A DNA stretch of 64,000 nucleotides from the NCBI GenBank assembly GCA_965649825.1, contig OZ287694.1, positions 929,197 through 993,196 of the forward strand, in the 5' to 3' direction. The position numbers and the translations under genes were made by a program. Positions 1 to 64,000 of this stretch are shown here, piece after piece. Every line of letters starts with the position of its first letter. Positions within the stretch are counted from its first letter, which is position 1. The stretch is from Penicillus capitatus. Lineage: Eukaryota > Plantae > Chlorophyta. The notes beneath the pieces were generated by a model, which did no database searches, had not been told where the DNA came from, and saw only the letters and a program-made list of their open reading frames with translations.

Positions 1-3000
1 GGATGACCGATCGCAGCACAGATCTGGGAGGATCGGTGTGTTGATCGAAGAGGCAGTCGACAGAGAGCGTCACTCCTGCAGTGGCAGCTCCGCTTACGAA
101 GTCTGCAGACACAGCAACCAGTCAGCAGCCGGATCTCGGATGTACACAACAAGCATACCTGCCCCGAATAGCAAGGAACGCATCCACGACGTCCAGTTCA
201 CGTTGATGATTGCAGCTGCAGCGATCACTTGGAGGAAGTTGATGCTGATCTACAACACAGAACAGGTCGAAGAAGAGAAGGCACGAAGGACGTTCATTGT
301 GCCTTGAAGATCTCGACGACAGTCCGCTTTGCAATAGTAGCTGGTGGGTCTGTCTTTGCAATAGTTGGGTCTGTAGTGGATGCACTCATCGTGGATCCGG
401 TTGCAAGCGGTTCTGGACGAACATCTTCAGGCTGCACCTCTGTGGTGTTCACCGTCTCCATTATCTCGAAGTTACCTGGAGTGTCAATTGACGGTCTTTT
501 CTTTGGAGGGACAAGGCGACGATTTCTTCGACTGATTCGAATCCTTGAATTCTGATTTTTCACCGGCTGAGTGTTCAGGTTGCTTCTGATTGCGAAACTG
601 GAGAGGATCAGCAACACACAAAGAGAGGCCACAAGAAGCAATACGGTTCCAGAATCGTGAAGGCACTTGCCACAATCAAACGACCAAGAACGTCCGTATC
701 CAGCATCGCATGAGCCACAGAGGAGACCTGTGTAGCCCTGAGGCAGAGAAAGCTCAGCAATTGGAATATCACTGTCGAAGCTCACTTCTTTGCATTGAGC
801 CTGAGAGTAGTCTCTGTCTAACGACGCGTCCAGTTCGCAGGTCTCCATTTCGCGCGTCGCGTCATCCAAATCCTCTTCACGGCCGCTGAAGTCACATGCC
901 TCTCGCGATACACATTGCTGAACATGTCGAGAGCAGGGCGTTCGATGCCAGTAGCCTGCATTAGGATGGATGACTTCGGTGGTGCAGTTTGCGTTCTCTG
1001 GACACGGTTGACACGTCGTTGCATCTGGATCGAAGTTGCACTGCGATCCGCTGCAAGGAACACAGAGCGTCCCGTTCTCCTGGGAAAACTCTCCCAGCTT
1101 GCAATCTCGAACTTGGACCTCGACAGTCAGCGATTCCAGTCCAGACTCGCTGAAGTTTATTTGGATCTCGTACCGGCCTGGACGCTGGAATCCTGTGATG
1201 GGCGGGAAGCCCTTCCGCATCTCGTTTACTGGCATGTTGATCTCTCCAGAGAACAAATCGTTCGGAGAATGCATGGTTGCCTGGACGAATGTGTCGCCTT
1301 CGCCGAGCGCAGGACTCTGTCCATACCCATCCAGGACCTCGACGAGAAGCGTTGGTAGGGAATCTCCGCTTCTGTGATTCTTGGAAACGAGTTCGTTGTT
1401 CTTTACCGGCTTCTCGGTCTTTGCTGCATCGTTGTTGCGTATGAATCCCCTGGCGGATCTGGCAGACGAGGCGATGTTTGGGCCGTATAGACCAGCCTCG
1501 TTTGTGGACCACTCCGGACAGATATCCTCGGCCGATTCCAGTGCGTCCAATTCTTTTAAAACATCTGTCGCATCGATCGCTGGAGGGACTTCTGTGTCTT
1601 TGGGAGAGCAAGAGTAACGAAGGACTGTTGGATCTTTCAGGAAAATGGCACCCCCTGACGTCTTTGCCTTATTCTTCGAAAACCTGCTGCCTGTTACCGC
1701 TACAAAGGTGCAGGGATCATGTGAATTCGTGCAACTCTGTCGACGACGATGAGTGGCAATGTGCACTGCACCTATAACATGATGACTCTCAGGAATTGTT
1801 TGCTTCTGAATTATTCTCACACCTCCAATACTGGCATTGTTGTCGTTGAATGTGCAGTTGTTTAGCTGCAGCGCAGGAGAGCGGGGCTCGGAGGAATCAA
1901 AGGCGATTGCTCCCCCCTTTTTTCCAGCCCGGTTTTTGTCGAAGGTGCATTTAGCACATAGTAAAATGGAAGAGACATTTGCAAAAATGGCCCCACCTGC
2001 CTTCTTCGCCACGCAATTAGAAATCTCGAGCACATTAGCACTGAGAGTCGACCCAGAAAGCCAAATGCTTCCGCCATTTTTCGTTTTGGTGTTTAGAAGC
2101 GATGTTTCCAGGATAATTAACGAGTTGTTCTGATTCGCGGCAATGGACCCGCCAGCCAGATTGGCCCTATCATATTCGAGAACAGACTTCGTTAGTTGCA
2201 GGCTTGAATTCTTCATAATGATGGATCCTCCAACCGTAGCCTTGTTTCTTCGAAAAGTACTCTCATTAACACACGCTTCTGACTCCTCAAGGAAAACAGC
2301 GCCTCCCTCTTTTGTCGCTGTGTTGTTCTCCAGAACAGAATCATGGAAGTGCACTCGAGTCTTCTGATCAATGTAAAGGCAACCTCCAATGTCAGCTCTG
2401 TTGTCTCGGAAAGAAGAATTTGTCGCATTGATGGTACTCGATACTGCTCCGAACAAGCATCCACCCTTTTGTATTGCTTCATTGTTTACGACAAATCCGC
2501 TCAGGATAATCATGTCCCCTTCATGGAGACGAACGGCGCCACCTACAGTTTCCGCACGATTGGATGACATCGTTGAATTTTCAAGAACAACTCTGCTCTT
2601 TCTGTAAACACCGATTCCTCCACCCTTTGTGGCACTGTTGGATTCGATGACGCTATTTGATAACTGCATCATTGTGAAGTCTGAAACATAAAGACCCCCG
2701 CTGTCCGGAGCAGAGTTGAATTGCAAGACAGAATCGGACAGATTGAACAATGTTTCGGCTGTGCAACTGATTCCTCCTCCGAATGCATCTGCATGGTTAC
2801 TGTGAATGGTCAGATTTGCGGCAGTCACGTTGCAGGTTGAAAAATCCATGCCTCCTCCCGAAACGGTGGCATTGTTCGATAGAAAGAGAGAATCCAAAAT
2901 TGCGGTTTCACTTCGAAAACAAGCAAGGCCAGCTCCATGGCCTAAGTGAGCTCTGTTCTCCCTGAATACCATGTTATCGATAACGATGACAGCTAATGTG

Positions 3001-5383
3001 ATAGTCATCCCGCCACCATAACCGGCATCATTTCGCGTTGTGGAACAGTTCTTCAGGTTGACAGTTGACTCCAGTACTGATATGCCTCCGCCGGAAAACT
3101 GTGCCGTGTTTCCAGTGAAGTGATCCTCGCTTATATTTGCCTTTCCATCTACAAGGTTCAAACCAGCACCGTATTCAGCCACATTCCTTAAGTAGTTGCA
3201 TCGGTGAGACGCGACACTGGAATTCTCTGCCATTACTGCTCCTCCTGTCCCTTGAGCGGTGTTTCCTGACCAGATGATATTTTCCAGATGTGCACTGCTT
3301 TCCTCCACGATATGGGCTCCAGCGCCATCAAGAGAAGCATTGTTACCCGAGAAAACGCATCGGCTTATTGCCAGACGTTCCGAGAATATGCAGTCGAGTC
3401 CTCCACCAGTCTTGGCGGAGTTATTGTTCACATTGCAGTTACGAAGTTCCATCTGGGGAGATGCTGAAAGGAAAATACCTCCTCCCTTGTCGAGCACAGA
3501 GTTTTCTGCGAAAGTTGTATCCACGATCTTGCTGTCCAGAACGCCATCGCAGTAAAGAGCACCTCCATTCCCTGCGCTATTCTTGGATAGAATGGATTTG
3601 CGGACAATGAGATCTCTGGATGTGAATACATATAGACAGCCACCATCTCTAGCTGTGTTGTTGTGGCATTGTACGACAGACAGCTTTGTCGAGTTGCTCG
3701 CTGTAAGAAAGATGGCTCCTCCTTTCCCTGAGGCAGTGTTGTTGTAGAAGACAGAGGAGAACAGCTTCAGCGTTCCGTTGAAGACCAGGAGGGATCCTGC
3801 ATCAACTACAGCGATGTTGTCTTGAAAATGACAACGGTCGATTGTCAGATTGCCATTAAAAGCGGCGACGGCGGCACCGGTTTCCGCAGAATTGAAAGTG
3901 AAGTTGCAGCCAGACACCGCGATAGTATTGGTGGAATTCGATAAAATCGCAGCTCCAAGGAGGCGATCGAAGTTCTTATGAAATGTGCTGTTAATGACAA
4001 TGACAGCTCGGGCTCGGTCCAGCAAGAGAGCGGATTGATTGGAGGTTCTGATGTCGGTATCCCTCATCTCCAGGCTGCCTTCGACGATATGGATGACAGA
4101 CAGTTCGTTCGAATGCGCTCTCAGACGATCGACTGAGGACGAAGATCCTGACGGGGACGACATAAGGGATGATGATGGCCTTCCTTCGGAGACGCGTCTG
4201 TTCCTCCTCAGCGTCAATCCTCTCAGATCGTTCTCCAGAGAGAGTCTGGCAAAGCACCGATCACGGCAGGTGTTGTCTGAGAAGGCGACGTCGATCATCT
4301 CCAAGGACGAGCAAGACGAACTGGAGAAGGAGAGACCACTGGCTCCGTCAAGCGAGTTTCGTCTGAACGCCACGTGATGGAGCCTGATCAATCCCGGAGA
4401 GCTGTCCGGCAAGCAGTCGCCGACCTCGACGATGGAGGCATCATCTCCGTCCAACGAGCAGCCCCGAAAGACGAGATTGGCCAGGAGTACACTTTGAGAC
4501 CTGCAGAAGACTAACGGTCAGTCACATCGCCAATCACGCATTTGCTTTTACCTGATGTGAAAGATCCCATCCTTCGGCGGACATCTGAGTCGGACCTTTC
4601 TCTCTGCCTCCGGGAATGTACCATCAGCGAGCTCGGTTGATGTGACGTAGGAACTCAGAGTGAGATTCCAAGGCACTGTGACTCTGGCAGGCACTCGTAT
4701 GTCGTCCTCGACGTCCAGAAGAACGACATCGTTCTCTCTTGTGCAGTTGACGATGGTACCAAGATCATCGGATACGCCTTCCAGTGCCGCCGAGTCCACC
4801 AACCATGTCCTCGTCTCTTCGTCCAACAGCTCTGCTATCTCTTGTCGTGTCAGCTGACACGCCACATCTGTCCACGCCAGACACAGTTGGACTATGGTTT
4901 CAGAACAGCTTCTCCCTTACCTTCGGTATCAGGGCCGCGGGATCTTCTCTGCGCCAAACCACGAGTAGGAGGGTGAGCCTAAGAACAGTCATGCTTAACA
5001 GATATGATGAGAGATAAGAAATGGTTCAGGTTTTACAACATACCTTAGCTATCTGAGAGAGTCCGGCCTCCTGTCGGTTCCACTCAGGAAAACGTTCAAT
5101 ACGATTTTCTAGAAAACGCGTAAATAATTAATGTCCATTTAACCGATGAGTGAAAACGCGATACACCAAACACAAAGGAACAAGGATCAAAACCTCGTCA
5201 AGCTGCCTGTAGTATTCTGACGCGACATTTAGTTGACTCACCTGGTGGAGTATGAGGCTGTGCGGAAGCGACACGCATCTCTTCTTCTTCGGCCAGGGCA
5301 ATGACTTGCGCGAATATGAGGAGAACGAAGCACAGAAATTTTGCTGCAGTACGTCCATGTGTTCTTCTTGCCGCAGAGCACAT
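1..5383 (-). CDS. Giant secreted/membrane protein A: signal peptide, Pmp-like right-handed beta-helix repeats, Cys-rich (GCC2/GCC3-like) region, multi-pass TM C-terminus; multi-exon, 3' end runs off the window
   Basis: ATG 5383 gives MCSAARR...KFLCFVLLIFAQVIALA (signal peptide). Exons join via ORFs 4548-4865 and 294-4454. Many GGA(I/L/V) and FxxN motifs and a CVPCSGSQCNFDPDATTCQPCPENANC Cys-rich block. Exons at 249-~155 (ISINFLQVIAAAAIINVNWTSW) and ~102-1 (DFVSGAATAGVTLSVDCLFD) match the paralog at 15.8-17 kb. Confidence 0.85.
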
Positions 5384-7238
5384 CTCTCTCAAATCTCTCT
5401 GTCAACTTCGTGGTCGTGCCTTGTTATGCAAAGAAAAATAAGATGCGCCGAGTATTTTCTTGTGATTTTTTGCCTCGACTTTGCTTGTCAACGTGTCTGT
5501 TTCGCACAAAGCCCAAACAAAGCTACAAGCGCGAAAGCGCATTCGACTTCAGCGTTTAAAAACTTACTTCGGATGAAGCTTCGGGTCAGCGGACGACAGA
5601 CCAAATAGTATAGAAATTGAGAGGCAGCGACGAGAGAATTGGCTGAGAGATTATGCATGCGATCAAGTCTGACGGACAAAATCTTACTTCATTTGTCGAG
5701 ATCTTTTGTCGTTGAATCTGCAACAAAGCATAGTCGCTCACGACATTCCTCGGGCCACTGCGAGAATAAAGAAGAACCACGGCAAACGCATGTCTTCTTT
5801 TTTTCATGTGTATCAGTGAACGTTGTTCAGATAATGGTTACTGTCGTTATTCTCGTCTCCTATATTACCTACCCAAGCAGTGCGTGGAATGGCATCGACG
5901 CACTCATACGAGGCTGAAAAAGGCGTTCACAGAAGGTAAAGTTTTTTCCATTATCCTCTGAATTGCTTAGTTTGCCACAGCGAGGGTTTAATTTGGCTCT
6001 TTGGAATGGGTCACCGTAGAACGACCAGTAGTAAGCGACGAAACTCGACTTGGTTATACTTCGGACATATAACGCGTGGGACGTTCGGAACTTGGTTCTA
6101 GGCTCGCACTGTAGAAGTACGGGCTTCGCTTCGTTATCACGCGTAACGCGAAAACTGCACGAGAAGGCACGTGGATAGCTATCCTTGCCTCGATTTGTGT
6201 CTTGTTCACAACTCTTTGTACTGTGTCGTACTTTTTGCGTCACATCGACGTGGCGTCAACGACATCAGTTTTTCACCTAAATCCCTTTCTTTCGGGTCTG
6301 AACGTCGTTTTTCAGGACGGACGAGCATTTCTAAGGAGCTCAGTTCGTATTTCGCGTCTGGATAATTGCAACCTGTTAATCCATCTCCTATTCAGTTGCT
6401 CAAGCAGATACAATTAATAAATGGAACACTCTGTCTCTTGCGAGAATGTCCCGATAACAAAGACGAAGCGCGTAACAGAACACCTAAAAGAAGAATCCAA
6501 TGTCCTGCACTGCGAAGAACGGTTCAAACAACCGACCTTCTGCGTGTTGTGAATTCTAGATATTGCCTCGAAAATTAGGGGCGCGGTTCTTTAAGAGACA
6601 CTTTAGTCATGCATAGGATGCAGAAGATCCGAACATCCATTCCATCTAGAGGACTTTCTCTTCTTCCCGTATGTTGATGTTTCCATGTACTTGGCACAGG
6701 ATTGTGTTAGCCGACGACGACACCGTTCGTGGCTTTGATGTGGAGATAGAAACGCGACCGCTTGTGTACACACGGCCAAACTGCACGTTTAAAAACGAGT
6801 AGCCAATCGGTCGCCTTAACCCACGTATTAAAAATACATTCTGTCTTGTTAGTTGCAAGACACGAATCGCGAGTCTTGCGCACAGAAGACGTGGTGCTCA
6901 GTCAGACACGTTATTAACCACATATTGAAGCAAGTGAAAGGAAAGGCAGCTCAAACAACAAAGGAAACTTGTGGAGTGGCTTCGCGTGTGCGAGGCCGTG
7001 TCATCCATTGTGTGGCTCGTAGGTGATCTTCAATTTTTCATTTAACAGGCAGCTGTCTAGCAACTATGCATACGAGGCACAAACACCGCGAAGTTCACAG
7101 TAGAGAAGACACTGCCCTGAATCCCTCCCAAAAATCCCTACTACCCTGCTTCAGTATTTAAACCAACCCCTTCTATCTCTTCAAGGCATTTTCTTGATAC
7201 AAATCGCGAAGTCATTCAGAAAGGTTTCTCTTCCCGTC

Positions 7239-8170
7239 ATGTCGACTTTGATCACCAAACGCTATGTCTTTTGCCTCGTACGTCCCACGAATGCTGCACT
7301 CCTCAGTCTTTATATTCGACTATTCTTTTTTGTCTGTCGCAGATCGTCGTATGGTGTTTTGTTTTATGCGATGGTAAGTGTCCGAAACGTGAAAATCGTT
7401 CTCGTGTCTGAAATAATGTGTTTACGCAGCGTCGCGTGTTGTCAAGAGAAACAATGAGAGAGGCGATGATATCCGCGGAACGACACTAGAAGCCGGATCA
7501 ACGGGAAGAAGACATCTTTTAGGAAACAACAGAGTGTGGCATCTCCCACCTCCTCCCGTTCGCCATCCTGCCGCTGTCGATGCCGTAGCTTCCCCTCCCA
7601 TTCGACCTCCAAGTGGTCCTCCTGCCGCTGTCGATGCCGTAGCGGAGGCGAATGTCACTGCGAAAGCTTCCCCTCCTATTCGACCTCCAAGTGGTCCTCC
7701 TGCCGCTGTCGATGCCGTAGCTTCCCCTCCCATTCGACCTCCAAGTGGTCCTCCTGCAGCTGTCGATGCCGTAGCTTCCCCTCCCATTCGACCTCCAAGT
7801 GGTCCTCCTGCCACTCGTGGAGCCAGTTTCGGTGAGTTCTTCGCCAAATGCCTCGGCAGTTCATCGGGCACTTTCTAGGGAAAGGCGATGGTTGTGTCGT
7901 TCGTTCCAATATTGGTCATTTGTGCGTCGATCCCCCATCATCCTCGACAGCGCTAAAGCAGTACGTCGATGGAGCAGGCTACGGGGACGATGTGGTCCAT
8001 ACGGTGAGCGTTCTCTTTACTCTGGGAGTACCTTTCAAAATTGAAACAAACGGAGTCAAATTCGTGTTGCCCAACATGCCAGTCTGTGAATCTTCCGCAA
8101 ATGTAAGGAAGTCGCTCTCTACAGACACAATGTCTTGAGAACCGTTGTCTAGGTCACGACACGTGGGTAA
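7239..8170 (+). CDS. Secreted Pro-rich protein 1 of an unnamed family (signal peptide, RRHLL motif, SPPIRPPSGPP repeats, novel Cys domain)
   Basis: Spliced model: exons 7239-7277, 7343-7373, 7430-7831, 7879-8102, 8153-8170. All introns are GT-AG, 47-65 nt, and frame-compatible. Protein: MSTLITKRYVFCLIVVWCFVLCDA...GRRHLL...CVVRSNIGHLCVDP...LFTLGVPFKIETNGVKF. Confidence 0.75.
7566..7810 (+). repeat. 54-bp coding minisatellite (PPSGPPAAVDAVASPPIR), about 4.5 copies, one with a 24-bp insertion (EANVTAKA)
   Basis: Near-identical unit cctccaagtggtcctcctgccgctgtcgatgccgtagcttcccctcccattcga, read directly. Confidence 0.9.
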
Positions 8171-9242
8171 GATGAAGTCACGCATTCGAGCTGGACTCTT
8201 TCCAGTGTTTGGTTGGTTGGTCTTGATCGCTCGAATAGCAAACCTAACGAATGCTTACCCCTCTATATTCATGTCCCATGGTGTTTTTTGTTTTTCGGGC
8301 TTTTTCGAAGGAAAGAAAAACTTCGTCTATGATGGATGTTACATGAGATGTGCTTTTTTCCTATTTGTTGCCTTCTCTGCTTTTAGGATGCGACAACGGT
8401 CTGTGTCCTTATCACCTGTTTGGATTTAGAAACAAGCTTTGCATGGAATTAGTCGCAGAATCTGATGAACGATTCTGTGGCGTCTATTGCATTTTTGACT
8501 CTTGAAACCTTGATGATCACGAACTCGAAGAGTTATGTGATGTAAGCAAGGTCTTAGTGGGTTGGCTAAAAAGGCATAGCACGTTAGAAACCGCTCCTGC
8601 TTCTCATGCAAATCCCAAATGGCGTCTTCTTCGCTGACGTCCAACTGCACGTGCTGCAACACGACGAACGCGAATGAGGAAATCTGAGTGAGATGTACCT
8701 AAGCTATTGTCCACAGAACTGTGATCAGGTACTTTTGTTCACGAGGTTACTCATCTGAACGGATGCGATGGTATATGTCAGACCGTTGGGTGCCTCGACG
8801 ATCTTAGTACAGTAAGAGACTCTGTTTTGCTTTGTCCATAAGAGGAGTACATTTTTTGGAGAGACCAACAGCAGAAAACTGGTTCCTCTTTTCAACAACA
8901 TGACTTCCAGTCTGCACGAATTCGCAGATGTCTGCTGACAACAGAGAAGCAAAGTCCATACAGACTAACGAGAGGACCTATCTGTCCAATGCAAACCTAA
9001 GTCCAGTTACTGCCTCTTGTCACCGACCGGCTATTTCCAATGGACGCGTCGAGTGAACGAGCGGCTTTGAAATCTCTGTAAAGTAACGATACAGTGTCCG
9101 TCTGCACCGCTTCGTCGCTCTGTCCGTTGCATTCCCTTGCTATTCAGGTCGAATGCAAAACGCTTTTGTGGTGCGCATTCATCGAATCGTTGTTCTTTCT
9201 GCTTAGAAACAGGCAACGTCTGTCGTACAGACCACGTTATTA

Positions 9243-9306
9243 TTGGAGAAGTGCCCCCATCACGTTGGAGAACTACCCCTTCGCGTTAGAGAAGTGCCCC
9301 GTCGCA
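9243..9306. repeat. Degenerate 21-22 bp tandem repeat, 3 copies, intergenic
   Basis: ttggagaagtgcccccatcacg / ttggagaactaccccttcgcg / ttagagaagtgccccgtcgca. Confidence 0.6.
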
Positions 9307-9628
9307 TTGTGGACCGATCCATAGGAGAGAGGCTGAAATCTAGCGTCTCATGCTCACCGAGGCATCGACTATGCGCCGATCGGTGACGACAACTGCGTCA
9401 AAACTCCCTCGAAGATACAGACGTCCAAGTTCCTCGAGCTTCGCACTGTACACGGTACGCAGAACACACGGTGATGATTTATCCATCGTCCGTCTTGATG
9501 GTCGGCACATTCATTTTAACAAACAAATCCCGACGGAGAACACATATGACATAGCACTTCCACAAACACACCGTTTTCACCGGTTCATCAACAAAAAAAC
9601 GGATTGGTTTCAAACTTAGGTACACCTA

Positions 9629-11230
9629 TCAACAGCCTACCCCATTGACAACCGTCACTATGTGCTTATTTGACATGCCAGGATGATGAATAGCAGTAAA
9701 GCGTTTGTAAAGTTTCGATCCTGTAAAGATTTTGAGCGCCGGGGGTCGGTGCCCCATCCCGTCGAGCACACTTGTCACCAATCGGTAGGAAATGACTGTC
9801 TCCACCCACAAAGCATCCAAATCAAAAAGACGTGAAACAAAGTGCGGCCTTGGCAATCGACTTGTGGCAGCCAGAATAATCGATCCAAAAATACCAAGCT
9901 CCTTTAGCTCTGTCAGATGATTTAAAGTGGCGAGGCGTTCCAGAGCAAACAGTTTATGAAGAGAATTCCCCCCTTGCAGCTTGATCCCGAGAACTTGTAG
10001 TTTTCTGAGCTGCGATAGACCGACAAGAATAGAAGGTATCAAATCGTAGGGAACAGATCCGACGGTCAGTACCGTCAGATGGGGCAGTGTACCGTGGTTC
10101 AGTGAATCTTTCAAAAAACCAATAATCTCGCGAAAATTATTCAGCTTTAGGTGCATTCTCTCGAGCTGCTTCAGCGACGAGAACCAAGAAAAGTTGACCA
10201 CAGTACAAGAGACGAGATTCAATTGCGTAAGAGACGTCAGGTAATTCAGTGTAGCACTGTCGATTTTGAACTTCTTCAATTTGAGTGTCTTCAGTGGGGC
10301 AGGTCCCTGAACGAAGATATCAGCTGTGCCCCGGCGGATTCCTTGATAGTCAATTTCCAATGAATCCAACTTGGACATCAACGGCAAAAAGGCTTGAGGC
10401 TCGACGGTTTGCCCAGGATAGACGGTAAACGAGAGGTGTTTGAGCTTGGAAATATTCGTCAAAGATTCCCAGTCAAATCCACGAGGAGCGTCAGGAAGTT
10501 GCAGAGAGACCAAGGAGGAAAGACCTCGAAGAATACTGGCATAGTACAACGACGTTTCCGTCCATCGGAGATGCAGTGTGTCTAATGATCTCAACATCGA
10601 CAGATCGTCCAGCGTCGCAGGAGTAGACAGTGTGACATCAAGAGTCTGTAACGTAGGTAGGTGCGTCATGATGGAGTACAGTTCAGCGCCGTCACATGTG
10701 ATCGACAGCGCCTTTAAAGACAGACAGGTAAGCTTCGATAGGAAGCTCTTGATACCCAAACCGCATGCGTCGATTCTGAGAGCCGTCAAACATGTGAGAG
10801 GGACAAGGCAGTTGATATCGGCGTCGTCCAGTTCGTTTTCGCTCAGCGACAGTCTTCTCAGCGATGAGAGTTGAGCAATGATGTTGCACAACGGCTCAGA
10901 ATCGTCGACCGTCCAATTGAAGTCTGTCGTGTCCAGATGTGTCATCCTTTGAAACTGAAGCAGGGAATTCGGTTTCACCGACGATAAACCGCTGCGCATG
11001 CGCGGCTGTATGGTCAGAATACTTTCGTTTAGGCGCTGCTTCCAGTGTTTATTCAGTAGTCGCAGCGAAGGACCGTCGCGTTGCCATCGTTTCGTCTTCT
11101 GCAGCTGTTCGACGACGAGGTCGATGGCAAACGCTTCAGCCGAATCCCAGACGCCTGGAAGGAGAGGCTGGACACGTCGTGGCATGGTCACTAGGTCAGG
11201 ATGTGACACAAATTGTATCGCAGACGGCAA
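9629..11230 (-). CDS. Intronless leucine-rich repeat protein (RNI-like LRRs, F-box-like N-terminal segment)
   Basis: 533-aa ORF with repeated LxxLxxLxL motifs (LSSLRRLSLSEN, LPTLQTLDVT, LTSLTQLNLVSC) and SLRLLNKHW near the N-terminus. Confidence 0.8.
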   Translation of the reverse strand: MPSAIQFVSHPDLVTMPRRVQPLLPGVWDSAEAFAIDLVVEQLQKTKRWQRDGPSLRLLNKHWKQRLNESILTIQPRMRSGLSSVKPNSLLQFQRMTHLDTTDFNWTVDDSEPLCNIIAQLSSLRRLSLSENELDDADINCLVPLTCLTALRIDACGLGIKSFLSKLTCLSLKALSITCDGAELYSIMTHLPTLQTLDVTLSTPATLDDLSMLRSLDTLHLRWTETSLYYASILRGLSSLVSLQLPDAPRGFDWESLTNISKLKHLSFTVYPGQTVEPQAFLPLMSKLDSLEIDYQGIRRGTADIFVQGPAPLKTLKLKKFKIDSATLNYLTSLTQLNLVSCTVVNFSWFSSLKQLERMHLKLNNFREIIGFLKDSLNHGTLPHLTVLTVGSVPYDLIPSILVGLSQLRKLQVLGIKLQGGNSLHKLFALERLATLNHLTELKELGIFGSIILAATSRLPRPHFVSRLFDLDALWVETVISYRLVTSVLDGMGHRPPALKIFTGSKLYKRFTAIHHPGMSNKHIVTVVNGVGC

Positions 11231-12912
11231 AGCTGTCTGCGGTCAGCGACAATGCACGGTCACTTCCTTCACATGCAAAGCCTTCAGAATAATGTACAAC
11301 GACTGACCACTCTGACAATGTTACTCGGTGGACAAACCGAACGCCAACTGCTTAAGTGGGTGGAATACAAACAAAAAAGGTGTCGTCGGCAGGAGAACTG
11401 CTCGACGGCGAACACGGTTTCTTGAAAATTGAAAAGGCGAACGGACGGACTGTAGGTTTAGCAAGAAACGACCGAAAATTCAAACGGGAAAGCATTTTTG
11501 TCTAATATAAGAGCTGTACCGGTGAATACATTGGAGAAATCGACGCCTTCTGTGCAGAAACTGAGCTACTGCCAAAATAGATGCAATAAGTGGTTTGCTC
11601 GGCATACGACACCGGACATCAGATCAGCATTGGAACGAAGTTGCGTTGATGATGCGATTCTTTCTTTTCATTTCCATGCTCAACATGTGATCCGAATCTC
11701 AACAGAGAAGTATTGAGACAAGTCGATATCCCTTCCCTTTAGATACCAAATATAGTCAGTCGATTGCAAAGATGTGTTTCGGTGTTTCCATGGATAGCAA
11801 ACGAAGTATGTGGACAGCAAGAAGAGGTGTGTCGTTTCTGAGTTCATTATCAGGATCGAGCAGATGCGATCGTGAACCTTTGTTCACCGTAACATTACAC
11901 TCGAGAGGTGTGTTTTTCAACACTCTCTCCTACTTGACCACCATTCCGATGATGAACCGATGAACAAACCTTACCGCAATTCGTACTGTATCTCTTGTGA
12001 AAAGAAAAGAAATGCAGAATGAGCGAGCGACATAGAGTTACACTGACGGATGTAATTGTCCCCTAAGCAGCGGGACAGGAGCATAGATGATTCGCTTCAA
12101 GGCGAAGAATGCACAGCCAGACGCAAAGCACGTCTGGAAAGAAGGGTGTCCGGCAAAAACAGCTAATGGAACAGACGGTGAGCGACAGGACAGCTCAAAG
12201 TGCTTCATGCATCTAGGGCGGCGACACAATTTCAGAATGCTACTACTGAATTTGCTGCATCCCGTCTATCCTCTCCATTAACCCGTTGACACCCCTGCAT
12301 GGTGACCCGAACAAAGATGATCCGTGGGACATAAACAAGGACCTCGATCATCATAACGAACACAGGGCTCGAGGTATCTTTTGTGTTCTTAATTACGAGT
12401 GCTAGGCAGTGATAACTGCATCTACCAGGTGGCAAATATCTGACGGCACGAATGCCGAGAGTATCATGTTATGCTCCTACATAACTCTCAGCAGATTCAT
12501 AACGCTTCCATCACGTGACCTGTACATCCTGCCACGGCAAAAAAAACCATGACAGCATCCTTAACGAGATGGTCGGAAGCAGAGAAGAACTTCAGAATCT
12601 TAGCGACATTGACGTGTAGCCTTGCAACAGACACGTTTGACGGACGTAAAGACTGGGTCGATTCACTGCCACGTGTCTCGCAGCTTAACGTTGAGCTTCG
12701 TCTAAGATGACAAGACCCTAGTAACGACCCTGCAGTACGGCTTCTTGTGAATTCATAGGTTTTTGGAATCTACGACGAATGGTGCTGCCATTTCGCGGGG
12801 TATTTGAGGATTAGCTAAACATCGCCACGTGTAATGAAAGTTTTTCGCGGCGAAAACAGCCAAAGAAGTTTATCGTCGAACGAGACGAACAAACAACCGT
12901 TCGTTCGCAGTC

Positions 12913-13576
12913 ATGTCGGCTTTCACAAAATACATCTTTGTGAGTCATCTTCCTCCCTCCCGCTGTGCTCTAGACGTTAACTGGCGTGTGGTTGTCCAGG
13001 TCACCGTTTGCTGCCTCGTTCTCTGTAGTGGTAGATTGCAACCAAAAGTGCTTCAGTAGAGAACGGGTTGTGTGTTCGTCTAGCGTCGTCGGATTTTGAG
13101 AGAAGCGCTGCTGCGAATAAAGTTTTCATTAGTGAGACGACACCGAAGACTCTGTCTTTGAACAGACGCTTGCAGCAGAACAGAGAATACTTCGTTCCTT
13201 TTCCTCAAGCGGATCCTGCGTTACCGGTTGTCTCTCCGGTTCCGGGGTGCATTCGTCAGAGCAGTGTTGGATTGTGTATTTTGCCGAGAGCACAGCCGGA
13301 ACAAGTATTGATCTTTGCGGAAGGACAGTTGGATGAGAAAACAGCATTTGTGATCGGCATTCTCCTCGATCTGGGAGTGAATTTTACGATCGAGGATGAC
13401 GGGATCACTTTTAGATTGACCAACCGTGCATCGTGCACTATTTCGACATCCGTAAGTGTCGATTGTCGTCGTTGTATAGCAATGGTAGAGAATTGTATGT
13501 TTAGGATTCGGGCGGCGGCAGTCGCGTTTCTGTCAGAACGACGGCCATTGCAACATCTACCGGTCTCGGTGGTTGA
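12913..13576 (+). CDS. Secreted protein 2 of the unnamed family (signal peptide, RRLQQ motif, novel Cys domain)
   Basis: Exons 12913-12939, 13000-13030, 13084-13451, 13505-13576. Protein: MSAFTKYIFVTVCCLVLCSA...LNRRLQQ...CIRQSSVGLCILP...LLDLGVNFTIEDDGITF. Last exon is less certain. Confidence 0.7.
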
Positions 13577-15806
13577 CTTTGAAGAATTAGAGGGAATCGG
13601 TCAAGTTTACTCTCCACTTCTGTCTCTTTTGGACGGTGTTAAGAAGTGGATTCCATGAACTTCGTCGAAGACTGGGTCGGGTGTTACGATTGGAACTCCT
13701 CGTAATTTCTGAAGGAAGAACCTGCCATCATTATTCTTTTCACATCGAAGTTGTATGAACCAACCATGAAATGACAACACGTTTCGTTGCAGATGTTTGT
13801 ATTTCCATCGCACGCGACTACTTCAATTGATGGTTTCTAGATAGATTATACGGATGATTAAATTGCAGATCAAACGGAGACAGATATTCGTCGATTAAGT
13901 CTTCACGAATCGAGAAAGTAAGTTAGCGATCATATCAATGCAAAGAATTGCCGATCGGTATTCTGACCGAATCGGAAGTGTAAATCACCTATCGAATAGT
14001 CACAGCAAATGGACGATCAAATAGAGGAGTGTAATCTCGATCAATACTCCGATCGAAGCAAAAGGGCGAAATAACATTTGTATGAAGATAGAGGATCGTC
14101 GATCAATCATTTGATAAACAACCATCGAATCGCCGATCGAAACCTCGATTAATACACTGATCAACAAGCAGAGGAAGCAGGAGAAGCAGATTACTGATCA
14201 ACACTCTAATCAAATCTCAAAAGTAAATCATAGATAGATTGATAACGAAGTAAAAAAGAGAAGTAAATGATCAATCGAAAAAATAGGATTTGCACTCGAT
14301 CCAGCAGACGAACCACAGAAATAAGTCATCAATTGAATCGCTCATGGAATCAGGGTTAAACTAAGACAGAAAGCTGCCATACGAGTCTCTGATCGAATCG
14401 GACAAAATTTAATCGAATAAAAACAGAGACGGGCCAATCAAACCTGCAATCGCAATGCAAAGATGAATCGCGGATCAAATCGCTTATCTAGTGAGCATCG
14501 AACTGAGACAGAAAACCACTGATCTTCTTTCGATCAAACTGAAACTGCAAATAGCCGACCATATTACCCTCGAAACGTGCTGATCAGACATACAACGAAA
14601 TCAGTATTCTTAATCGCTCCATTGATCCACCGATCGAATCGTTTAAGTAAATCAGCGGATCGTATCAGACGAGAAAATTCTCGATCGATGCTCTGATCAA
14701 ATCGTCAGAGAGAGTAGACGATCGAATTTAACAGAAGATGACCGATCGAGCGTGAGATCGAACGGCAGAAATGAATCTCTGATCTAAGCGAGATAACGAA
14801 TCTCCAATCGGAACACCGGTTGAAAATCGAAAGGAGAGAAAGTGTATTGCCGATCGATTCACCGAACGCAGCTGGCAGCTTAGATTTGAGTGCCGATCGA
14901 AACGAGACAGAGGATATACTGTCGAGTAGCCGATCATCGAGAGTTTAATCGGGCGAGACCGATTCGACATCGTAAACGATCAAGATGCGGCCGTGCATCC
15001 TTCGTGAAATGATCAGAAATTTCGGATAGGTGTATGGGTTTTGGATGGCTTCCGAATCTCCCGGTTGGTGAAGAGACAGCACGTTTTGTATATTATCCTT
15101 CATGCAGTCGTGTTTACCCACACTTGCAGAGATCGTCGATGAATGATGACAGTTAAAAAGCACCGATCTCGAAACTGAAGAGCAGTAGGTCAGGAGACGG
15201 CTGATCCGGGTGATCGTGTAGCTGTCCCTTTTCCGATGTAAAGCATGATCTGTTTAACAGAATGTCATCAACGATGAGAGATTCGAGCAGTAGTCTAACC
15301 CTCCCGGAGAAGGGACGATAACTTCGATCACACATCCATTGGTCTACATAAGATACTTGCTTACAGTTTTCGCAACAAATCGCAATGACTGGTTCGTTTG
15401 GATAACAATCCACTCCTTGTGGAATCAAAACAACTGTTCCACAAAGGCCATCTCCCAAAAATCTTAATCATTAGCTTAGTCAGAGGAATACGGGAAGCAC
15501 CGTAACAGACTGTTCTATTGGCGATGTTGAAATCCATTGGAACACCATCTCACATCAATCATCAATGCCGATTTGCCTCTCTATCGTGAACACGTACATT
15601 TAAATCGATGATAGCTAAAAACATTCGAATGATCTTAGAGATCAGGTTTGTTTAGAACAACACGCACAAGTAAAGACGAAACGGATCATAATGCCTAATA
15701 CAAAAAACGAGACGCGACAGGAAAATGAAAAGATGACGGTAATAGAATGGAATAATACAGCTAGCTCATATCAAATGGAGTTTGTTTTTGGCATCGCACA
15801 GAATGT

Positions 15807-18800
15807 TTAAACCTGACTGGATGACCCCGGCTGTGTTTGAGGGTTCGGCGCATTACGGTCACGTTTTCCAGCAAGCTTAGCACAAAAACGTGCAACAATT
15901 CTGCTGGAATAGATTCTCAGTACTCGATACATTCCCCAATCAATGGCGGCATCCACTCCATCACACACCAGCACTGCCCTTGCATAGATCTCGATCGATC
16001 GAAAGATCTTGAACATCAGAAGACAAAACAATCCTGATATGGCGAGTGACAAAGAAACGGTGAGCAGCACACGTACGGCATCAGAAAGGCGGCTGTCATT
16101 GAAAAGAACACCAGATGCAAAGGTAAGTTGCGATATGATCAACGATGCTGTTTCATAGGCATTCAAGAAATCGAAGTCCTCTTTGAAGGGTTGACAGGAA
16201 ACATGCATGTAGACTGAACTAGCAAGGACAAAGATGGCAAGAATACTTTGAATGTTTGTGCCTAATGGATAAGAAAAAACGACCACGATGGCCAGCAACG
16301 CTTTCCTAAGCATGACAGTGGATTCCCAGAAAATAAAACGTTCTTTGTAAGCGCGAAACAGAAAACCACATGCTTCAGTGATCCATTGATTATCGTTCGT
16401 TTCCGTGGGATGCAATTTCATTAAGGCATAGGCCAGAGCTGTTGGCAGTCCGAAGGAGACAACGATGACAACAGGCCACCCGACGACTGCCGCAAGAACA
16501 GCATGGGAACCCCTGAAGCATTTAAGAGATGTGTCTACTGCCCAGTAATGAGTAGTGTGATCGATGTCCGTATCGTATGAATCATGCACCTTGATGCAGT
16601 ACAATGTGTTGACTGCCATCTTTGTTACGGAAAGATAAGTGAGGTAAGCCACAGCCAAAGAACTGAGTAGTGCTCTCTTTCCGAAGTACCAGATGCTTTC
16701 GTTGAATTTACGCATTAAGATGATCCACAAAACACTGTAGAATGCTAATATACCCAAGGGGACAGTGATGAATATCGCCGATCGAATGACCGATCGGGGA
16801 GGATCGTAATCCACTCCGAATAGGCAATCGACCGAGAGGACGATACCTTGGGTGGCGGCTCCACCTAAGAAATCTGTCAACGGCACACCTCAGATGTCAA
16901 ATCAGCGCATCGATGACCTTACCTGCAACTAAAAGGAAAGATCTCATCCAGGCAGTCCAGTTGGTGTTGATCATCACAGCAGCTGCAATGACTTGGAGAA
17001 AATTGATCATGATCTACGAAACGATGATCGTCAAACGTCAGTATGCGTTCTGTTTTTAGAATCACTTTGAAAATTTCAACTACGTGTCTCCGCGCGAGAA
17101 TCGGATCGATCGAACTTTGTCGATTGGTTGGCGATGGCGATCGAAGATTGGGATCGATGACATCTGGCGGAACGCGGCCAGTGTGCAGCATCTCCACCAT
17201 CTCGAAGTTCACTGGTACTTCATCTGATTCTCCACCCCTTTGCCGCTTGGACGATTGCTGTGGTTTTAGGCTGATGCGGCTGATCAGGTTTTGATTGATC
17301 TGTCGGGTAGTCAGATTGCTTCTGATGGCAAAGCCGGAGAGAAACAAAAGCACGAGGAGGGACATCACAAAGAGCACGACCGTTTCCCACTTATCATGGC
17401 ACTTATCGCAATCAAAAGACCGCGATCGTCCATATCCTGTTTCACATGACCCGCAGAGAACTCCCGTGTATCCCTACACAAACACATCCTGTTGCCTTAT
17501 CACTATTGGTATGACACATACTTCCTTGCATTGGGCTTGAGAGTATTTTTCGTCGAGCTGCTCGTCAAATTGACAGTCGTGCAAGTCTTGAGTCACGTCC
17601 ATCAGATCTTCTTCCCGTCCATCGAAATCGCACCCTTCTCTCGACACACATCGTTGGATGTGTTTCGCGCAAGGCGTTTTATGCCAATAGCGCCGGATTG
17701 GATGGATAACATTCGTTGTGCAGTTTCCATTGTCCGGACAGGATCGGCAAACGGCAGCATCTGTGTCAAAATTGAACTGAGCGCCGCTGCACGGAACGCA
17801 GAGAGTGCCATTCTCTTGTGAAGATTCTCCCAACTTGCACTGTCGAACTTCGACGTCGACAACCATCGCTGGCAAATCGGAATCGCTAAAATCGATTCGG
17901 ATCTTGTATTGCCCGGGACGCTGAAACCCTGCGATGGGTGGGAAAGCTTTTCGTCTCTCGTTTACCGCCATAATCACTTCTCCAGCAAAAAAATTATCGG
18001 GAGAGTGCATCGATGCGTGAACATACGCCTCGTTTGATCCCAGAGGAGGTCCTTGTCTAAACCCGTCGACGACTTCCAACAGTAATGCTGGTAGTACGTC
18101 GCCGCTTCGGTGATTCTTGACAACAAATCGGTTGTTTTCTACGGGTTCTTCGTCGTCTGTTTTATCGCCGGCTATCATCAATCCGCGTGCGGAATGAGCA
18201 CAGGAGGCGATCATCGGACCATATCGACCGGCTTCGTTCCCGACCCACTCAGGACAGATGTCTTGGGCAGATTTTAATCGATGCGTCGCATCGATTGCAT
18301 CGATCGCGTTCTGAACTGGTGGAGTCTCGGTGTCTTCAGGAAAGCACGAGTAACGAAAGACACTGGGGTCTTTTGTAAAAATGCCACCTCCTGATGTCTT
18401 CGCTGTATTCCGCGAAAACCGACTGCCCATCACCGCAAAGAATGTGCAAGATGCATTTCGTCTTGAGCAACCCCGGGATGCTTCATCGGTGGAGACATAT
18501 ACTCCGCCTACAACACGCATTATCGAAAACTATGATCATATCGAATCGATATCGATTTACCTCCGAGATCGGCGCTGTTATTGGCAAAGGTGCAGTTGTT
18601 GAACTGCATGGCGAGAGACTGGGCTTTACCGGATTCAAAGGCGACCGATCCGCCTTGATTTCCTGCGGAGTTGTCCCTGAGAGAGCAATCCGAACAGAGA
18701 AAGACAGAAGATTCATTGGCCAAAATGCTACCACCGTCCACGGTCGCTCGACACATTTGCGATCGTAGCTCCGATGCCGTTAGATTTGATTCGGAAAGCC

Positions 18801-21800
18801 GGATGGCTCCTCCTGTGGAAGCAGAGCAGTTTAGAAAGGAGGTATCGACGATCGACAGAGTATCGTTCTCTATCGCAGCGATCGATCCACCCGACAGAGA
18901 CGCTCTATCGTTTTCGAAGACGGTTTCAAGTGCACGAAGCGTCGAATTCTTCATCAGGATCGATCCTCCTGAGGATCCGCTGTTCTCGCGAAAACGACAC
19001 TTCGTCACTGTGATGACAGAATCATCGGCCAGAATCGCGCCTCCGTCTTCGATGGCTGAGTTATTTCGAATGACGCTGTCTTGAAGACTGATGCTGGAAT
19101 TGGACACTGCGTACAGGGCGCCACCCTGTTTAGATCGACTGTCTATGATTGACGTATTGTACAGGTTCATTTTGCCCCCGCGTTCGACGGAAAGACTCCC
19201 TCCTCCGTCGATCGCTGTGTTGATCGAAAAGATAACACCTCTGGTGACCAATTCTCCCTCGGAGCAGCGCACGGCACCGCCAACTCTATCTGCACGGTTT
19301 GATGACAGCATTGAATCTTCGACAATGACTCGTCCCGTTCCGTAAACGACCAATCCCCCACCGTTTTTGGCTGTGTTGGATTCCAGTCGGCAGTCCGTCA
19401 AATGCACCACAGAGTTACGTACATAAAAGGCGCCGCCATTCTCGGCAGCATTGCGTTGCACTGTGGAGTTCGACATGTTGAACACAGATTGTTGATCCAC
19501 GACAATTCCTCCTGCCGCTTCATCGCATCTGTTCCCCACGATCGTCAGGTTTCGTGCGACAACCGAAGCTAGGCCAGCAATCTGAATGGCACCACTGGCA
19601 TAGACGGCCGCATTCGATACAAACTCCAGGTCTGTCAGCGTCGCATTGCTACGAAAACAAGCCAAACCGCCCCCGTACTGCCCTGCGCTGTTGTTACCGA
19701 ATCTGCTGCTGCGCGCATCAAGTATACCGTCATCGAAGAAGACACCACCTCCAATTCTAGCTTCATTCGTCGCGATGTAGGCGTCCTTCAGGACGAGTCG
19801 TGATTCACCGGTAGCCAGAATACCACCTCCGTTCTGTGTGACAGAATTGTTCAGAAATGTATTGGAGGGGATTCTGGCTGTTCCATGGTCGATCGCGACA
19901 CCACCTCCTAGGGCGGCATGGTTGGAAGTGTAGTTGCAGGATCTGGAAGTCATATTCGATGTTGATACGAAAATCCCACCTCCTGTTCCACCAGCAGCAT
20001 TCGCCGTCCAATTGACTGCTTGTATGACAACACTGCTGTTCTCAGTGATCTGTGCGCCAGCACCGTTGGATGTTGCTGCATTCGATAGAAAGAGACATCG
20101 CCGGATGCTCAAATCTCTTGATGCACGGCTCGTGAATCCCCCTCCGTACGACGTGGCCGTGTTCGATTCGATTCTTGAGTCGATGATGCGACTGTCAGGT
20201 GCTGTATCTAAGTAGAAAGCGCCGCTATTGATGGCTGTGTTGTTAACCAGTGCCGATCTGCGAAGGATAAGTCTTTCCGATTCAGAGACCCACAGACATC
20301 CGCCACTACCAGACGTATTGTTATGGCATCGAAGTGCAGTTAGCTTTGGTGAAGAGACGCTTCGAATGTGGATCGCTCCTCCAGCATTGGATGCACTGTT
20401 GTTTTCGAAAAGGGAAGCTTCCACCTCGAACGAGCCTCCCTCTGCGAAGATCGCGCCACCATTGCTCCTAACCAGATTGTTGTGAAAGGCACAATGGTCC
20501 ATCGCCAGGACGGTGTCTGCAGTAGCGATGGCTCCCCCGATTTCTGCCACATTCGACACAAAACTGCAATTTGAGATGCTCAGGTGTTCGGTAGAATTCG
20601 ACTGGATAGAAGCTCCAAAACGATGAGCGGAATTGTTGTGAAAATAGCTGTCAGAAATGGCGACTGTCAGAGCGCGATCGAGCACGATGGCAGGATGTCC
20701 ATCGTTTTCGCTAAACCTGCTATCCAGCAGATCCAAGTTTCCCTCCACGATTCGAAGAACAGAGAGTTCATTTGCGTTTGCAGTCAGGCCAACAACAGCA
20801 GAGGTGGATAAGGACGATGCCACAATGAGTGACGCCGGCATTGTACTCTCACCAGTCAACCGCGTGTTTCTTTCTGCCACCACAGCCTGCAGGGTGTTCT
20901 CAGACGACAGGACAGCGAAGCAGGCGTCTCCACAGGCGTTGTCGGAAAAAACGACGTCCACCATCTCAACTGACGAACAGGATGCATTTCCAACGGAAAC
21001 GGCGCTCGTTCCGTTCAATGCGTTCTGTCTGAAGTGCACATGGTGCATGCGGATGATTCCCTCGATGTCCTCCGAATCGCAAGGATCGACTTGAATGATG
21101 GATGCCGCTGTTCTGGTGCCCAGAGTGCACTCTTCGAATACGAGATTGGAGAGCAGTACGTTCCGGGCCCTGAAGAAACCGAGCGCATCGCGCGATCAGA
21201 AAACCAAACGACAGTGCGAATCTTGCTGACCTGATGCGGAAGGCGCTTCCGTTTCTGGGACAGCGGAATCGAACCTTCTGATCTGTCTCGGGAAAAATGC
21301 CGTCTCGATTGTCTGCTCTTTCGACAAAGGAGCTCAGCGTCAAGTTCCATGGAACGTATGCGGTCGATGCCAATCGAGTTTTTCTCTCTGTCTGAAACAA
21401 CACCACATCGTTCTCTCGAGTGCAGGGAAGAATGGCGTTGAGATCATTTGCCACATTCTCCAGGGCCACTTGGTCAACTAGCCACGTCCTCGAGCCATCG
21501 AACAGATCTGAGATCTCAGAGTCCGTGAGACGGCATTGCACATCTAAACAATAGAATCATTTGAAACTGGGACCTCAACAGTCTTTGCGCGACCTGGGTT
21601 GTCAGGGTCGTCCACGTCTGTCTGCTGAAGACGCCTCGACGTTGTACTTCCCTAGAGGGAACACGCGTTATTCGATTGCGTCGCAGAGGCGAGGTCACTT
21701 GTAAGGATTGCACACGGTCTTCTTGGATGCCGTCGGAAGTGGATGGATGTGATGAGACGGAGGCGGCGCCTAAATGCAATCGGAGTCTTAGGCAAAGGGA

Positions 21801-22027
21801 ATAGGAACGACACGCGAAAGCCGAATGTTAGAGACGACGATGATCATCATGGAAAAGCCTGTCGGTTAAGACTCTCCGTGTCGGATTTAACTCCGCCGTA
21901 ACGCAAACCTACCCGATAGCAATTCAGCCGTTCCATGTCGGAAAATGCCTTCTTGGTGGTCCTTTGCGATGACTTTTGGAGAATTGAGGAGTAGACAACT
22001 CAAAGTGAGGACAATAGAAGAGACCAT
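15807..22027 (-). CDS. Giant secreted/membrane protein B, paralog of A: signal peptide, Pmp-like beta-helix, Cys-rich region, multi-pass TM domain
   Basis: ATG 22027 gives MVSSIVLTLSCLLLNSPKVIA. Exons lie in ORFs 20966-21541, 18520-21048, 17474-18520, 16919-17377 and 15807-16886, collinear with gene A (e.g. CTRENDVVL, ICPEW..NEAG.YGP, CVPCSG.Q.NF). The final exon has several hydrophobic helices. Confidence 0.85.
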
Positions 22028-22489
22028 TGTGTGCTTTCGGTGATGTCGTAGGGTGTTTGACTGGATGCTTGACTGTATTCGCATTTTTTTATTCTGCGTG
22101 ACCCAATAGACTTCAGTTCACAGGTACAAAACGCTTCGTGCTTTGTTAAACATTCACGTGTGGATATCGTATGCGTCAAGAACTTACCGATGTTAAGTAG
22201 AAGGCCTTGTGTCATGATGAACGGTTAAGAAGGAATGGTGGAGAAGCCGAGCCGCGGATCGTGTAGCTAGCTGCTTAGAAGGGCCAACGAAAGGTCGTAT
22301 CATTGTAACGTGGACCTTAGGTTCGAGTTCTCTCGAACGCTCACCGAAGTATAGAACGGTTAAGACTGTAGAAAATACGCAACCTACCTGTAGTGCTACG
22401 CGTCCTTCAGACATCTTAGCTTCGTCTGAGTCAAAAACCAACTATCCGCACTGAGGTTTTATAAACAAAATTGGAAACATCACGTTGCC

Positions 22490-23140
22490 GGCGTGTTTCT
22501 ACTATGCGTTCCAACAACGGCGGTAGAATTGCTGACGAACAGTAGACTATTGCCATTTCCAAGCTCGGTTTCGGTGGGTTTATCGAAATTCCTTAATCGG
22601 CTGACAACGTTCAAGAATCGAATAGACAACATCCTTACTCAGATTCCCTCTCTTTGTCATCTTACTCCTTCGGCAACAATTCTGGGTTGCATCGACGATG
22701 AATCCTTGAGAGGATGCAGAAACCCATATCCCTCCAAGTATAAACGCATTCTGAAGATTGTCCAATTGCCACGCTCCAGTCTTTCTCTCAGCCGCGGATC
22801 TGAACAGCGCAAAACCAGTTATTCTCCGCCTGTCTCAACTTGTAGATTGATCGTCAGTCTGTTCGATGCAATACGCGAGTGGCGTCGCCTCTTCAGACTT
22901 AAAGATCTCGAATGTTTTTAGGTATAGTGGACAGGTAGGTATTTCGAATCTCATAGCGCTCAAGTCTCTCAACCTCAAGGATTGTATGTTCTTCATATAT
23001 ACGAAAAACTATGCAGCATTCTGGAGCTCGAAAGCCTTTCTATTCCGTTGCTTGAAAGACATATTTACGCAGATATCGGTTTCCTCCGTTTCTAAGAATG
23101 CTGTGCACATTGGCAGTCGTATCCGACGCTCTCTGTAAAG
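22490..23140 (+). pseudogene. Decayed LRR gene remnant
   Basis: LRR-like fragments in shifting frames with stops: LTQIPSLCHLT, LFRLKDLECF*, GISNLIALKSLNLKDC, LELESLSIPLL. No consistent splice rescue found. Confidence 0.4.
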
Positions 23141-23989
23141 CTTTTGGACATCTCATGTTGCCAGAAGTGATCGGACTGGATATGCTGACACGCACTTACT
23201 TCAGTTGAACAAACTCCCAATCTATTCACCTTGCGATCAATTTAACGCAGCGAGATGTGGTCGATTGCCGCATTTCATCTCGAGTCGACACGATTGCCTA
23301 AGGCTACTGAGCGAAACAAAACGATGAAGTCATCGGAGTATGAGATTTGCAATGCGCCGCGCCGCGCAGTCTCTGCTTTTTGAAACGCGCACGATAGAGA
23401 TAGGCATTAATTAATAGGGTAGCCATGGTGTCTAAACACGAACGGTTTCTGACAAATGTACTGGAGCTTTTTGTTGGACTCTAATCTAGCACACAGAGCA
23501 TCTCTCGCACTTCTTGTAGACCAACGTCGGCGGTCGAGCGCTCTTTGCAGTTTGTCGACCGAGGGCCAGCAGGAGAGTATTATTCTCTTACGTAACTACG
23601 CCGTCTCACGTGCCAGCTATCCATCACATCGTTTCTCCGTTACGGAGAACAGAACTTGACGTCAGACAGACAGGTTTGAAAGAAAGGCGAAAGGCGAGAA
23701 TCCCCGAGACGGAAGAGACACTTTCTCGACAGCTACCCGTTTCTCGACAACTCCGGACGTCCGCGGACTTTTCGAGTAGGCAGCTGGTTGACAGCGACAC
23801 GCCCTGTAATCTCAGCCACGAATTCCGCAAACAGTAGCAGCTGCCTCGAATCTATGCTGGACAAGTCCAATCACTCGTCAGGTATTTAAGCCACGAGGAC
23901 GCCAGCGAACAAAGTGTTTTTGAGGTGCTTTTCATACAACCTCACCCCGTGTCGAATAAGAAGCGAACGCTTTTTTGCGTTTGAACACC

Positions 23990-25054
23990 ATGCAGCCTCC
24001 ACGTTCCAACACCCTCTTTCCTTTATGCGTACATCCTGCTTATCGTTCTCTGCATCAACCTGTCTTCTGACTGGGTATGCTGTGTCGCAGGTTCTGCTTT
24101 GTAGCTTTGCTCTCAGCGCAGGTAACTCTCTACGGAACAATCTTCTCCGTTAACGATGCGTTGTGTAACCCTTCAGCGACACGCACTTTGACGGACAGTT
24201 CCGCAACGGAAGATGGCAAAATTGAGACTGGGACGACGATAGTGGGTAGGCCACAGCGCCAATTGATGCAAGCCAACTATGACAGCGGCTACAGCTGCAG
24301 CACATATCCTTACATATTTATCGCGGACGTGTATTACGCGCCACCAATCGCATATCTCTGCAAAATCAAGTCCAAGAGTGGATTGTGCATGGATCCAATG
24401 GCGAAGCCAGAAGAGATCATCTACTGGTTCCAGAAAACCAACAAGGTGACGATGGTGATCGTGCTGAAAGCTCTGTTCGCTGCCAATGTGCCCTACAAAG
24501 TTGAATACGACGGCATTAGCTTTGGTGTCGTTCCCGATGAGAAAATTCTGCCTGCTGGCGTCTCTCTAAAACCGTACTTGAAAAAGAAATGTATAGTGAA
24601 ACCGCCAGTGGTCACGAAGAATCCTCCGGTGATCTTGGTGAAACCGCCAGTGGTCACGAAGAAGCCTCCGGTCGTCGTCCCATTCAAACCCAAAGCCGTC
24701 GTCCCGGTGAAGTCCAAAGTCGTCCCATTCAAACCGAAAGTCGTCGTCCCGGTGAAACCCAAAGTCGTCCCATTCCAGCCCAAGACCGTTGTCCCGATGA
24801 AACCCAAAGTCGTCCCATTCCAGCCCAAGACCGTCGTCCCGATGAAACCCAAAGTCGTCCCATTCCAGCCCAAGACCGTCGTCCCGATGAAACCCAAAGC
24901 CGTTCCATTCCAGCCCAAAGCCGTTCCATTCCAGCCCAAAGCCGTTCCATTCCAGCCCAAAGCCGTTCCATTCCAGCCCAAAGCCGTTCCATTCCAGCCC
25001 AAAGCCGTTCCATTCCAGCCCAAAGCCGTTCCATTCCAGCCCAAATTTCCATAA
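23990..25054 (+). CDS. Secreted Pro/Val/Lys-rich protein 3 of the unnamed family (signal peptide, RQLMQ motif, novel Cys domain, repetitive extensin-like tail)
   Basis: Exons 23990-24028, 24091-24121, 24177-25054. Protein: MQPPRSNTLFPLCVLLCSFALSA...RPQRQLMQ...CKIKSKSGLCMDP...LFAANVPYKVEYDGISF...(KAVPFQP)7. Confidence 0.8.
24597..25042 (+). repeat. Hierarchical coding tandem repeat: degenerate KPPVV units, then 3 x 45 bp (24761-24895), then 7 x 21 bp (24896-25042)
   Basis: 45-mer aaagtcgtcccattccagcccaagaccg(t/c)cgtcccgatgaaaccc-type unit and exact 21-mer aaagccgttccattccagccc, read directly. No spacers. Confidence 0.95.
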
Positions 25055-25814
25055 GTCTCAATGATCCCAGTAGTTCCAGTAAAAACGGTGAAATTTGGAT
25101 CTTACGAGAAACTGAGACCACCGAATGCTCCAAAATCATGAAACAAAACCTTGTCTAGCTATAGTATTCTATCCAGTATCATTCATTTTTTCTTTGGTGT
25201 TGAAGATCAGGTAGACGAGAATGGTGAATTGTTGCGATGTCGTTTCACTCTAGTGGTTTTGCAAGCGGATCGAGTGAGAATCCATTCAAGAACGAATGAT
25301 CGACAGTTTCCTTTAGATATCTGTAGTAAGACACGCACGTTTGTTAAGAGTTGGGTGGATCAAGACACATTTCGATATACTTGACGACTGCGCCGTTCGT
25401 ACATAACGAGTTGATTCGTACGATGACATTTCACTAAGGACATATGCGTCTCAGTGCAGACAGGACGATACCACACCAGCCTCTCCCCATTCACGCAAAC
25501 AACCCGATGCAAGGTGTTCCTAGGAAACGCATTAGATCACTGTCGGGATAAAAGAACGACGTCAGATATCGTATGGAAAAGAAAGGTGCGTCGTTGATGG
25601 AAGATAGACAACGACGTCAATGGCGCATAGTATATTCTCGATTGGATCCGTGCCAGCAGTTCGCCCTTCCTTCACATTCAAAGGTTCTCGGCTCGAATCA
25701 TTTTTTCGTTTGGCAGACAAGACGTGAATTCCACACCATGAGTTGAGATGCAGCAATTTCGGCATCTGTTTCAGGTACATTGCACGTATTCGAACCGCCA
25801 CGTAGCTGAGGACT

Positions 25815-28337
25815 ATGGCGAGCTTAAGCGTCGCCGACGTTCATATCGTTATCGTCTCTTTATTTCTTGTTTTCGGCGCAGCATTCTATGCCGCACTCAA
25901 ATCGAGAAAGCAGAAGCACGCAGCAGATGAATACTTCCTCGCCGGGCGTGCGATGCCATGGACGATCGTTGCAGCGTCTCTCTTTGCTTCAAACATAGGC
26001 CTTCTCCCTCCTTCTGTGTGCTTCCCTTCTTAAAATCCATCGCATTCCAGGAGCTGAGCATTTTGTGGGACAAGCCGGTGCTGCTGCTGCAGATGGAATG
26101 GCTATCAGTCTCTATGGTTTCTCAACAACACTCGATCCATTAGATCCAACACATTTGGCTTCCCAGAATGGACTGCTGCCTATCTTCTGTTGCTCCTTGG
26201 CTGGATCTTTGCTCCTGTCTTTCTGGGCGCCAAGCTTCAGACGATTCCTGAGTACCTGGAACGCAGATTCAACCAACACTGCAGGTTGACACGCGACACG
26301 CACTAAGCCTTGCTCGAAACTGAAGTCTGTGCTAGAGTCCTATTTGTATTGCTGACGATGGCAGCATATGTCGTGACGAAAATTGGCGCAACCCTGTACG
26401 CAGGAGGTGTCCTGTTGGATGTCATTGCGGGAATGTCGCTCTGGGAATCGACGCCTCTCATCATCATCGTCACAGCATCGTATACGATTGCCGGCGGCTT
26501 GACAGTACTTCAGATGTCATCATCCTCTGCCTTGCCATCACCCCTTGTGCCACAGGCAGTCATGTTTACGGACACCATTCAGACATGCATCTTCCTGTTT
26601 GGTGGCTTGCTGGGAACGGCGATCTCGCTCAATATGGTCGGAGGCCTGCACGGCATGTTCGATACGCTGAGCAGGGACGACATTGGACTTGAGCGGCTCC
26701 GTCACGCTCTGCGTCCTGCCGATGACAGAGATGTACCTGGGTAAGGCTCTTCTTCGTCGATCCTGTTCAGTGGAGGAACGCTAACAGGCTTGGAATGCTT
26801 ATTGGAATACCTGTCGTGAGTATATGGTATTGGTGCATTGATCAGGAAATGGTGCAACGAGTGCTCAGTTCTAAATCTCTGCCACAAGCAACGATGGGAA
26901 CCACTGTTGCCGCTCTTCTAAAAATGATCCCGCCTTTCATTACAGGCAGACCCTCCGCCAAGCGATTCTTACCATGACTCTGCTTTTCAGTTGTCCCTGG
27001 CTTGGTCGCTCGAACACTGTTTGAGCTCTGCATGGCAGACGACACTGGAGAAACGCATGCAGAATGGTGCACCACGGACTTGAGCGATTCCAAAGAGGCC
27101 GATCGTGCATATCCCCTTCTAGTGTTACGGGAATTTCCCAATGGCGTTCGAGGTCTGTCATGGTATGCCGATGAACTCTGTTCTCTACTATTCGTATCAC
27201 AGGTATTATGGTGGCTTCCTTTCTAGCGGCAATGATGTCATCATTGTCTTCTGTCTACAATTCAGCATCCACAATCTTTACGTATGACATTTATCAAAGG
27301 TTCTTTGACAAAGAAGGTAACGAAAGGCGACAGTATTGGCACAGCAGTCATCAACAAAGTCTGTTGAGGTTTTGCGTCTGAACAACATTTGGTGCAAGTG
27401 GGTCGAATCGTCACCGTTGTGCTTACAGGATTTACCTTTCTCTGGCTTCCTGTTGTCGATCAGTCCAGTCGAGGACTCTATGTGGTAGGAAGCTCAGTGT
27501 CGACGCATTCTTCGATGCGATTTCTTGTGGAGGTGGGACAAGAGGCAATGACGCATATCGTTCCAGCCATCTCTGCTCTGTTCGTTTGCGGAATCTTCGT
27601 TCCTTTTGCAAATGGAACAGGCGCATTGACAGGACTGATATCGGGCGTTGCACTTGGGATCACGCGCGCCATTCCTTACTTTGTTTTCCAAGATTACTGT
27701 GACGATCGTGTCGATGAAGATACACAAAGCCAAGTATGAGTGCACCCATACCATGAATCGATCGCCAGCTAATGTGGCACTTCTGCTTAGAGTTTCAATA
27801 GTTTTAATTGGATGGCCTGTCTGAACTTCAATTATTTTGCCATGGTGTTGTTCTTGTTCACATCTGGCGTGATCTGCAGTGTGAGTTGGTGGTCAGATCG
27901 ACCGAGCGAAAGTCAACTACAAGGTCCAAAGAGCTTGTTCACTCTGTATGAGAGGTTATCAAATAACGACGCCGGAATGCAGGTCTGATCTCGGTATTGG
28001 TTGCGAGACGAAGAAGCATCAATGGTGAGATTCAGATGACGAATCTCCAATACAGCGAGATGCAAGAAACGGATCGTGGAGTGTCAAATGGGTCAGTCCA
28101 TCACTCTCTTCTTTCTTTAACTGATAGCTAACGTATGGCGATTTTTAAAGGGAAATGGAAGACGCTGAGGCACAGGGAGATAAGGGCGCAGCATCCTCAT
28201 CTGATGGAGTGGAGTATGAATTTGCCTTCCGGAAAAGGCTATCGTCTTTCTTCAATGTCGATAACGGCTATGCGACTCATATCCTTGGAGCATGTGTTCT
28301 AATCAGCGTCACAATGCTGATTGCAGTTTTCCATTAA
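25815..28337 (+). CDS. Sodium:solute symporter (SSS/SLC5, SGLT/SMIT-like), multi-exon
   Basis: EYFLAGRAMPW...ASLFASNIG, AVMFTDTIQ, WYWCIDQEMVQRVLS, AMMSSLSSVYNSASTIFTYDIYQ motifs across exons. Confidence 0.9.
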
Positions 28338-28771
28338 CGGATGAGAAAAGAACGCTGTTTTGCTGCCAAGTGGCGGAGGAATGTAAGAAGCGGAAATGCA
28401 AATTGATGCTCGTCTGCAGACTGCATCTCTGTTAAGGCAACTCTTGATTGCTGGCAAACACCTTGCAAATCAAGGGGCACATTACTCTATTGTGTGTTGT
28501 CTTCTATAGACTGTCGTCTCCTATGGTTCTTTCTGACAGCCATTTCACTTAATTGACTGTGGCTCGATCTTCTCTCAGATTCGCTCGCACGATCGAACGA
28601 TACCGAAGGCAATCATGATGACAACTGCCATGAACAAAAACTTAATCATCGAAATGCGAATGCACTTCTTTGAAGGATTGTTGTTCATACGTACGTCTCT
28701 ATGCATAGATGAATGTCAGCGGCTTATCGACAGAAGGGGAACCACTGCCGCATTAGCAATGAAAGGGATTC

Positions 28772-29733
28772 CTACTGATCTTCCTTCTCAATCCAGACGT
28801 AGCAGACAAAAGAATTCTTGTCGTAGAAGCTGCGCTTCACTGTCCCACCTGCTTTGCGAACCAGTTCTTTAACAGCATCGAAGCTTCTCTTTTTCGTCGA
28901 ATACACAACCATTCTCTCTCCCTCTTCGAAAACATATTCCTTGTCACCCAATTTGACCACTTGACGCGATTTTGCAACGACATTGTGTTCGACTTGCGTT
29001 TCCTCGGGATTATATCCAGGTTTGTACTCGTAAGCACTCTTGTCGAAATTCGCTCCGTATTCTTTGTTCATCACATCGCAGATGCTTAGCATAAATTCTG
29101 TGAACTTGGGAGTGCTATAGGCCACGACATTTGTTTCGGGATTCTGGTTCGTGTCGAAAGACGCAAGCAATACCCCACCTTCTCCCAGAGCATCGATTGT
29201 GTATCTCAGGAGATCAATCGCCGCTAGAAGACACAAAACACAGATAACGAGAATCACACAAAAGTACACTCTTTACCGTCATCCTGGAAACAGCCGACCA
29301 TGCTGCAGGCTAGAAGTCCAAATCGCGTGTTTCCTGGCGGAAGCTGCATCGGCTTGAATACGTCGGCGACAAAACGATGGAATTTGAGGTCAGGGAACCT
29401 TGTTTTGAAGTTATCCTCCGCCACTTTCAAGACCTCTTTATCAACGTCAACGGCGACGAAAGATTCCAGATCTTCAAACGCCTCGAGAAGGGGAATGGAT
29501 TTGTCGCACAGACCGGCACAGAATTCCACAAACGTGCGGTTCTTTCCTGCAAGCTCAGCGATGTGCGCTGCATTGTCGGCGAGAATCGAGAGATCGTTGT
29601 AGTGCACGTAGAAAGCTTGTTCTTTGCTCCCGGCGTCAAAGAGCGCTCCCGAGTCGTCGTTGTATAGAAACGTGTGGTTCAATTTCTTCGGCGTGCTGGA
29701 GAGACCTTCCTGAGCAATGGATAAGGAATTCAT
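28772..29733 (-). CDS. EgtD/EasF-family (Methyltransf_33) SAM-dependent N-methyltransferase, divergent, copy 1 (~302 aa)
   Basis: Exons 29733-29277 and 29223-28772 (53-nt GT-AG intron). Collinear with EgtD: KKLNHTFLY..ALFD..YVHYNDLSIL..TFVEFCAG..DK..DVDKEVL..GGVLL.SFD..NKEY.ANFD..EEGERM. Confidence 0.8.
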
Positions 29734-30051
29734 TCCGCCGCCGGATATAGTACTCAATGGCGATGCAAATAGCTGCTGCTTATGGTCGTGAATGCGGCTT
29801 CAGCGCAGTACGACCATTAAATGTCTCGTAAGATGATCATCCAGACTGGTCCGCACGATCGAACGCTGAACGTCATCATGCTGACATTTACCATGAACAA
29901 ACACTTAACTTCATCTTCAAAGTACGAATGCATTTCTTTGCAGATTCACTGTTCAGCTTTTTCTCAAAAAATTCTGACTGTTCATCTGCTCGAAAAGCAG
30001 TGGCTCATCGACAAAAAAGGAGCTACTGCCATATTAGAAAGGAATGGATTC

Positions 30052-31013
30052 CTACTGCTCTTCCTTCTCAATCCAGACGTAACAGATGAAAGAATTCTTG
30101 TCGTAGAAGCTGCGCTTCACTGTCCCACCTGCTTTGCGAACCAGTTCTTTAACAGCATCAAAGCTTCTCTTTTTCGTCGAATACACAATCATTCTCTCTC
30201 CCTCTTCGAAAACGTATTCCTTGTCACCCAATTTGACCACTTGACGCGATTTTGCAATCATGTTGTGATCGACTTGAGACTCCTCGGGATTCCACGCAGG
30301 ACTATACTCGTAAGCGCTTTTGTCAAAGTTCGCGCTGTATTCTTTGTTCATCACATCGCAGATACTCAAGACAAATTCTTTGAATTTGGGAGTGAGATAG
30401 GGCATAAGCACTGTTTCGGGATTTTGGTTCGTGTCGAAAGATGAAAGCAATACCCCGCCTTCGCCCAAAGCATCGATTGTGCATCTCAATAGTGTAATCG
30501 CCGCTAGAAGACACGAAACACAGATAACGAGAATCACACAAAACTGTATTCTTTACCGTCGTCCTGGAAACAACCGACCATGCTGCAGGCTAGAAGTCCG
30601 AATCGCGTGTTTCCTGGCGGAAGCTGCATCGGCTTGAATACGTCGGCGACGAAATGATGGAATTTGAGTTCAGGGAACTTCTTCTTGTAGTTCGCCTCCG
30701 CCACCTTCAAGACCTCTTTGTCGACGTCGTTTGCGACGAAAGACTCCAGATCTTCAAACGCCTCGAGAAGGGGAATGGATTTGTCGCACAGGCCGGCGCA
30801 GAATTCCACAAACGTGCGGTTCTTTCCTGCGAGTTCAGCGATGTGTGCTGCATTGTCGGCGAGAATCGATAGATCGTTGTAGTGCACGTAGTAAGGTTGT
30901 TCTTTGCTCGCCGCGTCGAAGAGCGCTCCTGAGTCGTCGTTGTATAGAAACGTATGGTTCAATTTCTTCGGCGTGCTGGAAAAACCTTTATGAGCAGTAG
31001 TTAAGGAATTCAT
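30052..31013 (-). CDS. EgtD/EasF-family SAM-dependent N-methyltransferase, divergent, copy 2 (~302 aa)
   Basis: Exons 31013-30557 and 30503-30052. Same structure as copy 1, offset 1280 bp. Confidence 0.8.
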
Positions 31014-31372
31014 CTCGCCGACGGACACAACACGCTGCGACAATGCAAATAATCGATAGCTTGTGATCGTGAATGCGGCCTTTAGCGAAGGTTACGACCA
31101 TTAAATGCCTCGGAAGATGATCATCCTGATGCGCGCAGCACAGCAGAATCATCCACTGCATTCGTACGTCGAGAGTCCTTTCAGTAAGGCGGTGATCGCG
31201 AGTCGACCTATGAGAGCAATGTGCATCGAGATACAAGCCTCTGTCTGCATCTGCAGAAGGTAAGACAACAAACACACATCCAAGTGAACGCCTCAGGGAT
31301 CACTTAATCTTGTAGATCCATGTCTGCTCGTGTCCATTTCGAAAAGAAGTCAGTTGACGAGGCGCTTTCGAT

Positions 31373-32722
31373 CTAGAGAATCTGTCGCATATGGCTCACG
31401 AAGTCTTCGATAACGCTGTTCTTTTCGTCCACGGTGGAAAACTCGTATCTCCTCTGGTGTCCCGGAATCAATCTGAGAAAATCATACTCGCGTAATTTGA
31501 GCAGGCTCTCCAACTGCAGCTTCGGATCATCCTTGTTATACTCAAGCAGCATCGAAAAACTCTTCGATTTCTCAGAGTACAGAAAATGATCACCTATGTC
31601 CCACGCAAAAAAGACGGTGTGTATAGCAGAGATGGCACGTTCTCTGTCAAACCTGTGAACATCGATTTCGATGGTTTGTGAAACAAGCAGAGGGATCCTG
31701 GTGTGTGACCAGGTGTGAAAATAATCTCTAGCTCTTCCACATCCACATTGTCACCCATCGTCCACGGTCCCTCTCCTTCCAACTGAACCTCGCAGTCCTT
31801 TGTGTCTTCGTTGACATCCGATTTGTGAATGATTCGCGGAACATCATAGTGCCGTGCCCATTTTGCATGGTCTCCCACATCATCCCTGGCCAACAGAAAC
31901 GTCATTTCTGTTTTCGGGACGCCGCTTTCGATGGTGACATGTGTGTGAGAAAAATGACATCCACGCCGCCGAGGGCATCAAATCTCTGAACGAGGGTCGG
32001 ATGGAAGCGCGGCGAGTCCACAAGCACATTTCCATGCACGCTCTTAATGAAGTAGGAACTGGCAGCGTAGGCTGCTTCGTCTGTAAAGCCGCAGAAATAA
32101 ATCGTATCTGTCCCGGGCACTGGAATCGGAAATGTCTGCTGAGCACGGGTCAATTCTCCCAATTCTCGTCTCTTCACATGGATGGAGTAACTGACGCCAC
32201 AGAACAGACAACGGTCACTTCCACAGAGCACAGTAGGTGCGAGTGAGATACGTTGGACACGAAAGCAATGCTTGCATGCTGGCCAATCTCTCTTCGGCGT
32301 TTCTGGGTTGTCGGTAGACAGCTGATTGATTTTCCATCCGTGTAAAGACGTTCGGCGACATGAAGCGGCAGGTATCGCAGTCTACAGAACAACGTATGAG
32401 ACGGCCGGAGTGTTGTTGTCGGAGAACAACACCGATACAGGTATGATCGACATAGAACTCGCCAGGGACGTTTTCTGGTCTCGGTGCCCTACAATCCTTC
32501 GTCGGCGGCGCCTGTTTCGCTACACGACTGCGTAGAACGCGACGCGTCGACGCGTATCCCGTCGACTTCAACGGTAAAGCTTTCGGCACCTTGATCATCC
32601 CGCGTGTTACTGTTAATGGAATAGGGTACTGTTGAAGATAGAGAGCAGAAGGGATTCTGAAACATCGGGTTCAACCGTCGGGCAGACGAAACTTTGTAGA
32701 GACCGCCAGTCAGACTAGCCAT
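31373..32722 (-). CDS. Metallo-beta-lactamase-fold hydrolase with N-terminal ferredoxin-like (CxxCxxC) domain, plastid-type presequence
   Basis: EFYVDHTCIDCDTCRFMSPNVF, AASSYFI..GNVLVDSPRF, FLTH.DDVGDH, FTPGHTPGSLCL, FTGDH, LIPGH across exons. Stop at 31373. Confidence 0.85.
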
Positions 32723-33009
32723 GATTGCAATTTGAATCAGCGCACGCATTCGACACAACAGGCTTCCTATCAAAAGAAGCCCTTTGCTTCCTCTACGCTA
32801 TCCAAACGGAGACTGCCAAGAGCCAGAGCCCAAACTTGAGCTCGGTCTGTTCTCTAGTGGATTCATTGCCTCGCTCGTGGCTATAAGTTGTCGATTCCGC
32901 GTTTCTCCTTCGCGACTGCGCATCGCGTAGATGTGTTGCATAACAGAACGATGCTGTCACGTCAGCGACGTTGTACGACAGCTTTTCGTTCAGACGGAGG
33001 AGTCTCCAG

Positions 33010-33582
33010 ATGGCAAACGTTGTCGTGTATCATCCCATCACGGGCGTTCCCGAAGAATACAACGAGTTTCTCCCGCATGACAGTACAGAGTACAGGCAAT
33101 GGAAGGCGTCGCTGGGCGAGGGAGACACATCCAGTGGCAAAAACATCGATGGCAAGGTCGAAAACGAGAAGAAGCTGCCAGGAGGCAAGATACAGAAGAA
33201 AGTGGCGAGAGAAGTTGTTCTGGAAACGACAACGCGTAACAAGAAAAAAAGCATCACGACTGTTCATGGACTCGATGCCTTTGGTGTGAAACTCTCGGCA
33301 GCGGCTAAGGCATGTGGCAAGAAATTCGCTTCGGGGGCATCGGTCAACAAAACGGCCTCTGGACGCGAACGCATTGACATCCAGGTAAGTACCGCCCTCG
33401 CCTTTGGTCACCTTTTGTTGAGAGTGCGTGGTACGTAGGGAGACGTCTCCTACGAGTTGCCAGATTTCTTGCTGAGTCTATACGGCGATAGCGGACTGCG
33501 AAAACGCCATCTCTTTCAGATCGTCAACAAGAAGAAGGAAGCGGTTTACGATTCGGATTCGGACTCGGAGGACGCAACATAA
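33010..33582 (+). CDS. DENR: Density-regulated protein / TMA22 (SUI1-domain translation reinitiation factor)
   Basis: YHPITGVPEEYNEF, RNKKKSITTVHGLDAFGVKL, KKFASGASV, IDIQ|GDV; intron 33385-33438. Confidence 0.92.
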
Positions 33583-33625
33583 AAGGCCAATGTGTGATCT
33601 TGGATGCGTTTCCGCATAGAGAAGT

Positions 33626-35574
33626 CTATCTGTTGTAACGACCTTGGCGAAGTCGATTGCGGAGTTTGGATCGTTCGGTCGAGTTGGCCGAGGGCAGACC
33701 TTCGATCAGGCGCTGCAGCTCCTTTGGATCCACACCTTTGCCGATGGCAGATTGAATGACCTCCTCAACAGACAACGATTCTTCTTGCGCTTCGTCATCG
33801 AATAGCACATCTTCTGTCTCGTGCATAAAGTCCAGAGAGTCTGTCTCAGTCTCATCCACAAACTCCAGAGATTCTGTGTCATCCGTAAAGTTGATAGCTT
33901 CTTGTTCGGCAAGGCTTCGGACATCGACGGTTATTGTCTTTTCCTGTGCCGATGGAATGTCTCCCTTCTCTTTTATGTCATATCCAAAATTGTCTTTCAT
34001 GAAAGTACTGGCGTCTGAAACAAGTCCACTGAATACGGTGCTGCGCTTAACACCTTCTTCAACGATGTCAGGTTCTGTCGAGATAGGATAGACGTTTCCT
34101 GTCGATGGAGTGGTGGTGCGATCTTTCTTCTTTGGTGGCTTGTATGGTGGAGGAATTGTGACCGACGGTTTCTTGGGTCTCTGAGGTCTCTCCACTCCCA
34201 ATTCATCGCAGATCAAATCGTCCACGGCAGAGAGATCCGATACCGACAAAAGTGGTTTGTTGTTCGTTTGTGCATCTTTGCTGCTCGCATTGCCTGATCG
34301 ACGATTCTTTCTACCAGTGGCTGTGTTCGGGGTGCCTGGATTCGACTTCGTTCTGCTTTTCTTTTTTGTATCTTCCTCTTTCGAGGGAGCTGATTTTTTT
34401 GAACTTCGACGTTGCTGAGGTGGATTGCTGCGTTCTCTGCTTTTCGTTGCTGGCTTGGAAATGTCGTCGACGTCAAAGATTTCTTCCTTCAGGCCATCCA
34501 TCTTGACGTTCAAAACACCTGTCTTCTCATCTTCTTCCAAAACAGCCTCTCCAGACTGCAGCCCATCTTGGACAGTCTTCACACGTTTGGTGATCTTGTC
34601 GGCGTAGTAGCCTGGCAGGTCTGTAATGTCGTCCACCATTTTGTCCTTGATCTCCCACACATTCTTCTCCGGGTTCTTTCGATCGCGCTGCAACTTGATG
34701 GCATCCGCCAGGAGATTGCCCAGTTTCATGTTTCGCGTCTCGACGGAGGCAATCGTGCAGCAGACAGGCGGCAATCCGCTCTCTTCAATAACTTCCACCA
34801 CTACTGCCTGCGATTCAATAGGCAGTCCTCCAAACACAATCGTCCGACGAGAACCCCACGTCGCATCCCTACACCACCGCCACATCTCAGTCGTCAATGA
34901 CGACTGTTATCTCGATAAAGTCGAGGGATACACCTTTTCCAGGTAGAAGGCCGAGGTCCTGACCAGTCGGGTTCAGGCAGTTCCAGTGCTTGTTCGACAG
35001 ACATGTTCAGCACTTCTGTTCCGAAGACGGGGATGACCTTGACGTGTTTTCCCAACAGTTTGTCCACCGTCAGGCGCATCATTGGCAGTTCTTCCAGGTG
35101 AAACCCAGCAAGGAGAAGCACAGGTGGGCCAAAGTACTGTGCATCTCTCAGATCGGATTTGATATAGTCTGGGATGTCTTTGCGATTATCCAAGTATTCG
35201 TCAAAAGTAACATTGAATCCCTGCGGATCCGTCTGCTCCGGAGCCCAAGGGGGATGCTTTTCAAGCATCTCTTTGTCTTCGCCAATTTCCTAGACACCAA
35301 CATCCATAACACCTTTCCGACACAATAAAGAAGTGACCTTATAAAAGGCGTCATCCAACACAAGATCATCGAAATCGACAACGGCGTCATCCAGCACGGA
35401 ATCAGTTTCGTCATCGTCATCTTTTGAGTAATTTGCTTTGAATCGTTGCGTCCTCAATGGCAGGACCTTTTGAGATCGCCATCTCGAGCATTCTTGCCGC
35501 CGAGGGCGACACCATCTGCTGCCATGAACCTGTACTCGGTTCGGCTGAATCGACAGGCAACGCATTGCTTTCAT
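33626..35574 (-). CDS. DUF3783-like plastid-targeted protein with long acidic/low-complexity C-terminal extension
   Basis: Exons in ORFs 35290-35574, 34894-35268 and 33626-34897 join in frame (YK|EIGEDKEMLEKHPPW; WKR|DATWGSRR). GPPVLLLAGF and RTIVFGGL motifs. Confidence 0.65.
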
Positions 35575-36259
35575 CGGACTCGACGTCGTTCGTCAGCGGA
35601 TGCGTTAAGCTCCGCGCTTTTATCAATAAACTGCATATGACAGATTGCCCGAAGAGAAAACAAACACACCGTGCCCTCACTTTCTCGATCGTCTGTTTCA
35701 CAGCTTCTCTGCCGTTCACCAGAAGTTTCGTCACCTGTGTGCATCGGCATTCTGCCAAATGAGATTTCAGAGCTGTCGACACACACCACTTCTGGATCGG
35801 ACTCAAACCGCGCCTGTTCGAATTCCTTCCGTGCACTCTCACGCAACCGATCCCTCCTGCACAGGAAGTCTACGTGTCAACAGTCGCGTGGTAGGGATGA
35901 CCTTACCAGAGAACTCCAGCAGAATCCGGGAAATCAAACAAACGCGAACACCGCCACACTTCTCGATACCTACTCATACGACGCCGATTTGAAGAGAAGA
36001 TCCCTGGGATTGTCCATCGTCTACAGAGAGAGCGCTTCGCGCCGTGTGGTCAGAAGTGCCGTCGAAGGCCTCGAAGGTTGATGTCCCTATAGTGATGGAT
36101 GGATGCTCGTGGAGGAATGGAAGGATAGGCGGATATGCGCACCTTGAGTGTCTCTTCTAGAATCGTCTCGGCGTCGTCGATTTCCTTGATCGAGAAGCGT
36201 AAACGCTGAATCGTCGAGAAAGACGCGTCGAAAGAAGAAACGAAGGCTCTTCGCAACAT
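35571..36259 (-). CDS. LYR-motif (Complex1_LYR) family protein, 5 introns, not captured as one ORF
   Basis: Spliced: MLRRAF...TLK|GHQPSRPSTALLTTRREALSL|YREVWRCSRLFDFPDSAGVLW|RDRLRESARKEFEQARFESDPEV|VTKLLVNGREAVKQTIEK|FIDKSAEL...RVR*. Matches the plant LYR protein pattern. Confidence 0.8.
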
Positions 36260-36332
36260 TATGATGTGACGTCCCACAGCAACAAAAGAACGTGCGTGTG
36301 CACAGACAAAATCGAACCGCGCTTCGTCTCTC

Positions 36333-37386
36333 TCAGGCCGTCTCGTCACCCGCGTCCATGATCAGGTCTTTTTCCAGACCGAATGCGTCGCCGGTGCTCA
36401 CGGGCTTTCGAGAATTGTCTCCCGATGCCCACGTATGGTAATCTTTCTCTAACTGTGATAGGAATCTCGGCATGGCGATGTCGAGGATCTTGGCGAGCAT
36501 TCGTCCTCCCAGTCCATTGAACACCTTGATCGAGACGAGGGCGTTGATCCACCTTGGTACAATTCCCGCCACCTGTCAACATTACTCGCAATCGTCGATC
36601 GCCGATGTGACATGTCTCACCTGTACAATGCAATCTCCCGTGAGCTTCAACTCTCCCGTCTCTTCATCCTTGATATAGGAGACGTAATTCCTCATGTAAC
36701 AAGCAAAGCGTTCATTAGAGTCTGCTGCCGATTTTGAGCCTTCTAACTGTAGAATTCACACCTTCTCACACTTTTACTCACAAAAAGCAGAGAAGACATT
36801 CGTACGGTGCATTTCAGAAGTTGCACTTCGCATCCGGTGTCATGCGGCGTGACAGTCAGGATCATAACTGGCGTCATCTTGATACGGAAGAGACTCACGG
36901 TGCTCGTCTGTACTTTGAAAGTATTCTCGTCGAGTCTCTCCACTTTCTCGGCGTCCAAGACAGAATACTGACTCACTGGCAGTGTCATGTACTCCGCTAA
37001 GCAGCACACTCGATGACTTGGAGAGGGGATGTGAGGAGTGACGACATAGAGGCCGATCGCCTTCGGTAATGACACGACTGCATGCTTTCTTCGCCTGGTA
37101 GCGCGAGACGCGATGCCGATTCTTTTCGGTCATTGCAGAGGGATGCAAGTCGATCTCCTCTTCCTCCTCCACTGGGACACCATTTGTGGCCAGATCGTCT
37201 GCTGTGTCGTCAGAATTAGACAGAATCGCTTCCTAACAGCACCATCCGTCAGTACAGTTTCATGACGCAAACCTGCGTCGTGCATCTTGCTGACAAAGAA
37301 GACGCGGGAATCGTTCTGGAGCATTGCGCGTGAATGGGTGAGGTGACCGAGAGATGGAAATGTGACGTGGAGTGAAATGCGAGCAT
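36333..37386 (-). CDS. DUF1997-family (SRPBCC-like) protein, plastid-type presequence
   Basis: LAEYMTLPVSQYSVLDAEKVERLDENTFKV, PRFLSQLEKDYHTWASG. Start 37386 (MLAFHS...) inferred from splice compatibility. Confidence 0.75.
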
Positions 37387-37549
37387 GGCCCGCGTACAAC
37401 AGCAAGGCTGTCCGATCGACGGAGGTGGGCTCGGGTCATGACGACGATTCGAGGGACCGATCGGCGACAGGCGATGATGTGACGGCCAGCAAGAAGGAAG
37501 CAGATACCCGTGCCGAGCTTTTCGGGACCGCGAATCTGGTAGCCCATTG

Positions 37550-38656
37550 ATGTCTCGACCGAAATTCAAGAGCGGCGAGAAAGTTTTAGTGCCGCATACG
37601 GATAAGCACTACCCGGCCAAGGTGAGTCGGTCAGTCGTCCCGTCTCTGAAGCCCAAGGCATGTTTGTTCACTGGAGGTTCTGAAGTCTGAGGTGCGACCG
37701 GACGGCACGCGACACTACCTGCTGCATTATACAGTGCATCCTCTTTGTTTTTGACGGGAAAAGTGTGATATGGTGTGAGAAGGGATGGAATAAGAAATGG
37801 GATGAATGGGTGACCGAAGCCGAAATCCACCCATCCGCTTCACTCAAGATTTCCCTCCCGAAGAAACGCGAAGCTGTCGAGAAGCCGAAAGCGACGCCGC
37901 CACCCGAGAAGCAACAGAAGACTGAGATTCCCGAAAAGCCTGATGTCGTCCCCAAACCCCATCGAAAACGCAAAGCGGATCTCACGGACAAAGACGCACA
38001 ACTGCAGGTAGACTCAGCGATTTCGAGCGAGATTCTTTTTGCCAGAAACTGAACGCCGTAATGCAGTTGCAGTTAGAAATTCCTCCGATTCTCAAGAAGC
38101 AACTGTTGGATGAGTACGACATCGTTACATCCTCTCAGAAAACGGTGACCCTGCCACGCAAGCCCAATGCCATGCAGATCCTGCGGCAGTTCTACGAATA
38201 CGGCAAGAAAGAACTGCGTTGTACCAACAGTGAACTCCAGATGCTCATCACGGGACTAGAGGAGTACATCGACAAGACGCTCGAAGATTTCCTGCTGTAT
38301 GAGATCGAATGGAAACAGGCAGCACGGGTAAGAATCTAAACAATATCGACAGGGCTGGGTGGCTGATGTTGGTGCGTTCAAAGCTCTTGAGTGGTGGTGT
38401 CAGTGCTTCGTCCATCTATGGCGCAGAGCATCTGCTGCGTTTATTGGTCAAGCTCCCAGAACTGGTTCCGCACACGTCGGCGACATCACAGCAAGCAGCT
38501 GCCCTCAATGCTCGTCTCAGTGTGCGTTTCTCTGCGTTTGAGTCGTGCGTGAATGTGGTTGGTTGTATTGGGCAGGACTTTTTGGATTTCCTCGTCATTC
38601 ATCGACACACGTTCTTTTCTAACGTGAAGGATTACACGGAGGTATCAGACTATTAA
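37550..38656 (+). CDS. MRG1: MRG15/EAF3-family chromatin protein (chromo-barrel + MRG domain)
   Basis: MSRPKFKSGEKVLVPHTDKHYPAK, GWNKKWDEWV, LEIPPILKKQLLDEY, LLYEIE, SSIYGAEHLLRLLVKLPEL. Confidence 0.9.
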
Positions 38657-38706
38657 CGGCTGAGCTGTTCAAAAGAGTTTGGATGTACGACGTTGTGTGG
38701 GTTTAA

Positions 38707-39623
38707 ATGCGTTGTCTGCTGCACTACCCTTCGCGCTTCAGTGTGGCGAGAATTGCGCGAAAGTCCGGTCGAAACCGAAGGCGTTGCACACGAGGCCAGG
38801 CTGCGTCGTCGTCGTCGTCTCATAACAGAGCTGCGCCTCTCGAAGTTCATGTGCGACCGGCGACGAGTCGGGTACGTCAGCAATACCTTGTGCCCTGCTA
38901 CCACCTCCAAGCGACGATGTCTGTGGACAGGATTTTTGGGCAGCAGCGGAGGTCCATGCCTCTTCCTTTCATCCCAAAGGAACACCTCTCGCCTACAACA
39001 TCGCAAAGATCGCACGGTTCAATGACATCGTCCGCAGCAGCGACGCGCGTTTTCTGACCGACTGTCTCGTCGGACGGGACGGCAGGTCATGCCAAAAGAC
39101 ACAACACCGTACCATCCATCGTGTGGCTGGCTGCAGATATGTGTGTCTGGTGGCACATTGCGATGTGTTTGAGAAGGAGGGCATGTCGCCGACGGACGAA
39201 GAGAATTCGATCATGACATCCATGCTGCGCAGTCTCTACCCGACAGAATTCAGAGCGGGTATCGTGGAGAATCCATGTGTCCGTGGAATCTTCGGTGCCA
39301 TGAATGTCGACACGACGGGTCGCTTCATTCCTCGACTCGCGCTCGTTGTGAATGGCGGCGGGGCGAAGCGACAGCGACCTCAGGGATGCGCTTACTTCAG
39401 CAATCTCTCCGTTCTGCCCACTGTCCGTCGACGCGGCATTGGATCGTCGCTGATCCGCGAGGCCGAGCGATTGTCGACGGAATGGGGCTGTTGGGGCGCG
39501 GCACTGCATTGTCGTCCTGACAATTCAAGCGCCTACCGTCTCTACACCAAACAGGGCTATGCAGAAGTCGAAGGTGCCCCAAGAGACAAGAACGACTGCG
39601 TGTTGTTGGCCAAAGTCTACTGA
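38707..39623 (+). CDS. GNAT family acetyltransferase, plastid-type
   Basis: VRPATSR|DFWAAAEVHASSF (intron 38872-38930); AYFSNLSVLPTVRRRGIGSSLI; LHCRPDNSSAYRLYTKQGY. Confidence 0.85.
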
Positions 39624-39954
39624 CGGACAGACGGACGACGTCTTCTGCCGCATCCTGGCGTCAGCCAATCTTTCGATGCAACAATGTAGCACGGTATCGA
39701 AGTGCAAGACATGATCGCCGAAGCTTGTCGTTTGCGTGTGGAGACGTGGCGCTTGCCGACCGACCGACCGACATCAACGAGATGCGCGAGACAGGTCCTG
39801 TCGTTGACGTCGTCGCCGTCATTCATCATCGTTTTTCATCCATCCTTGCAAAACGCGCGTCATTTACATCGTGTCCCCATCCACCTTCATCTTCACCTTG
39901 TGAGTGTTGAACATTTGCGCAGATACTGTGAGACCGACGCCGACGACGGTCGAA

Positions 39955-40850
39955 ATGTCGACGCCTTCGAGACAGGTAAACAACCCCCTGAATTTCCTCT
40001 GTGCTTTGCGGACAGTGGCTCTATGGCAGAGACTCGTACGAGACTATAGAAGGCTTCAAAAAGACCCACCAGATGGCGTCAATGGAGCGCCGGACCCAGA
40101 AAATATCATGTCTTGGAATGCTGTTATCTTTGGCCCTGAAGACACTCCTTGGGAAGGAGGTGTGGACTCTTCAGCTGCTGTTCCTTGTTTCGGATTCCTA
40201 ACCTGTCCCTTGCAGGCACGTTTAAACTGGCGTTGGAATTTTCTGAGGAGTATCCTAATAAAGCCCCGACGGTGAAATTCATTTCTAAGGTGTTTCATCC
40301 TAACGGTAAGGGCGATGCGATGCATGTCAGTCAGTCATGTCGAGTGGCTGAGATGCCTGTCGTGGTGCAGTGTACCCTGATGGAAGCATCTGTCTTGATA
40401 TCCTGCAGAAACAGTGGAGTCCAATATATGACGTCTGCGCCATTCTCACCTCTATTCAATCACTGCTGACGGACCCCAATCCCAATTCACCTGCCAATCC
40501 CGAAGCGGCTCAGCTTTTTTCAGACAATAGGTCTCACTCGTTCGATTGCGCATGTCGCGTCTCTCACACAAAGTGTTGTCAGGCGAGAGTATATGCGATA
40601 TGTGCAGGACTGTGTCGAGCAAAGCTGGATGGATGAGGAGGAAGAGGAAGAGGATCATGATGATGTGCCGAGCAAAGAGGGCGGCGATTCGACATCACGA
40701 GCGGAGACATCGAACGACGGCGTTGAGAAGGAGCTGCCAAATCTGAAGCGTCCACAAGACACCGTGGCTGTTCAAGAGAATCACGAACTGCTGACGTGCG
40801 ACGACTCGAAACAGCCATTGTGCAAACGGATGCGTTGCGAAAAGGCATGA
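39955..40850 (+). CDS. UBC2: E2 ubiquitin-conjugating enzyme, RAD6/UBC2 type, with acidic tail and extra C-terminal extension
   Basis: MSTPSRQ|[30 protein letters not shown]|TFKL, FHPN|[38 protein letters not shown]. Confidence 0.93.
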
Positions 40851-41880
40851 CGGGACAGGTGGCGAATGATAAGCCAATTGGTTTTTGCTTTGCTGTTTCT
40901 TCACGACCGCTGTCGTTCTATCCATCCATCTATCTACTACCTATGTATGCGTGCGCACGTGCGTTCGTTCGTTGGTGTCGAATAACGGACGTCGAACAAA
41001 TGCATTGTGTGTGCGACGCTCTTTTCAAATGCTCGGATCGCGACGATCAATGGCGACGGAAATGAGCGTCGACTCGTGGAGATGACGACGGTTGGCAGCA
41101 CGCGACGAGTGATAGCCCAGTCTTCGCACGTGACGGCAACTGGCCGTGGCGTCTCTTCTTAGCGTATCTCTCCACACGGACATCCGTCTGGCCAATCGAC
41201 GGCGCCGAACAGCACAACCGAATCCGCGGCTCCCTCGGCAGTACGGTCGTTCTTGTCGAGGACGGACTCCTTGACATCCGTCGATGCGTCGACGGGACCA
41301 CCGTCCGGCGTCTCATGCTGTCTAGAAAGGCTCTTGTGTCGATTTCATGTGAAAATGCACGCCGAATGAACGCGACATGAAATTGCACGTGTCTCTGGCG
41401 CGGCGTATGTGCTGCTTACGGTTAGAGAAGGCTACAACACGTTTGTCCACGAGACGGTCCTATCGTTCTTCTAGCCGTTGACTCGCACCTGCAACTGATT
41501 GTGACCCATTTCGTCGCGTCGTTGAAAATCGCGCGTGTCCCTAGCCACACACTTGCCTTTCCACGCATCAGGGTCGACGTACGCACACACTATCGCCTTT
41601 CCAAAAACGACAGCAGGGTAGATACTCCACACCGCTTCCTCCTTTTCTTCTTCTTTCCACTTCTTTAACACGGCGTCTTCGTCAGAACGACGGTCCGTCA
41701 ACGCTGTCGGCTCTCCACATTAACCGTCCGAGTTTAGAAGTATTGTCCCTTTCTTCAACGGCTCGAACACGAAGACGGCTTTTTGCTTCGATAATGGAGC
41801 TGACGTGTCCGAGCTTCGTCGGTGTCTGACATGGAGTGTGTCTCACAGGCGTCTCTGTCTCGCTTGTCGCCTTCACAAAA

Positions 41881-43902
41881 ATGGATCGTCACGAATTCCA
41901 TCGCATCGTCCATCCGCGTGAGGTCGGAACACAACGAAGAGTCGCGCTGGGCGAGGCAGAATCCATGACCGTGCGCCGCGGAAGTTTTCCGAACGGATCC
42001 GGATTGGTTCAGCTGCCACGTGGGTCCTTCATTGTGGACAATGGAAGGCATATCGAAGCGGATGCGATTCTTCAACCGCCCCCTGCCTTTCGTGTCTTAT
42101 CGAGCCAGCAGAGAGCGCCACATCCCATTGTGCTGCGTGCCATCACGCATCCTGTATCGCAGAGCCGAGCTGCAGCTGGCTACGAATCGCACGAATGCCC
42201 AAAAAGACGAACGGACAATCTCCGACATCCGACGACATTTGTCAGTCTCGTCAATGCTTTGCGTTCGGAGGAAGAAAGCGGAATGGCGGCGGGTGGCGGC
42301 GAAGTCGATGTCTCCCAACATCGCCTCTACGATCGCTGCATTCGTCCCTTGTCCTGCTACGCATCGCATCGACCACAGCAGCGCCCGTCTCACTATCCAA
42401 GCGTGATCGCGCGAAGTCTCGTGGGACGTCCAGTTATGCAGTTTCGAGGACGCAGTGTGGGAACGGATCATCGTGCCAAGCGGGATCATGGCTTCCGACA
42501 AACGGCGTCGCAGATTGTCAATCTGGCTGACGACTCTGCATCGGAATCTTATTCCGACACTTGTCCAGACGGCAACATTTCGGCGCCACTCTGTCCATCT
42601 GTCCATCCGTCTGGTACGCACATAACATCCGTCTCCGATCGTTTCGAGAGATATCGTGCAGAGAGTTGGACGACTTCGGCTGCACCCGGAGTGAAAAGCT
42701 GGCAGACATCTAAGCTTCCGGCCGTGTGCTTCAGCTCCAATGGGATGATGCAGATGGAGCTGCATTCCTGTCGAACGTCGCGCTTGGATAGCGTTCCTCA
42801 AGATGAACATACTTACGAAGATGGCATCTCGGCAGTCGATCTCGACAGCTTGAGTATCGCACAAGGCATCGGCATGAGTGGCCCGACCCTTTTCCCTCAG
42901 ACTTCGACGCCGCCCACAACCGCAAGTGTATCGCTGGATGGCATCTGCAATTTGATTTCCGATGATGAAGATAGGGAACCGGAAATGCGAAGACAGGAAT
43001 CGGCACCGGCGACTCGAGAGAAGCTATACGACGAAGTATCTCTCAGTCGTCGTCGTACGGATGAGGATCGAACCGCCGATGAGAAGACGCATCAATCTCG
43101 TGTCATGGAATGTCTGCAGCCTCTGTTGAATGCCATCGATATCGTCTCGATGCAGGACGACGATGATGCGTCACTTCCGACATCTTCGGCGCATCAGAAG
43201 CCTGATGACGACGAGAAAGAAACGGATGCATCCAGAAGCTCGCCGTCCGCGTCGATGATCGAACAAAGCGGCCCGGCGATGCGGTCCCTTAATGACATGA
43301 CGCAGGAAATGTCTAAGAGTGTACAGCAGCGCAAGCAGCGCCGCCAAGGAAGACGTCCTGAAGATTTGTGGCGCACGAGACGATCGTTGTACAGGCAGGA
43401 TGCTCTGCTCGATGAGAGTGGAGATGAAGAGGGCAGCAGCGCCAAACGGACGCGCCTTGATCCCGCAGAAGAGGATGATGAGGAAACATTCAATCCATAT
43501 AGAAAACTCTATAGAAAACGCAGCAGCCAGCGTAGATCCCTGAATGGCACAAGTGGGGAAGAGAGTAGAGAAGAGGCGGCTCCCGAAGCAGATGCTTTAT
43601 GGCAGTTTTTAAACGATGGTCGATCTGCCATCTTTACGACCACGACATCAGCAGCATCGTGCTCCTACCCGATGCCCCAAGCAGAAGATCTTTTGATCGC
43701 ATCGTCCTCCTTACTCAAGACACCAGAAAAAAAGGCAGATGTCATCATGTTGCAGACATCATCGTCAGATGATCACAACTCCTGGTCTGCTGCTGTCAAG
43801 TCTTGGATCCAAGAGAAAACCCAAAGCCAGTTGCAGCAGTTGGTCCATCGCTATTCGCTCTGTGGACTTGCCCGTGCTTTGTTAGATCCATCCTCTGGCT
43901 AA
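41881..43902 (+). CDS. Hypothetical low-complexity (S/D/R-rich) protein, intronless, about 673 aa
   Basis: Long uninterrupted ORF; first ATG 41881. Basic NLS-like patches (QRKQRR, KRTR, RKLYRKR). No recognisable domain. Confidence 0.6.
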   Translation: MDRHEFHRIVHPREVGTQRRVALGEAESMTVRRGSFPNGSGLVQLPRGSFIVDNGRHIEADAILQPPPAFRVLSSQQRAPHPIVLRAITHPVSQSRAAAGYESHECPKRRTDNLRHPTTFVSLVNALRSEEESGMAAGGGEVDVSQHRLYDRCIRPLSCYASHRPQQRPSHYPSVIARSLVGRPVMQFRGRSVGTDHRAKRDHGFRQTASQIVNLADDSASESYSDTCPDGNISAPLCPSVHPSGTHITSVSDRFERYRAESWTTSAAPGVKSWQTSKLPAVCFSSNGMMQMELHSCRTSRLDSVPQDEHTYEDGISAVDLDSLSIAQGIGMSGPTLFPQTSTPPTTASVSLDGICNLISDDEDREPEMRRQESAPATREKLYDEVSLSRRRTDEDRTADEKTHQSRVMECLQPLLNAIDIVSMQDDDDASLPTSSAHQKPDDDEKETDASRSSPSASMIEQSGPAMRSLNDMTQEMSKSVQQRKQRRQGRRPEDLWRTRRSLYRQDALLDESGDEEGSSAKRTRLDPAEEDDEETFNPYRKLYRKRSSQRRSLNGTSGEESREEAAPEADALWQFLNDGRSAIFTTTTSAASCSYPMPQAEDLLIASSSLLKTPEKKADVIMLQTSSSDDHNSWSAAVKSWIQEKTQSQLQQLVHRYSLCGLARALLDPSSG

Positions 43903-44049
43903 AGGCATTCTGACATGATCCACAAACACGTATCCTTTATGTTATGGTATTTGTGCACGTGCCTATAGCCAAGTATATGAACAATGTAGCTGTCCAGGAA
44001 GGTGCTTTACAGCTAGGTCTTGACAAGAGATTTTGTTAAGATCCTGTTT

Positions 44050-45624
44050 CTAAACCTGATAGTTACACAAAGGCGACACATTCGTGTCGTTCTTTGTCGC
44101 TGTCATGGACTTTGAGCAATTCACAAACTCAGTGCTGATCTCTTCTTCTAGTTCAAAATATGTCTCCAACACTGTCAACGTTTTATCATAGATGTCGTCG
44201 TTCGGATGTTCCTGAAGGAGCTCCAGCTTATCTAGCCCCCCACATTCCTCGATCTCCAGAGTAAACGCATTCATCTTACTGGGATTCCGTTCGGCAGCCG
44301 CCTTCAGAATATTCTCGATGCCTTCGAGTGCCACGAGGACGATGCGAGGATCTGGACCATCCAGCATGTCACATAGAGGACCAAGACAGCCGGCATGGAC
44401 GAGGTACTGAATCTGCTCCCAACTACCACCCGATGTCGTATTGCTGATCGCCCACGCTGCCTCTTTGCGCACTTCGAAATCCGCACTTCTCAAAATCATG
44501 ATCAGCGTCTCAAACAGTCCCTCCTTCAACACAGCCTTGATCTGATCCTGTGTGCCGGCAGTGATGTTGGAGATCGTCCAACACGCTTCTTTTTTGACAC
44601 TCTTTTTCGGATTCTGTCGCAGAAGGTGATGCAAACGTGGAAGAGCGCCGCAGTTCAACACCACTTGTGTCTGATCGTCTGCGCCTGTCACGATATTCCC
44701 AACCGTACGCAATGCCGGAACGATAATCCCGTTGTGTTCACTGCCGAGCAGTTCCACCACTCTTCGACAGATGCCGGACTGCAGCACCCATTCGATGCGA
44801 TCATTGGTACCGTCGGAGAGATAAGACAACGCCCAACAGGCATCTGTTAGGACTTCTTCATCCGTGTGGTAAACCAATCGAGCCAGTGCTGGCAGAATCT
44901 TTTTGACGAGTTCAAAGGGAGGAGCAGGTTTGCCTCTGCAGAAATTGGACATCGTCCACACACCGTTCCGGATCAACGACAGCGACTCTTTGTTTGACTG
45001 CATCACTTTTAGCAATGGCCCGACGACATCGTGCTGCAACACAAGGTCACGGTACTTGGGCGAATCGCCGGCGATGTTGCCCAATGCCCAGATGGCCTGT
45101 TCGCGAATATCCAGATTGAGATTTTCGGCACCGAGTTGCTGAGCGATGACAGGCACAGCGCCGTTTTCCACGATGAGACTTGCATGTTCTGAAGTACCAG
45201 ATGCTACATTGGTGACGGCCCACAGCGCCTCGAATTGAAGTTTTGGCAAATCGGATCTCTGACAGAAATCCACGAAACGCGGAACAATGCCTTGACGCAC
45301 AACGACATCGATGGGCGGATTGTTTTCGAGCGATAAGATTTTGCGAAACCGCTGCGTCGCTTCAAACTGTTTCCGACTGTTCTCGCTCCAAACGTCGCGC
45401 ACGAGTGCCTGGATGTTCTCCTCGACAAACGCGGGTTCGCTCACTTCGATTTCGCAAGCGTCCGTCGGGGCACACCCATGCAACACCCTTCGCTTCTGAA
45501 TTTTCTCGTCCCGCGTCAGTTTGCGCAGTTCGACGTTGCCCTGATGATGTTGTTCTCGTTTTCGGCGTCCATCGTCACAGCCCGTCCCTTTCTTTGCATC
45601 CTTCTTGCGACCATCTGTTGGCAT
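44050..45624 (-). CDS. IMPA: Importin subunit alpha (IBB + ARM repeats), intronless
   Basis: RRKREQHHQGNVELRKLTRDEKIQKRR (IBB), LQFEALWAVTNVASGTSEH, WALGNIAGDS, KEACWTISNITAG, GGLDKLELLQEHPN. Confidence 0.95.
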   Translation of the reverse strand: MPTDGRKKDAKKGTGCDDGRRKREQHHQGNVELRKLTRDEKIQKRRVLHGCAPTDACEIEVSEPAFVEENIQALVRDVWSENSRKQFEATQRFRKILSLENNPPIDVVVRQGIVPRFVDFCQRSDLPKLQFEALWAVTNVASGTSEHASLIVENGAVPVIAQQLGAENLNLDIREQAIWALGNIAGDSPKYRDLVLQHDVVGPLLKVMQSNKESLSLIRNGVWTMSNFCRGKPAPPFELVKKILPALARLVYHTDEEVLTDACWALSYLSDGTNDRIEWVLQSGICRRVVELLGSEHNGIIVPALRTVGNIVTGADDQTQVVLNCGALPRLHHLLRQNPKKSVKKEACWTISNITAGTQDQIKAVLKEGLFETLIMILRSADFEVRKEAAWAISNTTSGGSWEQIQYLVHAGCLGPLCDMLDGPDPRIVLVALEGIENILKAAAERNPSKMNAFTLEIEECGGLDKLELLQEHPNDDIYDKTLTVLETYFELEEEISTEFVNCSKSMTATKNDTNVSPLCNYQV

Positions 45625-45790
45625 GGTAATGACGATAGCGCAGCAGTGGTGTTGGATTGTGTTGGTACGTTCGCGCGTTTCATGACGTTGGTGGACGATA
45701 ATGACGATGCCGTCCGTCACCAGATCTCATTTCCTTTCGCCTTTTCCTCGTCTTCCAGATCTGCTCCGTGTACCTGTCGTCGATTTCAGG

Positions 45791-46522
45791 ATGTTGGCGA
45801 TGGGATCTGTCACGAAGCCATGCTTCGCATCTCATGCTCGACCCGTCGTCTGTCGGGCAGCATCGCGTCCCATGTGGCTCACCGGTGCCGCAGCGCCTTC
45901 CTATCTCGATGGTTCGTTGCCGGGTGACTACGGATTCGATCCTCTTGGTCTCGGTGTCGACCCCGCACGACTCAAATGGTTCGCGTCTGTGCGTCCGGCG
46001 AAACGCCTGGGTCATGTGTCCCGTGTGCAGGTACGTCGAGGCCGAACGCACGAATGGACGGTGGGCGATGATGGCTGTCCCTGGAGTACTGTTTACGGAA
46101 GCACTGGGTGTCGAAGACAAATTCTGGCTGGCCGGGACTCGAGATTACCTCATCCCTTTCAACGCTCTCGTGGCGATCGAGGCCGTGACGATGGGATTCC
46201 TCGAGATGAAGAGACTTCAAGGATTCATGAAGACAGGATCGGTAAACAATTCCATCTGCGTATTTCTGCTTGATGTGACAGCTGTCAGGCGGGACTCGTT
46301 AATTCCTTTCCTTTTGATCCAGCTGGAATGCGTTCGGACGAAATGGCGGTGAAGGAAGTGAAGAATGGCAGATTGGCCATGATTGCTTATGCAGGATTCC
46401 TTGTACAAGCTATAGTGGTGCATAAGGGTCCCATCGCCTGTCTACAGGATCATCTGAAAGATCCCTTCGGCAACAATATCATCACCAGTGTCCTCAATAT
46501 TCCGGAGAATATTGGAAACTGA
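45791..46522 (+). CDS. LHCA9: Photosystem I light-harvesting protein, Lhca9 type
   Basis: Introns 45979-46030 and 46242-46288. [66 protein letters not shown]. Confidence 0.9.
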
Positions 46523-46678
46523 AAATGAATGGGCTATCCCCTGCCTACCTGCATTGTAAAGCAGAAAGAGAAGAATCAAATCACCCACCACTCCTGCCTC
46601 CATGCGCAAGAATGGCGGCCTTTTTGTCTCCGGACGATGTGTAATGATCTTTCGTTTGAGGCATGCAATCAAGACGCA

Positions 46679-48498
46679 TTACATTGCTTTGCGAGGAGAA
46701 GGGTATTCTTTACCAAAGGCTATCCAAATTGAAAAGAGAATTTGCAGAGATAGACCGATTCGTACGAAAATGGCAGTCCAGGTCAGAGTTAGCATGTGAT
46801 GGTGGTGGAAGAAGAAAAGGGATGCTAAAGCAACGACGGCGACGAGGAATTGCACCGAAGCGACGAATTTGAAACGGGCGGCGGCCAAGAGACTGCCATC
46901 GATGACAGCTGCGGCACCGCCTAACGGGATCGGCAACAACAGCGCCAATGCCGACCTCCGAAACGCAGCTGCGACGTAGACATCTGTAGTGAACAAACGA
47001 ACAAACTGAGAAGAGAACAGAAAGAGACTGCCACTCAATAGTGTTGTCACGCCAATCACCAACTAAAACACAACTCACGGTAGAGGAGAGAGAACACGAC
47101 CGTAAGATTTCGCGACCTGCAGTGCTCTCAGCAGGACAGCTCTGGCAGCTGGTCGGTTCTGTTGGCCAATGTAGGAGGCGCACAGGGATTGCATGGTCAC
47201 ATCAAAAGATGTGTACGTCACGTGTGCCACGAGGAATACCAAACGGCAGATTTCGTAGGCCGAATGGAGAATGGGTCCTTGCTGCGCCACCAGAATGGAT
47301 GAGCACACGACCATCGCTGTAAATGTGCACAGACAGATAGACAGATGCCTCAGATGTTATGCGATCATGGATCGTACCCAAAAGCGTCATGGTGCGTACA
47401 ATGAGGGCAATACCGTCTCCCAAAACGGTGACAGCGCCTGGCGAGGAGGATGGCACGATGGATGAGACGAAATCACGCATCTTCACTTTTCCACTGGTCA
47501 ACACACGATGCAGCATCATTCCTGTCGAGATGTATGTACAGAAAGACGTGGCCAAGGCCGCACCAAAGACTCCCCAGCCGAATCCTGACCAGCACGTACA
47601 AGATTAGATGAGGATCGCCCTCGCATTGGAGAGAGACCAAAGACGAATAGAAAATCGAGCACGATGTTCACCACTGTTGCCAATCCACTCGACTTGAAAA
47701 TCGTGATCGTATCGCGCAGTCCTCTCAGAACGCCAGAGAGGCTTTGATATAAGATAAAAGGTGGAAGGCTCGTGGCCATGACTCTGAGATAGGTGATGGC
47801 AAACCCTCTCACCTCGACAGGAGGATGCAGAACTGGACACACAACGATCAGCATGTCACGTCTTTCTTGTGCTCCATCTTACAGCGAACGATGGGGTCCG
47901 TCATGCAGAATACGGTGAGACCACAGAGAAGACCTCCCAGAGCCGTGAGACGCACCGATTGGGCAATGATGTTGGAAAGCTAAAGAAGAGAGAATCGTGG
48001 AGCGTAGATCGATCGTCTCAGTATAGAGCGATGCACTTTGTCGTATTTCTTCTCGGCATTGGTTCTCGCCACTGCTGGTGTGATGAGGAACTGCGAGAAG
48101 AGGAAGAGATTTGAGAGGAACATGTAGACAACGGAGCCAATGCCTAAGCCACTCAATTGCAATGCTCCCAACTGACCCGCCACACCTAGATCCGTCGTCA
48201 TCCGTATACCCAACCTGTCTCTGATAGAGGACATACCCGTATCTACTGCTGTACATAGAGGCCCGAGGAGACCGGCGCAGAGAGCCGGCAACACCACACG
48301 AATAATTTCGCCGTCGTACGGGCTGGTGAGGAAAGCCGTAGAGCGCGACGGCTTATCGGGAGCGATCTCCGATTTCGATGCCCGGACACGGACCGAACAG
48401 CGTCGATTGTGCGTATATCGAAGTGCCGTGCATCGCTTCGTCGGTCGAATCGGCCGCGCGATAACGCAAGACGTGCGAAGGCAGATCGAGATGTGCAT
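46679..48498 (-). CDS. MATE/DinF-family transporter (DTX42-47-like, plastid presequence), multi-exon
   Basis: EIIRVVLPAL...PLCTAVDT, AGQLGALQLSGLGIG, LSGVLRGLRDT, NIVLDFLFVFG, AAVIDGSLLAA. Confidence 0.85.
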
Positions 48499-48625
48499 GA
48501 TGGCAGCGAAGGTCGACGCGTACGCTTGCGGATGATCACCGAGAGAGAGAGGCAGACGATTGTCAGAAGCACCAAATCAGCAGAGATACACAAAATCTGT
48601 CTTGCTCTCGTGGTCAACAATCGAG

Positions 48626-49210
48626 TTACCACCCATTACTATCTGCCTGTGTGTAGACATACTTTACGACGGCCTTGATCTCCTCGTCATCTAATCGCCC
48701 CTCCCACGCGGGCATTGCATTCTTTCCGTTGCGCACCTAGAGACAACGATATGGATGGAAGGCGTTGGATTCTGTGATGATCGGTACTTGGTATTCGATG
48801 GCGCCTTCATTAAATCCGCCGTCGAGGTATTGCGAAATCCTCTCCTTGAAGAGCGTTTTTTCGGTTTCGACCGAATTGAGACCACCCGCATGACAGGCAG
48901 CTGCGCACACGCACCGTCATGCAAGAATCGTTGATTTGGGAAAGATGTGACCGCAGTTTCCCTCAAAGACTTCCATTCCGTCCTCAAGAATATCAGCAAA
49001 AGCAGGTGATGCTGTTGCGAGAAGAGCTGCGCCGAGAAGAGCGACACCTGCTTGCTTGACTCGCGTCACGGGAGCGGTCGCCTAAATCCAATCCGCGTTC
49101 GTGAATGCAAAGCGAGAGAGATCACGTACGTCGCAACGCACGACGGTACGTCGAATGGAGACTTGTGGACGTGCCACTGCGGAGATTCTGGAAGCGACTG
49201 TTTGCGACAT
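48626..49210 (-). CDS. CYC6: Cytochrome c6 (lumenal), 4 exons, absent from the ORF track
   Basis: Spliced: MSQTVASRIS...VVRCD|ATAP...ALLATASPAFA/DILEDGMEVFEGNCA|ACHAGGLNSVETEKTLFKERISQYLDGGFNEGAIEYQ|VRNGKNAMPAWEGRLDDEEIKAVVKYVYTQADSNGW*. Has the CxxCH heme motif and axial Met in GKNAMP. Confidence 0.93.
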
Positions 49211-49306
49211 GGCGACCGAGGAAACAAGTGTGTGCAAAACGCGTGTCTAGAGATGGATGATGAGACAAGATCAAGAGCTAGAAAGTGAACCTCGATCTCG
49301 CGACGT

Positions 49307-50671
49307 TCATGAGATCGTTGTGTCGTACAGTGATGATGGCTTACGATTCCATGATTGACAGCAACCCAAAGCACAGAGATCCGAAGGGACAGCAGTCCAT
49401 TGCGTGGATGTTGGCCGGGGACCAGAGAGCACCGTCAAATTGCCGCTAACGGGATGTATGTGCCACTGGAGATCATCTAGAGCAATGCCTGAGTGAATGA
49501 ATGCCGTGAGAGTCTGGCATACCATCGAAAGCGACAGACATGACAGGCAGCTCTTCAGGATTGATGTTGGTCATGATGCGACCTCCGGGACGCAATCTGC
49601 ATCGAAGCATCTTCCATACATCGACCTAGATGCTTAAAGATATTAAGGCATAAGAGGTAAGGAGAGAGAACTCTTGAGAGAAGTGGATGGACGACATCGT
49701 CTAGAAAGACATCCACAATGAGACCGGCGAATCCCTGCGGTACGGTTGCCGTTTGCGAAAAGCAGTCGCCCACAATGACGTTCTATGTACACGTGTATGT
49801 GATTACAATGACATGGTGCCTTGTCTTACGAGCTTTCCTGTCTCTTCCGTGCGATCGAGGTCCATATGACGTCGACCCAAATCCACAATCTCTCGATCGA
49901 CTTCCCATCCGATCATCATCTGTTCGGGGTAGAAGTGATGTATGAGTCGCGGGATCGTCCCTGCGCCCTGAACAGCACCATTCTGAAAAGATGGCGACGC
50001 ATGTATGATGGCACCGACCAGACCATAGATCCCAATCACGCCGTCTTGTGGAATCATAGCTGGCAACACGCCGAACACATCCCTGTACAGAAAAATGGTT
50101 CTTTGTATGGCATGTCGCTAAAAAAATAAACCAGCATCCATTTGTTAACACGGTGTCTGGCCGATAGACGCTGTGGACGCATTCTAGATGAAAAGACGGT
50201 CTGTGGGCGAAGGTAAGGCGCCTGGCTACCACTGCCGGAGCCGATGAGCAGGACGGTGGCCTCGCCGAGTTCTTCATAGTAGACAGAATCTGATGCGTCG
50301 ATCCTGTGCATCTGTTCGGCATTTTGCTGCGAAGAACGTGTTCGTCATCACATGGAAGGGTACTTTTGCGACGCGAAGTCGTCCACTGATCGTCGATCGA
50401 CGTGCTTCGAGCAAATACGGCTCGTTCGCCGAAGGACCCGTTCCTGCACCGATCGACAGATCTCTTGGGATTTTTGTTTCTCGGGCCATCGTGCTGCGCG
50501 TCGATCGCATCGTCGATCTCATCGACAACGAACCGCGAGATGACGACGTTGCCATCGAGAAAAAGATCGTCCTCTATTCGATCGTTTCCGGCGACTGAAC
50601 ACAGAAGCGGCACGATTCGATGGAAGATCTGAGACGATGCCGATCGACGGCGCTTGGATGAGATGCATCAT
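49307..50671 (-). CDS. SAM-dependent methyltransferase-fold protein (spermidine-synthase-like fold, plant uncharacterised type); exon boundaries uncertain
   Basis: HSVYRPDTVLTNGCW, QDGVIGIYGL...GAGTIPRLIHHFYPEQMMIGWEVDREIVDLGRRHM, FAGLIVDVF. Confidence 0.55.
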
Positions 50672-51492
50672 GATGGAAGGAATGACTTTCTAAGAAGAGT
50701 GAGAGTCGGCTAAGTGCAGATTAAAGGTTTCTTGTCTTGTATGCAATCCAAACATCCGAGAACCGCCATGGGCCGTCCACTCGTCACTGTCTCCAGAGAG
50801 CGACGTCTAGGCGTAGGATGCGTGTACACACCTTCGCTAGCAAGCACGAAGATTTTACAGTCAGACCAGACCAGAGTGAAAAGAGAGAGATCCGGGCATT
50901 CTCATTGCTCGAATGACCACAATGGTCGGTGCGCTTTGAGAGTACAATCCCGTCAGTTAATGTTGTTCTGTGTCAAATCTCTTGTCTTGTTTGCTTGGTC
51001 GAGGGCTTCTACGGTATTTCTTCACAACACGCAAACGGAAAGGCAGCTACTTGCTAGAAACAGATCCACAACAAATAAAGTGCTTGCTTGCTTATGAAAA
51101 GCTGGAACAACGAATACAACAATATGATGTATCAAACCTTGTTGTCTTGATGGATGTTGACTGCACAAGCACAAACAACCCATAGCACACAGTGTCTCAT
51201 TTGAGTACCATCGTTATTATTTCATGATGATGATGAATGTGTCTAATCACATCCCATGTACTTAATAATGCAAGGAAAAAGAAGAGGTACTCTGCTTGAA
51301 GAACCACATAAACGTAACTCAGACACAAAGACCGAAATATAACAACATCAAAGAAGACCCGTTGTGGTGATGAAGAAGAGGTCAGGTCGACAGCAAGGAA
51401 AACATGTCTGTTCTGCAAAGATCATGCTCTGTTGACACACAGAGGCCTTTCAGAAACAGACAGAGGAGCATTCACGTCGGCAGTCGCATTTC

Positions 51493-52854
51493 TCACATTT
51501 CGGAGAGGGTACGACGAAATGATGGACGTAGTCCAGTGGAACGACTGCTTTCCTTCATGGAGCTCGATGCTCGGAGATTTTTCGAGGATCTCTCGTAGTC
51601 AGAAGTGAAATCCTCTTGTTCTTTCACCAAAACAGCACGAGTGTGTAACACTTCAGCCAGCAAATCAAAGAATTCTGTCGGCTCAGATCCTTCATGGATC
51701 TCTTTCGCGTCCGGCGCACGTTCGTATTTGCTCAGCTGTTGAGCAAATTTACGAGCCCCGTCCAGGTAAGGATGCGCGTGCCTGGATCCGATCCAGATAA
51801 ACACTCTCTCAGGACCATGGATCACAAATGTTCCTCGGGGATCGAACACAATTGACGCTGGTGGTCTGGCACGAGCAGTCTGTGTACGCAATAACTGTCT
51901 TGGCACCTAATCCATTCTCACTCTTCTTCTCACTCTATTCTCAGACACACCGATGCTTACTATGTAGTTTGGCTGGTTGTAGGAGTGTGTGCCCAATCGA
52001 TAGATACGCAAAAAACCATCCGATGTGACACGAAAACGGCCACCCCAAGAAATCAACTACAATGGCATCCAATGAGCATTCGTACATGCCACGGTGTCGA
52101 CAGAGACATCATGCGTGATGTCTGTCTGTTCCTACCTGAGTGCAGAAATTGACGTTGGGGTCAACAACACCTCGACGTCCCTTCAGTTCTTCCTTTGTCT
52201 TCTCAAACGATTGTTCTTTTCTCCACATGACATAGGCAATAACCAGCGCAGCACTTCTGGAAACACCCTGTAAGCTGTCACATCAATTAACCGTCACCAC
52301 GATGTGTGATATCACACTTGTGAACAATGTACAAAAACATTTCCATTCTTCTTCTTTGCATCTTCAATGAAATCAAAGACATCGTAGAGCACAGCAAGGA
52401 TATCCTCCACTCCCGAGTCTTGCAGATAGAGTTCTTTGTAATACAGCTCCGGGTAGAAGTAGTTTTGCACTTCGAGGCGGACACAGTTGACGACGTGGGT
52501 GATGCCTTTCGCATCAAGTCGAGCCCTGTCCTGCGCCACACCTTCACCTCCAAAGTAGACGTGGTCCCAAGCCCACGAGCAATCCTGTGCAAAATAACGG
52601 AGCTTTTCTGCGCGTTGTCCCGTCTCCGTTATTCGACTTCCGTTATGATGCGCTGCCTCCGCCTGCAGCTCCCCATACTGTGTAGGGGATAGGTCGTCTG
52701 GCAGCTCCAGTAATCGCATCTGGCGTCGTTTTCCGTGGTGAGTCCCCGAAAAAAACTCAGCCGCGAAGTTCGGCAGAGCTTTTATGCGAAATCCCTTCGG
52801 CAACGCGGAACTCGTGCTTTGATTGTTTTGTTGACTCGTCCCAGGTAACAGCAT
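51493..52854 (-). CDS. MKP1: MAP kinase phosphatase 1-like dual-specificity phosphatase with gelsolin-like domain; 3' end approximate
   Basis: GITHVVNC, LYLQDSGVEDILAVLYDVFDFIEDA, VFVHCSQ|GVSRSAALVIAYVMW, FDPRGTFVIHGPERVFIWIG. Confidence 0.85.
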
Positions 52855-53056
52855 CTCAAGAATGAGTCGGACAACGGCAAATTCACTGTCTCTTCGCCCA
52901 ATAGATACCGAGCCGCGCGCGATCCAGACAACACCACCGAACGAACGCACCAATGATGTACGACGACGACGGCAACGGCAACGACGACAACGCGTAGTTC
53001 TCCCTCGACCAAAGGAACGAACACACTCGCATTGCACTTACACGCTATTCTTGCGC

Positions 53057-54250
53057 ATGGAAAGCGACGGCGATGAACACGGACCACTGCTCGTCCACGA
53101 TGACGAGAGTCTCGTCCTCGACCGCTCTTTCGTTCCAGTACCCCGAGACGGATTCCGCGACCCCGAGGATACAGAGACGCGTGTGAGCGAACGCTTTCAG
53201 CCGATGCGGACCATTGCGCTCGTTTCGTGCTATTCCGCTGCACTCGGTGTCTACATCGCTGTGCAAACTGTGTACATCACCGTATGGGGTGACGTCGATA
53301 CCGAGATGATACTGGCTGCTTCATTGCATGTGCCGTTGCTCATATTGGCGGGTGTCATGGAAGGGATCATTCGATTGGCACATCGACGGCGTCAATCACT
53401 GGGATATCTCGAATTCTATCGACAAACAAAGCGACTGCTGCCCATTCCATTCCAGACAGCTGCTTACTCTGTTGCCGCTCTGCTTCTGCTTCAGTCCCTT
53501 ACGAGGATTTCGGGATTCGTCTCGCAGAAAGAGTGCATCATTGCGATCTGCGTTCTGGAAGGATTGGCCATCAGTGTATTCGATTTCCTCTACATTCGAC
53601 GCGTGCTGCGTCACAATCGAAAAGAGACACTGCCAGATACGAGCAAATATCTTCAGTCTCCACTTACAGACATCCCCGATACGAGACGACGGAAACGCGA
53701 TGTCGTGTTCGATAATCAAGTCGAAGTCATCCGGTAACTCCAATGCTTCGAGGTATCGATCACGAGGCAGACAGATGCTGTCTGTGTACAGATATCTTCA
53801 GAAGCAGCGCAATAATTTACAGACAGAGGTTCTGAGACTGCGGGAGGCGGATCCATCGAGACGTGGGACGCCAGATGTCGTCGTGGCTTCCGATGACCAG
53901 CGATACCTCGTTGCTTCGGGAGAGCAGCGCATCCGGTCTGCCATTTCATCTGAGAGGTCTCACGCACGACAGTGCTGTGCTGTTGTATCTCTAGTGCACT
54001 GAAAGCAGAAGTGGAAACGCTCAAGCGGGAGTGCGAGACAGCAAAGGAACGATTCATTGATCGAACAGAAGATGCTCAGCGTTATCAAGCTCTGTTAGAA
54101 TTGCAGAGAAAAGAGAACCACCGATTGCGGATGACATTGGAGGAATGGTCTCGAACCAATGCCAAGCTCGAGTCGCGATTACAGAAGGCTTTGGATCGTG
54201 TGGCGGCGAAATCTGATGCACCATCAACAAGTCAAGGAGATATTTCGTAA
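53057..54250 (+). CDS. TMEM192/plant FIP1-like membrane protein with coiled-coil tail
   Basis: Four hydrophobic segments, GYLEFYRQTKRLLPIPF..AY, HN...PD...SPL, then coiled coil (YLQKQRNNLQTEVLRL; LRMTLEEWSRTNAKLESRL). Confidence 0.7.
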
Positions 54251-54271
54251 CAACATAGGGATGGATAGTGT

Positions 54272-56664
54272 TTAGTATGTGTCTTCGAAATCGGCAAAGA
54301 CATAGTAGGTCTTCACATCTGTTGCATTCATGCCATTGAAATTTGAGGCTCCAGCCAATGTGTATGCCCCCATGTCAGGAAACAGCAGCCAGTCACCCGA
54401 ATACATGTCTGGCAGCATACAGTCTTTGAGAACAGTGTCCAGTCCATCGCACGTTGGACCAAAGACCGTGCTTGGATAGCAGGAGTGATGTTGCATGGCA
54501 CGGTTGATTGTGAGAGGAATGGTTTTTGGCGAACTGTGATCGTAGAGAATGCAATTGAAGGAGCCATAGAGTCCATCGGTGATCCAGTAATCTCGCAGCG
54601 GTATTCCCGATTCTGCAAAGCGCTCCCTTCGTCCGAAAATGTAGCAGGCCAGTGTCGCACAGGTCTCGGCAAAGTAGCGACCCGGTTCAGCGATGATGCG
54701 TACGCCTTCGTCGACGGGAAAATGATGATCGAGGGCTTGATTGACGACATCTTGCATCGCATGGAACTGCTGCATGTTGTCTTTCATCTTTCCAGAACAG
54801 AATCCGCCTCCGATGTCGAGGATCGAGAGATCGAAGTCGTACTGGGCACCGATATCAAACGCACGCTTCGCTAGAGCAATGGCAGCCGAAAAGGCATCCG
54901 GATTCGTTGCCCCACTTCCCACATGAAAACTCACTCCGACGACGTCGATGCCCAACATTCTCGCTTTTTGATAAAGGGTTGGCAGATCGTACATCTCGGC
55001 ACCATACTTATTGCCCAGCAAACATCTCGCCTCTGGATCATCTGCTCGGATTCTTAACAGGGCCCGTGGATGGTGCGCATTGGCTTTCAGTTTTTCCAGT
55101 TCCGAGAGCGTATCGAATGTCGTCATCTTGACACCGTATTTTTGAGCAGCACAGATATCTTGTGGATGTTTGCATGCGTTGGCAAAGAGGATCTTGGACG
55201 GAGGAATCCCCAGATCCAATACCAGTTTGATTTCGTCCTTAGAGGCGCAATCAAATCCAGCACCCAGCGATCCCAGAAACCGAATCAGAACGGGATCTGG
55301 ATTGCATTTGACAGCATAGTATGGTTCGATACGGGGAAAGAGTCGCCTCCAAGTGAGATAGAGTTCCTGCACCGTTGTCAGATTCATGATGTAGAACGTG
55401 CTGCAAAGATTATTGGAAACGATCAGATCTCTCATGTAGCTCAGCATCTCAACACTTCCCAGATTCTCAATGCCATATCTCTTTTCAAAATGCGGCATTA
55501 TTAGAGAATCGAACTTGACATCGTCGTCCAGGATGGCAGCAGGCGCATCCTCCTCCAGCGGAAATCCTTCAAAGGTCGAGTCGACATCCGACTGACCAGA
55601 AAGACAGGACGAAGGAATCATCGTATTGGGAGACTCGATTCTTTGCACGGTACTCGCCTTGAACACGACGTGACTACCGTCCGCTAGATATTGGACTGAG
55701 AGCCCATCTGAGCAGTATCCCCTCAGGGAATGCTGCAAGTCTTTGAGTAGGAGGATGTCTTTGTATGAGGAGGAATGCAAAGAGATGTGGATATCCTGTG
55801 GAGCAAAGATGCGCAGGACTTGAGCGAGTGCCATGTTTAGACAGATGTCGTTGGGTTTGAGACAGGAGAACTCCACACTGGCATAACTGCATTGCTCCTC
55901 CGGTGTCACGTGAATGGTCAAGATTCCGCTCTTGGACAAACTGTTCAGGGAATAACCACAGGGTTCGAACATGCAATCGTCGAGCAAGGCTCCGGGCAGC
56001 AATTCTGCAATGCCACTTTCGTAGGTCGTCGTTCTGGCATCGACGAATTTTTCCGTCCGGACGAACTGCTGAGCCAATCCTGGATCGAGTCCCGTGAGGC
56101 ACATCTCCACCGAGGAGGCAACAGGAGAGAATAATCCTTCCTTTTCTGTCGCATAGAAAAGATGCCACTGTAGACCACGAGACTGATTTCCCAATACATA
56201 AGAGGCGCCATTCAGATGTGCAAAGTGCTTGTTCAATTCCTGGACTTCTTCTTCGAAGTTTTGATGAGGATAATGCTGCAAAGAACAAGTGATGTGACAG
56301 CTGAAAAGGTACTGACGATACACACCTGAGCATCGGGAAAGAGAAAACTGGCACGGCTGTATTTCACTCGTCGGACGTACATTCCCAAATCGACGGTCCA
56401 CTCGAGTAATCGTCCCAGTCCATTCAAGATTTGTGTGCGGCCGCATGTCTTGAGGATAAATGTACTGTGGCGAACGAACAAACTGCTTTCGGAGAGTACA
56501 TAGGCATCAACATCTGATGTGTGACGTGCTGAGATGATGTTACAGCGCGTCAGGTGCATCAGCTGATCCAATTGATCTCGTGATATCTGTCGCAAACCGA
56601 TCGACGACGTGCGGCAAAAACCAAACTCGATCTCAATACGTTTCTCAGATCCTTCGAAAGACAT
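54272..56664 (-). CDS. SAMDC/ODC: Bifunctional S-adenosylmethionine decarboxylase - ornithine decarboxylase fusion (~780 aa)
   Basis: Exons 56664-56326 and 56275-54272 (50-nt intron). AdoMetDC motifs: FEGSEKRIEI, YVLSESSLFV, LKTCG, FEPCGYSLN, TIHVTPE. ODC motifs in the same frame: YAVKCN, HVGSG, DIGGGF, EPGRYF, FGPTCDG, MGAYT. Confidence 0.95.
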
Positions 56665-56697
56665 GGCGACTGCTTTGTAAGAAAAAACAGTAAACGA

Positions 56698-56946
56698 TTA
56701 GTGCAGAGACAGAGACACAAGGTGGCGGCGGCTGGATCGTGGCCTGTCAGGAGGGTCTCTTGGCACACTAAACATAGAAATGCATTTGCCGTCATCAAAG
56801 GAGACAGTTTTGCGAACATCGGAGCAGCAGGGGCTAAACTTAGGGATACCACCCCACGGGCGAATTTCGCAGAAGTCCAGTGAGTCTTCCTTGCAAGCGT
56901 CGACCAACAAACAATGACTACTTGAGTCGTTTTCACCAGAGTCCAT
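56698..56946 (-). promoter_or_regulatory. Conserved-peptide uORF homologous to the land-plant AdoMetDC small uORF
   Basis: MDSGENDSSSHCLL...CEIRPWGGIPKF versus the plant consensus MESKGGKKKSSSSSSL...EDVRPNGGIKKF. Ends 33 nt before the main ATG. Confidence 0.75.
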
Positions 56947-57039
56947 GAGCGAGAGAACGAAGAGAGGCGACTTCCGCCAGCGTTGAATGCAGAAATGCGA
57001 TGAAATGGATCTTTGACGGCGAAGAAGAACGAGATGATT

Positions 57040-57069
57040 TTAATGCTGATCTGGATACCACTCTATCAT
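57040..57069 (-). promoter_or_regulatory. Candidate tiny uORF (MIEWYPDQH*) in the SAMDC-ODC leader
   Basis: ATG ATA GAG TGG TAT CCA GAT CAG CAT TAA, directly after a ttag/g acceptor-like site. Function not supported beyond position. Confidence 0.3.
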
Positions 57070-57407
57070 CCTAAGACACATAGTATACACGTCTGCAGGC
57101 ATGTGACCAACACAGAAGGCACCCAACACCTGCTAAACATACCAATGATACCTGCGTATGCGTTTACGGCATCCACTGCGCGCGCCTTCCTTAGATTTGA
57201 GCCTTGGATGGTGTCGCTGACCTGGGCTGTAGAATGATGTGACGTTTGTCGTTGCTGTATCTGGCATCGATCGCACCAGAGCCGAGATCGGATATTCATT
57301 CTGAGACTGGTCGTTGAGAAAAACTTACAAACATTCTATCAAACGTAGATACTATGCATACAAGCACAGAAACATGACGTTGATCGAATATTGTCGTCTG
57401 GCGGGGC

Positions 57408-59854
57408 TCAGGATATGGGACTTGTGCTCTCCTTGAGCCATGCCTGTGCTTCGGGGGAGAGCCTGTTCGACACCGTCTCCCAGATTCGTTGGTGATATTC
57501 GTTGATCCACGTTTTCTCCTGTACGGATAGATCTTCTATCCTCATGAGTTTCTTTTGAATCGGAACGAGAGAGATCGTCTCGAATCCTAAAAACGACATG
57601 CCCTCAAACTTGAGCGGCGTTTCTTTCTCCTTGATAATGCAGAGATTCTCAATCCGAATGCCGAAATTCCCCTTTTCATAGTAACCAGGTTCATTGCTGA
57701 CCACCATGTTCGCTTTCAGTGGCTCCTGTGCCATCAGAGCCGAAGCTCTGAAAGTGATCGCAATGGGACCTGCATCCACACCGTCTCGGTGCAACAAGGC
57801 GAGAGAGGGGCACTGCACCTTCATGAACACACATATGTGCTCCGACTCCGTGTCCCGTCCCATGCATGTACTCCAATCCCATAGCCCAAAGGGGACGACG
57901 CGCAAAAGCGTCAATGGCAATACCTGCCGTGTCTTTTGGAAAGACAGCTGTCGCCATCGCAACATGTCCTTGGAGAACGCGTGTGAAGCACGTCTTCTGA
58001 TGATCGGACGGTGTGCCCAGATGAAAGGTCCTCGTAAGATCTGTTGTCCCACAGTCATACTGCCCGCCCGAATCGATCAAGACCATCGAATTCCCATCCA
58101 CCGTGCTACAGGAGTCTGGCATTGCATGATAGTGAATAATAGCTCCGTTCGCATTCGCCCCTTAAGTCAGAACACACTGTTTATGGAAGGACCCTTCTGG
58201 AGGCGAGAATCTGTCAGACCAGCAATAGTCGGGAAGCTCACTCCCTTGAAGCCTTTCTGCTTTGCGCGTCGCGCGGTGATCTCTATATCCACATCCACCT
58301 CTGTCAACGTGCGCCCCGAAGCAATCTCCTCGTCCAACCAACTCAAGAACTCGATGACGGCAGTGGCATCACGGATGTGCGCCTCGCGCATACCATTCAG
58401 CTCTAGTGGATTCTTGATAGACATAAATGATGTCAGAGGCGTCTTGTCGCGCACAATCAGTTTGTCGCTCTGTCGCCAATATCTGTTGACATCAGGATTA
58501 GGCGCATGACAGCATACCTCTTCCCCTAGAGCCTCCCTTGCCGCCACGAATATGGCTTCGTTAACAAGTTTAGCATCGAGCCACACTTTTGATGTGTTGT
58601 TTTCACTCAGACGTCGTTTCAATCCCTCGGTGGCCTCTTCGTATGGCTTCACAGTGATGTTTACCGCTTTCAGGTAGGCCTCAACCTCTTCTGTGATTTT
58701 GGCAGGGTCTACGTAGAGATCCGCCGAATCGGGTGTGATCATGAGATAGGAAATGAAAACGGGCGAACTGTCCTCGTCTGCCCCTCTCAGATTCAGCGTC
58801 CAGGCAATTTCGTCCAGTTTCGACACCAGGAGCGTAGATGCCTCGAAATCTGACATCGCTTTTCGAATCCTCTTCAATTTGGAATCGATACTCTCCCCTG
58901 CAAACAGCACAGTATACGGCCTGGCTTCTTATCTACTGAACAGAACTTACCGGCAATCTCCATGGGGTGAATGACGATAGGCTTCGAAGGGATTTCCGGG
59001 ATATCCTCTCCCCAGACGCGGTCAACCAAATTCTCATTTAACTGAACCACCTCCAGTTGCTGGAATAAAAAGTCTGTCGTGTTCGCGACTGCTGTGCAAA
59101 GGGTATGGGGACCTTCAGTTTCTTAGACAGTGTTTCAACTTCGTTGTTTGAGTGCAGGAATGGATCAATTCCAATACGGGAGCCTGCCTTCAGTGTCATC
59201 AACAGCCATTTGGAAATCTACACATACAGTCAGTCCACCCCATTTCGCCCGGGACAGGAGACAACAGAGGGACATACGTCGGGACATTCTGGTAGACCCA
59301 TCTTCATTAGTATCCAATCTGCAGACAGTTGTTGCTCTGCTTGCAAGAAATAACGACCGTCTGTCCACAAAGCGGCAGCCTCTGCTGTGATTACTGCTGT
59401 CCCTACGGCAGACGGATGCATCATGATGCGGTGTTCTGCGTGAATCGTCTGACCAGCACTGCCGGTGAATCCGGAGATGAAGGCACGTCTTTCGAAACGG
59501 ACAGGTAAAAACTCCATGAGATGCGGATCCGCCGATGGAACGATGTAAGCCGAAACACCGGCCCCCTTCATGATCGATCGCAGTTCCTCGAGTTTTTTGG
59601 CTGCTATGGTTTCTTCTTGTCCCATCTCTGCTGTCTCTGTGCTCGCCGAGTACACGGTAAACGCTCGAGAACGTGACTGCGGATGCAGTGCCTAAGCGCA
59701 GTACCGTCATCCTCGGCAAAACCGAGCTAGAGAGTACGACAAAAGAACGCCTTTGCGTGCGAAGAGAACAAACGTGTTGTCTTTTCAGCAAATGTGCCGT
59801 AGAGAATGCGATGCGCGTGCAAGGACTGGGTCTCAGCGTGCTGAGAAACGACAT
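57408..59854 (-). CDS. Xaa-Pro aminopeptidase P (M24B), organellar presequence, multi-exon
   Basis: AYIVPSADPH..EF...RRAFISGFTGSAG, AALWTDGRYFLQA, LDEIAWTLNLRG, LIDSGGQYDCGTTDLTRT, HGTGHGVG...HEG, SNEPGYYEKGNFGIRIEN. Confidence 0.93.
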
Positions 59855-59913
59855 TCGCTTGCAATGATCATCGAATGAACTATGATGCGTAAAATTCACG
59901 TCCCGTTGACGAC

Positions 59914-61657
59914 ATGGCGAGACCGAGACAGGAAGACAATCCTAGTGCACGAGGTTCTGAAGTTTGGGATGCTGCCAAATTCATCGATCAAGTTCTCGCG
60001 GATGCATTGGTCGCTTTTCAGACTAGCTCCTCTGACAAGGTAAGCTGGCGACAGTCGTCCCCGTCCTTGAATCTGGAATGTAATTTGCCTTGTTTGATGC
60101 TCGTGGCATGGTGTTGCACATTTGGAGATTTGTCGTTTGCAGATCTCGGCAACGACTCGCAAACGAAAACAAGAGAAGAGCCTCATCGACCTCGCAGCAG
60201 CGCGAGAGAGAATGGATCATGTTATCTCACATACGAGGCAAATGGAAGGGACATTCGAAACATCTGAACGAAAACGCAAGGCCGCCGAAGAAGGGTCTCG
60301 TGAAAGCACGGATCATAAAAGTGCGATCGCTCGCTGTTTCGTCTTCTAGGCGATCGGAGATGCTCGAACGCGTCGAAGAGCTCGTTCATCAATCAGAGAT
60401 CTCGGTATCGAAGATTCGGGAGACACAAGCGGCGAAGCTGGCAGCCGAGAAGGAATGTCGTGCCCTCTCAAAGAAGGTGGGTGGTCTCTCGAACAGAAGT
60501 GGAAAATGTCGCTATCGGTGTCCCGTAGGTTGAGGTGTTGGAGGCAGAAAACCTCTCCTTGTCTCAGAGCTTAAAAGAGCGGTGCGTTATCTTTTTGTTG
60601 GCGTCGGTCTCGATTCTGTCAAATAGCGATCTAGAAACGCCAAACGCGTCGATGGAACTTGTTCTCCGCGAAGAAAACGATCAAGAACTACGTGAGCGTC
60701 ACGAATGTCTCAGTCAGGAGTTCAATGCCAAACAAGAAGAGCTGCAGCGATTGAAGGTCTCATTCGACGATGCGCAGTACAAAGTGGCGGCGCATATGGA
60801 AACGTACCGAAGGCAGAATGCAGTAATGCGCAGCGCGCATCGTTTGGGTTTCTTCTGTCTCTTTCGTTGCATTAGGTCATCGCAAAATTGACGGCTGATA
60901 ACATAATGCAGATGATACAGCTGAAAAATCAAGAAACGTCTTCTCAGCAATACAAGGCAGACTTCGAGGCAATGAAACAGGAAATCGAAACAAAGAGAAG
61001 TCAATGGTTCGATGAAGTAAGCCATAGCGTCTGGCGTCGTTTTCGAATGCTTTTGTGTAAAGATTAGATCAACAGTGGCATCGCAGCTCAGAGAGTCCTT
61101 TGAGAAATGCGAGGAGCTTCGGCAGGAAATGCAGACGGTCAGACGTGACTACGAACATCGACTTACCCTTCAGGCCGAAGAACACAGAGAACGAGAAGAT
61201 CAGATCAAGCAACTGACCCAGGAAAGGGCGAAGCTCGAAGAGCAATGGGCCTTTGCAGAAGAGCGAGAAAACAAGTGCGGCCGTGTGTCACTGTATAAAA
61301 AGATTCAGTCCATGCAGATCGCGAGAGGAGGTCGCCGAGTTAAGCCAAGAGCTACAGCAATGCGAAACACGACTGAGCGAGATGCGGACGGAGTGGAAGA
61401 CCACATCTGACGCGGCCGACGCCAGTCGCGAGGAGTTATCGGCCATGCGATCGAAAAACAGAGACATCGAAGACGCCGTACGGCGCCGAGACGAAGAACT
61501 CGAGGCCCTGCGTCGCATCAACGAACGCCTTGAAGGTGAACAAAAGAGATGTACAGAAATGCTTCAACAACAGCAACGCATCAACTCGGAACTCATGAAG
61601 CGCAAAGAGCAGGTCGAGTGGGACCTCGTCGAAGCACGCGCCTCTCAAGTCGCTTAG
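59914..61657 (+). CDS. Hypothetical coiled-coil protein, multi-exon
   Basis: Chain of E/Q/K/R-rich heptad ORFs separated by GT-AG segments; ends ELMKRKEQVEWDLVEARASQVA*. Confidence 0.6.
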
Positions 61658-62030
61658 CTGAGTGCGTACGATGCCGTCGTGTAAACGCATGGCTATTGTT
61701 TGTCGCGTGCGCTATTCTTTAGATGCCGCGGCAGCACTACAACAGTCGCATAACCGGCAGGCAAGCTAACGTCTAGGAATCAACTTCCAGCGAATCGCGT
61801 ACGAGTCATTGAGAGGCCACCGATCTCTGAGCTTAAACTGAGGGACCACGGGTGCTCAATAATCACAAACCTAGCTACTACTATGTTCACTCCGTCCAGA
61901 ACTTCCAGACGCGATCTTGTAGGATACACAAGACAACGAATGTCTATGCGTAAGGAATCCTTTGGCCATTTTGTCAATCTTCTGTTCTCCTCCCCTTCCA
62001 GAACTGTTCGGTTTGTTAAATGTCGCCGGT

Positions 62031-62986
62031 ATGTCTGCTATAGAAACGGCCGAAGGCGTTGCGATTGGCATTCCGTTTTCACTTAACTGGACAAATGTGG
62101 TGTCAGCCATGGACGTTGATGCGAAAACAGTGTCGTCTTCGTCGGACCAATCCGTACATAGACGAACAGTTGCCCTTTCAAATGCGGGCTTTGTTATGGA
62201 GCTCGCAACCGACAGCATCTGTTCGTTCTCATCGGACCTCATTTCGGATGGCAATCTTTGTTATGATTCGCATACACCTTATCATGGAGTGGTCGCAGTT
62301 CCGGATGTCCTCGTAACGAGAGGTGAAGCTCTCTATGACCTTCCCATAATAGACCATTCTAAGAAACACGCATGGTTCACTAGGCGGTACGCATCGTATG
62401 AGGACGAAATCCATGGACCATGGACGCGAGTCATGGGGCAGTAGTGTCTATTGTGACCCGCCTTACGACGACCAATGCAGTCCTATGAGTGAGAGCACCC
62501 TTCGTCGTGTGCGTTCTTCTCGAAGATGGAATCAATCTGTGGCGCGGTCATCCTCTCGCTTGTTCGATGTCCTCGAATGCGACGCTCTTGAAGAAAGTGT
62601 AGATGATAAGCTTCGGACGAGTCGTCTGTCCAGTAAGAGATCCAGCAGCGTACGGGAAAGAAATTCTGGATTGTCGTCAAGAAGCGGAATCCCAATTCAG
62701 GGCATCGCCGATAGCTTTGTTTTTAGCGCAGAAGGAAGGCCCGTATCTCAAAGCATGACAAGCACTCCGACATCGAAATCGACGTAAACCTTGTCGCTAT
62801 CTAATGCGTTCGTCCTTATCGGACGCGTGTGTGATGATCAGGATGCAATCGCAAGATCTTTGGCAATATCGCGATATGAAGGATATCCGTCCGTACCGAT
62901 CGATGACAAGGCATCGAAATTGGAGATCGTCTTTGACAAAGGTTTTCCGTTGTTGCTGCGTGCGGCCACCCAACGTAAAACAATGA
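62031..62986 (+). CDS. Hypothetical Ser-rich protein ending in a Cys cluster (RCCCVRP)
   Basis: Introns 62323-62383 and 62784-62841 join ORFs 61962, 62398 and 62804 in frame. Confidence 0.5.
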
Positions 62987-64000
62987 TCAGCTAAGCTGTG
63001 CTCGTCCATTAACGCATAGATGTGGTTGAGGATCTATCAATAAAGGGAGATGTCTTTTCCAACAGTACTTGTTTTGCTGAGCTTTTCGAATAATCCTGCC
63101 GGCGATGAAGTGGTTTCCAACGTGTGTTCTGCCATCCAAGGTATGATTCGCCTTATATACGAATGGTTTTTGCAATACACACAGACAACAGACTCGATAT
63201 TGAATCATGGCGTCGACACAATACGTCGTTTTGCCAATTTGTGTTCATCGCTTTCAGATTGCTTTGTTCTTTTCCTCTTTGAATGTCATTGTCATGTCAT
63301 TGTACATTTTATGGCCAACCAAGATATATCATGCGATTCATTTACATTGTGGAAACAACTCAATCCCTCGTACTGGTCGTGATTTTCAAGCTGTTGTTGA
63401 CCTTTGTTTCAGGGGGATGCCTCTCAATTACATTAAGTATAAACAACATACCATCCCGCCAAATAGCTGCCAGTTTAGTTGAATCGGCAGCAACGCACAT
63501 AAGACTGAGTCGCCCGTCGACTCTCAAAAAACCCAGTAGCAATGATCAGCAGTGATCTATGTGTCCACTTCTACGACTGAACGCGACAACCAGAGATCCG
63601 ACAACGTTGGCGTGTGCCAGAATGAAATCTGCGTGTCTCGAGTCGTGCTTGCCAACGAGCAGTGAGAAGTTGAATGATCTGTACGTTGGAAATGAAAGGT
63701 AGTGCGCAGGAGCCACGAGACCCGCCAACGCAATGTCGTGCTTTCTAGCCATCAGCCGTGGCAGCACGAGAGGCGGAATGGGAATTGCAACACAACAGAC
63801 AGCGAACAAACGACGGTGTGCGTCTTCCATTGCGCCCGGCATCGCGCATAGGCTTTGTCTCGTCGATCGTCGGCAACGGCGCTTGGTTCATTTGATTGAT
63901 CAGCAGAAATGTCGAAGAGTGTGTTCGTCGAGATCGGCAACAACACCGAAACGGGCTTGCTCTTCTAAAGATACCTAACAACAAACAACACTGTTGCCTC

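Follow-up and report, generated by a model that had tools for sequence, protein, structure and literature searches.

A narrowly distributed three-gene family of predicted secreted proteins with a conserved 31-nt exon and a candidate new domain in a Bryopsidales-like green alga

Described systems with comparable parts

RALF23, PROSCOOP12, GLV/CLEL6 and the group-2 pectin methylesterases carry a signal peptide, a pro-segment and an RxLx or RxxL motif just before the mature part. RxLx/RxxL is the canonical motif of S1P, AtS1P/SBT6.1 and SBT3.5, with RALF23 being cut after RRIL and PROSCOOP12 after RRLM (PMC13082318), and the optimum of SKI-1/S1P is RRLL, with the cut at its end (PMC8310232). The volvocine pherophorins and the extensin/PRP chimeras are likewise secreted, and combine a Pro-rich tandem-repeat rod of freely varying repeat number with a small globular domain. 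The PEXEL (RxLxE/Q/D) and TEXEL (RRLxx) signals of apicomplexans, too, place an R-x-L some 20-30 residues downstream of the signal peptide.

Siphonous green algae (Caulerpa, Bryopsis, Halimeda, Ostreobium) are single cells on a metre scale that depend on the wall and on sealing wounds quickly; to our knowledge, hardly any of their extracellular proteins have been characterised. In protist and algal lineages that have been poorly sampled, orphan secreted families are common. The window analysed here, a stretch of DNA of 64,000 nucleotides, contains three genes, named c1, c2 and c3, which resemble the systems above in some of their parts. The importin-alpha of the host and that of Caulerpa lentillifera share 80% identity; the host is a member of the Viridiplantae close to Caulerpa, a Bryopsidales-like siphonous green alga.

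Gene structure and predicted processing

The gene models, based on translation and GT-AG introns, and the second exon of each gene are as follows.

7239-8170, + strand: gene c1, 237 aa; exons 7239-7277, 7343-7373, 7430-7831, 7879-8102 and 8153-8170 (including the stop)
7343-7373, + strand: exon 2 of c1, hydrophobic core of the putative signal peptide; 31 nt encoding IVVWCFVLCD plus the G of an Ala codon
12913-13576, + strand: gene c2, 165 aa; exons 12913-12939, 13000-13030, 13084-13451 and 13505-13576
13000-13030, + strand: exon 2 of c2; 31 nt encoding VTVCCLVLCS plus G
23990-25054, + strand: gene c3, 315 aa; exons 23990-24028, 24091-24121 and 24177-25054
24091-24121, + strand: exon 2 of c3; 31 nt encoding VLLCSFALSA plus G

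At the coordinates given in the first-pass annotation all three genes translate cleanly, and every intron is of the GT-AG type and 47-65 nt long (65, 56, 47 and 50 nt in c1). Exon 1 measures 39 nt in c1 and c3 and 27 nt in c2 and is followed in each gene by the 31-nt exon; the intron between exons 2 and 3 is in phase 1 and splits an Ala codon at the predicted signal-peptidase site. This shared layout, noticed earlier in the three copies, recurs on a divergent haplotig and in a syntenic locus of a second metagenome assembly. The 39/27/39 plus 31 nt exons were kept in nine out of nine models (paralogues, haplotig and second-assembly orthologues), the c3 allele of the haplotig (L006) and the c3 orthologue (L005) included. 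A scan for hydrophobic 31-nt exons between AG and GT[AG] returned c1, c2, c3 and one unrelated match.

Between the alleles of c2, two 1-nt indels and one substitution fall exclusively within predicted introns, and the exons differ by one synonymous change; conservation of the c2 protein in its last exon, compared with the orthologue, appears only if the gene is spliced. Exon 3 of c1 and of c2 has no in-frame ATG upstream of the conserved domain, so the start codon must come from spliced upstream exons. An internal ATG of c3, at 24077, reads ATA in both the haplotig allele and the orthologue. The haplotig allele of c1 is intact, with the acceptor of intron 3 moved by 6 nt, and its last micro-exon (VTTRG and the stop) differs by two synonymous changes only; intron 3 is absent from the c1 orthologue (L004). 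A spliced, transcript-derived protein of the family was not found in a collection of 15 billion proteins, and the support for the predicted splicing is entirely comparative.

Inspection by eye of the N-termini of nine models showed a basic n-region, a hydrophobic core of 10-14 residues and, precisely where exons 2 and 3 meet, small residues at -3/-1 (C-x-A or S-x-A). All eight models checked have an invariant R-x-L at +26/+27 relative to the junction Ala, and it forms the sole column conserved across the three pro-segments.

7510-7521, + strand: RHLL of c1 (aa 51-54), putative pro-protein cleavage site, 27 residues past the junction Ala
13164-13175, + strand: RRLQ of c2 (aa 47-50), putative R-x-L-x site, at +27
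24257-24268, + strand: RQLM of c3 (aa 51-54), putative R-x-L-x site, at +27

The tetrapeptides of the family (RHLL, RRLQ, RQLM, RRLL, RRLM and RHLQ) all fit the RxLx/RxxL consensus, RRLM being the very site of PROSCOOP12, and could serve as S1P/SBT6.1 subtilase sites like those in pro-proteins of plants and animals. In contrast to the known S1P/SBT6.1 substrates, the host is an ulvophyte, the cleavage is predicted and the mature part shares neither sequence nor fold with theirs. The motif had been described as RR/RQ-L-L/Q, typical of algal secreted pro-proteins; its conserved basic-Leu character stands, but nothing was found to mark it as typically algal. So clean a motif suggests that the S1P-type pathway by which land plants process pro-proteins operates in ulvophytes too.

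The same R-x-L could instead be an export or sorting signal of the PEXEL/TEXEL kind, cut after the Leu by an aspartic protease of the ER or Golgi. Its position about 27 residues past the predicted signal peptide, the RxLxQ/D pattern seen in c2, in c3 and in two orthologues, and a Q or D at position 5 in four of the eight sequences checked agree with this reading. In the other half of the sequences, however, position 5 is G, A or L, and the haplotig allele of c3 has R (RRLMR). As PEXEL and TEXEL are apicomplexan systems, whereas this family belongs to a green alga, a signal of this kind is very unlikely here.

Pro-rich repeats were located in two of the genes.

7546-7809, + strand: Pro-rich spacer of c1, tandem units of 18 aa (54 nt) ASPPIRPPSGPPAAVDAV, from TRF
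24596-25051, + strand: C-terminal Pro/Lys/Val-rich tandem repeats of c3 (KPPVVTKKPP; KPKVVPFQPKTVVPM; KAVPFQP), TRF periods 45 and 21

As the first-pass annotation had it, the repeats lie ahead of the domain in c1 and behind it in c3 and are nearly absent from c2; TRF found 54-nt units in c1 (7665-7812, 96% matches) and 45- and 21-nt units in c3. Their copy number and sequence vary between the haplotypes, the haplotig allele lacking the array in c1 and having a much shorter one in c3. SPP and PPxGPP motifs are present in c1 and PRP-style KPPVV and KPKVVP motifs in c3, in keeping with pherophorins and extensin/PRP chimeras, but Pfam gave no match to these proteins, the globular domain is unrelated to theirs and c2 essentially lacks the rod.

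The conserved domain and its distribution

7893-8063, + strand: conserved domain of c1 (aa 163-219), followed by a third Cys at 8085
13248-13412, + strand: conserved domain of c2 (aa 75-129), followed by a third Cys at 13434
24359-24523, + strand: conserved domain of c3 (aa 85-139)

By BLASTP the domain of c3 is similar to those of c1 (E=2e-7) and c2 (E=8e-10); c1 and c2 have no direct match and are joined only through c3. When the six-frame translation of the window was searched with an HMM built from the three domains, only c1, c2 and c3 were found, at E values of about 1e-35, the next best match having E=0.47. With similarity beyond chance by both methods and no Pfam match, the proposal of an unnamed family of three copies holds. 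The motif first written for it captured the overall pattern, but the spacing is L-x4-V and not L-x3-V, and Ser/Thr and Glu/Asp interchange across nine sequences. The corrected form, in a domain of 55-57 aa, is C-x3-[ST]-x2-G-x(0,1)-LC-x2-P ... L-x4-V-x-[FY]-x-[IV]-[ED]-x-[DN]-G-[IV]-x-F. The mature proteins contain 3, 3 and 4 Cys, and because only two of these are invariant, the earlier label of a 'Cys domain' overstates the cysteine content. The pI of the domain differs by paralogue (4.1, about 6, and 8-9.3).

Pfam-A hmmscan matched zero families, whether with the full proteins (E<=1) or with seven domain sequences (E<=10), and no match to the family was present among PDB sequences. When 1.84 billion representatives were scanned exhaustively with HMMER, only these genes and their relatives on the haplotig and in the second assembly came up. 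The family is genuine but extremely narrow in distribution; for now it is a well-defined curiosity and not a breakthrough.

AlphaFold2 predictions, based on an alignment of six sequences, gave one core topology for c2 and c3, namely a beta-hairpin with a Cys on either side, followed by two helices and another beta-hairpin. The c2 model has a mean pLDDT of 81.8, with core blocks at 86-93; the core blocks of c3 are at 84-88. In the model of c2, a strand starting two residues past the putative cut packs into the fold. The two invariant Cys flanking the first hairpin probably form a disulfide, and the further Cys, usually one per protein, is probably unpaired. Foldseek found no relative of the predicted fold in PDB or BFVD; among the best 50 PDB matches per model the best E was 1.9, with TM <=0.33. 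Neither by its sequence nor by its predicted structure could a relative be detected for this small, confidently predicted domain, which is a candidate for a new extracellular module.

A similar order, with strands followed by two helices and further strands, occurs in POTRA (beta-alpha-alpha-beta-beta) and LysM (beta-alpha-alpha-beta), two binding modules of like size that work outside the cytoplasm. The resemblance is a lead in topology only, as Pfam gave no match and neither module was among the Foldseek matches listed. A different relationship had been hinted at in the first-pass annotation, with the domain acting as a ring-building motif of the FliF/YscJ type that forms large oligomeric rings. 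Both are small alpha/beta domains with a hydrophobic-x-hydrophobic strand before a Gly turn, and by eye the segment hydrophobic-x-V-P-[FY]-x-[IV]-E-x-[DN]-G looks alike. However, neither YscJ_FliF nor any other Pfam family was matched even at E<=10, and no flagellar or injectisome ring protein was among the 50 best Foldseek PDB matches listed for either model. The ring-building motif is alpha-beta-beta-alpha-beta, whereas the predicted order here is hairpin, alpha, alpha, beta, beta, in a eukaryotic and presumably secreted context. The link was therefore rejected and FliF/YscJ identity can in practice be ruled out.

Selection, haplotypes and proposed function

The dN/dS of the domain was 0.23-0.31 for c1, 0.17 for c2 against its orthologue and 0.69-0.82 for c3. 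The domains of c1 and c2 are clearly under purifying selection, which marks these two as coding genes under constraint. The genes c1 and c3 and the adjacent PMP-like beta-helix genes lie in blocks in which the haplotypes are only 72-90% identical, whereas the DNA between these blocks, with c2, is 99-100% identical. In the signal-peptide-plus-pro region the alleles of c3 differ by 12 nonsynonymous and 0 synonymous changes.

Since no other genome or metagenome searched contains the family, c1-c3 might be taken for chance ORFs, pseudogenes or repeat-derived sequence. This is hardly tenable, given intact frames in three haplotype-level copies and in two organisms, conserved exon sizes and splice sites, and omega well under 1 in c1 and c2; between the haplotypes of c1, moreover, the introns are 66-85% and the domain exon 82% identical. 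Our preferred reading, to which we give a probability of about 0.45, is that c1-c3 encode lineage-restricted secreted pro-proteins, processed into modular proteins of the extracellular matrix or cell surface with a new binding knob. In order, the parts would be a cleavable signal peptide whose predicted site coincides with the phase-1 intron, a pro-segment of constant length (about 30 aa) ending in R-x-L-x, a variable and often Pro-rich, repeat-bearing spacer that lies on either side of the domain or is all but missing, the globular domain of 55-57 aa and usually one extra Cys. The protein would enter the ER and lose its signal peptide, a Golgi subtilase of the S1P/SBT6.1 type would cut at R-x-L-x and release the pro-segment, and the mature protein would be exported. 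The Pro-rich modules of c1 and c3 may then act as spacers like those of hydroxyproline-rich and proline-rich wall proteins, the globular domain may serve the wall or matrix as a knob for binding or cross-linking, and the additional Cys would be free for an intermolecular disulfide. The analysis itself establishes the structure of the genes, their kinship, the purifying selection, the narrow range and the fold as predicted; secretion, cleavage, a place in the wall and binding are proposals built on these.

The first-pass annotation had named the cell wall, a wound plug or a ligand as plausible roles, all of them still candidates. A structural role in the wall fits c2 poorly because this copy is nearly without a Pro-rich spacer, and c2 could alternatively be a ligand. 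Extended to the family, the proteins would be precursors of secreted, phytocytokine-like signals, processed at R-x-L-x like RALF and PROSCOOP, with a disulfide-stabilised domain seen by a receptor. RALF23 and PROSCOOP12 (PMC13082318) have a comparable succession of signal peptide, pro-segment, RxLx and a small mature part with Cys, and c2 is the most conserved copy (omega 0.17), nearly repeat-free and nearly identical between the haplotypes. A candidate partner would be the LRR-containing ORF at 9629-11230 on the - strand, which in both organisms separates c1 from c2; its N-terminus, however, has no obvious signal peptide or receptor architecture, and gene adjacency is weakly informative in eukaryotes. 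The mature parts, at 115-261 aa, are above the typical size of peptide ligands, and c1 and c3 carry long repeats like those of wall proteins. Pfam showed no similarity to RALF or any other known ligand family; RALF peptides also share a YISY motif and four conserved Cys, against two invariant ones here. A family of ligands is unlikely.

The divergent haplotype blocks would be compatible with another role, in which c1-c3 would be fast-evolving surface proteins for recognition or defence (lectin-like, antimicrobial or self/non-self), kept diverse by balancing or diversifying selection. The excess of nonsynonymous changes in c3, the omega of its domain and the strongly different pI of the paralogues agree with this. 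It is nonetheless rather improbable. The domains of c1 and c2 are under clear purifying selection (omega 0.17-0.31), relaxed constraint explains the raised omega of c3 equally well, no known lectin or antimicrobial family was matched, and the 'haplotig' may be a homeologue or a second strain instead of an allele. Going one step further, a fold new to one lineage of siphonous algae, together with ancient, hyperdivergent blocks kept by balancing selection around c1, c3 and the PMP-like surface genes, might mark a locus for self/non-self, gamete or microbe recognition; this is a long shot which, if true, would place such a locus in a giant single-celled alga.

Gene models and their conservation

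The three genes which the first-pass annotation had proposed on the forward strand, c1, c2 and c3, could all be assembled at the coordinates proposed for them, with canonical GT-AG introns of 47–65 nt:

7239-8170, + strand: c1, 237 aa; exons 7239-7277, 7343-7373, 7430-7831, 7879-8102 and 8153-8170; GT-AG
12913-13576, + strand: c2, 165 aa; exons 12913-12939, 13000-13030, 13084-13451 and 13505-13576; GT-AG
23990-25054, + strand: c3, 315 aa; exons 23990-24028, 24091-24121 and 24177-25054; GT-AG

The split signal peptide described for the family was present in all three genes. Exon 1 is short and in phase 0 (39 nt in c1, 27 nt in c2 and 39 nt in c3), exon 2 measures 31 nt in each gene and codes for the hydrophobic core of a signal-peptide-like sequence, and the phase-1 intron that follows interrupts an Ala codon (G|CG). 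This junction Ala occupies position −1 of an (A/S/C)-x-A motif of the kind usually seen at signal-peptidase sites. When both strands were scanned for hydrophobic exons of 31 nt bounded by AG and GT[AG], c1, c2 and c3 came up together with a single further candidate, at 31029-31059 on the reverse strand, which was rejected as it lies within an unrelated gene. An unspliced c3, read as a single ORF from the ATG at 24077, was also rejected, since the allele and the orthologue both have ATA at this position and the upstream ATG with its 39-nt exon is conserved. The only common promoter motif upstream of the three genes was TATA-like (GTATTT[AG]A); a stricter pattern matched once and was uninformative.

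The locus is present in three more haplotype-level copies, which served as a comparative stand-in for transcripts. Contig ctg329124 (30 kb, same assembly, carrying loci L002 and L006) aligns to positions 3.1–29.7 kb of the window, and the second assembly, ERZ26696514, contains the syntenic loci L004 and L005 on two Mb-scale contigs, with flanks about 80–82% identical to the window. Each of the nine models (the window genes, the haplotig alleles and the second-assembly orthologues) retains the ATG, an exon 1 of 39, 27 or 39 nt for c1, c2 and c3, an exon 2 of 31 nt and the G|CG junction. The c2 alleles differ by two 1-nt indels and one substitution, all inside predicted introns, and by a sole exonic change, which is synonymous. 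For the last exon of c2, protein-level conservation between the two organisms was found only with the predicted intron removed. The terminal micro-exon of c1 (VTTRG*) shows two synonymous changes relative to its allele. Between the two haplotypes, identity is 66%, 68%, 75% and 85% in the four c1 introns and 82% in the domain exon; all but one of the introns have therefore changed faster than this exon. The third c1 intron is labile: it measures 47 nt in the window (7831/7879) and 55 nt in the haplotig (L002 4673/4729), where the acceptor lies 6 nt downstream, and it is absent from the second organism, which has a continuous ORF (L004 9900-10423).

The shared domain, the R-x-L site and their distribution

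By BLASTP of the domain regions c3 matched both c1 (E = 2e-7) and c2 (E = 8e-10); c1 and c2 did not detect each other directly and are joined via c3. An HMM of the three domains, run against the six-frame translation of the window, retrieved only c1, c2 and c3 (about 1e-35, next best 0.47). Across nine sequences C, G, L-C, P, L, V, G and F are invariant, with a Ser/Thr and a Glu/Asp position nearly so. The motif first proposed for the domain was correct overall, apart from one spacing, which the nine-sequence alignment gives as L-x4-V instead of L-x3-V. Only two Cys are invariant within the domain; most copies have a third, 8–23 residues C-terminal of it.

The first-pass annotation had regarded the domain as new, and Pfam gave no match to any known family for the full proteins (E≤1) or the isolated domains (E≤10). 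A sequence-profile search of the PDB produced only a chance match, to an OXA beta-lactamase (E = 0.87). The mature region of c2, modelled by AlphaFold2 from a six-row alignment, reached a mean pLDDT of 81.8, with core blocks at 86–93. The predicted fold starts with a strand (residues 3–8) directly after the putative cut and continues with a hairpin bounded by the two invariant Cys, helices 41–51 and 54–65, and strands 69–72 and 76–81. The c3 model (core blocks at pLDDT 84–88) has the same order of hairpin, alpha, alpha, beta, beta. Foldseek found no significant neighbour for the c2 model in the PDB (best E = 1.9, TM ≤0.33) or BFVD (best E = 0.36), nor for the c3 model in the PDB (best E = 2.1); TM did not exceed 0.33 in any of these searches. 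The resemblance to the FliF/YscJ ring-building motif that had been suggested by eye is unsupported, because the order of elements is not alpha-beta-beta-alpha-beta and no flagellar or injectisome ring protein was among the Foldseek matches listed. The element order of POTRA and LysM-like binding modules is closer to that predicted for c2 and c3; neither was found for the domain, and the likeness is a topology lead only. In the c2 model the third Cys falls in a disordered tail (pLDDT <50), consistent with a free thiol.

Between the pro-segment and the mature part, R-x-L lies 26–27 residues past the junction Ala in all eight models checked, and these are the only conserved columns among the three paralogous pro-segments. 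The tetrapeptides in the window are RHLL (c1), RRLQ (c2) and RQLM (c3), and those of alleles and orthologues RRLL, RHLQ, RRLL and RRLM; the haplotig allele of c3, a model beyond these eight, likewise has RRLM. From residue frequencies, the chance of two further paralogues carrying R-x-L at the same offset is estimated at about 1e-4 or less. RxLx/RxxL is the consensus of site-1 protease, of plant AtS1P/SBT6.1 and of SBT3.5, with known sites in RALF23 (RRIL|) and PROSCOOP12 (RRLM|) (PMC13082318), and the optimal SKI-1/S1P site is RRLL| (PMC8310232). The tetrapeptides of c1, c2 and c3 match this substrate consensus, and R-x-L-x is a putative subtilase cleavage site. A PEXEL/TEXEL-like motif is a less likely reading, given a green-algal host and the presence of Q or D at position 5 in just half of the sites.

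With 3- and 7-sequence profiles, word-indexed searches covering 5.8 billion proteins recovered nothing beyond the genes of the window, of the haplotig and of the second assembly. In an exhaustive HMMER search of 1.84 billion representatives clustered at 50% identity, five matches were true, all on the four known contigs; two further matches, P0126 and P0127, were discarded as spurious repeat proteins. Two scans of JGI metagenome contigs yielded no relatives, and no Caulerpa protein matched, though one from Caulerpa lentillifera (EukProt) is in the collection searched. On present public data, the family amounts to three genes at one locus of about 18 kb in one small clade.

Divergence between haplotypes and possible roles

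As coding sequences c1 and c2 are clearly constrained, with dN/dS of the domain at 0.23–0.31 for three c1 pairs and 0.17 for c2 against its orthologue. For c3 the ratio is 0.69–0.82 in three pairs, and its alleles differ by 12 nonsynonymous and no synonymous changes in the signal-peptide-plus-pro region; this gene is either relaxed or diversifying. Genes c1 and c3 are flanked by very large ORFs of beta-helix repeats, and in both organisms c1 and c2 have an LRR ORF between them:

294-4454, - strand: Chlam_PMP/NosD-type repeat ORF, 1386 aa
15807-16886, - strand: Chlam_PMP/NosD-type repeat ORF, 359 aa
17474-18520, - strand: Chlam_PMP/NosD-type repeat ORF, 348 aa
18520-21048, - strand: Chlam_PMP/NosD-type repeat ORF, 842 aa
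9629-11230, - strand: LRR-containing ORF (LRR_8/LRR_14), no obvious signal peptide at the ORF start

The order PMP, c1, LRR, c2, PMP, c3 is kept in the second assembly. The 842-aa, 348-aa and 359-aa ORFs adjoin one another and could belong to a single gene; hydrophobic stretches resembling membrane spans occur in the 359-aa ORF. Divergence between the window and ctg329124 is mosaic, with diverged blocks at 3000-8200 and 17000-25400 and near-identical ones at 8200-16600 and 25400-29400. Identity is 99–100% over c2, the LRR gene and 25.4–29.4 kb, only 72–90% over c1 and the 1386-aa ORF, and mostly 78–94% over c3 and the 842-aa ORF (96–99% in two 400-nt windows). The diverged blocks differ nearly as much as the organism of the second assembly does. 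Such a mosaic could result from balancing selection, from homeologous subgenomes or from the presence of a second strain.

The Pro-rich repeats are placed as the first-pass annotation had described: 18-aa ASPPIRPPSGPPAAVDAV units N-terminal of the domain in c1, KPPVV/KPKVVPFQP-type units C-terminal of it in c3, and almost none in c2. The array is absent from the haplotig allele of c1 and about 100 residues shorter in that of c3. The pI of the domain also varies by paralogue (4.1 in c2, about 6 in c1, 8–9.3 in c3). The reading with the best support is a family of modular proteins that would be secreted and matured by proteolysis, and in which a new small globular domain would be joined to wall-protein-like Pro-rich spacers. 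The proteins may be extracellular-matrix or surface components, the domain binding or cross-linking a putative partner, possibly via the spare Cys. For c2, action as a ligand deserves serious consideration as an alternative; the position of c1 and c3 in hyperdivergent haplotype blocks suggests that these two may act in recognition or defence. The overall architecture is already known in kind. The domain itself is new, and its distribution very narrow.

Host and setting of the locus

The window is eukaryotic DNA of about 49% G+C and is included in ctg340529, a 1.84-Mb contig of the ENA metagenome assembly ERZ25074695. An Rfam scan of the whole window gave no matches. Housekeeping genes provide the taxonomic anchor:

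44050-45720, - strand: importin-alpha
52862-53737, + strand: TMEM192-family protein
57408-58910, - strand: M24 Xaa-Pro aminopeptidase, split by a short intron

The importin-alpha shares 53–57% identity with many green-algal and land-plant homologues and 80% with that of Caulerpa lentillifera (EukProt); judged from this gene, the host is a siphonous, Bryopsidales-like ulvophyte related to Caulerpa. The genes are compactly spaced, resembling small Caulerpa-type genomes. A single ORF of 724 aa (54272-56446, - strand) fuses SAM_decarbox (aa 46-262 by Pfam) to ornithine decarboxylase (Orn_Arg_deC_N and C-terminal domain, aa 358-693). Such a fusion is unexpected for a green alga, and a literature search gave no direct report of one. 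The bifunctional Plasmodium enzyme has the same order, S-adenosylmethionine decarboxylase followed by ornithine decarboxylase.

Follow-up and report, generated by a model that had tools for sequence, protein, structure and literature searches.

The question raised by this locus is what two adjacent genes for EgtD-like methyltransferases, termed here A and B, methylate in a eukaryotic genome. In textbooks the route to ergothioneine starts with EgtD, and the residues of its active site serve as hallmarks of the whole family. The pair lies in the window (the entire 64-kb stretch of DNA that was analysed), and a first-pass annotation of the same DNA had described it as N-methyltransferases of the EgtD fold with a rewritten substrate pocket. 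Comparison of the two proteins with their family indicated that they probably methylate a small molecule other than histidine.

The genes are head-to-tail neighbours on the minus strand (Table 1), each coding for 302 amino acids and interrupted by a single 53-nt intron, whose removal leaves in both cases one uninterrupted 909-nt ORF of 302 codons. The first-pass annotation had delimited the pair exactly, from the stop codon of gene A to the ATG of gene B (28772–31013), and all of the motifs quoted in it were recovered: EFCAG, CSMVGC, VEH/VDH and VYSTKK, as well as the copy-specific VVAYSTPKFTEFM versus VLMPYLTPKFKEFV and KPGY versus SPAW. In gene A the first exon codes for the helices of the N-terminus and for the Rossmann/SAM-binding half, in which EFCAG and CSMVGC are located. 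The second exon, coding for the substrate-binding half, carries AYSTPK, in which Tyr188 corresponds to Tyr206 of EgtD, VEH, with His232 at the position of Met252, and VYSTKK, where Tyr260, Thr262 and Lys264 occupy the positions of Glu282, Ser284 and Lys286. The two copies are 88.1% identical at the protein and 89.3% at the DNA level and lie in a tandem duplication whose period is approximately 1.28 kb and whose units are 84.7% identical over 1277 columns. No third copy of A/B was found by tblastn within the 64-kb window.

Table 1. Positions of the gene pair, of the duplicated units and of the neighbouring symporter gene in the window
Feature	Position	Strand	Description
Gene A	28772..29733	-	ATG to stop codon, intron included
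Gene A exon 1	29277..29733	-	ATG at 29733; codons 1–152 and the first base of codon 153
Gene A intron	29224..29276	-	53 nt, GTAAAG...TCTAG, phase 1, immediately past the ...FQDD codons
Gene A exon 2	28772..29223	-	Stop codon 28772–28774; substrate-binding half
Gene B	30052..31013	-	ATG to stop codon, intron included
Gene B exon 1	30557..31013	-	ATG at 31013
Gene B intron	30504..30556	-	53 nt, GTAAAG...TCTAG; 48 of 53 bases the same as in the gene A intron
Gene B exon 2	30052..30503	-	Stop codon 30052–30054
Tandem duplication	28586..31124	.	Two units
Unit 1	28586..29840		Gene A and flanks
Unit 2	29852..31124		Gene B and flanks
SSF symporter gene	25806..28337	+	Pfam SSF, multi-intron; convergent with gene A

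Both proteins matched the Pfam family PF10017 (Methyltransf_33) far beyond chance, with E-values of 1.8e-49 for A and 6.5e-47 for B (168.9 and 160.5 bits, respectively, against a cutoff of 23), the match extending over residues 7/8–297 of the proteins and over positions 6–302 (A) and 5–302 (B) of the 304 positions of the model. The only solved structures related by sequence were those of EgtD from M. smegmatis and M. tuberculosis (E about 3e-17). The AlphaFold2 model of A, calculated from an alignment of 69 sequences (mean pLDDT 96.3, pTM 0.92), superposed on EgtD with a TM of about 0.9: in a Foldseek search of the PDB, the 15 best matches were all EgtD (TM 0.88–0.93, rmsd 1.7–2.5 Å) with 24–25% identity to A, while the next methyltransferase fold reached a TM of only about 0.5. 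Taken together, the full-length family match and the predicted structure establish the EgtD fold along the whole protein, as the first-pass annotation had proposed. At the level of functional models the proteins stayed below the thresholds: the EgtD equivalog TIGR03438 gave 162.3 bits for A and 155.2 bits for B (cutoff 290.9), and the EasF model TIGR03439 gave 87.1 and 85.4 bits (cutoff 205.55). A literature search on Methyltransf_33/PF10017 returned solely unrelated Plasmodium gene identifiers. An S-methyltransferase of the DMSP type (DSYE/DsyG) was considered and rejected, since A and B belong to PF10017 and not to PF08241, which is the methyltransferase domain of DsyG, the methylthiohydroxybutyrate S-methyltransferase of DMSP synthesis (PMC11306096).

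An exhaustive HMMER search through 1.84 billion cluster representatives produced 2369 matches, three of them below 1e-30. Relatives with an identity above 35% were limited to a handful of sequences in ENA, JGI and Logan assemblies, either proteins or fragments of the size of an exon; none of them had a name in any source searched, including the cluster look-up, and the word-indexed homologue searches, with either A alone or the clade alignment, returned the same few unnamed proteins and nothing else. Six gene models of this clade were spliced by hand. Three of them, L001g, L012g and L010g, are of the A/B type and originate from the ENA sample ERZ26696514 (the sister genome), a separate contig of which also carries the 38%-identical paralogue L002g; the remaining two members, L003g and L004g, came from ERZ23500384 and SRR20820735, respectively. 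The clade genes code for 302–303 amino acids and contain a single intron of 43–54 nt at an identical codon position and in an identical phase, and the six additional loci (L001, L002, L003, L004, L010 and L012) all have it placed and phased as in gene A. Within Methyltransf_33, A and B fell into a clade of their own, which was monophyletic in 50 of 50 neighbour-joining (NJ) bootstraps. Small, previously without a name and confined to eukaryotic metagenome contigs in the data searched, the clade is a gene family of long standing in eukaryotes, in which two or more of the paralogues are ancient.

The nearest relatives outside the clade in a rough NJ tree were two bacterial proteins, P0013 and P0033, at distances above 1.6 substitutions per site. 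Both are encoded on conjugative elements, beside genes for a relaxase, a coupling protein, ArdC, ArdA and ParB. A bacterial origin of the clade, and with it the old horizontal transfer suggested by the first-pass annotation, is possible at most: the NJ neighbours are bacterial but the branches are very long, and the conserved intron is evidence solely of a long eukaryotic history of the gene.

The active site was compared with that of EgtD in a MAFFT L-INS-i alignment of 151 sequences, which consisted of the clade and 143 other representatives of the family. In EgtD the carboxylate of the substrate is held by Tyr56, Tyr206 and Ser284, the alpha-amino group by Asn166 together with Gly161, and the imidazole is recognised by Glu282 and by a water molecule held by Thr213/Ala205 (PMC8593015, PMC9103826); Asn166 and Gly161 are critical for the sequential methylation (PMC9103826). 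The amino-group residues are nearly invariant in the family and replaced in the clade: Asn166 is present in 140 of the 143 other proteins, while the clade has C, C, C, A, A and V, and Gly161, found in all 143, is Cys in A, B and L001g. The same holds for the first glycine of motif I (143/143 in the others, Cys in A, B and L001g). The side-chain pocket is likewise changed. Glu282 (130/143) is replaced in the clade by Tyr, Leu or Phe (Tyr260 in A), Asp208 (138/143) by Thr, Asn or Lys (Thr in A and B), and position 163, with Thr or Ser in 129 of the others (105 and 24, respectively), by Met or Leu in five of six clade sequences. Met252 is kept in 105 of the 143 proteins and is His in six of the eight clade members. 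The loop corresponding to Gly-Val-Thr213 is two residues shorter in A and B than in EgtD.

The carboxylate-binding residues were retained to a different extent: Tyr206 is invariant in all other proteins and throughout the clade; Tyr56, present in 142 of the 143, is Tyr in every clade member, B included, except gene A (Phe41); at Ser284 (127/143), A and B have Thr and the rest of the clade varies, and Tyr39 is not conserved across the wider clade. The residues kept, in the numbering of A, are Glu70, Gly74, Lys78, Asp124, Ser144, Gly147, Asp176, Glu255 and Lys264, among which the first five are SAM-contact residues of the family. The cysteines at the motif-I glycine and at Gly161 in A, B and the orthologues could weaken the binding of SAM or of the substrate.

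The rewritten pocket claimed in the first-pass annotation is, therefore, confirmed by the near-invariance in the 143 other proteins of Asn166, Gly161, Glu282, Asp208 and the first motif-I glycine, all of which are replaced here. Its two specificity positions were also correctly chosen, since Met252 and Glu282 are those altered in the tryptophan-binding EgtD variant M252V/E282A, as stated in the title of PDB entry 4pip. Its ungapped alignment of TEVSCK with VYSTKK is backed by the 151-sequence MAFFT alignment, while the pairwise HMMER alignment placed a one-residue gap there instead. The chemistry is less secure: the fold and the rewritten pocket stand, but N-methylation is put in doubt by the clade-wide absence of the asparagine that positions the alpha-amino group.

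The window belongs to contig ctg340529 of the ENA sample ERZ25074695. The history of the two copies was traced by comparison with the sister genome, ERZ26696514, in which both copy types are present approximately 11 kb apart and not adjacent. Positions 18474–29840 of the window are collinear with the A-type locus L012, symporter included, and positions 29833–40923 with the B-type locus L001. Collinearity of the flanks pairs A with L012g and B with L001g as positional orthologues, and since both types occupy collinear positions in the sister genome, the duplication is older than the split of the genomes; a recent duplication as the cause of the similarity between A and B was rejected on the same ground. 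The synonymous distances are lowest within a genome: dS is 0.34 between A and B and 0.22 between L012g and L001g, against 0.70–0.76 for the orthologues between the genomes. The introns, too, are alike within one genome. Informative sites that group the copies by genome numbered 57, and 39 of these are in codons without amino-acid change, while the 11 sites grouping the copies by type (codons 6, 9, 40, 41, 95, 120, 185, 186, 187, 234 and 292) are without exception nonsynonymous. Such a pattern is the hallmark of gene conversion, which evens out the neutral sites, combined with selection, which preserves the differences between the types.

Several of the type-specific codons map to the pocket. 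Residue 41, Phe in the A-type and Tyr in the B-type, is equivalent to the carboxylate-binding Tyr56 of EgtD; residues 185–187 directly precede Tyr188 (Tyr206 in EgtD) and match the EgtD segment with Ala205; residue 234 is located two positions past the Met252 equivalent. Because all type-separating sites are amino-acid changes and several are in the pocket, it can be argued that selection maintains two specificities. The dN/dS ratio was 0.20 between A and B and 0.08–0.10 against the orthologues, and such low values indicate that both genes are under purifying selection; unique changes were accumulated more in A than in B. The divergence of the copies under selection, suggested in the first-pass annotation, was thereby strengthened, since the type-specific residues persist in two genomes despite gene conversion. 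The presence of both types in the sister genome and the conversion with retained type-specific residues are new beyond that annotation.

The surroundings of the genes were searched for a partner. The window is eukaryotic nuclear DNA, dense in genes and with numerous very short introns, and apart from the pair it encodes, among others, importin-alpha, SUI1 and the multi-intron sodium:solute symporter. The best named matches of the importin-alpha, 55–57% identical, belonged to green algae and plants. Upstream of gene B, a ferredoxin plus metallo-beta-lactamase-fold gene and the SUI1 gene are located. A DUF1997 gene in the collinear locus, fragmented at its N-terminus, is a hint of a plastid, and an algal affiliation would be plausible. 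The Rfam and tRNA scans of the 64-kb window found nothing. None of the flanking genes gives a reliable functional link to A/B. A functional tie to transporters was rejected: the SSF gene next to A and the Aa_trans gene adjoining the distant paralogue L002g represent different families at two loci, and the adjacency of the symporter to gene A in the sister genome is kept because of the collinearity and was not counted as evidence.

An EgtB-like sequence was absent by tblastn at E <= 1 from the window and from the loci L001–L004, L010 and L012, when the halves of four fusion proteins outside the methyltransferase served as queries (two of them EgtB-like and two not EgtB-like in appearance). This agrees with the earlier description of A and B as stand-alone proteins with neither an EgtB domain nor such a neighbour, and a partner gene of the EgtB/EanB kind, or a fusion as in Egt1, was rejected for the window and the related loci.

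The reading that we favour, and hold to be moderately probable as a whole, is that A and B are cytosolic, stand-alone, SAM-dependent small-molecule methyltransferases of the EgtD fold which belong to a small eukaryotic subfamily and would be neither histidine trimethylases nor enzymes of the ergothioneine pathway. SAM binding and methyl transfer would be preserved. The SAM-binding half appears largely intact, and the substrate half keeps the family-invariant Tyr188 (Tyr206 in EgtD). The substrate would still be a small, amino-acid-like carboxylate, because Tyr206 is kept and the B-type retains the full trio of Tyr41, Tyr188 and Thr262; with Ser284 and Tyr39 not conserved clade-wide, this argument applies best to the A/B group only. 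The residues recognising the imidazole in EgtD (Glu282, the Thr213 loop, Asp208, Asn217 and Met252) have given way to bulkier, mostly apolar residues or His. With Met, Tyr, His and aliphatic side chains in place of small or charged ones, and with a shortened loop, the pocket would be smaller and more hydrophobic, and hence the substrate smaller or more hydrophobic. The pair Asn166/Gly161, responsible for the primary alpha-amino group, is replaced by Cys, and the methyl acceptor is then presumably something other than a primary alpha-amine bound as in EgtD, because the asparagine is lost clade-wide yet kept in the bacterial relatives already devoid of Glu282. These pocket assignments are drawn from the alignment to EgtD. 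Finally, A and B would be two old paralogue types kept different at pocket positions by selection, and this difference suggests two specificities that are related yet distinct, or else two steps.

A bolder version of this, which we consider rather doubtful, is that the clade constitutes a new eukaryotic family with changed methyl-acceptor chemistry and that A and B catalyse two steps or act on two substrates. The methyl group might then go to a nitrogen, either secondary or part of a ring, in a small carboxylate such as an imino acid or a pyridine carboxylate, with osmolytes of the proline-betaine, trigonelline or homarine type as products; sulfur or oxygen might also serve as acceptor. If true, this would supply the genes for a methylated compound that is abundant in these organisms but for which they have no known biosynthetic enzyme.

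The loss of Asn166 also bears on the closest rival, according to which A and B are synthases of betaines of aromatic or other amino acids, with the primary alpha-amino group still trimethylated and only the side-chain specificity changed, similarly to EgtD relatives, natural or engineered, that accept Trp or Tyr. Exchange at the positions of Met252 and Glu282, sufficient to turn EgtD into a tryptophan binder (title of PDB 4pip), is in line with it, and Tyr24, Phe32, Tyr41 (in the B-type), Tyr188 and Thr262 could hold an amino-acid backbone. We nevertheless regard it as unlikely, since Asn166, present in 140 of the 143 other proteins, including P0013 and P0033 which have no Glu282, is absent from every clade member, and since this residue and Gly161 are critical for methylation in sequence (PMC9103826). 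A merely diverged canonical histidine N-alpha-trimethylase, making hercynine for ergothioneine, would explain why EgtD gave the best Pfam, NCBIfam and PDB matches; with scores at about half of the equivalog cutoff, with Glu282, the Thr213 loop (by a two-residue deletion), Asp208, Asn166 and Gly161 all replaced, and with no EgtB-like gene in the window or the related loci, this is very unlikely.

The replacement by Cys, in A, B and the orthologues, of two glycines invariant elsewhere (motif I and Gly161) and of Asn166 could also mean that catalysis was lost and that the proteins are pseudoenzymes with a ligand-binding or regulatory role. Strong purifying selection across the whole protein, SAM-binding half included, the retention of the acidic and basic SAM-contact residues, and the presence of both glycines in other clade members make this quite improbable. 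In the order of ranking, the betaine synthases are followed by the canonical histidine methylases and then by the pseudoenzymes, with the histidine reading very unlikely, and small-molecule methyltransferases other than EgtD, with two specificities, remain the preferred interpretation of A and B.

The importance of the pair follows from what was kept and what was exchanged: a branch restricted to eukaryotes has kept the fold and most of the SAM-binding residues, while those for amino group and side chain alike were replaced. For enzymology, A and B represent a pair of natural variants on which it can be followed how the fold changes its substrate and, possibly, its acceptor atom. For evolution, they are a clean natural case of selection holding pocket residues apart while gene conversion homogenises the remainder. 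The pair could, in addition, point to the gene behind a methylated metabolite that is so far an orphan, and as a lead for enzyme discovery it can be considered moderate.

Compared to known systems, the closest likeness is with EgtD of M. smegmatis and M. tuberculosis (PDB 4pio, 4uy6 and 7scf). Both have the same two-domain fold (TM about 0.9) and are stand-alone proteins of about 300–320 amino acids, A/B sharing Tyr39, Phe47, Tyr206 and Lys286 with EgtD, and the SAM-contact residues at positions Glu70, Gly74, Lys78 and Asp124 of A are also found in EgtD. The differences from EgtD to A/B are Asn166Cys, Gly161Cys, Glu282Tyr, Met252His, Thr163Met and Asp208Thr at an identity of just 24–25%; furthermore, in contrast to EgtD, A and B are eukaryotic, intron-bearing and without an EgtB partner. 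The engineered EgtD M252V/E282A (PDB 4pip) is changed at the same two specificity positions as A/B, but it has Val and Ala there and keeps Asn166, while A/B have His and Tyr and no Asn166. The bacterial P0013 and P0033 share with A/B the K-x-I/L-P-L-L stretch after motif I and the lack of Glu282, while, unlike A/B, they keep Asn166, Gly161 and Asp208, have no intron and reside on conjugative elements. Among eukaryotes, EasF/FgaMT (the dimethylallyltryptophan N-methyltransferase of TIGR03439) and fungal Egt1, through its methyltransferase domain, belong to Methyltransf_33 like A/B; in contrast to Egt1, A/B carry no fused EgtB-like domain, and the EasF model scores 87 and 85 bits against the required 205.55. 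EasF demonstrates that the EgtD fold can act on substrates other than histidine.

The A-type and B-type methyltransferase copies are arranged differently in the sister genome (ERZ26696514) and in the window: approximately 11 kb separate them in the former (locus L001, about 11650-20963, followed by locus L012, 1-9076), while in the window genes A and B adjoin each other and this stretch is missing. Only short ORFs without a Pfam match were found in the approximately 11-kb stretch, and the difference represents either an insertion in the sister genome or a deletion in the window. The importin-alpha protein of the window is 100% identical to that of the sister contig, while dS between the methyltransferase genes of the two is about 0.7. 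Against named sequences this importin-alpha reaches no more than 55–57% identity (green algae and plants), so the lineage of the window organism is thinly covered in named databases.

P0013 and P0033, which among bacterial Methyltransf_33 proteins lie nearest to the clade formed by A, B and their intron-bearing eukaryotic relatives, are without Glu282, the imidazole-recognition residue of EgtD. Their genes are carried by conjugative elements, with genes for a relaxase, a T4SS coupling protein, ArdC, ArdA, ParB and HipA as neighbors, a setting which suggests a function not connected with ergothioneine.

The window pair adjoins a convergent SSF symporter, and a 38% identical paralogue on a different contig of the sister sample (locus L002) adjoins a convergent fragment of an Aa_trans amino-acid transporter; the presence of a transporter beside the methyltransferase at both loci may be a coincidence. 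In the gene upstream of B, which is distributed over several short exons, a metallo-beta-lactamase-fold domain occurs together with a ferredoxin-type domain of the 4Fe-4S kind (Fer4_13). The antisense ORF across gene B is most likely a side effect of coding-strand composition and not a gene.

Features of the window and of related loci (L, in other assemblies)
Feature	Location	Strand	
P0013/P0033-type bacterial Methyltransf_33 proteins	L006 6001-6948; L007; L008; L009 2680-3630		
Methyltransferase paralogue and Aa_trans fragment	L002 10001-10894 and 12139-12735		
ORF with Chlamydia polymorphic-membrane-protein repeats, 1386 aa, no intron	window 297-4454	-	
ORF with the same repeats, 842 aa, no intron	window 18523-21048	-	
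Antisense ORF across gene B, 207 aa	window 29821-30444	+	
Fer4_13 and metallo-beta-lactamase-fold gene, upstream of B	window 31373-32598	-	
Importin-alpha gene	window 44053-45720	-	
S-adenosylmethionine (SAM) decarboxylase and ornithine/arginine decarboxylase ORF, 724 aa	window 54275-56446	-	

Elsewhere in the window, the two very long ORFs with Chlamydia polymorphic-membrane-protein repeats, one of which additionally has a NosD-like region, are odd content for a nuclear contig of a eukaryote. Two decarboxylase domains are carried by a single ORF (SAM decarboxylase at residues 46–262, ornithine/arginine decarboxylase at 358–693), which looks like a fusion enzyme for polyamine synthesis; in Plasmodium, a fused polyamine-synthesis enzyme with the same domain order has been reported.

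What the first reader, a model, noticed from the sequence alone, without database searches (positions are those of the whole stretch)
54272..56664. Single-polypeptide AdoMetDC-ODC fusion: both rate-limiting polyamine decarboxylases in one algal protein
A complete eukaryotic AdoMetDC (pyruvoyl site LSE/SSLF, TCG, HVTPE) runs without a stop through an acidic linker of about 50 aa into a complete PLP-dependent ODC (AVKCN lysine, HVGS, GGGF, EPGR, GPTCDG). The only intron lies inside AdoMetDC, not at the junction, so this is not a gene-model merge. A fusion in this domain order is established for Plasmodium, where it carries large inserts. This one is compact and plant-like, suggesting an independent origin. 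I cannot check whether it has been recorded for this lineage. It would couple putrescine and dcSAM supply stoichiometrically.
Basis: partly seen in the sequence, partly recalled or inferred. Interest (0 to 1): 0.85.

Follow-up and report, generated by a model that had tools for sequence, protein, structure and literature searches.

The report
Fused AdoMetDC-ODC polyamine gene with uORF
A green alga encodes both key polyamine decarboxylases as one 780-residue protein behind a conserved regulatory mini-gene; the gene is real and looks active, but the same fusion is common across green algae, liverworts and ferns, so it is a new member of a known kind.

Summary
On the minus strand, 56664..54272 encodes a 780-aa protein. 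One 50-nt intron (56325..56276) interrupts the coding sequence. The N-terminal half is a complete eukaryotic AdoMetDC (Pfam 3.7e-87) and the C-terminal half a complete PLP-dependent ODC (1.1e-71). Every catalytic residue I checked is kept in both halves. AlphaFold2 gives two confident domains joined by a 39-aa acidic disordered linker (328-366).

A sister-species ortholog has no indel anywhere in the CDS and mostly third-position changes, including in the linker. This is therefore not a gene-model merge.

It is the best-conserved piece of the locus, and its intron position is shared with Bryopsis and Marchantia.

The novelty claim fails. The top 120 database relatives all carry the same three domains. 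They include many chlorophytes, streptophyte algae, liverworts and ferns. The same domain order also occurs in Cyanophora, Chromera and an apicomplexan.

Stand-alone potato AdoMetDC nests inside the fused streptophyte halves (195/200 bootstraps), so the fusion is ancestral in green plants. Whether it shares an origin with the Plasmodium-type fusion is unresolved.

The parts
56947..57010 (-). Conserved start of the 5' leader, upstream of the uORF. It contains no ATG, so there is no 'tiny uORF'.
   Evidence: 92.2% identical to the sister-species locus L001, against 72.2% further upstream. Sequence read.
56818..56946 (-). uORF exon 1, encoding MDSGENDSSSHCLLVDACKEDSLDFCEIRPWGGIPKFSPCCSD.
   Evidence: 96.9% identical to L001, with 3 of the 4 changes synonymous. 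The motif FCEIRPWGG(I/F)xKFSPCC is kept in L002, a species with 62% protein identity.
56768..56817 (-). Intron inside the uORF (50 nt, GT..AG).
   Evidence: Only 70.6% identical to L001 and carries a 1-nt indel. An intron sits at the same codon position in L002, Bryopsis L004 and Marchantia L005.
56747..56767 (-). uORF exon 2, encoding CAKRPS plus the TGA stop. The spliced uORF is 49 aa.
   Evidence: 100% identical to L001. The spliced peptide hits Pfam PF08132 AdoMetDC_leader (E 0.0018, 18.5 bits, profile 11-51 of 51). The unspliced ORF gives no hit.
56665..56746 (-). 82-nt spacer between the uORF stop and the main ATG. It contains no ATG.
   Evidence: 84.1% identical to L001.
56326..56664 (-). 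CDS exon 1 (codons 1-113). It holds the proenzyme cleavage site E59|S60 (56490..56485) and C74.
   Evidence: 93.5% identical to L001.
56276..56325 (-). CDS intron (50 nt, GT..AG, phase 0), lying inside the AdoMetDC domain.
   Evidence: 84% identical to L001. It contains the only indel of the gene, 1 nt long, and the GT and AG are kept. In L002 the equivalent intron is read through by the gene caller, seen as an extra segment in P0002.
55634..56275 (-). First part of exon 2: the rest of the AdoMetDC domain (residues 114-327), with S222, H235 and E239.
   Evidence: Pfam SAM_decarbox covers 2-318. AlphaFold2 shows a folded domain up to residue 327.
55517..55633 (-). Acidic disordered linker (residues 328-366).
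   Evidence: The only segment with pLDDT below 50. Acidic composition. In frame, with no indel against L001; across the wider window 331-400, 13 of 23 substitutions are at third positions.
54275..55516 (-). ODC domain (residues 367-780). The PLP lysine K436 is at 55309..55307. Also holds H564, GGG 602-604, E643, R646, D692, C722 and D723.
   Evidence: Pfam hits. Alignment to human ODC. Residue mapping. AlphaFold2 fold.
54272..54274 (-). TAA stop codon. It falls 7 residues after the position aligned to human ODC residue 409, so there is no C-terminal degradation tail.

Best explanation
This is a nuclear gene of a green alga. Its closest named relatives are Bryopsidales such as Caulerpa. It encodes a bifunctional polyamine-synthesis enzyme.

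Inferred mechanism:
- The 87-kDa proenzyme cuts itself between E59 and S60. This yields a 6.8-kDa beta chain and an 80.5-kDa chain whose new N-terminus is the pyruvoyl cofactor of AdoMetDC.
- That long chain continues through a 39-aa flexible acidic linker into a PLP-dependent ornithine decarboxylase. The ODC part, like other ODCs, must pair head-to-tail to form its active sites.
- One mRNA and one protein therefore supply both putrescine and decarboxylated AdoMet for spermidine synthesis.
- Translation is gated by a conserved 49-aa upstream ORF of the plant AdoMetDC-leader type. In plants this peptide stalls ribosomes when polyamines are high. Here the gate would throttle both enzymes at once.

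Inferred, not shown: self-processing, both enzyme activities, dimer formation, and the polyamine response of the uORF.

Evolution: the fusion is ancestral in the green lineage. The stand-alone AdoMetDC of seed plants descends from it by loss of the ODC part.
For: - Gene model and motifs.
- Pfam domains at E 3.7e-87 and 1.1e-71.
- PDB sequence matches.
- AdoMetDC residues kept (human numbering first): E8/E11 -> E4/E7, E67|S68 -> E59|S60, C82 -> C74, S229 -> S222, H243 -> H235, E247 -> E239. They are conserved in 99-120 of 120 relatives (the shortfalls are mostly alignment gaps in truncated models).
- ODC residues kept: K69, D88, E94, R154, K169, H197, S200, G235-237, E274, R277, D332, C360, D361, G387, Y389, F397 and N398 all map to identical residues.
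- Ortholog L001 is 90% identical in DNA. It has zero indels in 2343 coding nt. Substitutions by codon position are 17/10/75 (AdoMetDC), 6/4/13 (linker) and 20/10/70 (ODC). The only indel is in the intron.
- Synteny is kept in three species.
- AlphaFold2 mean pLDDT is 89.1, with only 328-366 disordered.
- uORF evidence.
- The fusion is present in all 120 top hits and as complete transcripts in six algal genera.
- Potato stand-alone AdoMetDC nests within fused streptophyte halves in 195 of 200 bootstraps.
- Taxonomy: importin-alpha best named hits are chlorophytes. The ODC half groups with Caulerpa at 95% bootstrap.
Against: - There are no expression, protein or activity data for this organism.
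- The uORF's Pfam score (18.5 bits) is below the curated cut-off of 25.
- The residue aligned to the human putrescine-site residue D174 is Ala. Potato has Val there. Putrescine activation of the human kind is therefore unlikely, and 'stoichiometric coupling' is only an idea.
- The relative orientation of the domains is not predicted with confidence (pTM 0.64).
- I cannot see the rest of the genome, so separate ODC or AdoMetDC genes may also exist.
Confidence: 0.85

Rival explanations
1. Gene-model artefact: two adjacent genes, AdoMetDC and ODC, are separately expressed in vivo, with transcript termination, an internal start or out-of-frame splicing in the linker.
For: There are no transcript data for this organism. 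The linker is poorly conserved in length among relatives: the inter-domain stretch ranges from 61 to 277 residues.
Against: The ORF is continuous with no stop. The linker has no indel against L001, and across the wider window 331-400 most changes are at third positions. Relatives have single complete transcripts spanning both halves. Marchantia has one uninterrupted exon. All 64 two-domain proteins in my set keep the same order.
Confidence: 0.03
2. One half is a regulatory pseudoenzyme, like the trypanosomatid AdoMetDC prozyme or the ODC-like antizyme inhibitor, so only one activity is present.
For: Such dead paralogues are known in polyamine pathways (established knowledge). Antizyme inhibitor chains do appear among the PDB matches.
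Against: Every catalytic and cofactor residue I checked is intact in both halves. They are nearly invariant across 120 relatives. Both halves show similar purifying selection.
Confidence: 0.05
3. The C-terminal half decarboxylates a different substrate, arginine or lysine, as in the chlorella-virus ODC homologue that is an arginine decarboxylase.
For: The chlorella-virus arginine decarboxylase A207R is a strong PDB match (E 1.7e-81). Review PMC6356823 notes that an Asp-to-Glu change switches specificity.
Against: The residue aligned to human D332 is Asp (D692), as in ornithine-specific enzymes. The best matches are bona fide ODCs.
Confidence: 0.07

Closest known systems
Bifunctional AdoMetDC/ODC of Plasmodium falciparum (Muller et al. 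2000, J Biol Chem; cited from my own knowledge, not re-read here)
   Same: The N-terminal AdoMetDC and C-terminal ODC sit in one polypeptide in the same order. The same architecture was confirmed here for the apicomplexan Cardiosporidium and for Chromera.
   Different: The protein here is compact at 780 aa. The Chromera and Cardiosporidium proteins are 1041-1070 aa, and Plasmodium is about 1400 aa (from memory). It has no large inserts and only a 39-aa linker. It carries a plant-type leader uORF. Shared ancestry was not resolved.
Fused AdoMetDC-ODC proteins of other Viridiplantae (Caulerpa, Bryopsis, Tetraselmis, Micractinium, Chlorokybus, Marchantia, Ceratopteris and others)
   Same: Same three Pfam domains, same order and collinear over 99% of the query, at 40-56% identity. 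The uORF with the same intron position is present in Bryopsis and Marchantia. This gene is an ortholog of these.
   Different: It is among the shortest family members: its inter-domain stretch is 106 residues against a median of 133.5. It has no 'tiny uORF', which Marchantia does have.
Stand-alone plant AdoMetDC (SAMDC; potato structure 1MHM) with its leader uORFs (Pfam PF08132; Ivanov et al. 2010, PMC2811004)
   Same: The AdoMetDC half aligns over 61-330 (E 6e-46). Potato nests among the fused streptophyte halves. The leader peptide shows the RPxGG(I/V)xKF motif and the ...(K/R)PS stop context.
   Different: Seed-plant SAMDC has no ODC part. Here the ODC is attached, so the uORF would control both enzymes.
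Mammalian ODC (human, PDB 9b8m/1d7k)
   Same: Aligns over 379 residues at E 1.9e-103, with all active-site residues identical.
   Different: No C-terminal PEST degradation tail: the protein ends 7 residues after human position 409. It is fused to AdoMetDC at the N-terminus.

Membership tests
[quoted passage not shown] | Full-length match to the family profile above the curated cut-off | tested here: met
   293.1 bits against a cut-off of 22.2; profile positions 3-339 of 343.
[quoted passage not shown] | Glu-Ser self-cleavage site giving the pyruvoyl group, plus catalytic Cys82, Ser229, His243, Glu8 and Glu11 (human numbering) | tested here: met
   E59|S60, C74, S222, H235, E4 and E7 are all present and conserved across 120 relatives.
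[quoted passage not shown] | Actual autoprocessing and AdoMet decarboxylation | not testable with these tools
   Needs recombinant protein.
Eukaryotic ornithine decarboxylase (alanine-racemase-fold PLP decarboxylase; PF02784 + PF00278) | Both domains matched above the curated cut-offs | tested here: met
   241.5 bits and 65.4 bits against cut-offs of 23.4 and 23.
Eukaryotic ornithine decarboxylase (alanine-racemase-fold PLP decarboxylase; PF02784 + PF00278) | PLP lysine (K69), the Cys360/Asp361 pair, the Gly-rich phosphate loop, Glu274/Arg277, and Asp332 for ornithine specificity | tested here: met
   K436, C722/D723, G602-604, E643/R646 and D692.
Eukaryotic ornithine decarboxylase (alanine-racemase-fold PLP decarboxylase; PF02784 + PF00278) | Head-to-tail homodimer with shared active sites | not tested
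   Only a monomer was modelled. Interface residues K169, G387, F397 and N398 are kept.
Bifunctional AdoMetDC-ODC fusion protein | Both domains in one reading frame, with AdoMetDC N-terminal | tested here: met
   The same order holds in all 64 two-domain proteins examined.
Bifunctional AdoMetDC-ODC fusion protein | Expressed as a single mRNA and polypeptide | tested here: inconclusive
   No data for this organism. Complete fused transcripts exist in six related genera, and the linker is evolutionarily constrained.
Bifunctional AdoMetDC-ODC fusion protein | Common descent with the apicomplexan (Plasmodium-type) fusion | tested here: inconclusive
   In the ODC-half neighbour-joining tree, deep nodes have 0-17% bootstrap. 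The best BLAST partners of the Chromera, Cardiosporidium and Cyanophora ODC halves are a mix of fused and stand-alone proteins.
AdoMetDC leader peptide uORF, PF08132 | Match to the family profile | tested here: inconclusive
   E 0.0018 and 18.5 bits, below the cut-off of 25, but aligned to profile 11-51 of 51 including the C-terminus.
AdoMetDC leader peptide uORF, PF08132 | Located in the 5' leader of an AdoMetDC gene, with peptide-level conservation and a C-terminal Pro-Ser-stop | tested here: met
   The uORF stop lies 82 nt upstream of the main ATG. uORF exons are 97-100% identical to L001 against 70.6% for its intron. The ending CAKRPS* is identical in three species, RQKRPS* in Bryopsis and CVRKPS* in Marchantia, all with the intron at the same codon.
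AdoMetDC leader peptide uORF, PF08132 | Polyamine-dependent translational repression of the main ORF | not testable with these tools
   Needs reporter assays.

The most novel reading that the evidence does not exclude
The AdoMetDC-ODC fusion arose once and very early, in or before the common ancestor of green plants and glaucophytes. The bifunctional enzyme of chromerids and apicomplexans, Plasmodium included, descends from that same fusion, either vertically or by gene transfer from an alga. Stand-alone SAMDC and ODC in seed plants and some green algae are then secondary fissions. In the green lineage the ancient AdoMetDC uORF has controlled both rate-limiting decarboxylases from the start. 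The green-lineage part is well supported here. The link to apicomplexans is open.
Probability: 0.3. Interest if true: 0.65.

Novelty: new member of a known kind. Interest (0 to 1): 0.38.

Why it matters
For this locus alone the result is modest: it gives a clean, compact and well-supported example of a fusion that is common but little discussed.

Two points have wider value.

First, the fusion is not a Plasmodium oddity. It is the ancestral state of the plant SAMDC gene, and it is still present in liverworts and ferns. It also occurs in a glaucophyte and in chromerids. This reframes how plant polyamine synthesis evolved, and it makes the origin of the malaria parasite's bifunctional enzyme a testable phylogenetic question.

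Second, the polyamine-sensing uORF sits in front of both enzymes. A single translational switch could therefore set the supply of both substrates of spermidine synthase. The short, insert-free protein would be a convenient model for studying how the two domains talk to each other.

Tried and rejected
- Pfam scan of the unspliced 82-aa upstream ORF and of the overlapping 125-aa ORF gave nothing relevant. Only the spliced 49-aa version matches the AdoMetDC leader family.
- The literature yielded little. None states outright that green algae or plants have this fusion.
- The only trace is Table 2 of PMC6356823, which lists Micromonas pusilla XP_003057072.1 under both ODC and SAMDC.
- I recall that the abstract of Green et al. 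2011 (Mol Microbiol 81:1109) mentions this fusion in Micromonas. The paper is not held, so this remains unverified memory.
- I tried to test a single versus multiple origin of the fusion with a neighbour-joining tree of 164 ODC domains. The fused proteins are not one supported clade and deep nodes have 0-17% bootstrap, so there is no conclusion.
- BLAST ranking of the Chromera, Cardiosporidium and Cyanophora ODC halves was equally uninformative.
- No Plasmodium-length protein appeared among the best 150 representatives, so Plasmodium itself was not in my trees.
- A 1170-aa frog protein that looked like a distant fusion is two ODC domains in tandem, probably a merged gene model.
- I did not run a structure-library search. 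The sequence matches to solved structures were already decisive.
Full report
**What is there**

The finding's coordinates run exactly from the stop to the start of a minus-strand gene.
- Exon 1 is 56664..56326.
- A 50-nt GT..AG intron occupies 56325..56276.
- Exon 2 is 56275..54272.

Pfam finds a full-length SAM_decarbox domain over residues 2-318 (E 3.7e-87). It also finds both ODC domains: Orn_Arg_deC_N over 414-649 (E 1.1e-71) and Orn_DAP_Arg_deC over 576-749. The C-terminal half matches human ODC at E 1.9e-103. The N-terminal half matches human and potato AdoMetDC at about 1e-46 to 1e-48.

**Are both halves likely to be active?**

I mapped residues through the printed alignments.

The AdoMetDC half keeps the following, with human numbering in brackets:
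- the cleavage pair E59|S60 (E67|S68)
- C74 (C82)
- S222 (S229)
- H235 (H243)
- E239 (E247)
- E4/E7 (E8/E11)
- F3/F216 (F7/F223)

These positions are nearly invariant in 120 relatives. The residue aligned to human D174, part of the putrescine site, is Ala. Potato has Val there, so the enzyme looks plant-like and probably not putrescine-activated. This last point is an inference.

The ODC half keeps all 21 residues that I checked. They include:
- the PLP lysine, K436
- C722/D723
- the GGG loop at 602-604
- E643/R646
- D692, the equivalent of the ornithine-specificity residue D332

The protein ends 7 residues after human position 409, so it lacks the mammalian degradation tail.

AlphaFold2 was run with the 120-sequence alignment and gives a mean pLDDT of 89.1. 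It shows two folded domains (1-327 and 367-780) and a single disordered stretch, 328-366. That stretch is acidic. The predicted cleavage products are 6.8 and 80.5 kDa.

**Is it one gene?**

A metagenome contig from a sister species (L001) is 90% identical across the locus and has the same neighbours.
- Its coding sequence has no indel in 2343 nt.
- The only indel in the gene is 1 nt, inside the proposed intron. The GT and AG of that intron are kept.
- Substitutions by codon position are 17/10/75 in AdoMetDC, 6/4/13 in the linker and 20/10/70 in ODC.

The linker is therefore translated and under constraint.

A third species (L002, 62% protein identity) has the same gene and the same neighbours. 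Complete fused transcripts exist in Tetraselmis, Pyramimonas, Crustomastix, Mantoniella, Acetabularia and Neomeris. The Marchantia gene is a single uninterrupted exon. A gene-model merge can be set aside.

The most conserved DNA at the locus lies upstream of the start codon. It encodes an upstream ORF split by its own 50-nt intron:
- exon 1: 56946..56818
- intron: 56817..56768
- exon 2: 56767..56747

The spliced product is 49 aa: MDSGENDSSSHCLLVDACKEDSLDFCEIRPWGGIPKFSPCCSDCAKRPS.

Identity to L001 differs sharply by segment:

| Segment | Identity to L001 |
|---|---|
| uORF exon 1 | 96.9% |
| uORF exon 2 | 100% |
| uORF intron | 70.6% |
| DNA further upstream | 72.2% |

The third species keeps ...FCEIRPWGGFTKFSPCCCD, then an intron, then CAKRPS-stop.

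The spliced peptide matches Pfam PF08132, the AdoMetDC leader peptide (E 0.0018, 18.5 bits). That is below the curated cut-off of 25, but the match is end-to-end. The unspliced ORF matches nothing.

Bryopsis and Marchantia have the same uORF with an intron at the same codon. Their peptides end RQKRPS-stop and CVRKPS-stop. Marchantia also shows the overlapping 'tiny uORF' of land plants, which is absent here. This fits Ivanov et al. 2010 (PMC2811004).

In plants this peptide represses translation of AdoMetDC when polyamines are high (PMC2811004). Here it would act on both enzymes together. That is an inference.

**Whose genome is it?**

The window's importin-alpha has its best named matches in chlorophytes (55-56%) and then land plants.

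For the fusion protein, the closest named relatives are:
- Caulerpa lentillifera (53%)
- Bryopsis (47%)
- Ostreobium (46%)

The ODC half groups with Caulerpa at 95% bootstrap. The organism is a green alga near Bryopsidales with no named close relative in the databases. 'Algal' is therefore right.

**How common is the fusion?**

All 120 best hits among 5.8 billion proteins carry the same three domains. Named sources include:
- Bryopsis
- Nannochloris
- Micractinium
- Trebouxia
- Elliptochloris
- Coccomyxa
- Tetraselmis
- Cymbomonas
- Nephroselmis
- Auxenochlorella
- Chlorokybus
- Mesostigma
- Mesotaenium
- Marchantia
- Riccia
- Calypogeia
- Ceratopteris
- Adiantum

In a library clustered at 50% identity, roughly 45-50 fused clusters head the list before stand-alone ODCs begin. 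All 64 two-domain proteins that I examined have AdoMetDC first.

Beyond the green lineage, the same architecture is present in three more organisms:
- the glaucophyte Cyanophora paradoxa (756 aa)
- Chromera velia (1041 aa)
- the apicomplexan Cardiosporidium cionae (1070 aa)

**Evolution**

I built a neighbour-joining tree of AdoMetDC halves that also includes stand-alone potato and human AdoMetDC. Their sequences were taken from the alignments printed.

Potato falls inside the fused streptophyte group (Marchantia, Riccia, Mesotaenium and the two ferns) in 195 of 200 bootstraps. The stand-alone seed-plant enzyme therefore descends from a fused ancestor. The shared uORF and intron position say the same.

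The ODC-half tree has no support at depth (0-17%). It cannot tell whether the green, glaucophyte and chromerid/apicomplexan fusions share one origin. The phyletic spread makes an ancient single origin a serious alternative.

**Is it already known?**

The bifunctional enzyme of Plasmodium is textbook knowledge (from my own knowledge). For green algae:
- A 2018 review table lists one Micromonas pusilla accession under both ODC and SAMDC without comment (PMC6356823).
- I recall that Green et al. 2011 mention the Micromonas fusion in their abstract. I could not open that paper.
- Many fused proteins are already in NCBI and UniProt under names such as 'ornithine decarboxylase' or 'S-adenosylmethionine decarboxylase'.
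- I found no open-access paper that characterises the green-lineage enzyme, describes its spread to liverworts, ferns, glaucophytes and chromerids, or links it to the uORF. The library does not hold most subscription journals.

**Verdict**

The feature is real, well supported and correctly read as a fusion. It is a new member of a known and widespread kind, not a lineage-specific novelty.

I score interest at 0.38. That credit is for the uORF-plus-fusion arrangement, the evidence that plant SAMDC arose by fission, and the open question of a shared origin with the apicomplexan enzyme.

Noticed in passing
window 294..4454 (-) and 18520..21048 (-): Two large ORFs (1386 and 842 aa) carry Chlamydia polymorphic-membrane-protein repeats (PF02415). 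The second also has a NosD-like beta-helix region.
   Followed up: no
window 44050..45720 (-): A nearly intronless importin-alpha gene (IBB domain plus Arm repeats). I used it to place the organism in the green lineage.
   Followed up: partly
window 57408..58910 (-): An Xaa-Pro aminopeptidase-like gene (Creatinase_N_2, Peptidase_M24, Peptidase_M24_C) is split over at least two ORFs. It lies directly upstream of the fusion gene on the same strand and is syntenic in L001 and L002.
   Followed up: partly
window 52312..54250: A convergent plus-strand gene has a last ORF (coiled-coil-like, no Pfam hit) ending at 54250, only 21 nt from the fusion gene's stop, so the 3' ends probably overlap. Nearby are a TMEM192 homologue (52862..53737, +) and a dual-specificity phosphatase (52312..53037, -), whose ORFs overlap each other on opposite strands.
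   Followed up: no
window 56276..56325 and 56768..56817: Both introns of the fusion gene are exactly 50 nt. The orthologous introns are 49 and 51 nt in L001, and about 42-45 nt in L002 (the CDS-intron figure is read off the extra segment in P0002). This suggests a genome with uniformly tiny introns.
   Followed up: partly
P0260 (Gastrophryne carolinensis, KAM9319794.1): A 1170-aa frog protein ranks among the fusion's relatives but contains two ODC domains in tandem and no AdoMetDC. It is probably a merged gene model.
   Followed up: partly
PMC6356823, Table 2: The review lists SAMDC as 'absence' for Chlorella variabilis. Close relatives (Micractinium, Auxenochlorella) have the fused gene annotated as ODC or DCA1, so the 'absence' may be an annotation effect of the fusion.
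   Followed up: no

Follow-up and report, generated by a model that had tools for sequence, protein, structure and literature searches.

The bifunctional AdoMetDC–ODC gene described here probably carries in its 5' leader the small upstream ORF (uORF) of green-lineage AdoMetDC genes, split by an intron and presumably acting through a ribosome arrest like that of Arabidopsis. The gene is read from the minus strand of the window, by which we mean the whole 64,000-nt stretch of Penicillus capitatus DNA that was analyzed. Membership of the uORF in the AdoMetDC small uORF family (CPuORF homology group 3, PF08132) is well supported by sequence comparison, since its position, length, core motif, C-terminus, common intron position and profile scores together point to that family. 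The suggestion of an earlier note on this DNA, that the leader holds a plant-type AdoMetDC small uORF, is borne out by the same features.

Once a single 50-nt intron is removed, the main ORF reads without interruption as a fusion protein of 780 aa. The gene and its upstream neighbor comprise the following features:
54272..56275, minus strand: main ORF exon 2, with the remaining AdoMetDC sequence, the linker, the ODC domains and the stop codon
56276..56325, minus strand: main ORF intron, 50 nt, GTGTGT...TTTGCAG with GT..AG ends, whose removal gives a single 780-aa ORF with full-length Pfam matches
56326..56664, minus strand: main ORF exon 1, with the ATG at 56664, the AdoMetDC N-terminus and the self-processing site YVLSESS
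57408..59625, minus strand: Xaa-Pro aminopeptidase, the upstream neighbor, 614 aa with full-length Creatinase_N/Peptidase_M24 domains (Pfam)

A Pfam scan of the 780-aa protein returns a full-length eukaryotic AdoMetDC domain (SAM_decarbox, residues 2-318, E=3.7e-87) with both ODC domains C-terminal to it, and the ODC lysine motif YAVKCN and the motif GPTCDGLD are readable in the translation. The protein begins with MSFEGSEKR, the conserved AdoMetDC start. Its closest named relatives are those of Caulerpa lentillifera (53%), Bryopsis (47%) and Ostreobium (46%), as befits a Bryopsidales-like green alga, and the fusion is widespread in Viridiplantae, occurring in many chlorophytes, Chlorokybus, Mesostigma, Mesotaenium, liverworts and ferns. 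A fusion of AdoMetDC and ODC in Micromonas was reportedly described by Green et al. in 2011. The bifunctional AdoMetDC/ODC of Plasmodium, which belongs to another lineage, has the same domain order in one polypeptide, and we know of no PF08132-type uORF associated with it.

Two syntenic loci were compared with the window, one from an ENA metagenome (L001) and one from a Logan assembly (L002). Both show the gene order Xaa-Pro aminopeptidase, this fusion gene, TMEM192 and DSPc, with main-protein identities to the window of 91% for L001 and 62% for L002. The main-ORF intron (56325..56276, after codon 113) is missing in L002 (4001..6385), and Bryopsis (L005, ~3406..3774) has an intron at about the same codon as the window. 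The genome is compact, its introns tiny and its splice signals weak. The aminopeptidase gene alone has seven introns of 48-60 nt, whose donors (GTCAGA, GTATGT, GTCCCC, GTAAGT, GTATGC, GTCTGA and GTGCAG) share little beyond the GT. A TGTAA of this upstream gene lies at 57329..57325; UGUAA is the polyadenylation signal of chlorophytes. Only 90 nt separate the aminopeptidase stop from the uORF ATG in L002 (3657..3747), with no TGTAA between them. Overlapping aminopeptidase and fusion transcripts, or a very short leader, may be the consequence there. Scanning the entire window for Rfam families and tRNAs gave no matches.

Upstream of the fusion ORF, on the same strand, an ATG-to-stop ORF of 82 codons (56946..56698) encodes the motif EIRPWGGIPKF and a short DSSS run. 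The earlier note had taken this frame as the uORF; the frame is present, and its length and its stop at 56698 arise from reading through an intron of 50 nt. Removal of that intron leaves a mature uORF of 49 codons (56946..56818 joined to 56767..56747), and the leader is then made up as follows:
Window ~56970..56985, minus strand (L001 ~3370..3385; L002 ~3709..3723): CTGGCG(G)AA..CGCC block
56818..56946, minus strand: uORF exon 1, ATG 56946..56944, 43 codons, MDSGENDSSSHCLLVDACKEDSLDFCEIRPWGGIPKFSPCCSD, the core of which aligns with land-plant leader peptides
56768..56817, minus strand: uORF intron, 50 nt, GTTCGC...TGTTTAG with GT..AG ends, whose removal restores CAKRPS-stop
56747..56767, minus strand: uORF exon 2, TGT GCC AAG AGA CCC TCC TGA, encoding CAKRPS-stop, with the stop codon at 56749..56747
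56665..56746, minus strand: spacer of 82 nt from the uORF stop to the main ATG, free of ATG, its first ~23 nt invariant relative to L001

The spliced peptide thus ends in SPCCSD/CAKRPS-stop, where the slash marks the junction, and the intron lies six codons before the stop. Splicing drops four stray ATGs (56819, 56795, 56785 and 56775) and leaves exactly two AUGs in the leader, the uORF start and the main start. Position -3 is C and position +4 is G around the former, and the latter has G at -3. The window contains no tiny uORF overlapping the uORF ATG (the sequence reads ctcATGg, with no overlapping ATG upstream), which agrees with what had been noted before. The end of the uORF, CC(N)TCC TGA C (within 56716..56752 of the window), is common to the window, L001, Bryopsis and the contigs L003, L004 and L009; in Marchantia and L002 the base after the stop is T, giving TGA T. 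UGA-C is a poor termination context and would suit stalling at a stop codon. Farther upstream, 25-40 nt before the uORF ATG, the CTGGCG(G)AA..CGCC block is kept in all three syntenic loci within an otherwise diverged leader; it is nearly palindromic and could be a promoter or transcription start element or a small hairpin.

Homology to the land-plant small uORF is seen in the spliced peptide. Pfam PF08132 (AdoMetDC_leader) matches its residues 8-49 at profile positions 11-51 of 51 (E=0.0018) with 18.5 bits, below the curated gathering cut-off of 25 bits; the divergent N-terminus lowers the score. The unspliced 82-aa form gave no match in the Pfam scan even at E<=10. A land-plant-only HMM was built from 11 land-plant-type leader peptides, all ending in AAYSNC(V/C)RKPS. 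Against it the spliced peptide scores 14.8 bits, a value reached by none of 2000 shuffles (best shuffle 8.1), and the unspliced form scores 8.8. Peptides of the Bryopsis type score 22-26 bits against the land-plant profile and bridge the window and land-plant groups. A profile of algal and liverwort peptides in turn finds entries of Musa, Amborella, Ensete and others that bear the name "S-adenosyl-l-methionine decarboxylase leader peptide".

Individual features tell the same story of likeness to the land-plant small uORF, for example that of Arabidopsis AdoMetDC1/SAMDC1. Both lie in an AdoMetDC 5' leader (here a predicted one, with the uORF at 56946..56747 and the main ATG at 56664 on the same strand), and both share the core, the K/R-P-S end and the intron six codons before the stop. 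The core EIRPWGGIPKF aligns with DvRPhGGvekF and fits (E/D)(V/I)RPxGG(I/V)xKF. The C-terminal pattern C-x-(K/R)-(K/R)-P-S-stop, with its penultimate proline, is found in the spliced form only (CAKRPS; CVRKPS in land plants). Plant AdoMetDC small uORFs are given as 48-55 codons in the available text of PMC2811004; the 49 codons of the spliced form fall in this range and the 82 of the unspliced form do not. The N-terminus had been described as keeping the Ser-run of land plants along with the RPxGGIxKF core; the core and a short DSSS run are indeed there, but the N-terminal half has diverged, being acidic and Cys-rich where the land-plant peptide is of the KGGKKKSSSS type. The window further differs from land plants in having no overlapping tiny uORF and in its main ORF, which is an AdoMetDC–ODC fusion and not AdoMetDC alone as in the land-plant reference system.

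The comparison with the syntenic loci bears on both the peptide and the intron. Relative to L001, identity is 96.9% in exon 1, 100% in exon 2, 84% in the spacer and 69% in the upstream leader; of all the sequence aligned beyond the uORF ATG, the intron is the least conserved, at 70.6% with one indel. The ratio of synonymous to non-synonymous uORF changes is 3:1 against L001 and 11:3 against L002 (last 26 codons), and because most codon changes are synonymous, selection acts on the peptide. Its N-terminal half is poorly conserved. In unspliced form the N-terminus and core are kept in L001 and L002 and the tail differs: the L001 frame meets a stop within the intron at 59 codons, and in L002 one reads a different, in-frame 66-codon ORF ending in CAKRPS-stop. 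Introns lie at the same codon in all three, namely GTTCGC...TGTTTAG (50 nt) in the window, GTACAC...GTCTAG (51 nt) in L001 and GTAAGT...TTTGCAG (45 nt) in L002, the last directly following CCCD. The window intron shifts the frame, that of L001 carries an in-frame stop and that of L002 stays in frame, and only the spliced product is conserved, with the identical ending SPCC(S/C)D/CAKRPS-stop in 3/3 loci. The conservation of the peptide among relatives, on which the earlier proposal depended, is thus seen in both exons and in the CAKRPS ending of L001 and L002.

An intron at this codon is also found beyond these three loci. The Bryopsis genome has a 293-nt intron, GTAAGT..TTTTGCAG, within YSD/RQKRPS-stop, and the cDNA-like Logan contig L003, from a Bryopsis relative, lacks exactly that intron and reads YSD RHKRPS-stop. 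The fused gene of Marchantia has an intron at the same codon (AAYSN/CVRKPS-stop), and in many land-plant genomic calls AAYSN runs on into VS, a read-through into a GT intron, where spliced entries end in AAYSNCVRKPS. The window and its two syntenic loci thus share this position with Bryopsis, Marchantia and the unspliced land-plant calls. Arabidopsis SAMDC genes have introns only in the uORFs (PMC5745906).

GTTCGC, the donor of the uORF intron, departs strongly from the textbook consensus. Its loose form and the size of the intron are typical of the eight other introns in the window, and a 50-nt intron with such a donor is normal in this genome, given the 48-60 nt introns and loose donors of the aminopeptidase gene. 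A splice-site PWM built from the nine window introns discriminates poorly, as 21% of exonic GT..AG pairs reach the score of the weakest true intron, and so it cannot alone prove the uORF intron. Scans of metagenome contigs for transcripts of the clade gave no matches, either to a 38-mer of exon 1 or to a degenerate spliced-junction pattern. Among 5.8 billion proteins searched by profile, the window's clade was represented only by the unspliced 59-aa call of L001 (P0121), and no spliced peptide derived from cDNA turned up for it. From the comparative evidence we strongly infer that 56817..56768 is spliced in this species.

The uORF intron could itself be a switch. Its regulated retention would yield an 82-codon form without the KRPS arrest end and with four additional AUGs, and would so change the output of the main ORF. 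In the window retention does shift the frame and add the ATGs at 56819, 56795, 56785 and 56775, and the intron position, kept across Viridiplantae, could hint at a function. The intron sequence nevertheless evolves fast, and the outcome of retention varies from an 82-codon frameshift in the window through a stop after 59 codons in L001 to an in-frame 66-codon product in L002 that still ends in KRPS. With consequences that differ among the three species, nothing points to a conserved retention switch, and we consider regulated retention very unlikely to be a switch.

Two further features lie in or near the leader:
56670..56718, minus strand: 49-nt candidate intron of the earlier note, in the spacer downstream of the true uORF stop; unsupported
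57040..57069, minus strand: 9-codon ORF, MIEWYPDQH-stop, an ATG-to-stop reading that is not conserved

The former belongs to a reading in which the unspliced 82-codon form is the functional uORF and alternative splicing from 56718 or 56768 to 56670 makes it overlap the main ORF or fuse with it. We hold this to be very improbable. The 82-codon ORF exists, and the segment 56718..56670 has GT..AG ends, a branch-like CTAAT, a T-run and a typical length, with CTGAC, the T-run and GCAG retained in this region of L001. The 39-residue tail of the 82-codon form, however, is not conserved (L001 stops at 59 codons and the L002 sequence is different), and only the form spliced at 56817..56768 yields the conserved CAKRPS-stop and an end-to-end Pfam match. 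As an intron, 56718..56670 has a PWM score of -0.3, which 42% of exonic GT..AG pairs equal or exceed, so that it scores like random exonic pairs; L001 has GC in place of the GT, and no counterpart exists in L002. Splicing from 56718 had been expected to remove the uORF stop, which it could not do, since the real stop (56749..56747) lies upstream of that donor. The context of branchpoint, pyrimidines and CAG before an acceptor at 56670, in which the uORF stop had been placed, accordingly does not surround the true stop, and it too is without a counterpart in L002. Were 56718..56670 a second leader intron, the spacer would merely shorten from 82 to 33 nt. The in-frame fusion predicted from "GT 56768" fails because the site straddles the true acceptor, its G being the last base of the AG of the true intron and its T the first base of exon 2.

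The 9-codon ORF upstream, reported in the earlier note as a separate uORF, is present at 57069..57040, but in L001 both the ATG and the frame are different ones, and L002 lacks such an ORF altogether. It is probably not functional, either by itself or as a substitute for the tiny uORF, and it may not even be transcribed.

Least probable of all, and hardly to be credited, is that the uORF exon is a 5' coding exon which splicing adds to the N-terminus of the enzyme, after the pattern of two Chlorokybus models (P0045 and P0094) that fuse a PF08132 segment with the enzyme: all lineages examined keep the K/R-P-S-stop ending, in the cDNA-like contigs L003, L004, L009 and L010 the uORF stands apart and ends at a stop of its own 100-310 nt ahead of the main AUG, the main ORF starts with the conserved MSFEGSEKR, and the Chlorokybus models match the leader profile at positions 1-48 and 1-44 of 51, ending at the intron site, which looks like an artefact of gene prediction.

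We return to the intron-split small uORF of 49 codons and to how it would work. High polyamines cause the nascent peptide of the Arabidopsis AdoMetDC1 small uORF to hold the ribosome at the uORF stop, the main AUG becomes inaccessible and nonsense-mediated decay follows, as summarized in PMC5587730 (citing Uchiyama-Kadokura 2014); the mechanism of the AdoMetDC small uORF is also described in section 4 of PMC2811004. By analogy, the leader of the Penicillus gene would be transcribed and spliced, and at high polyamine levels the nascent peptide, through its RPxGG..KF core and K/R-P-S end, would arrest ribosomes at the uORF stop. Arrested ribosomes would block scanning to the main AUG, and decay of the mRNA may be triggered. 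At low polyamine levels ribosomes would reach the main AUG by leaky scanning past the uORF AUG with its C at -3, a route we propose because there is no tiny uORF. The sensing step may also differ from that of land plants, since the tiny uORF that they use for polyamine sensing is absent. As one ORF encodes both enzymes, both decarboxylase activities would be repressed together. The earlier note had likewise envisaged control over ODC; the fusion on which that idea depends is plainly there, and joint gating would follow from it.

Mammalian AdoMetDC has a comparable device in its MAGDIS uORF, a polyamine-responsive peptide that arrests at termination upstream of AdoMetDC, according to the available text of PMC2811004. 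The MAGDIS uORF is of six codons, cap-proximal and unrelated in sequence to the uORF of the window, and is therefore analogous and not homologous.

The coupling of this uORF to a fused enzyme had been presented as a plant element that "now" governs a new arrangement, a view which the wider comparison does not uphold. Chlorokybus, Marchantia, Riccia, Bryopsis with two related cDNA-like contigs, an MMETSP alga and Nannochloris all have a uORF of this type ahead of the fused enzyme. Judging from these sequences, the pairing is old and not new to this alga. In Riccia the locus tags of uORF and enzyme are neighbors (P0122 next to P0070). The fused gene of Marchantia has, in addition to a small uORF with its intron at the same codon as in the window, the classic tiny uORF overlapping the small-uORF ATG by one base (ATGTTATAATGG); the tiny uORF, ATG TTA TAA, lies at L006 2428..2439. 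Fusion and complete dual-uORF circuit thus occur together in a land plant, and the likeness of the liverworts to the window is a fused enzyme behind a small uORF, with the tiny uORF of Marchantia as the difference. In Chlorokybus, the models P0045 and P0094 join the PF08132 leader to the AdoMetDC–ODC ORF, with the match ending where the uORF intron falls (AAYAD); this merger probably reflects a wrong prediction in which the uORF stop was passed over. An intronless uORF of the same type (…DVADLRPWGAVKY…CARSPS-stop) also precedes a stand-alone AdoMetDC of 402 aa on an ENA metagenome contig (L008, 944..2426), and the uORF is thus not tied to the fusion.

AdoMetDC uORFs have been reported in green algae before, with their penultimate proline noted, and the tiny uORF is absent in Chlorella and prasinophytes (Ivanov, Atkins & Michael 2010, PMC2811004, available text); the tiny uORF is therefore not required for the algal branch. 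These uORFs resemble that of the window in belonging to the same lineage and in comprising a small uORF without a tiny one. The available text of the same paper does not mention an ODC fusion of the downstream ORF, and a literature search of limited coverage found no published description of a green-algal AdoMetDC–ODC fusion together with the uORF. Because the pairing is seen in Chlorokybus, liverworts and several chlorophyte classes, a uORF gating a single AdoMetDC–ODC polypeptide could be ancestral in Viridiplantae, and the long-kept intron could be more than a relic, its retention coupling splicing to polyamine feedback; we offer this combined view as an improbable speculation. If the arrangement is ancestral, one arrest peptide would once have controlled both committed steps of spermidine synthesis.

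For the annotation of this gene, the uORF is corrected to 49 codons with an intron, in place of 82 codons, and has no splice switch at the sites proposed earlier. The case is also a warning that conserved-peptide uORFs in intron-rich algae with loose splice sites are misread from genomic DNA, as the diagnostic C-terminus appears only after splicing. An arrest uORF ahead of the fused enzyme in green algae and early land plants means that one translational sensor would throttle both decarboxylases. This provides a testable idea, perhaps familiar to specialists, of how polyamine feedback may have been organized before seed plants separated AdoMetDC and ODC.
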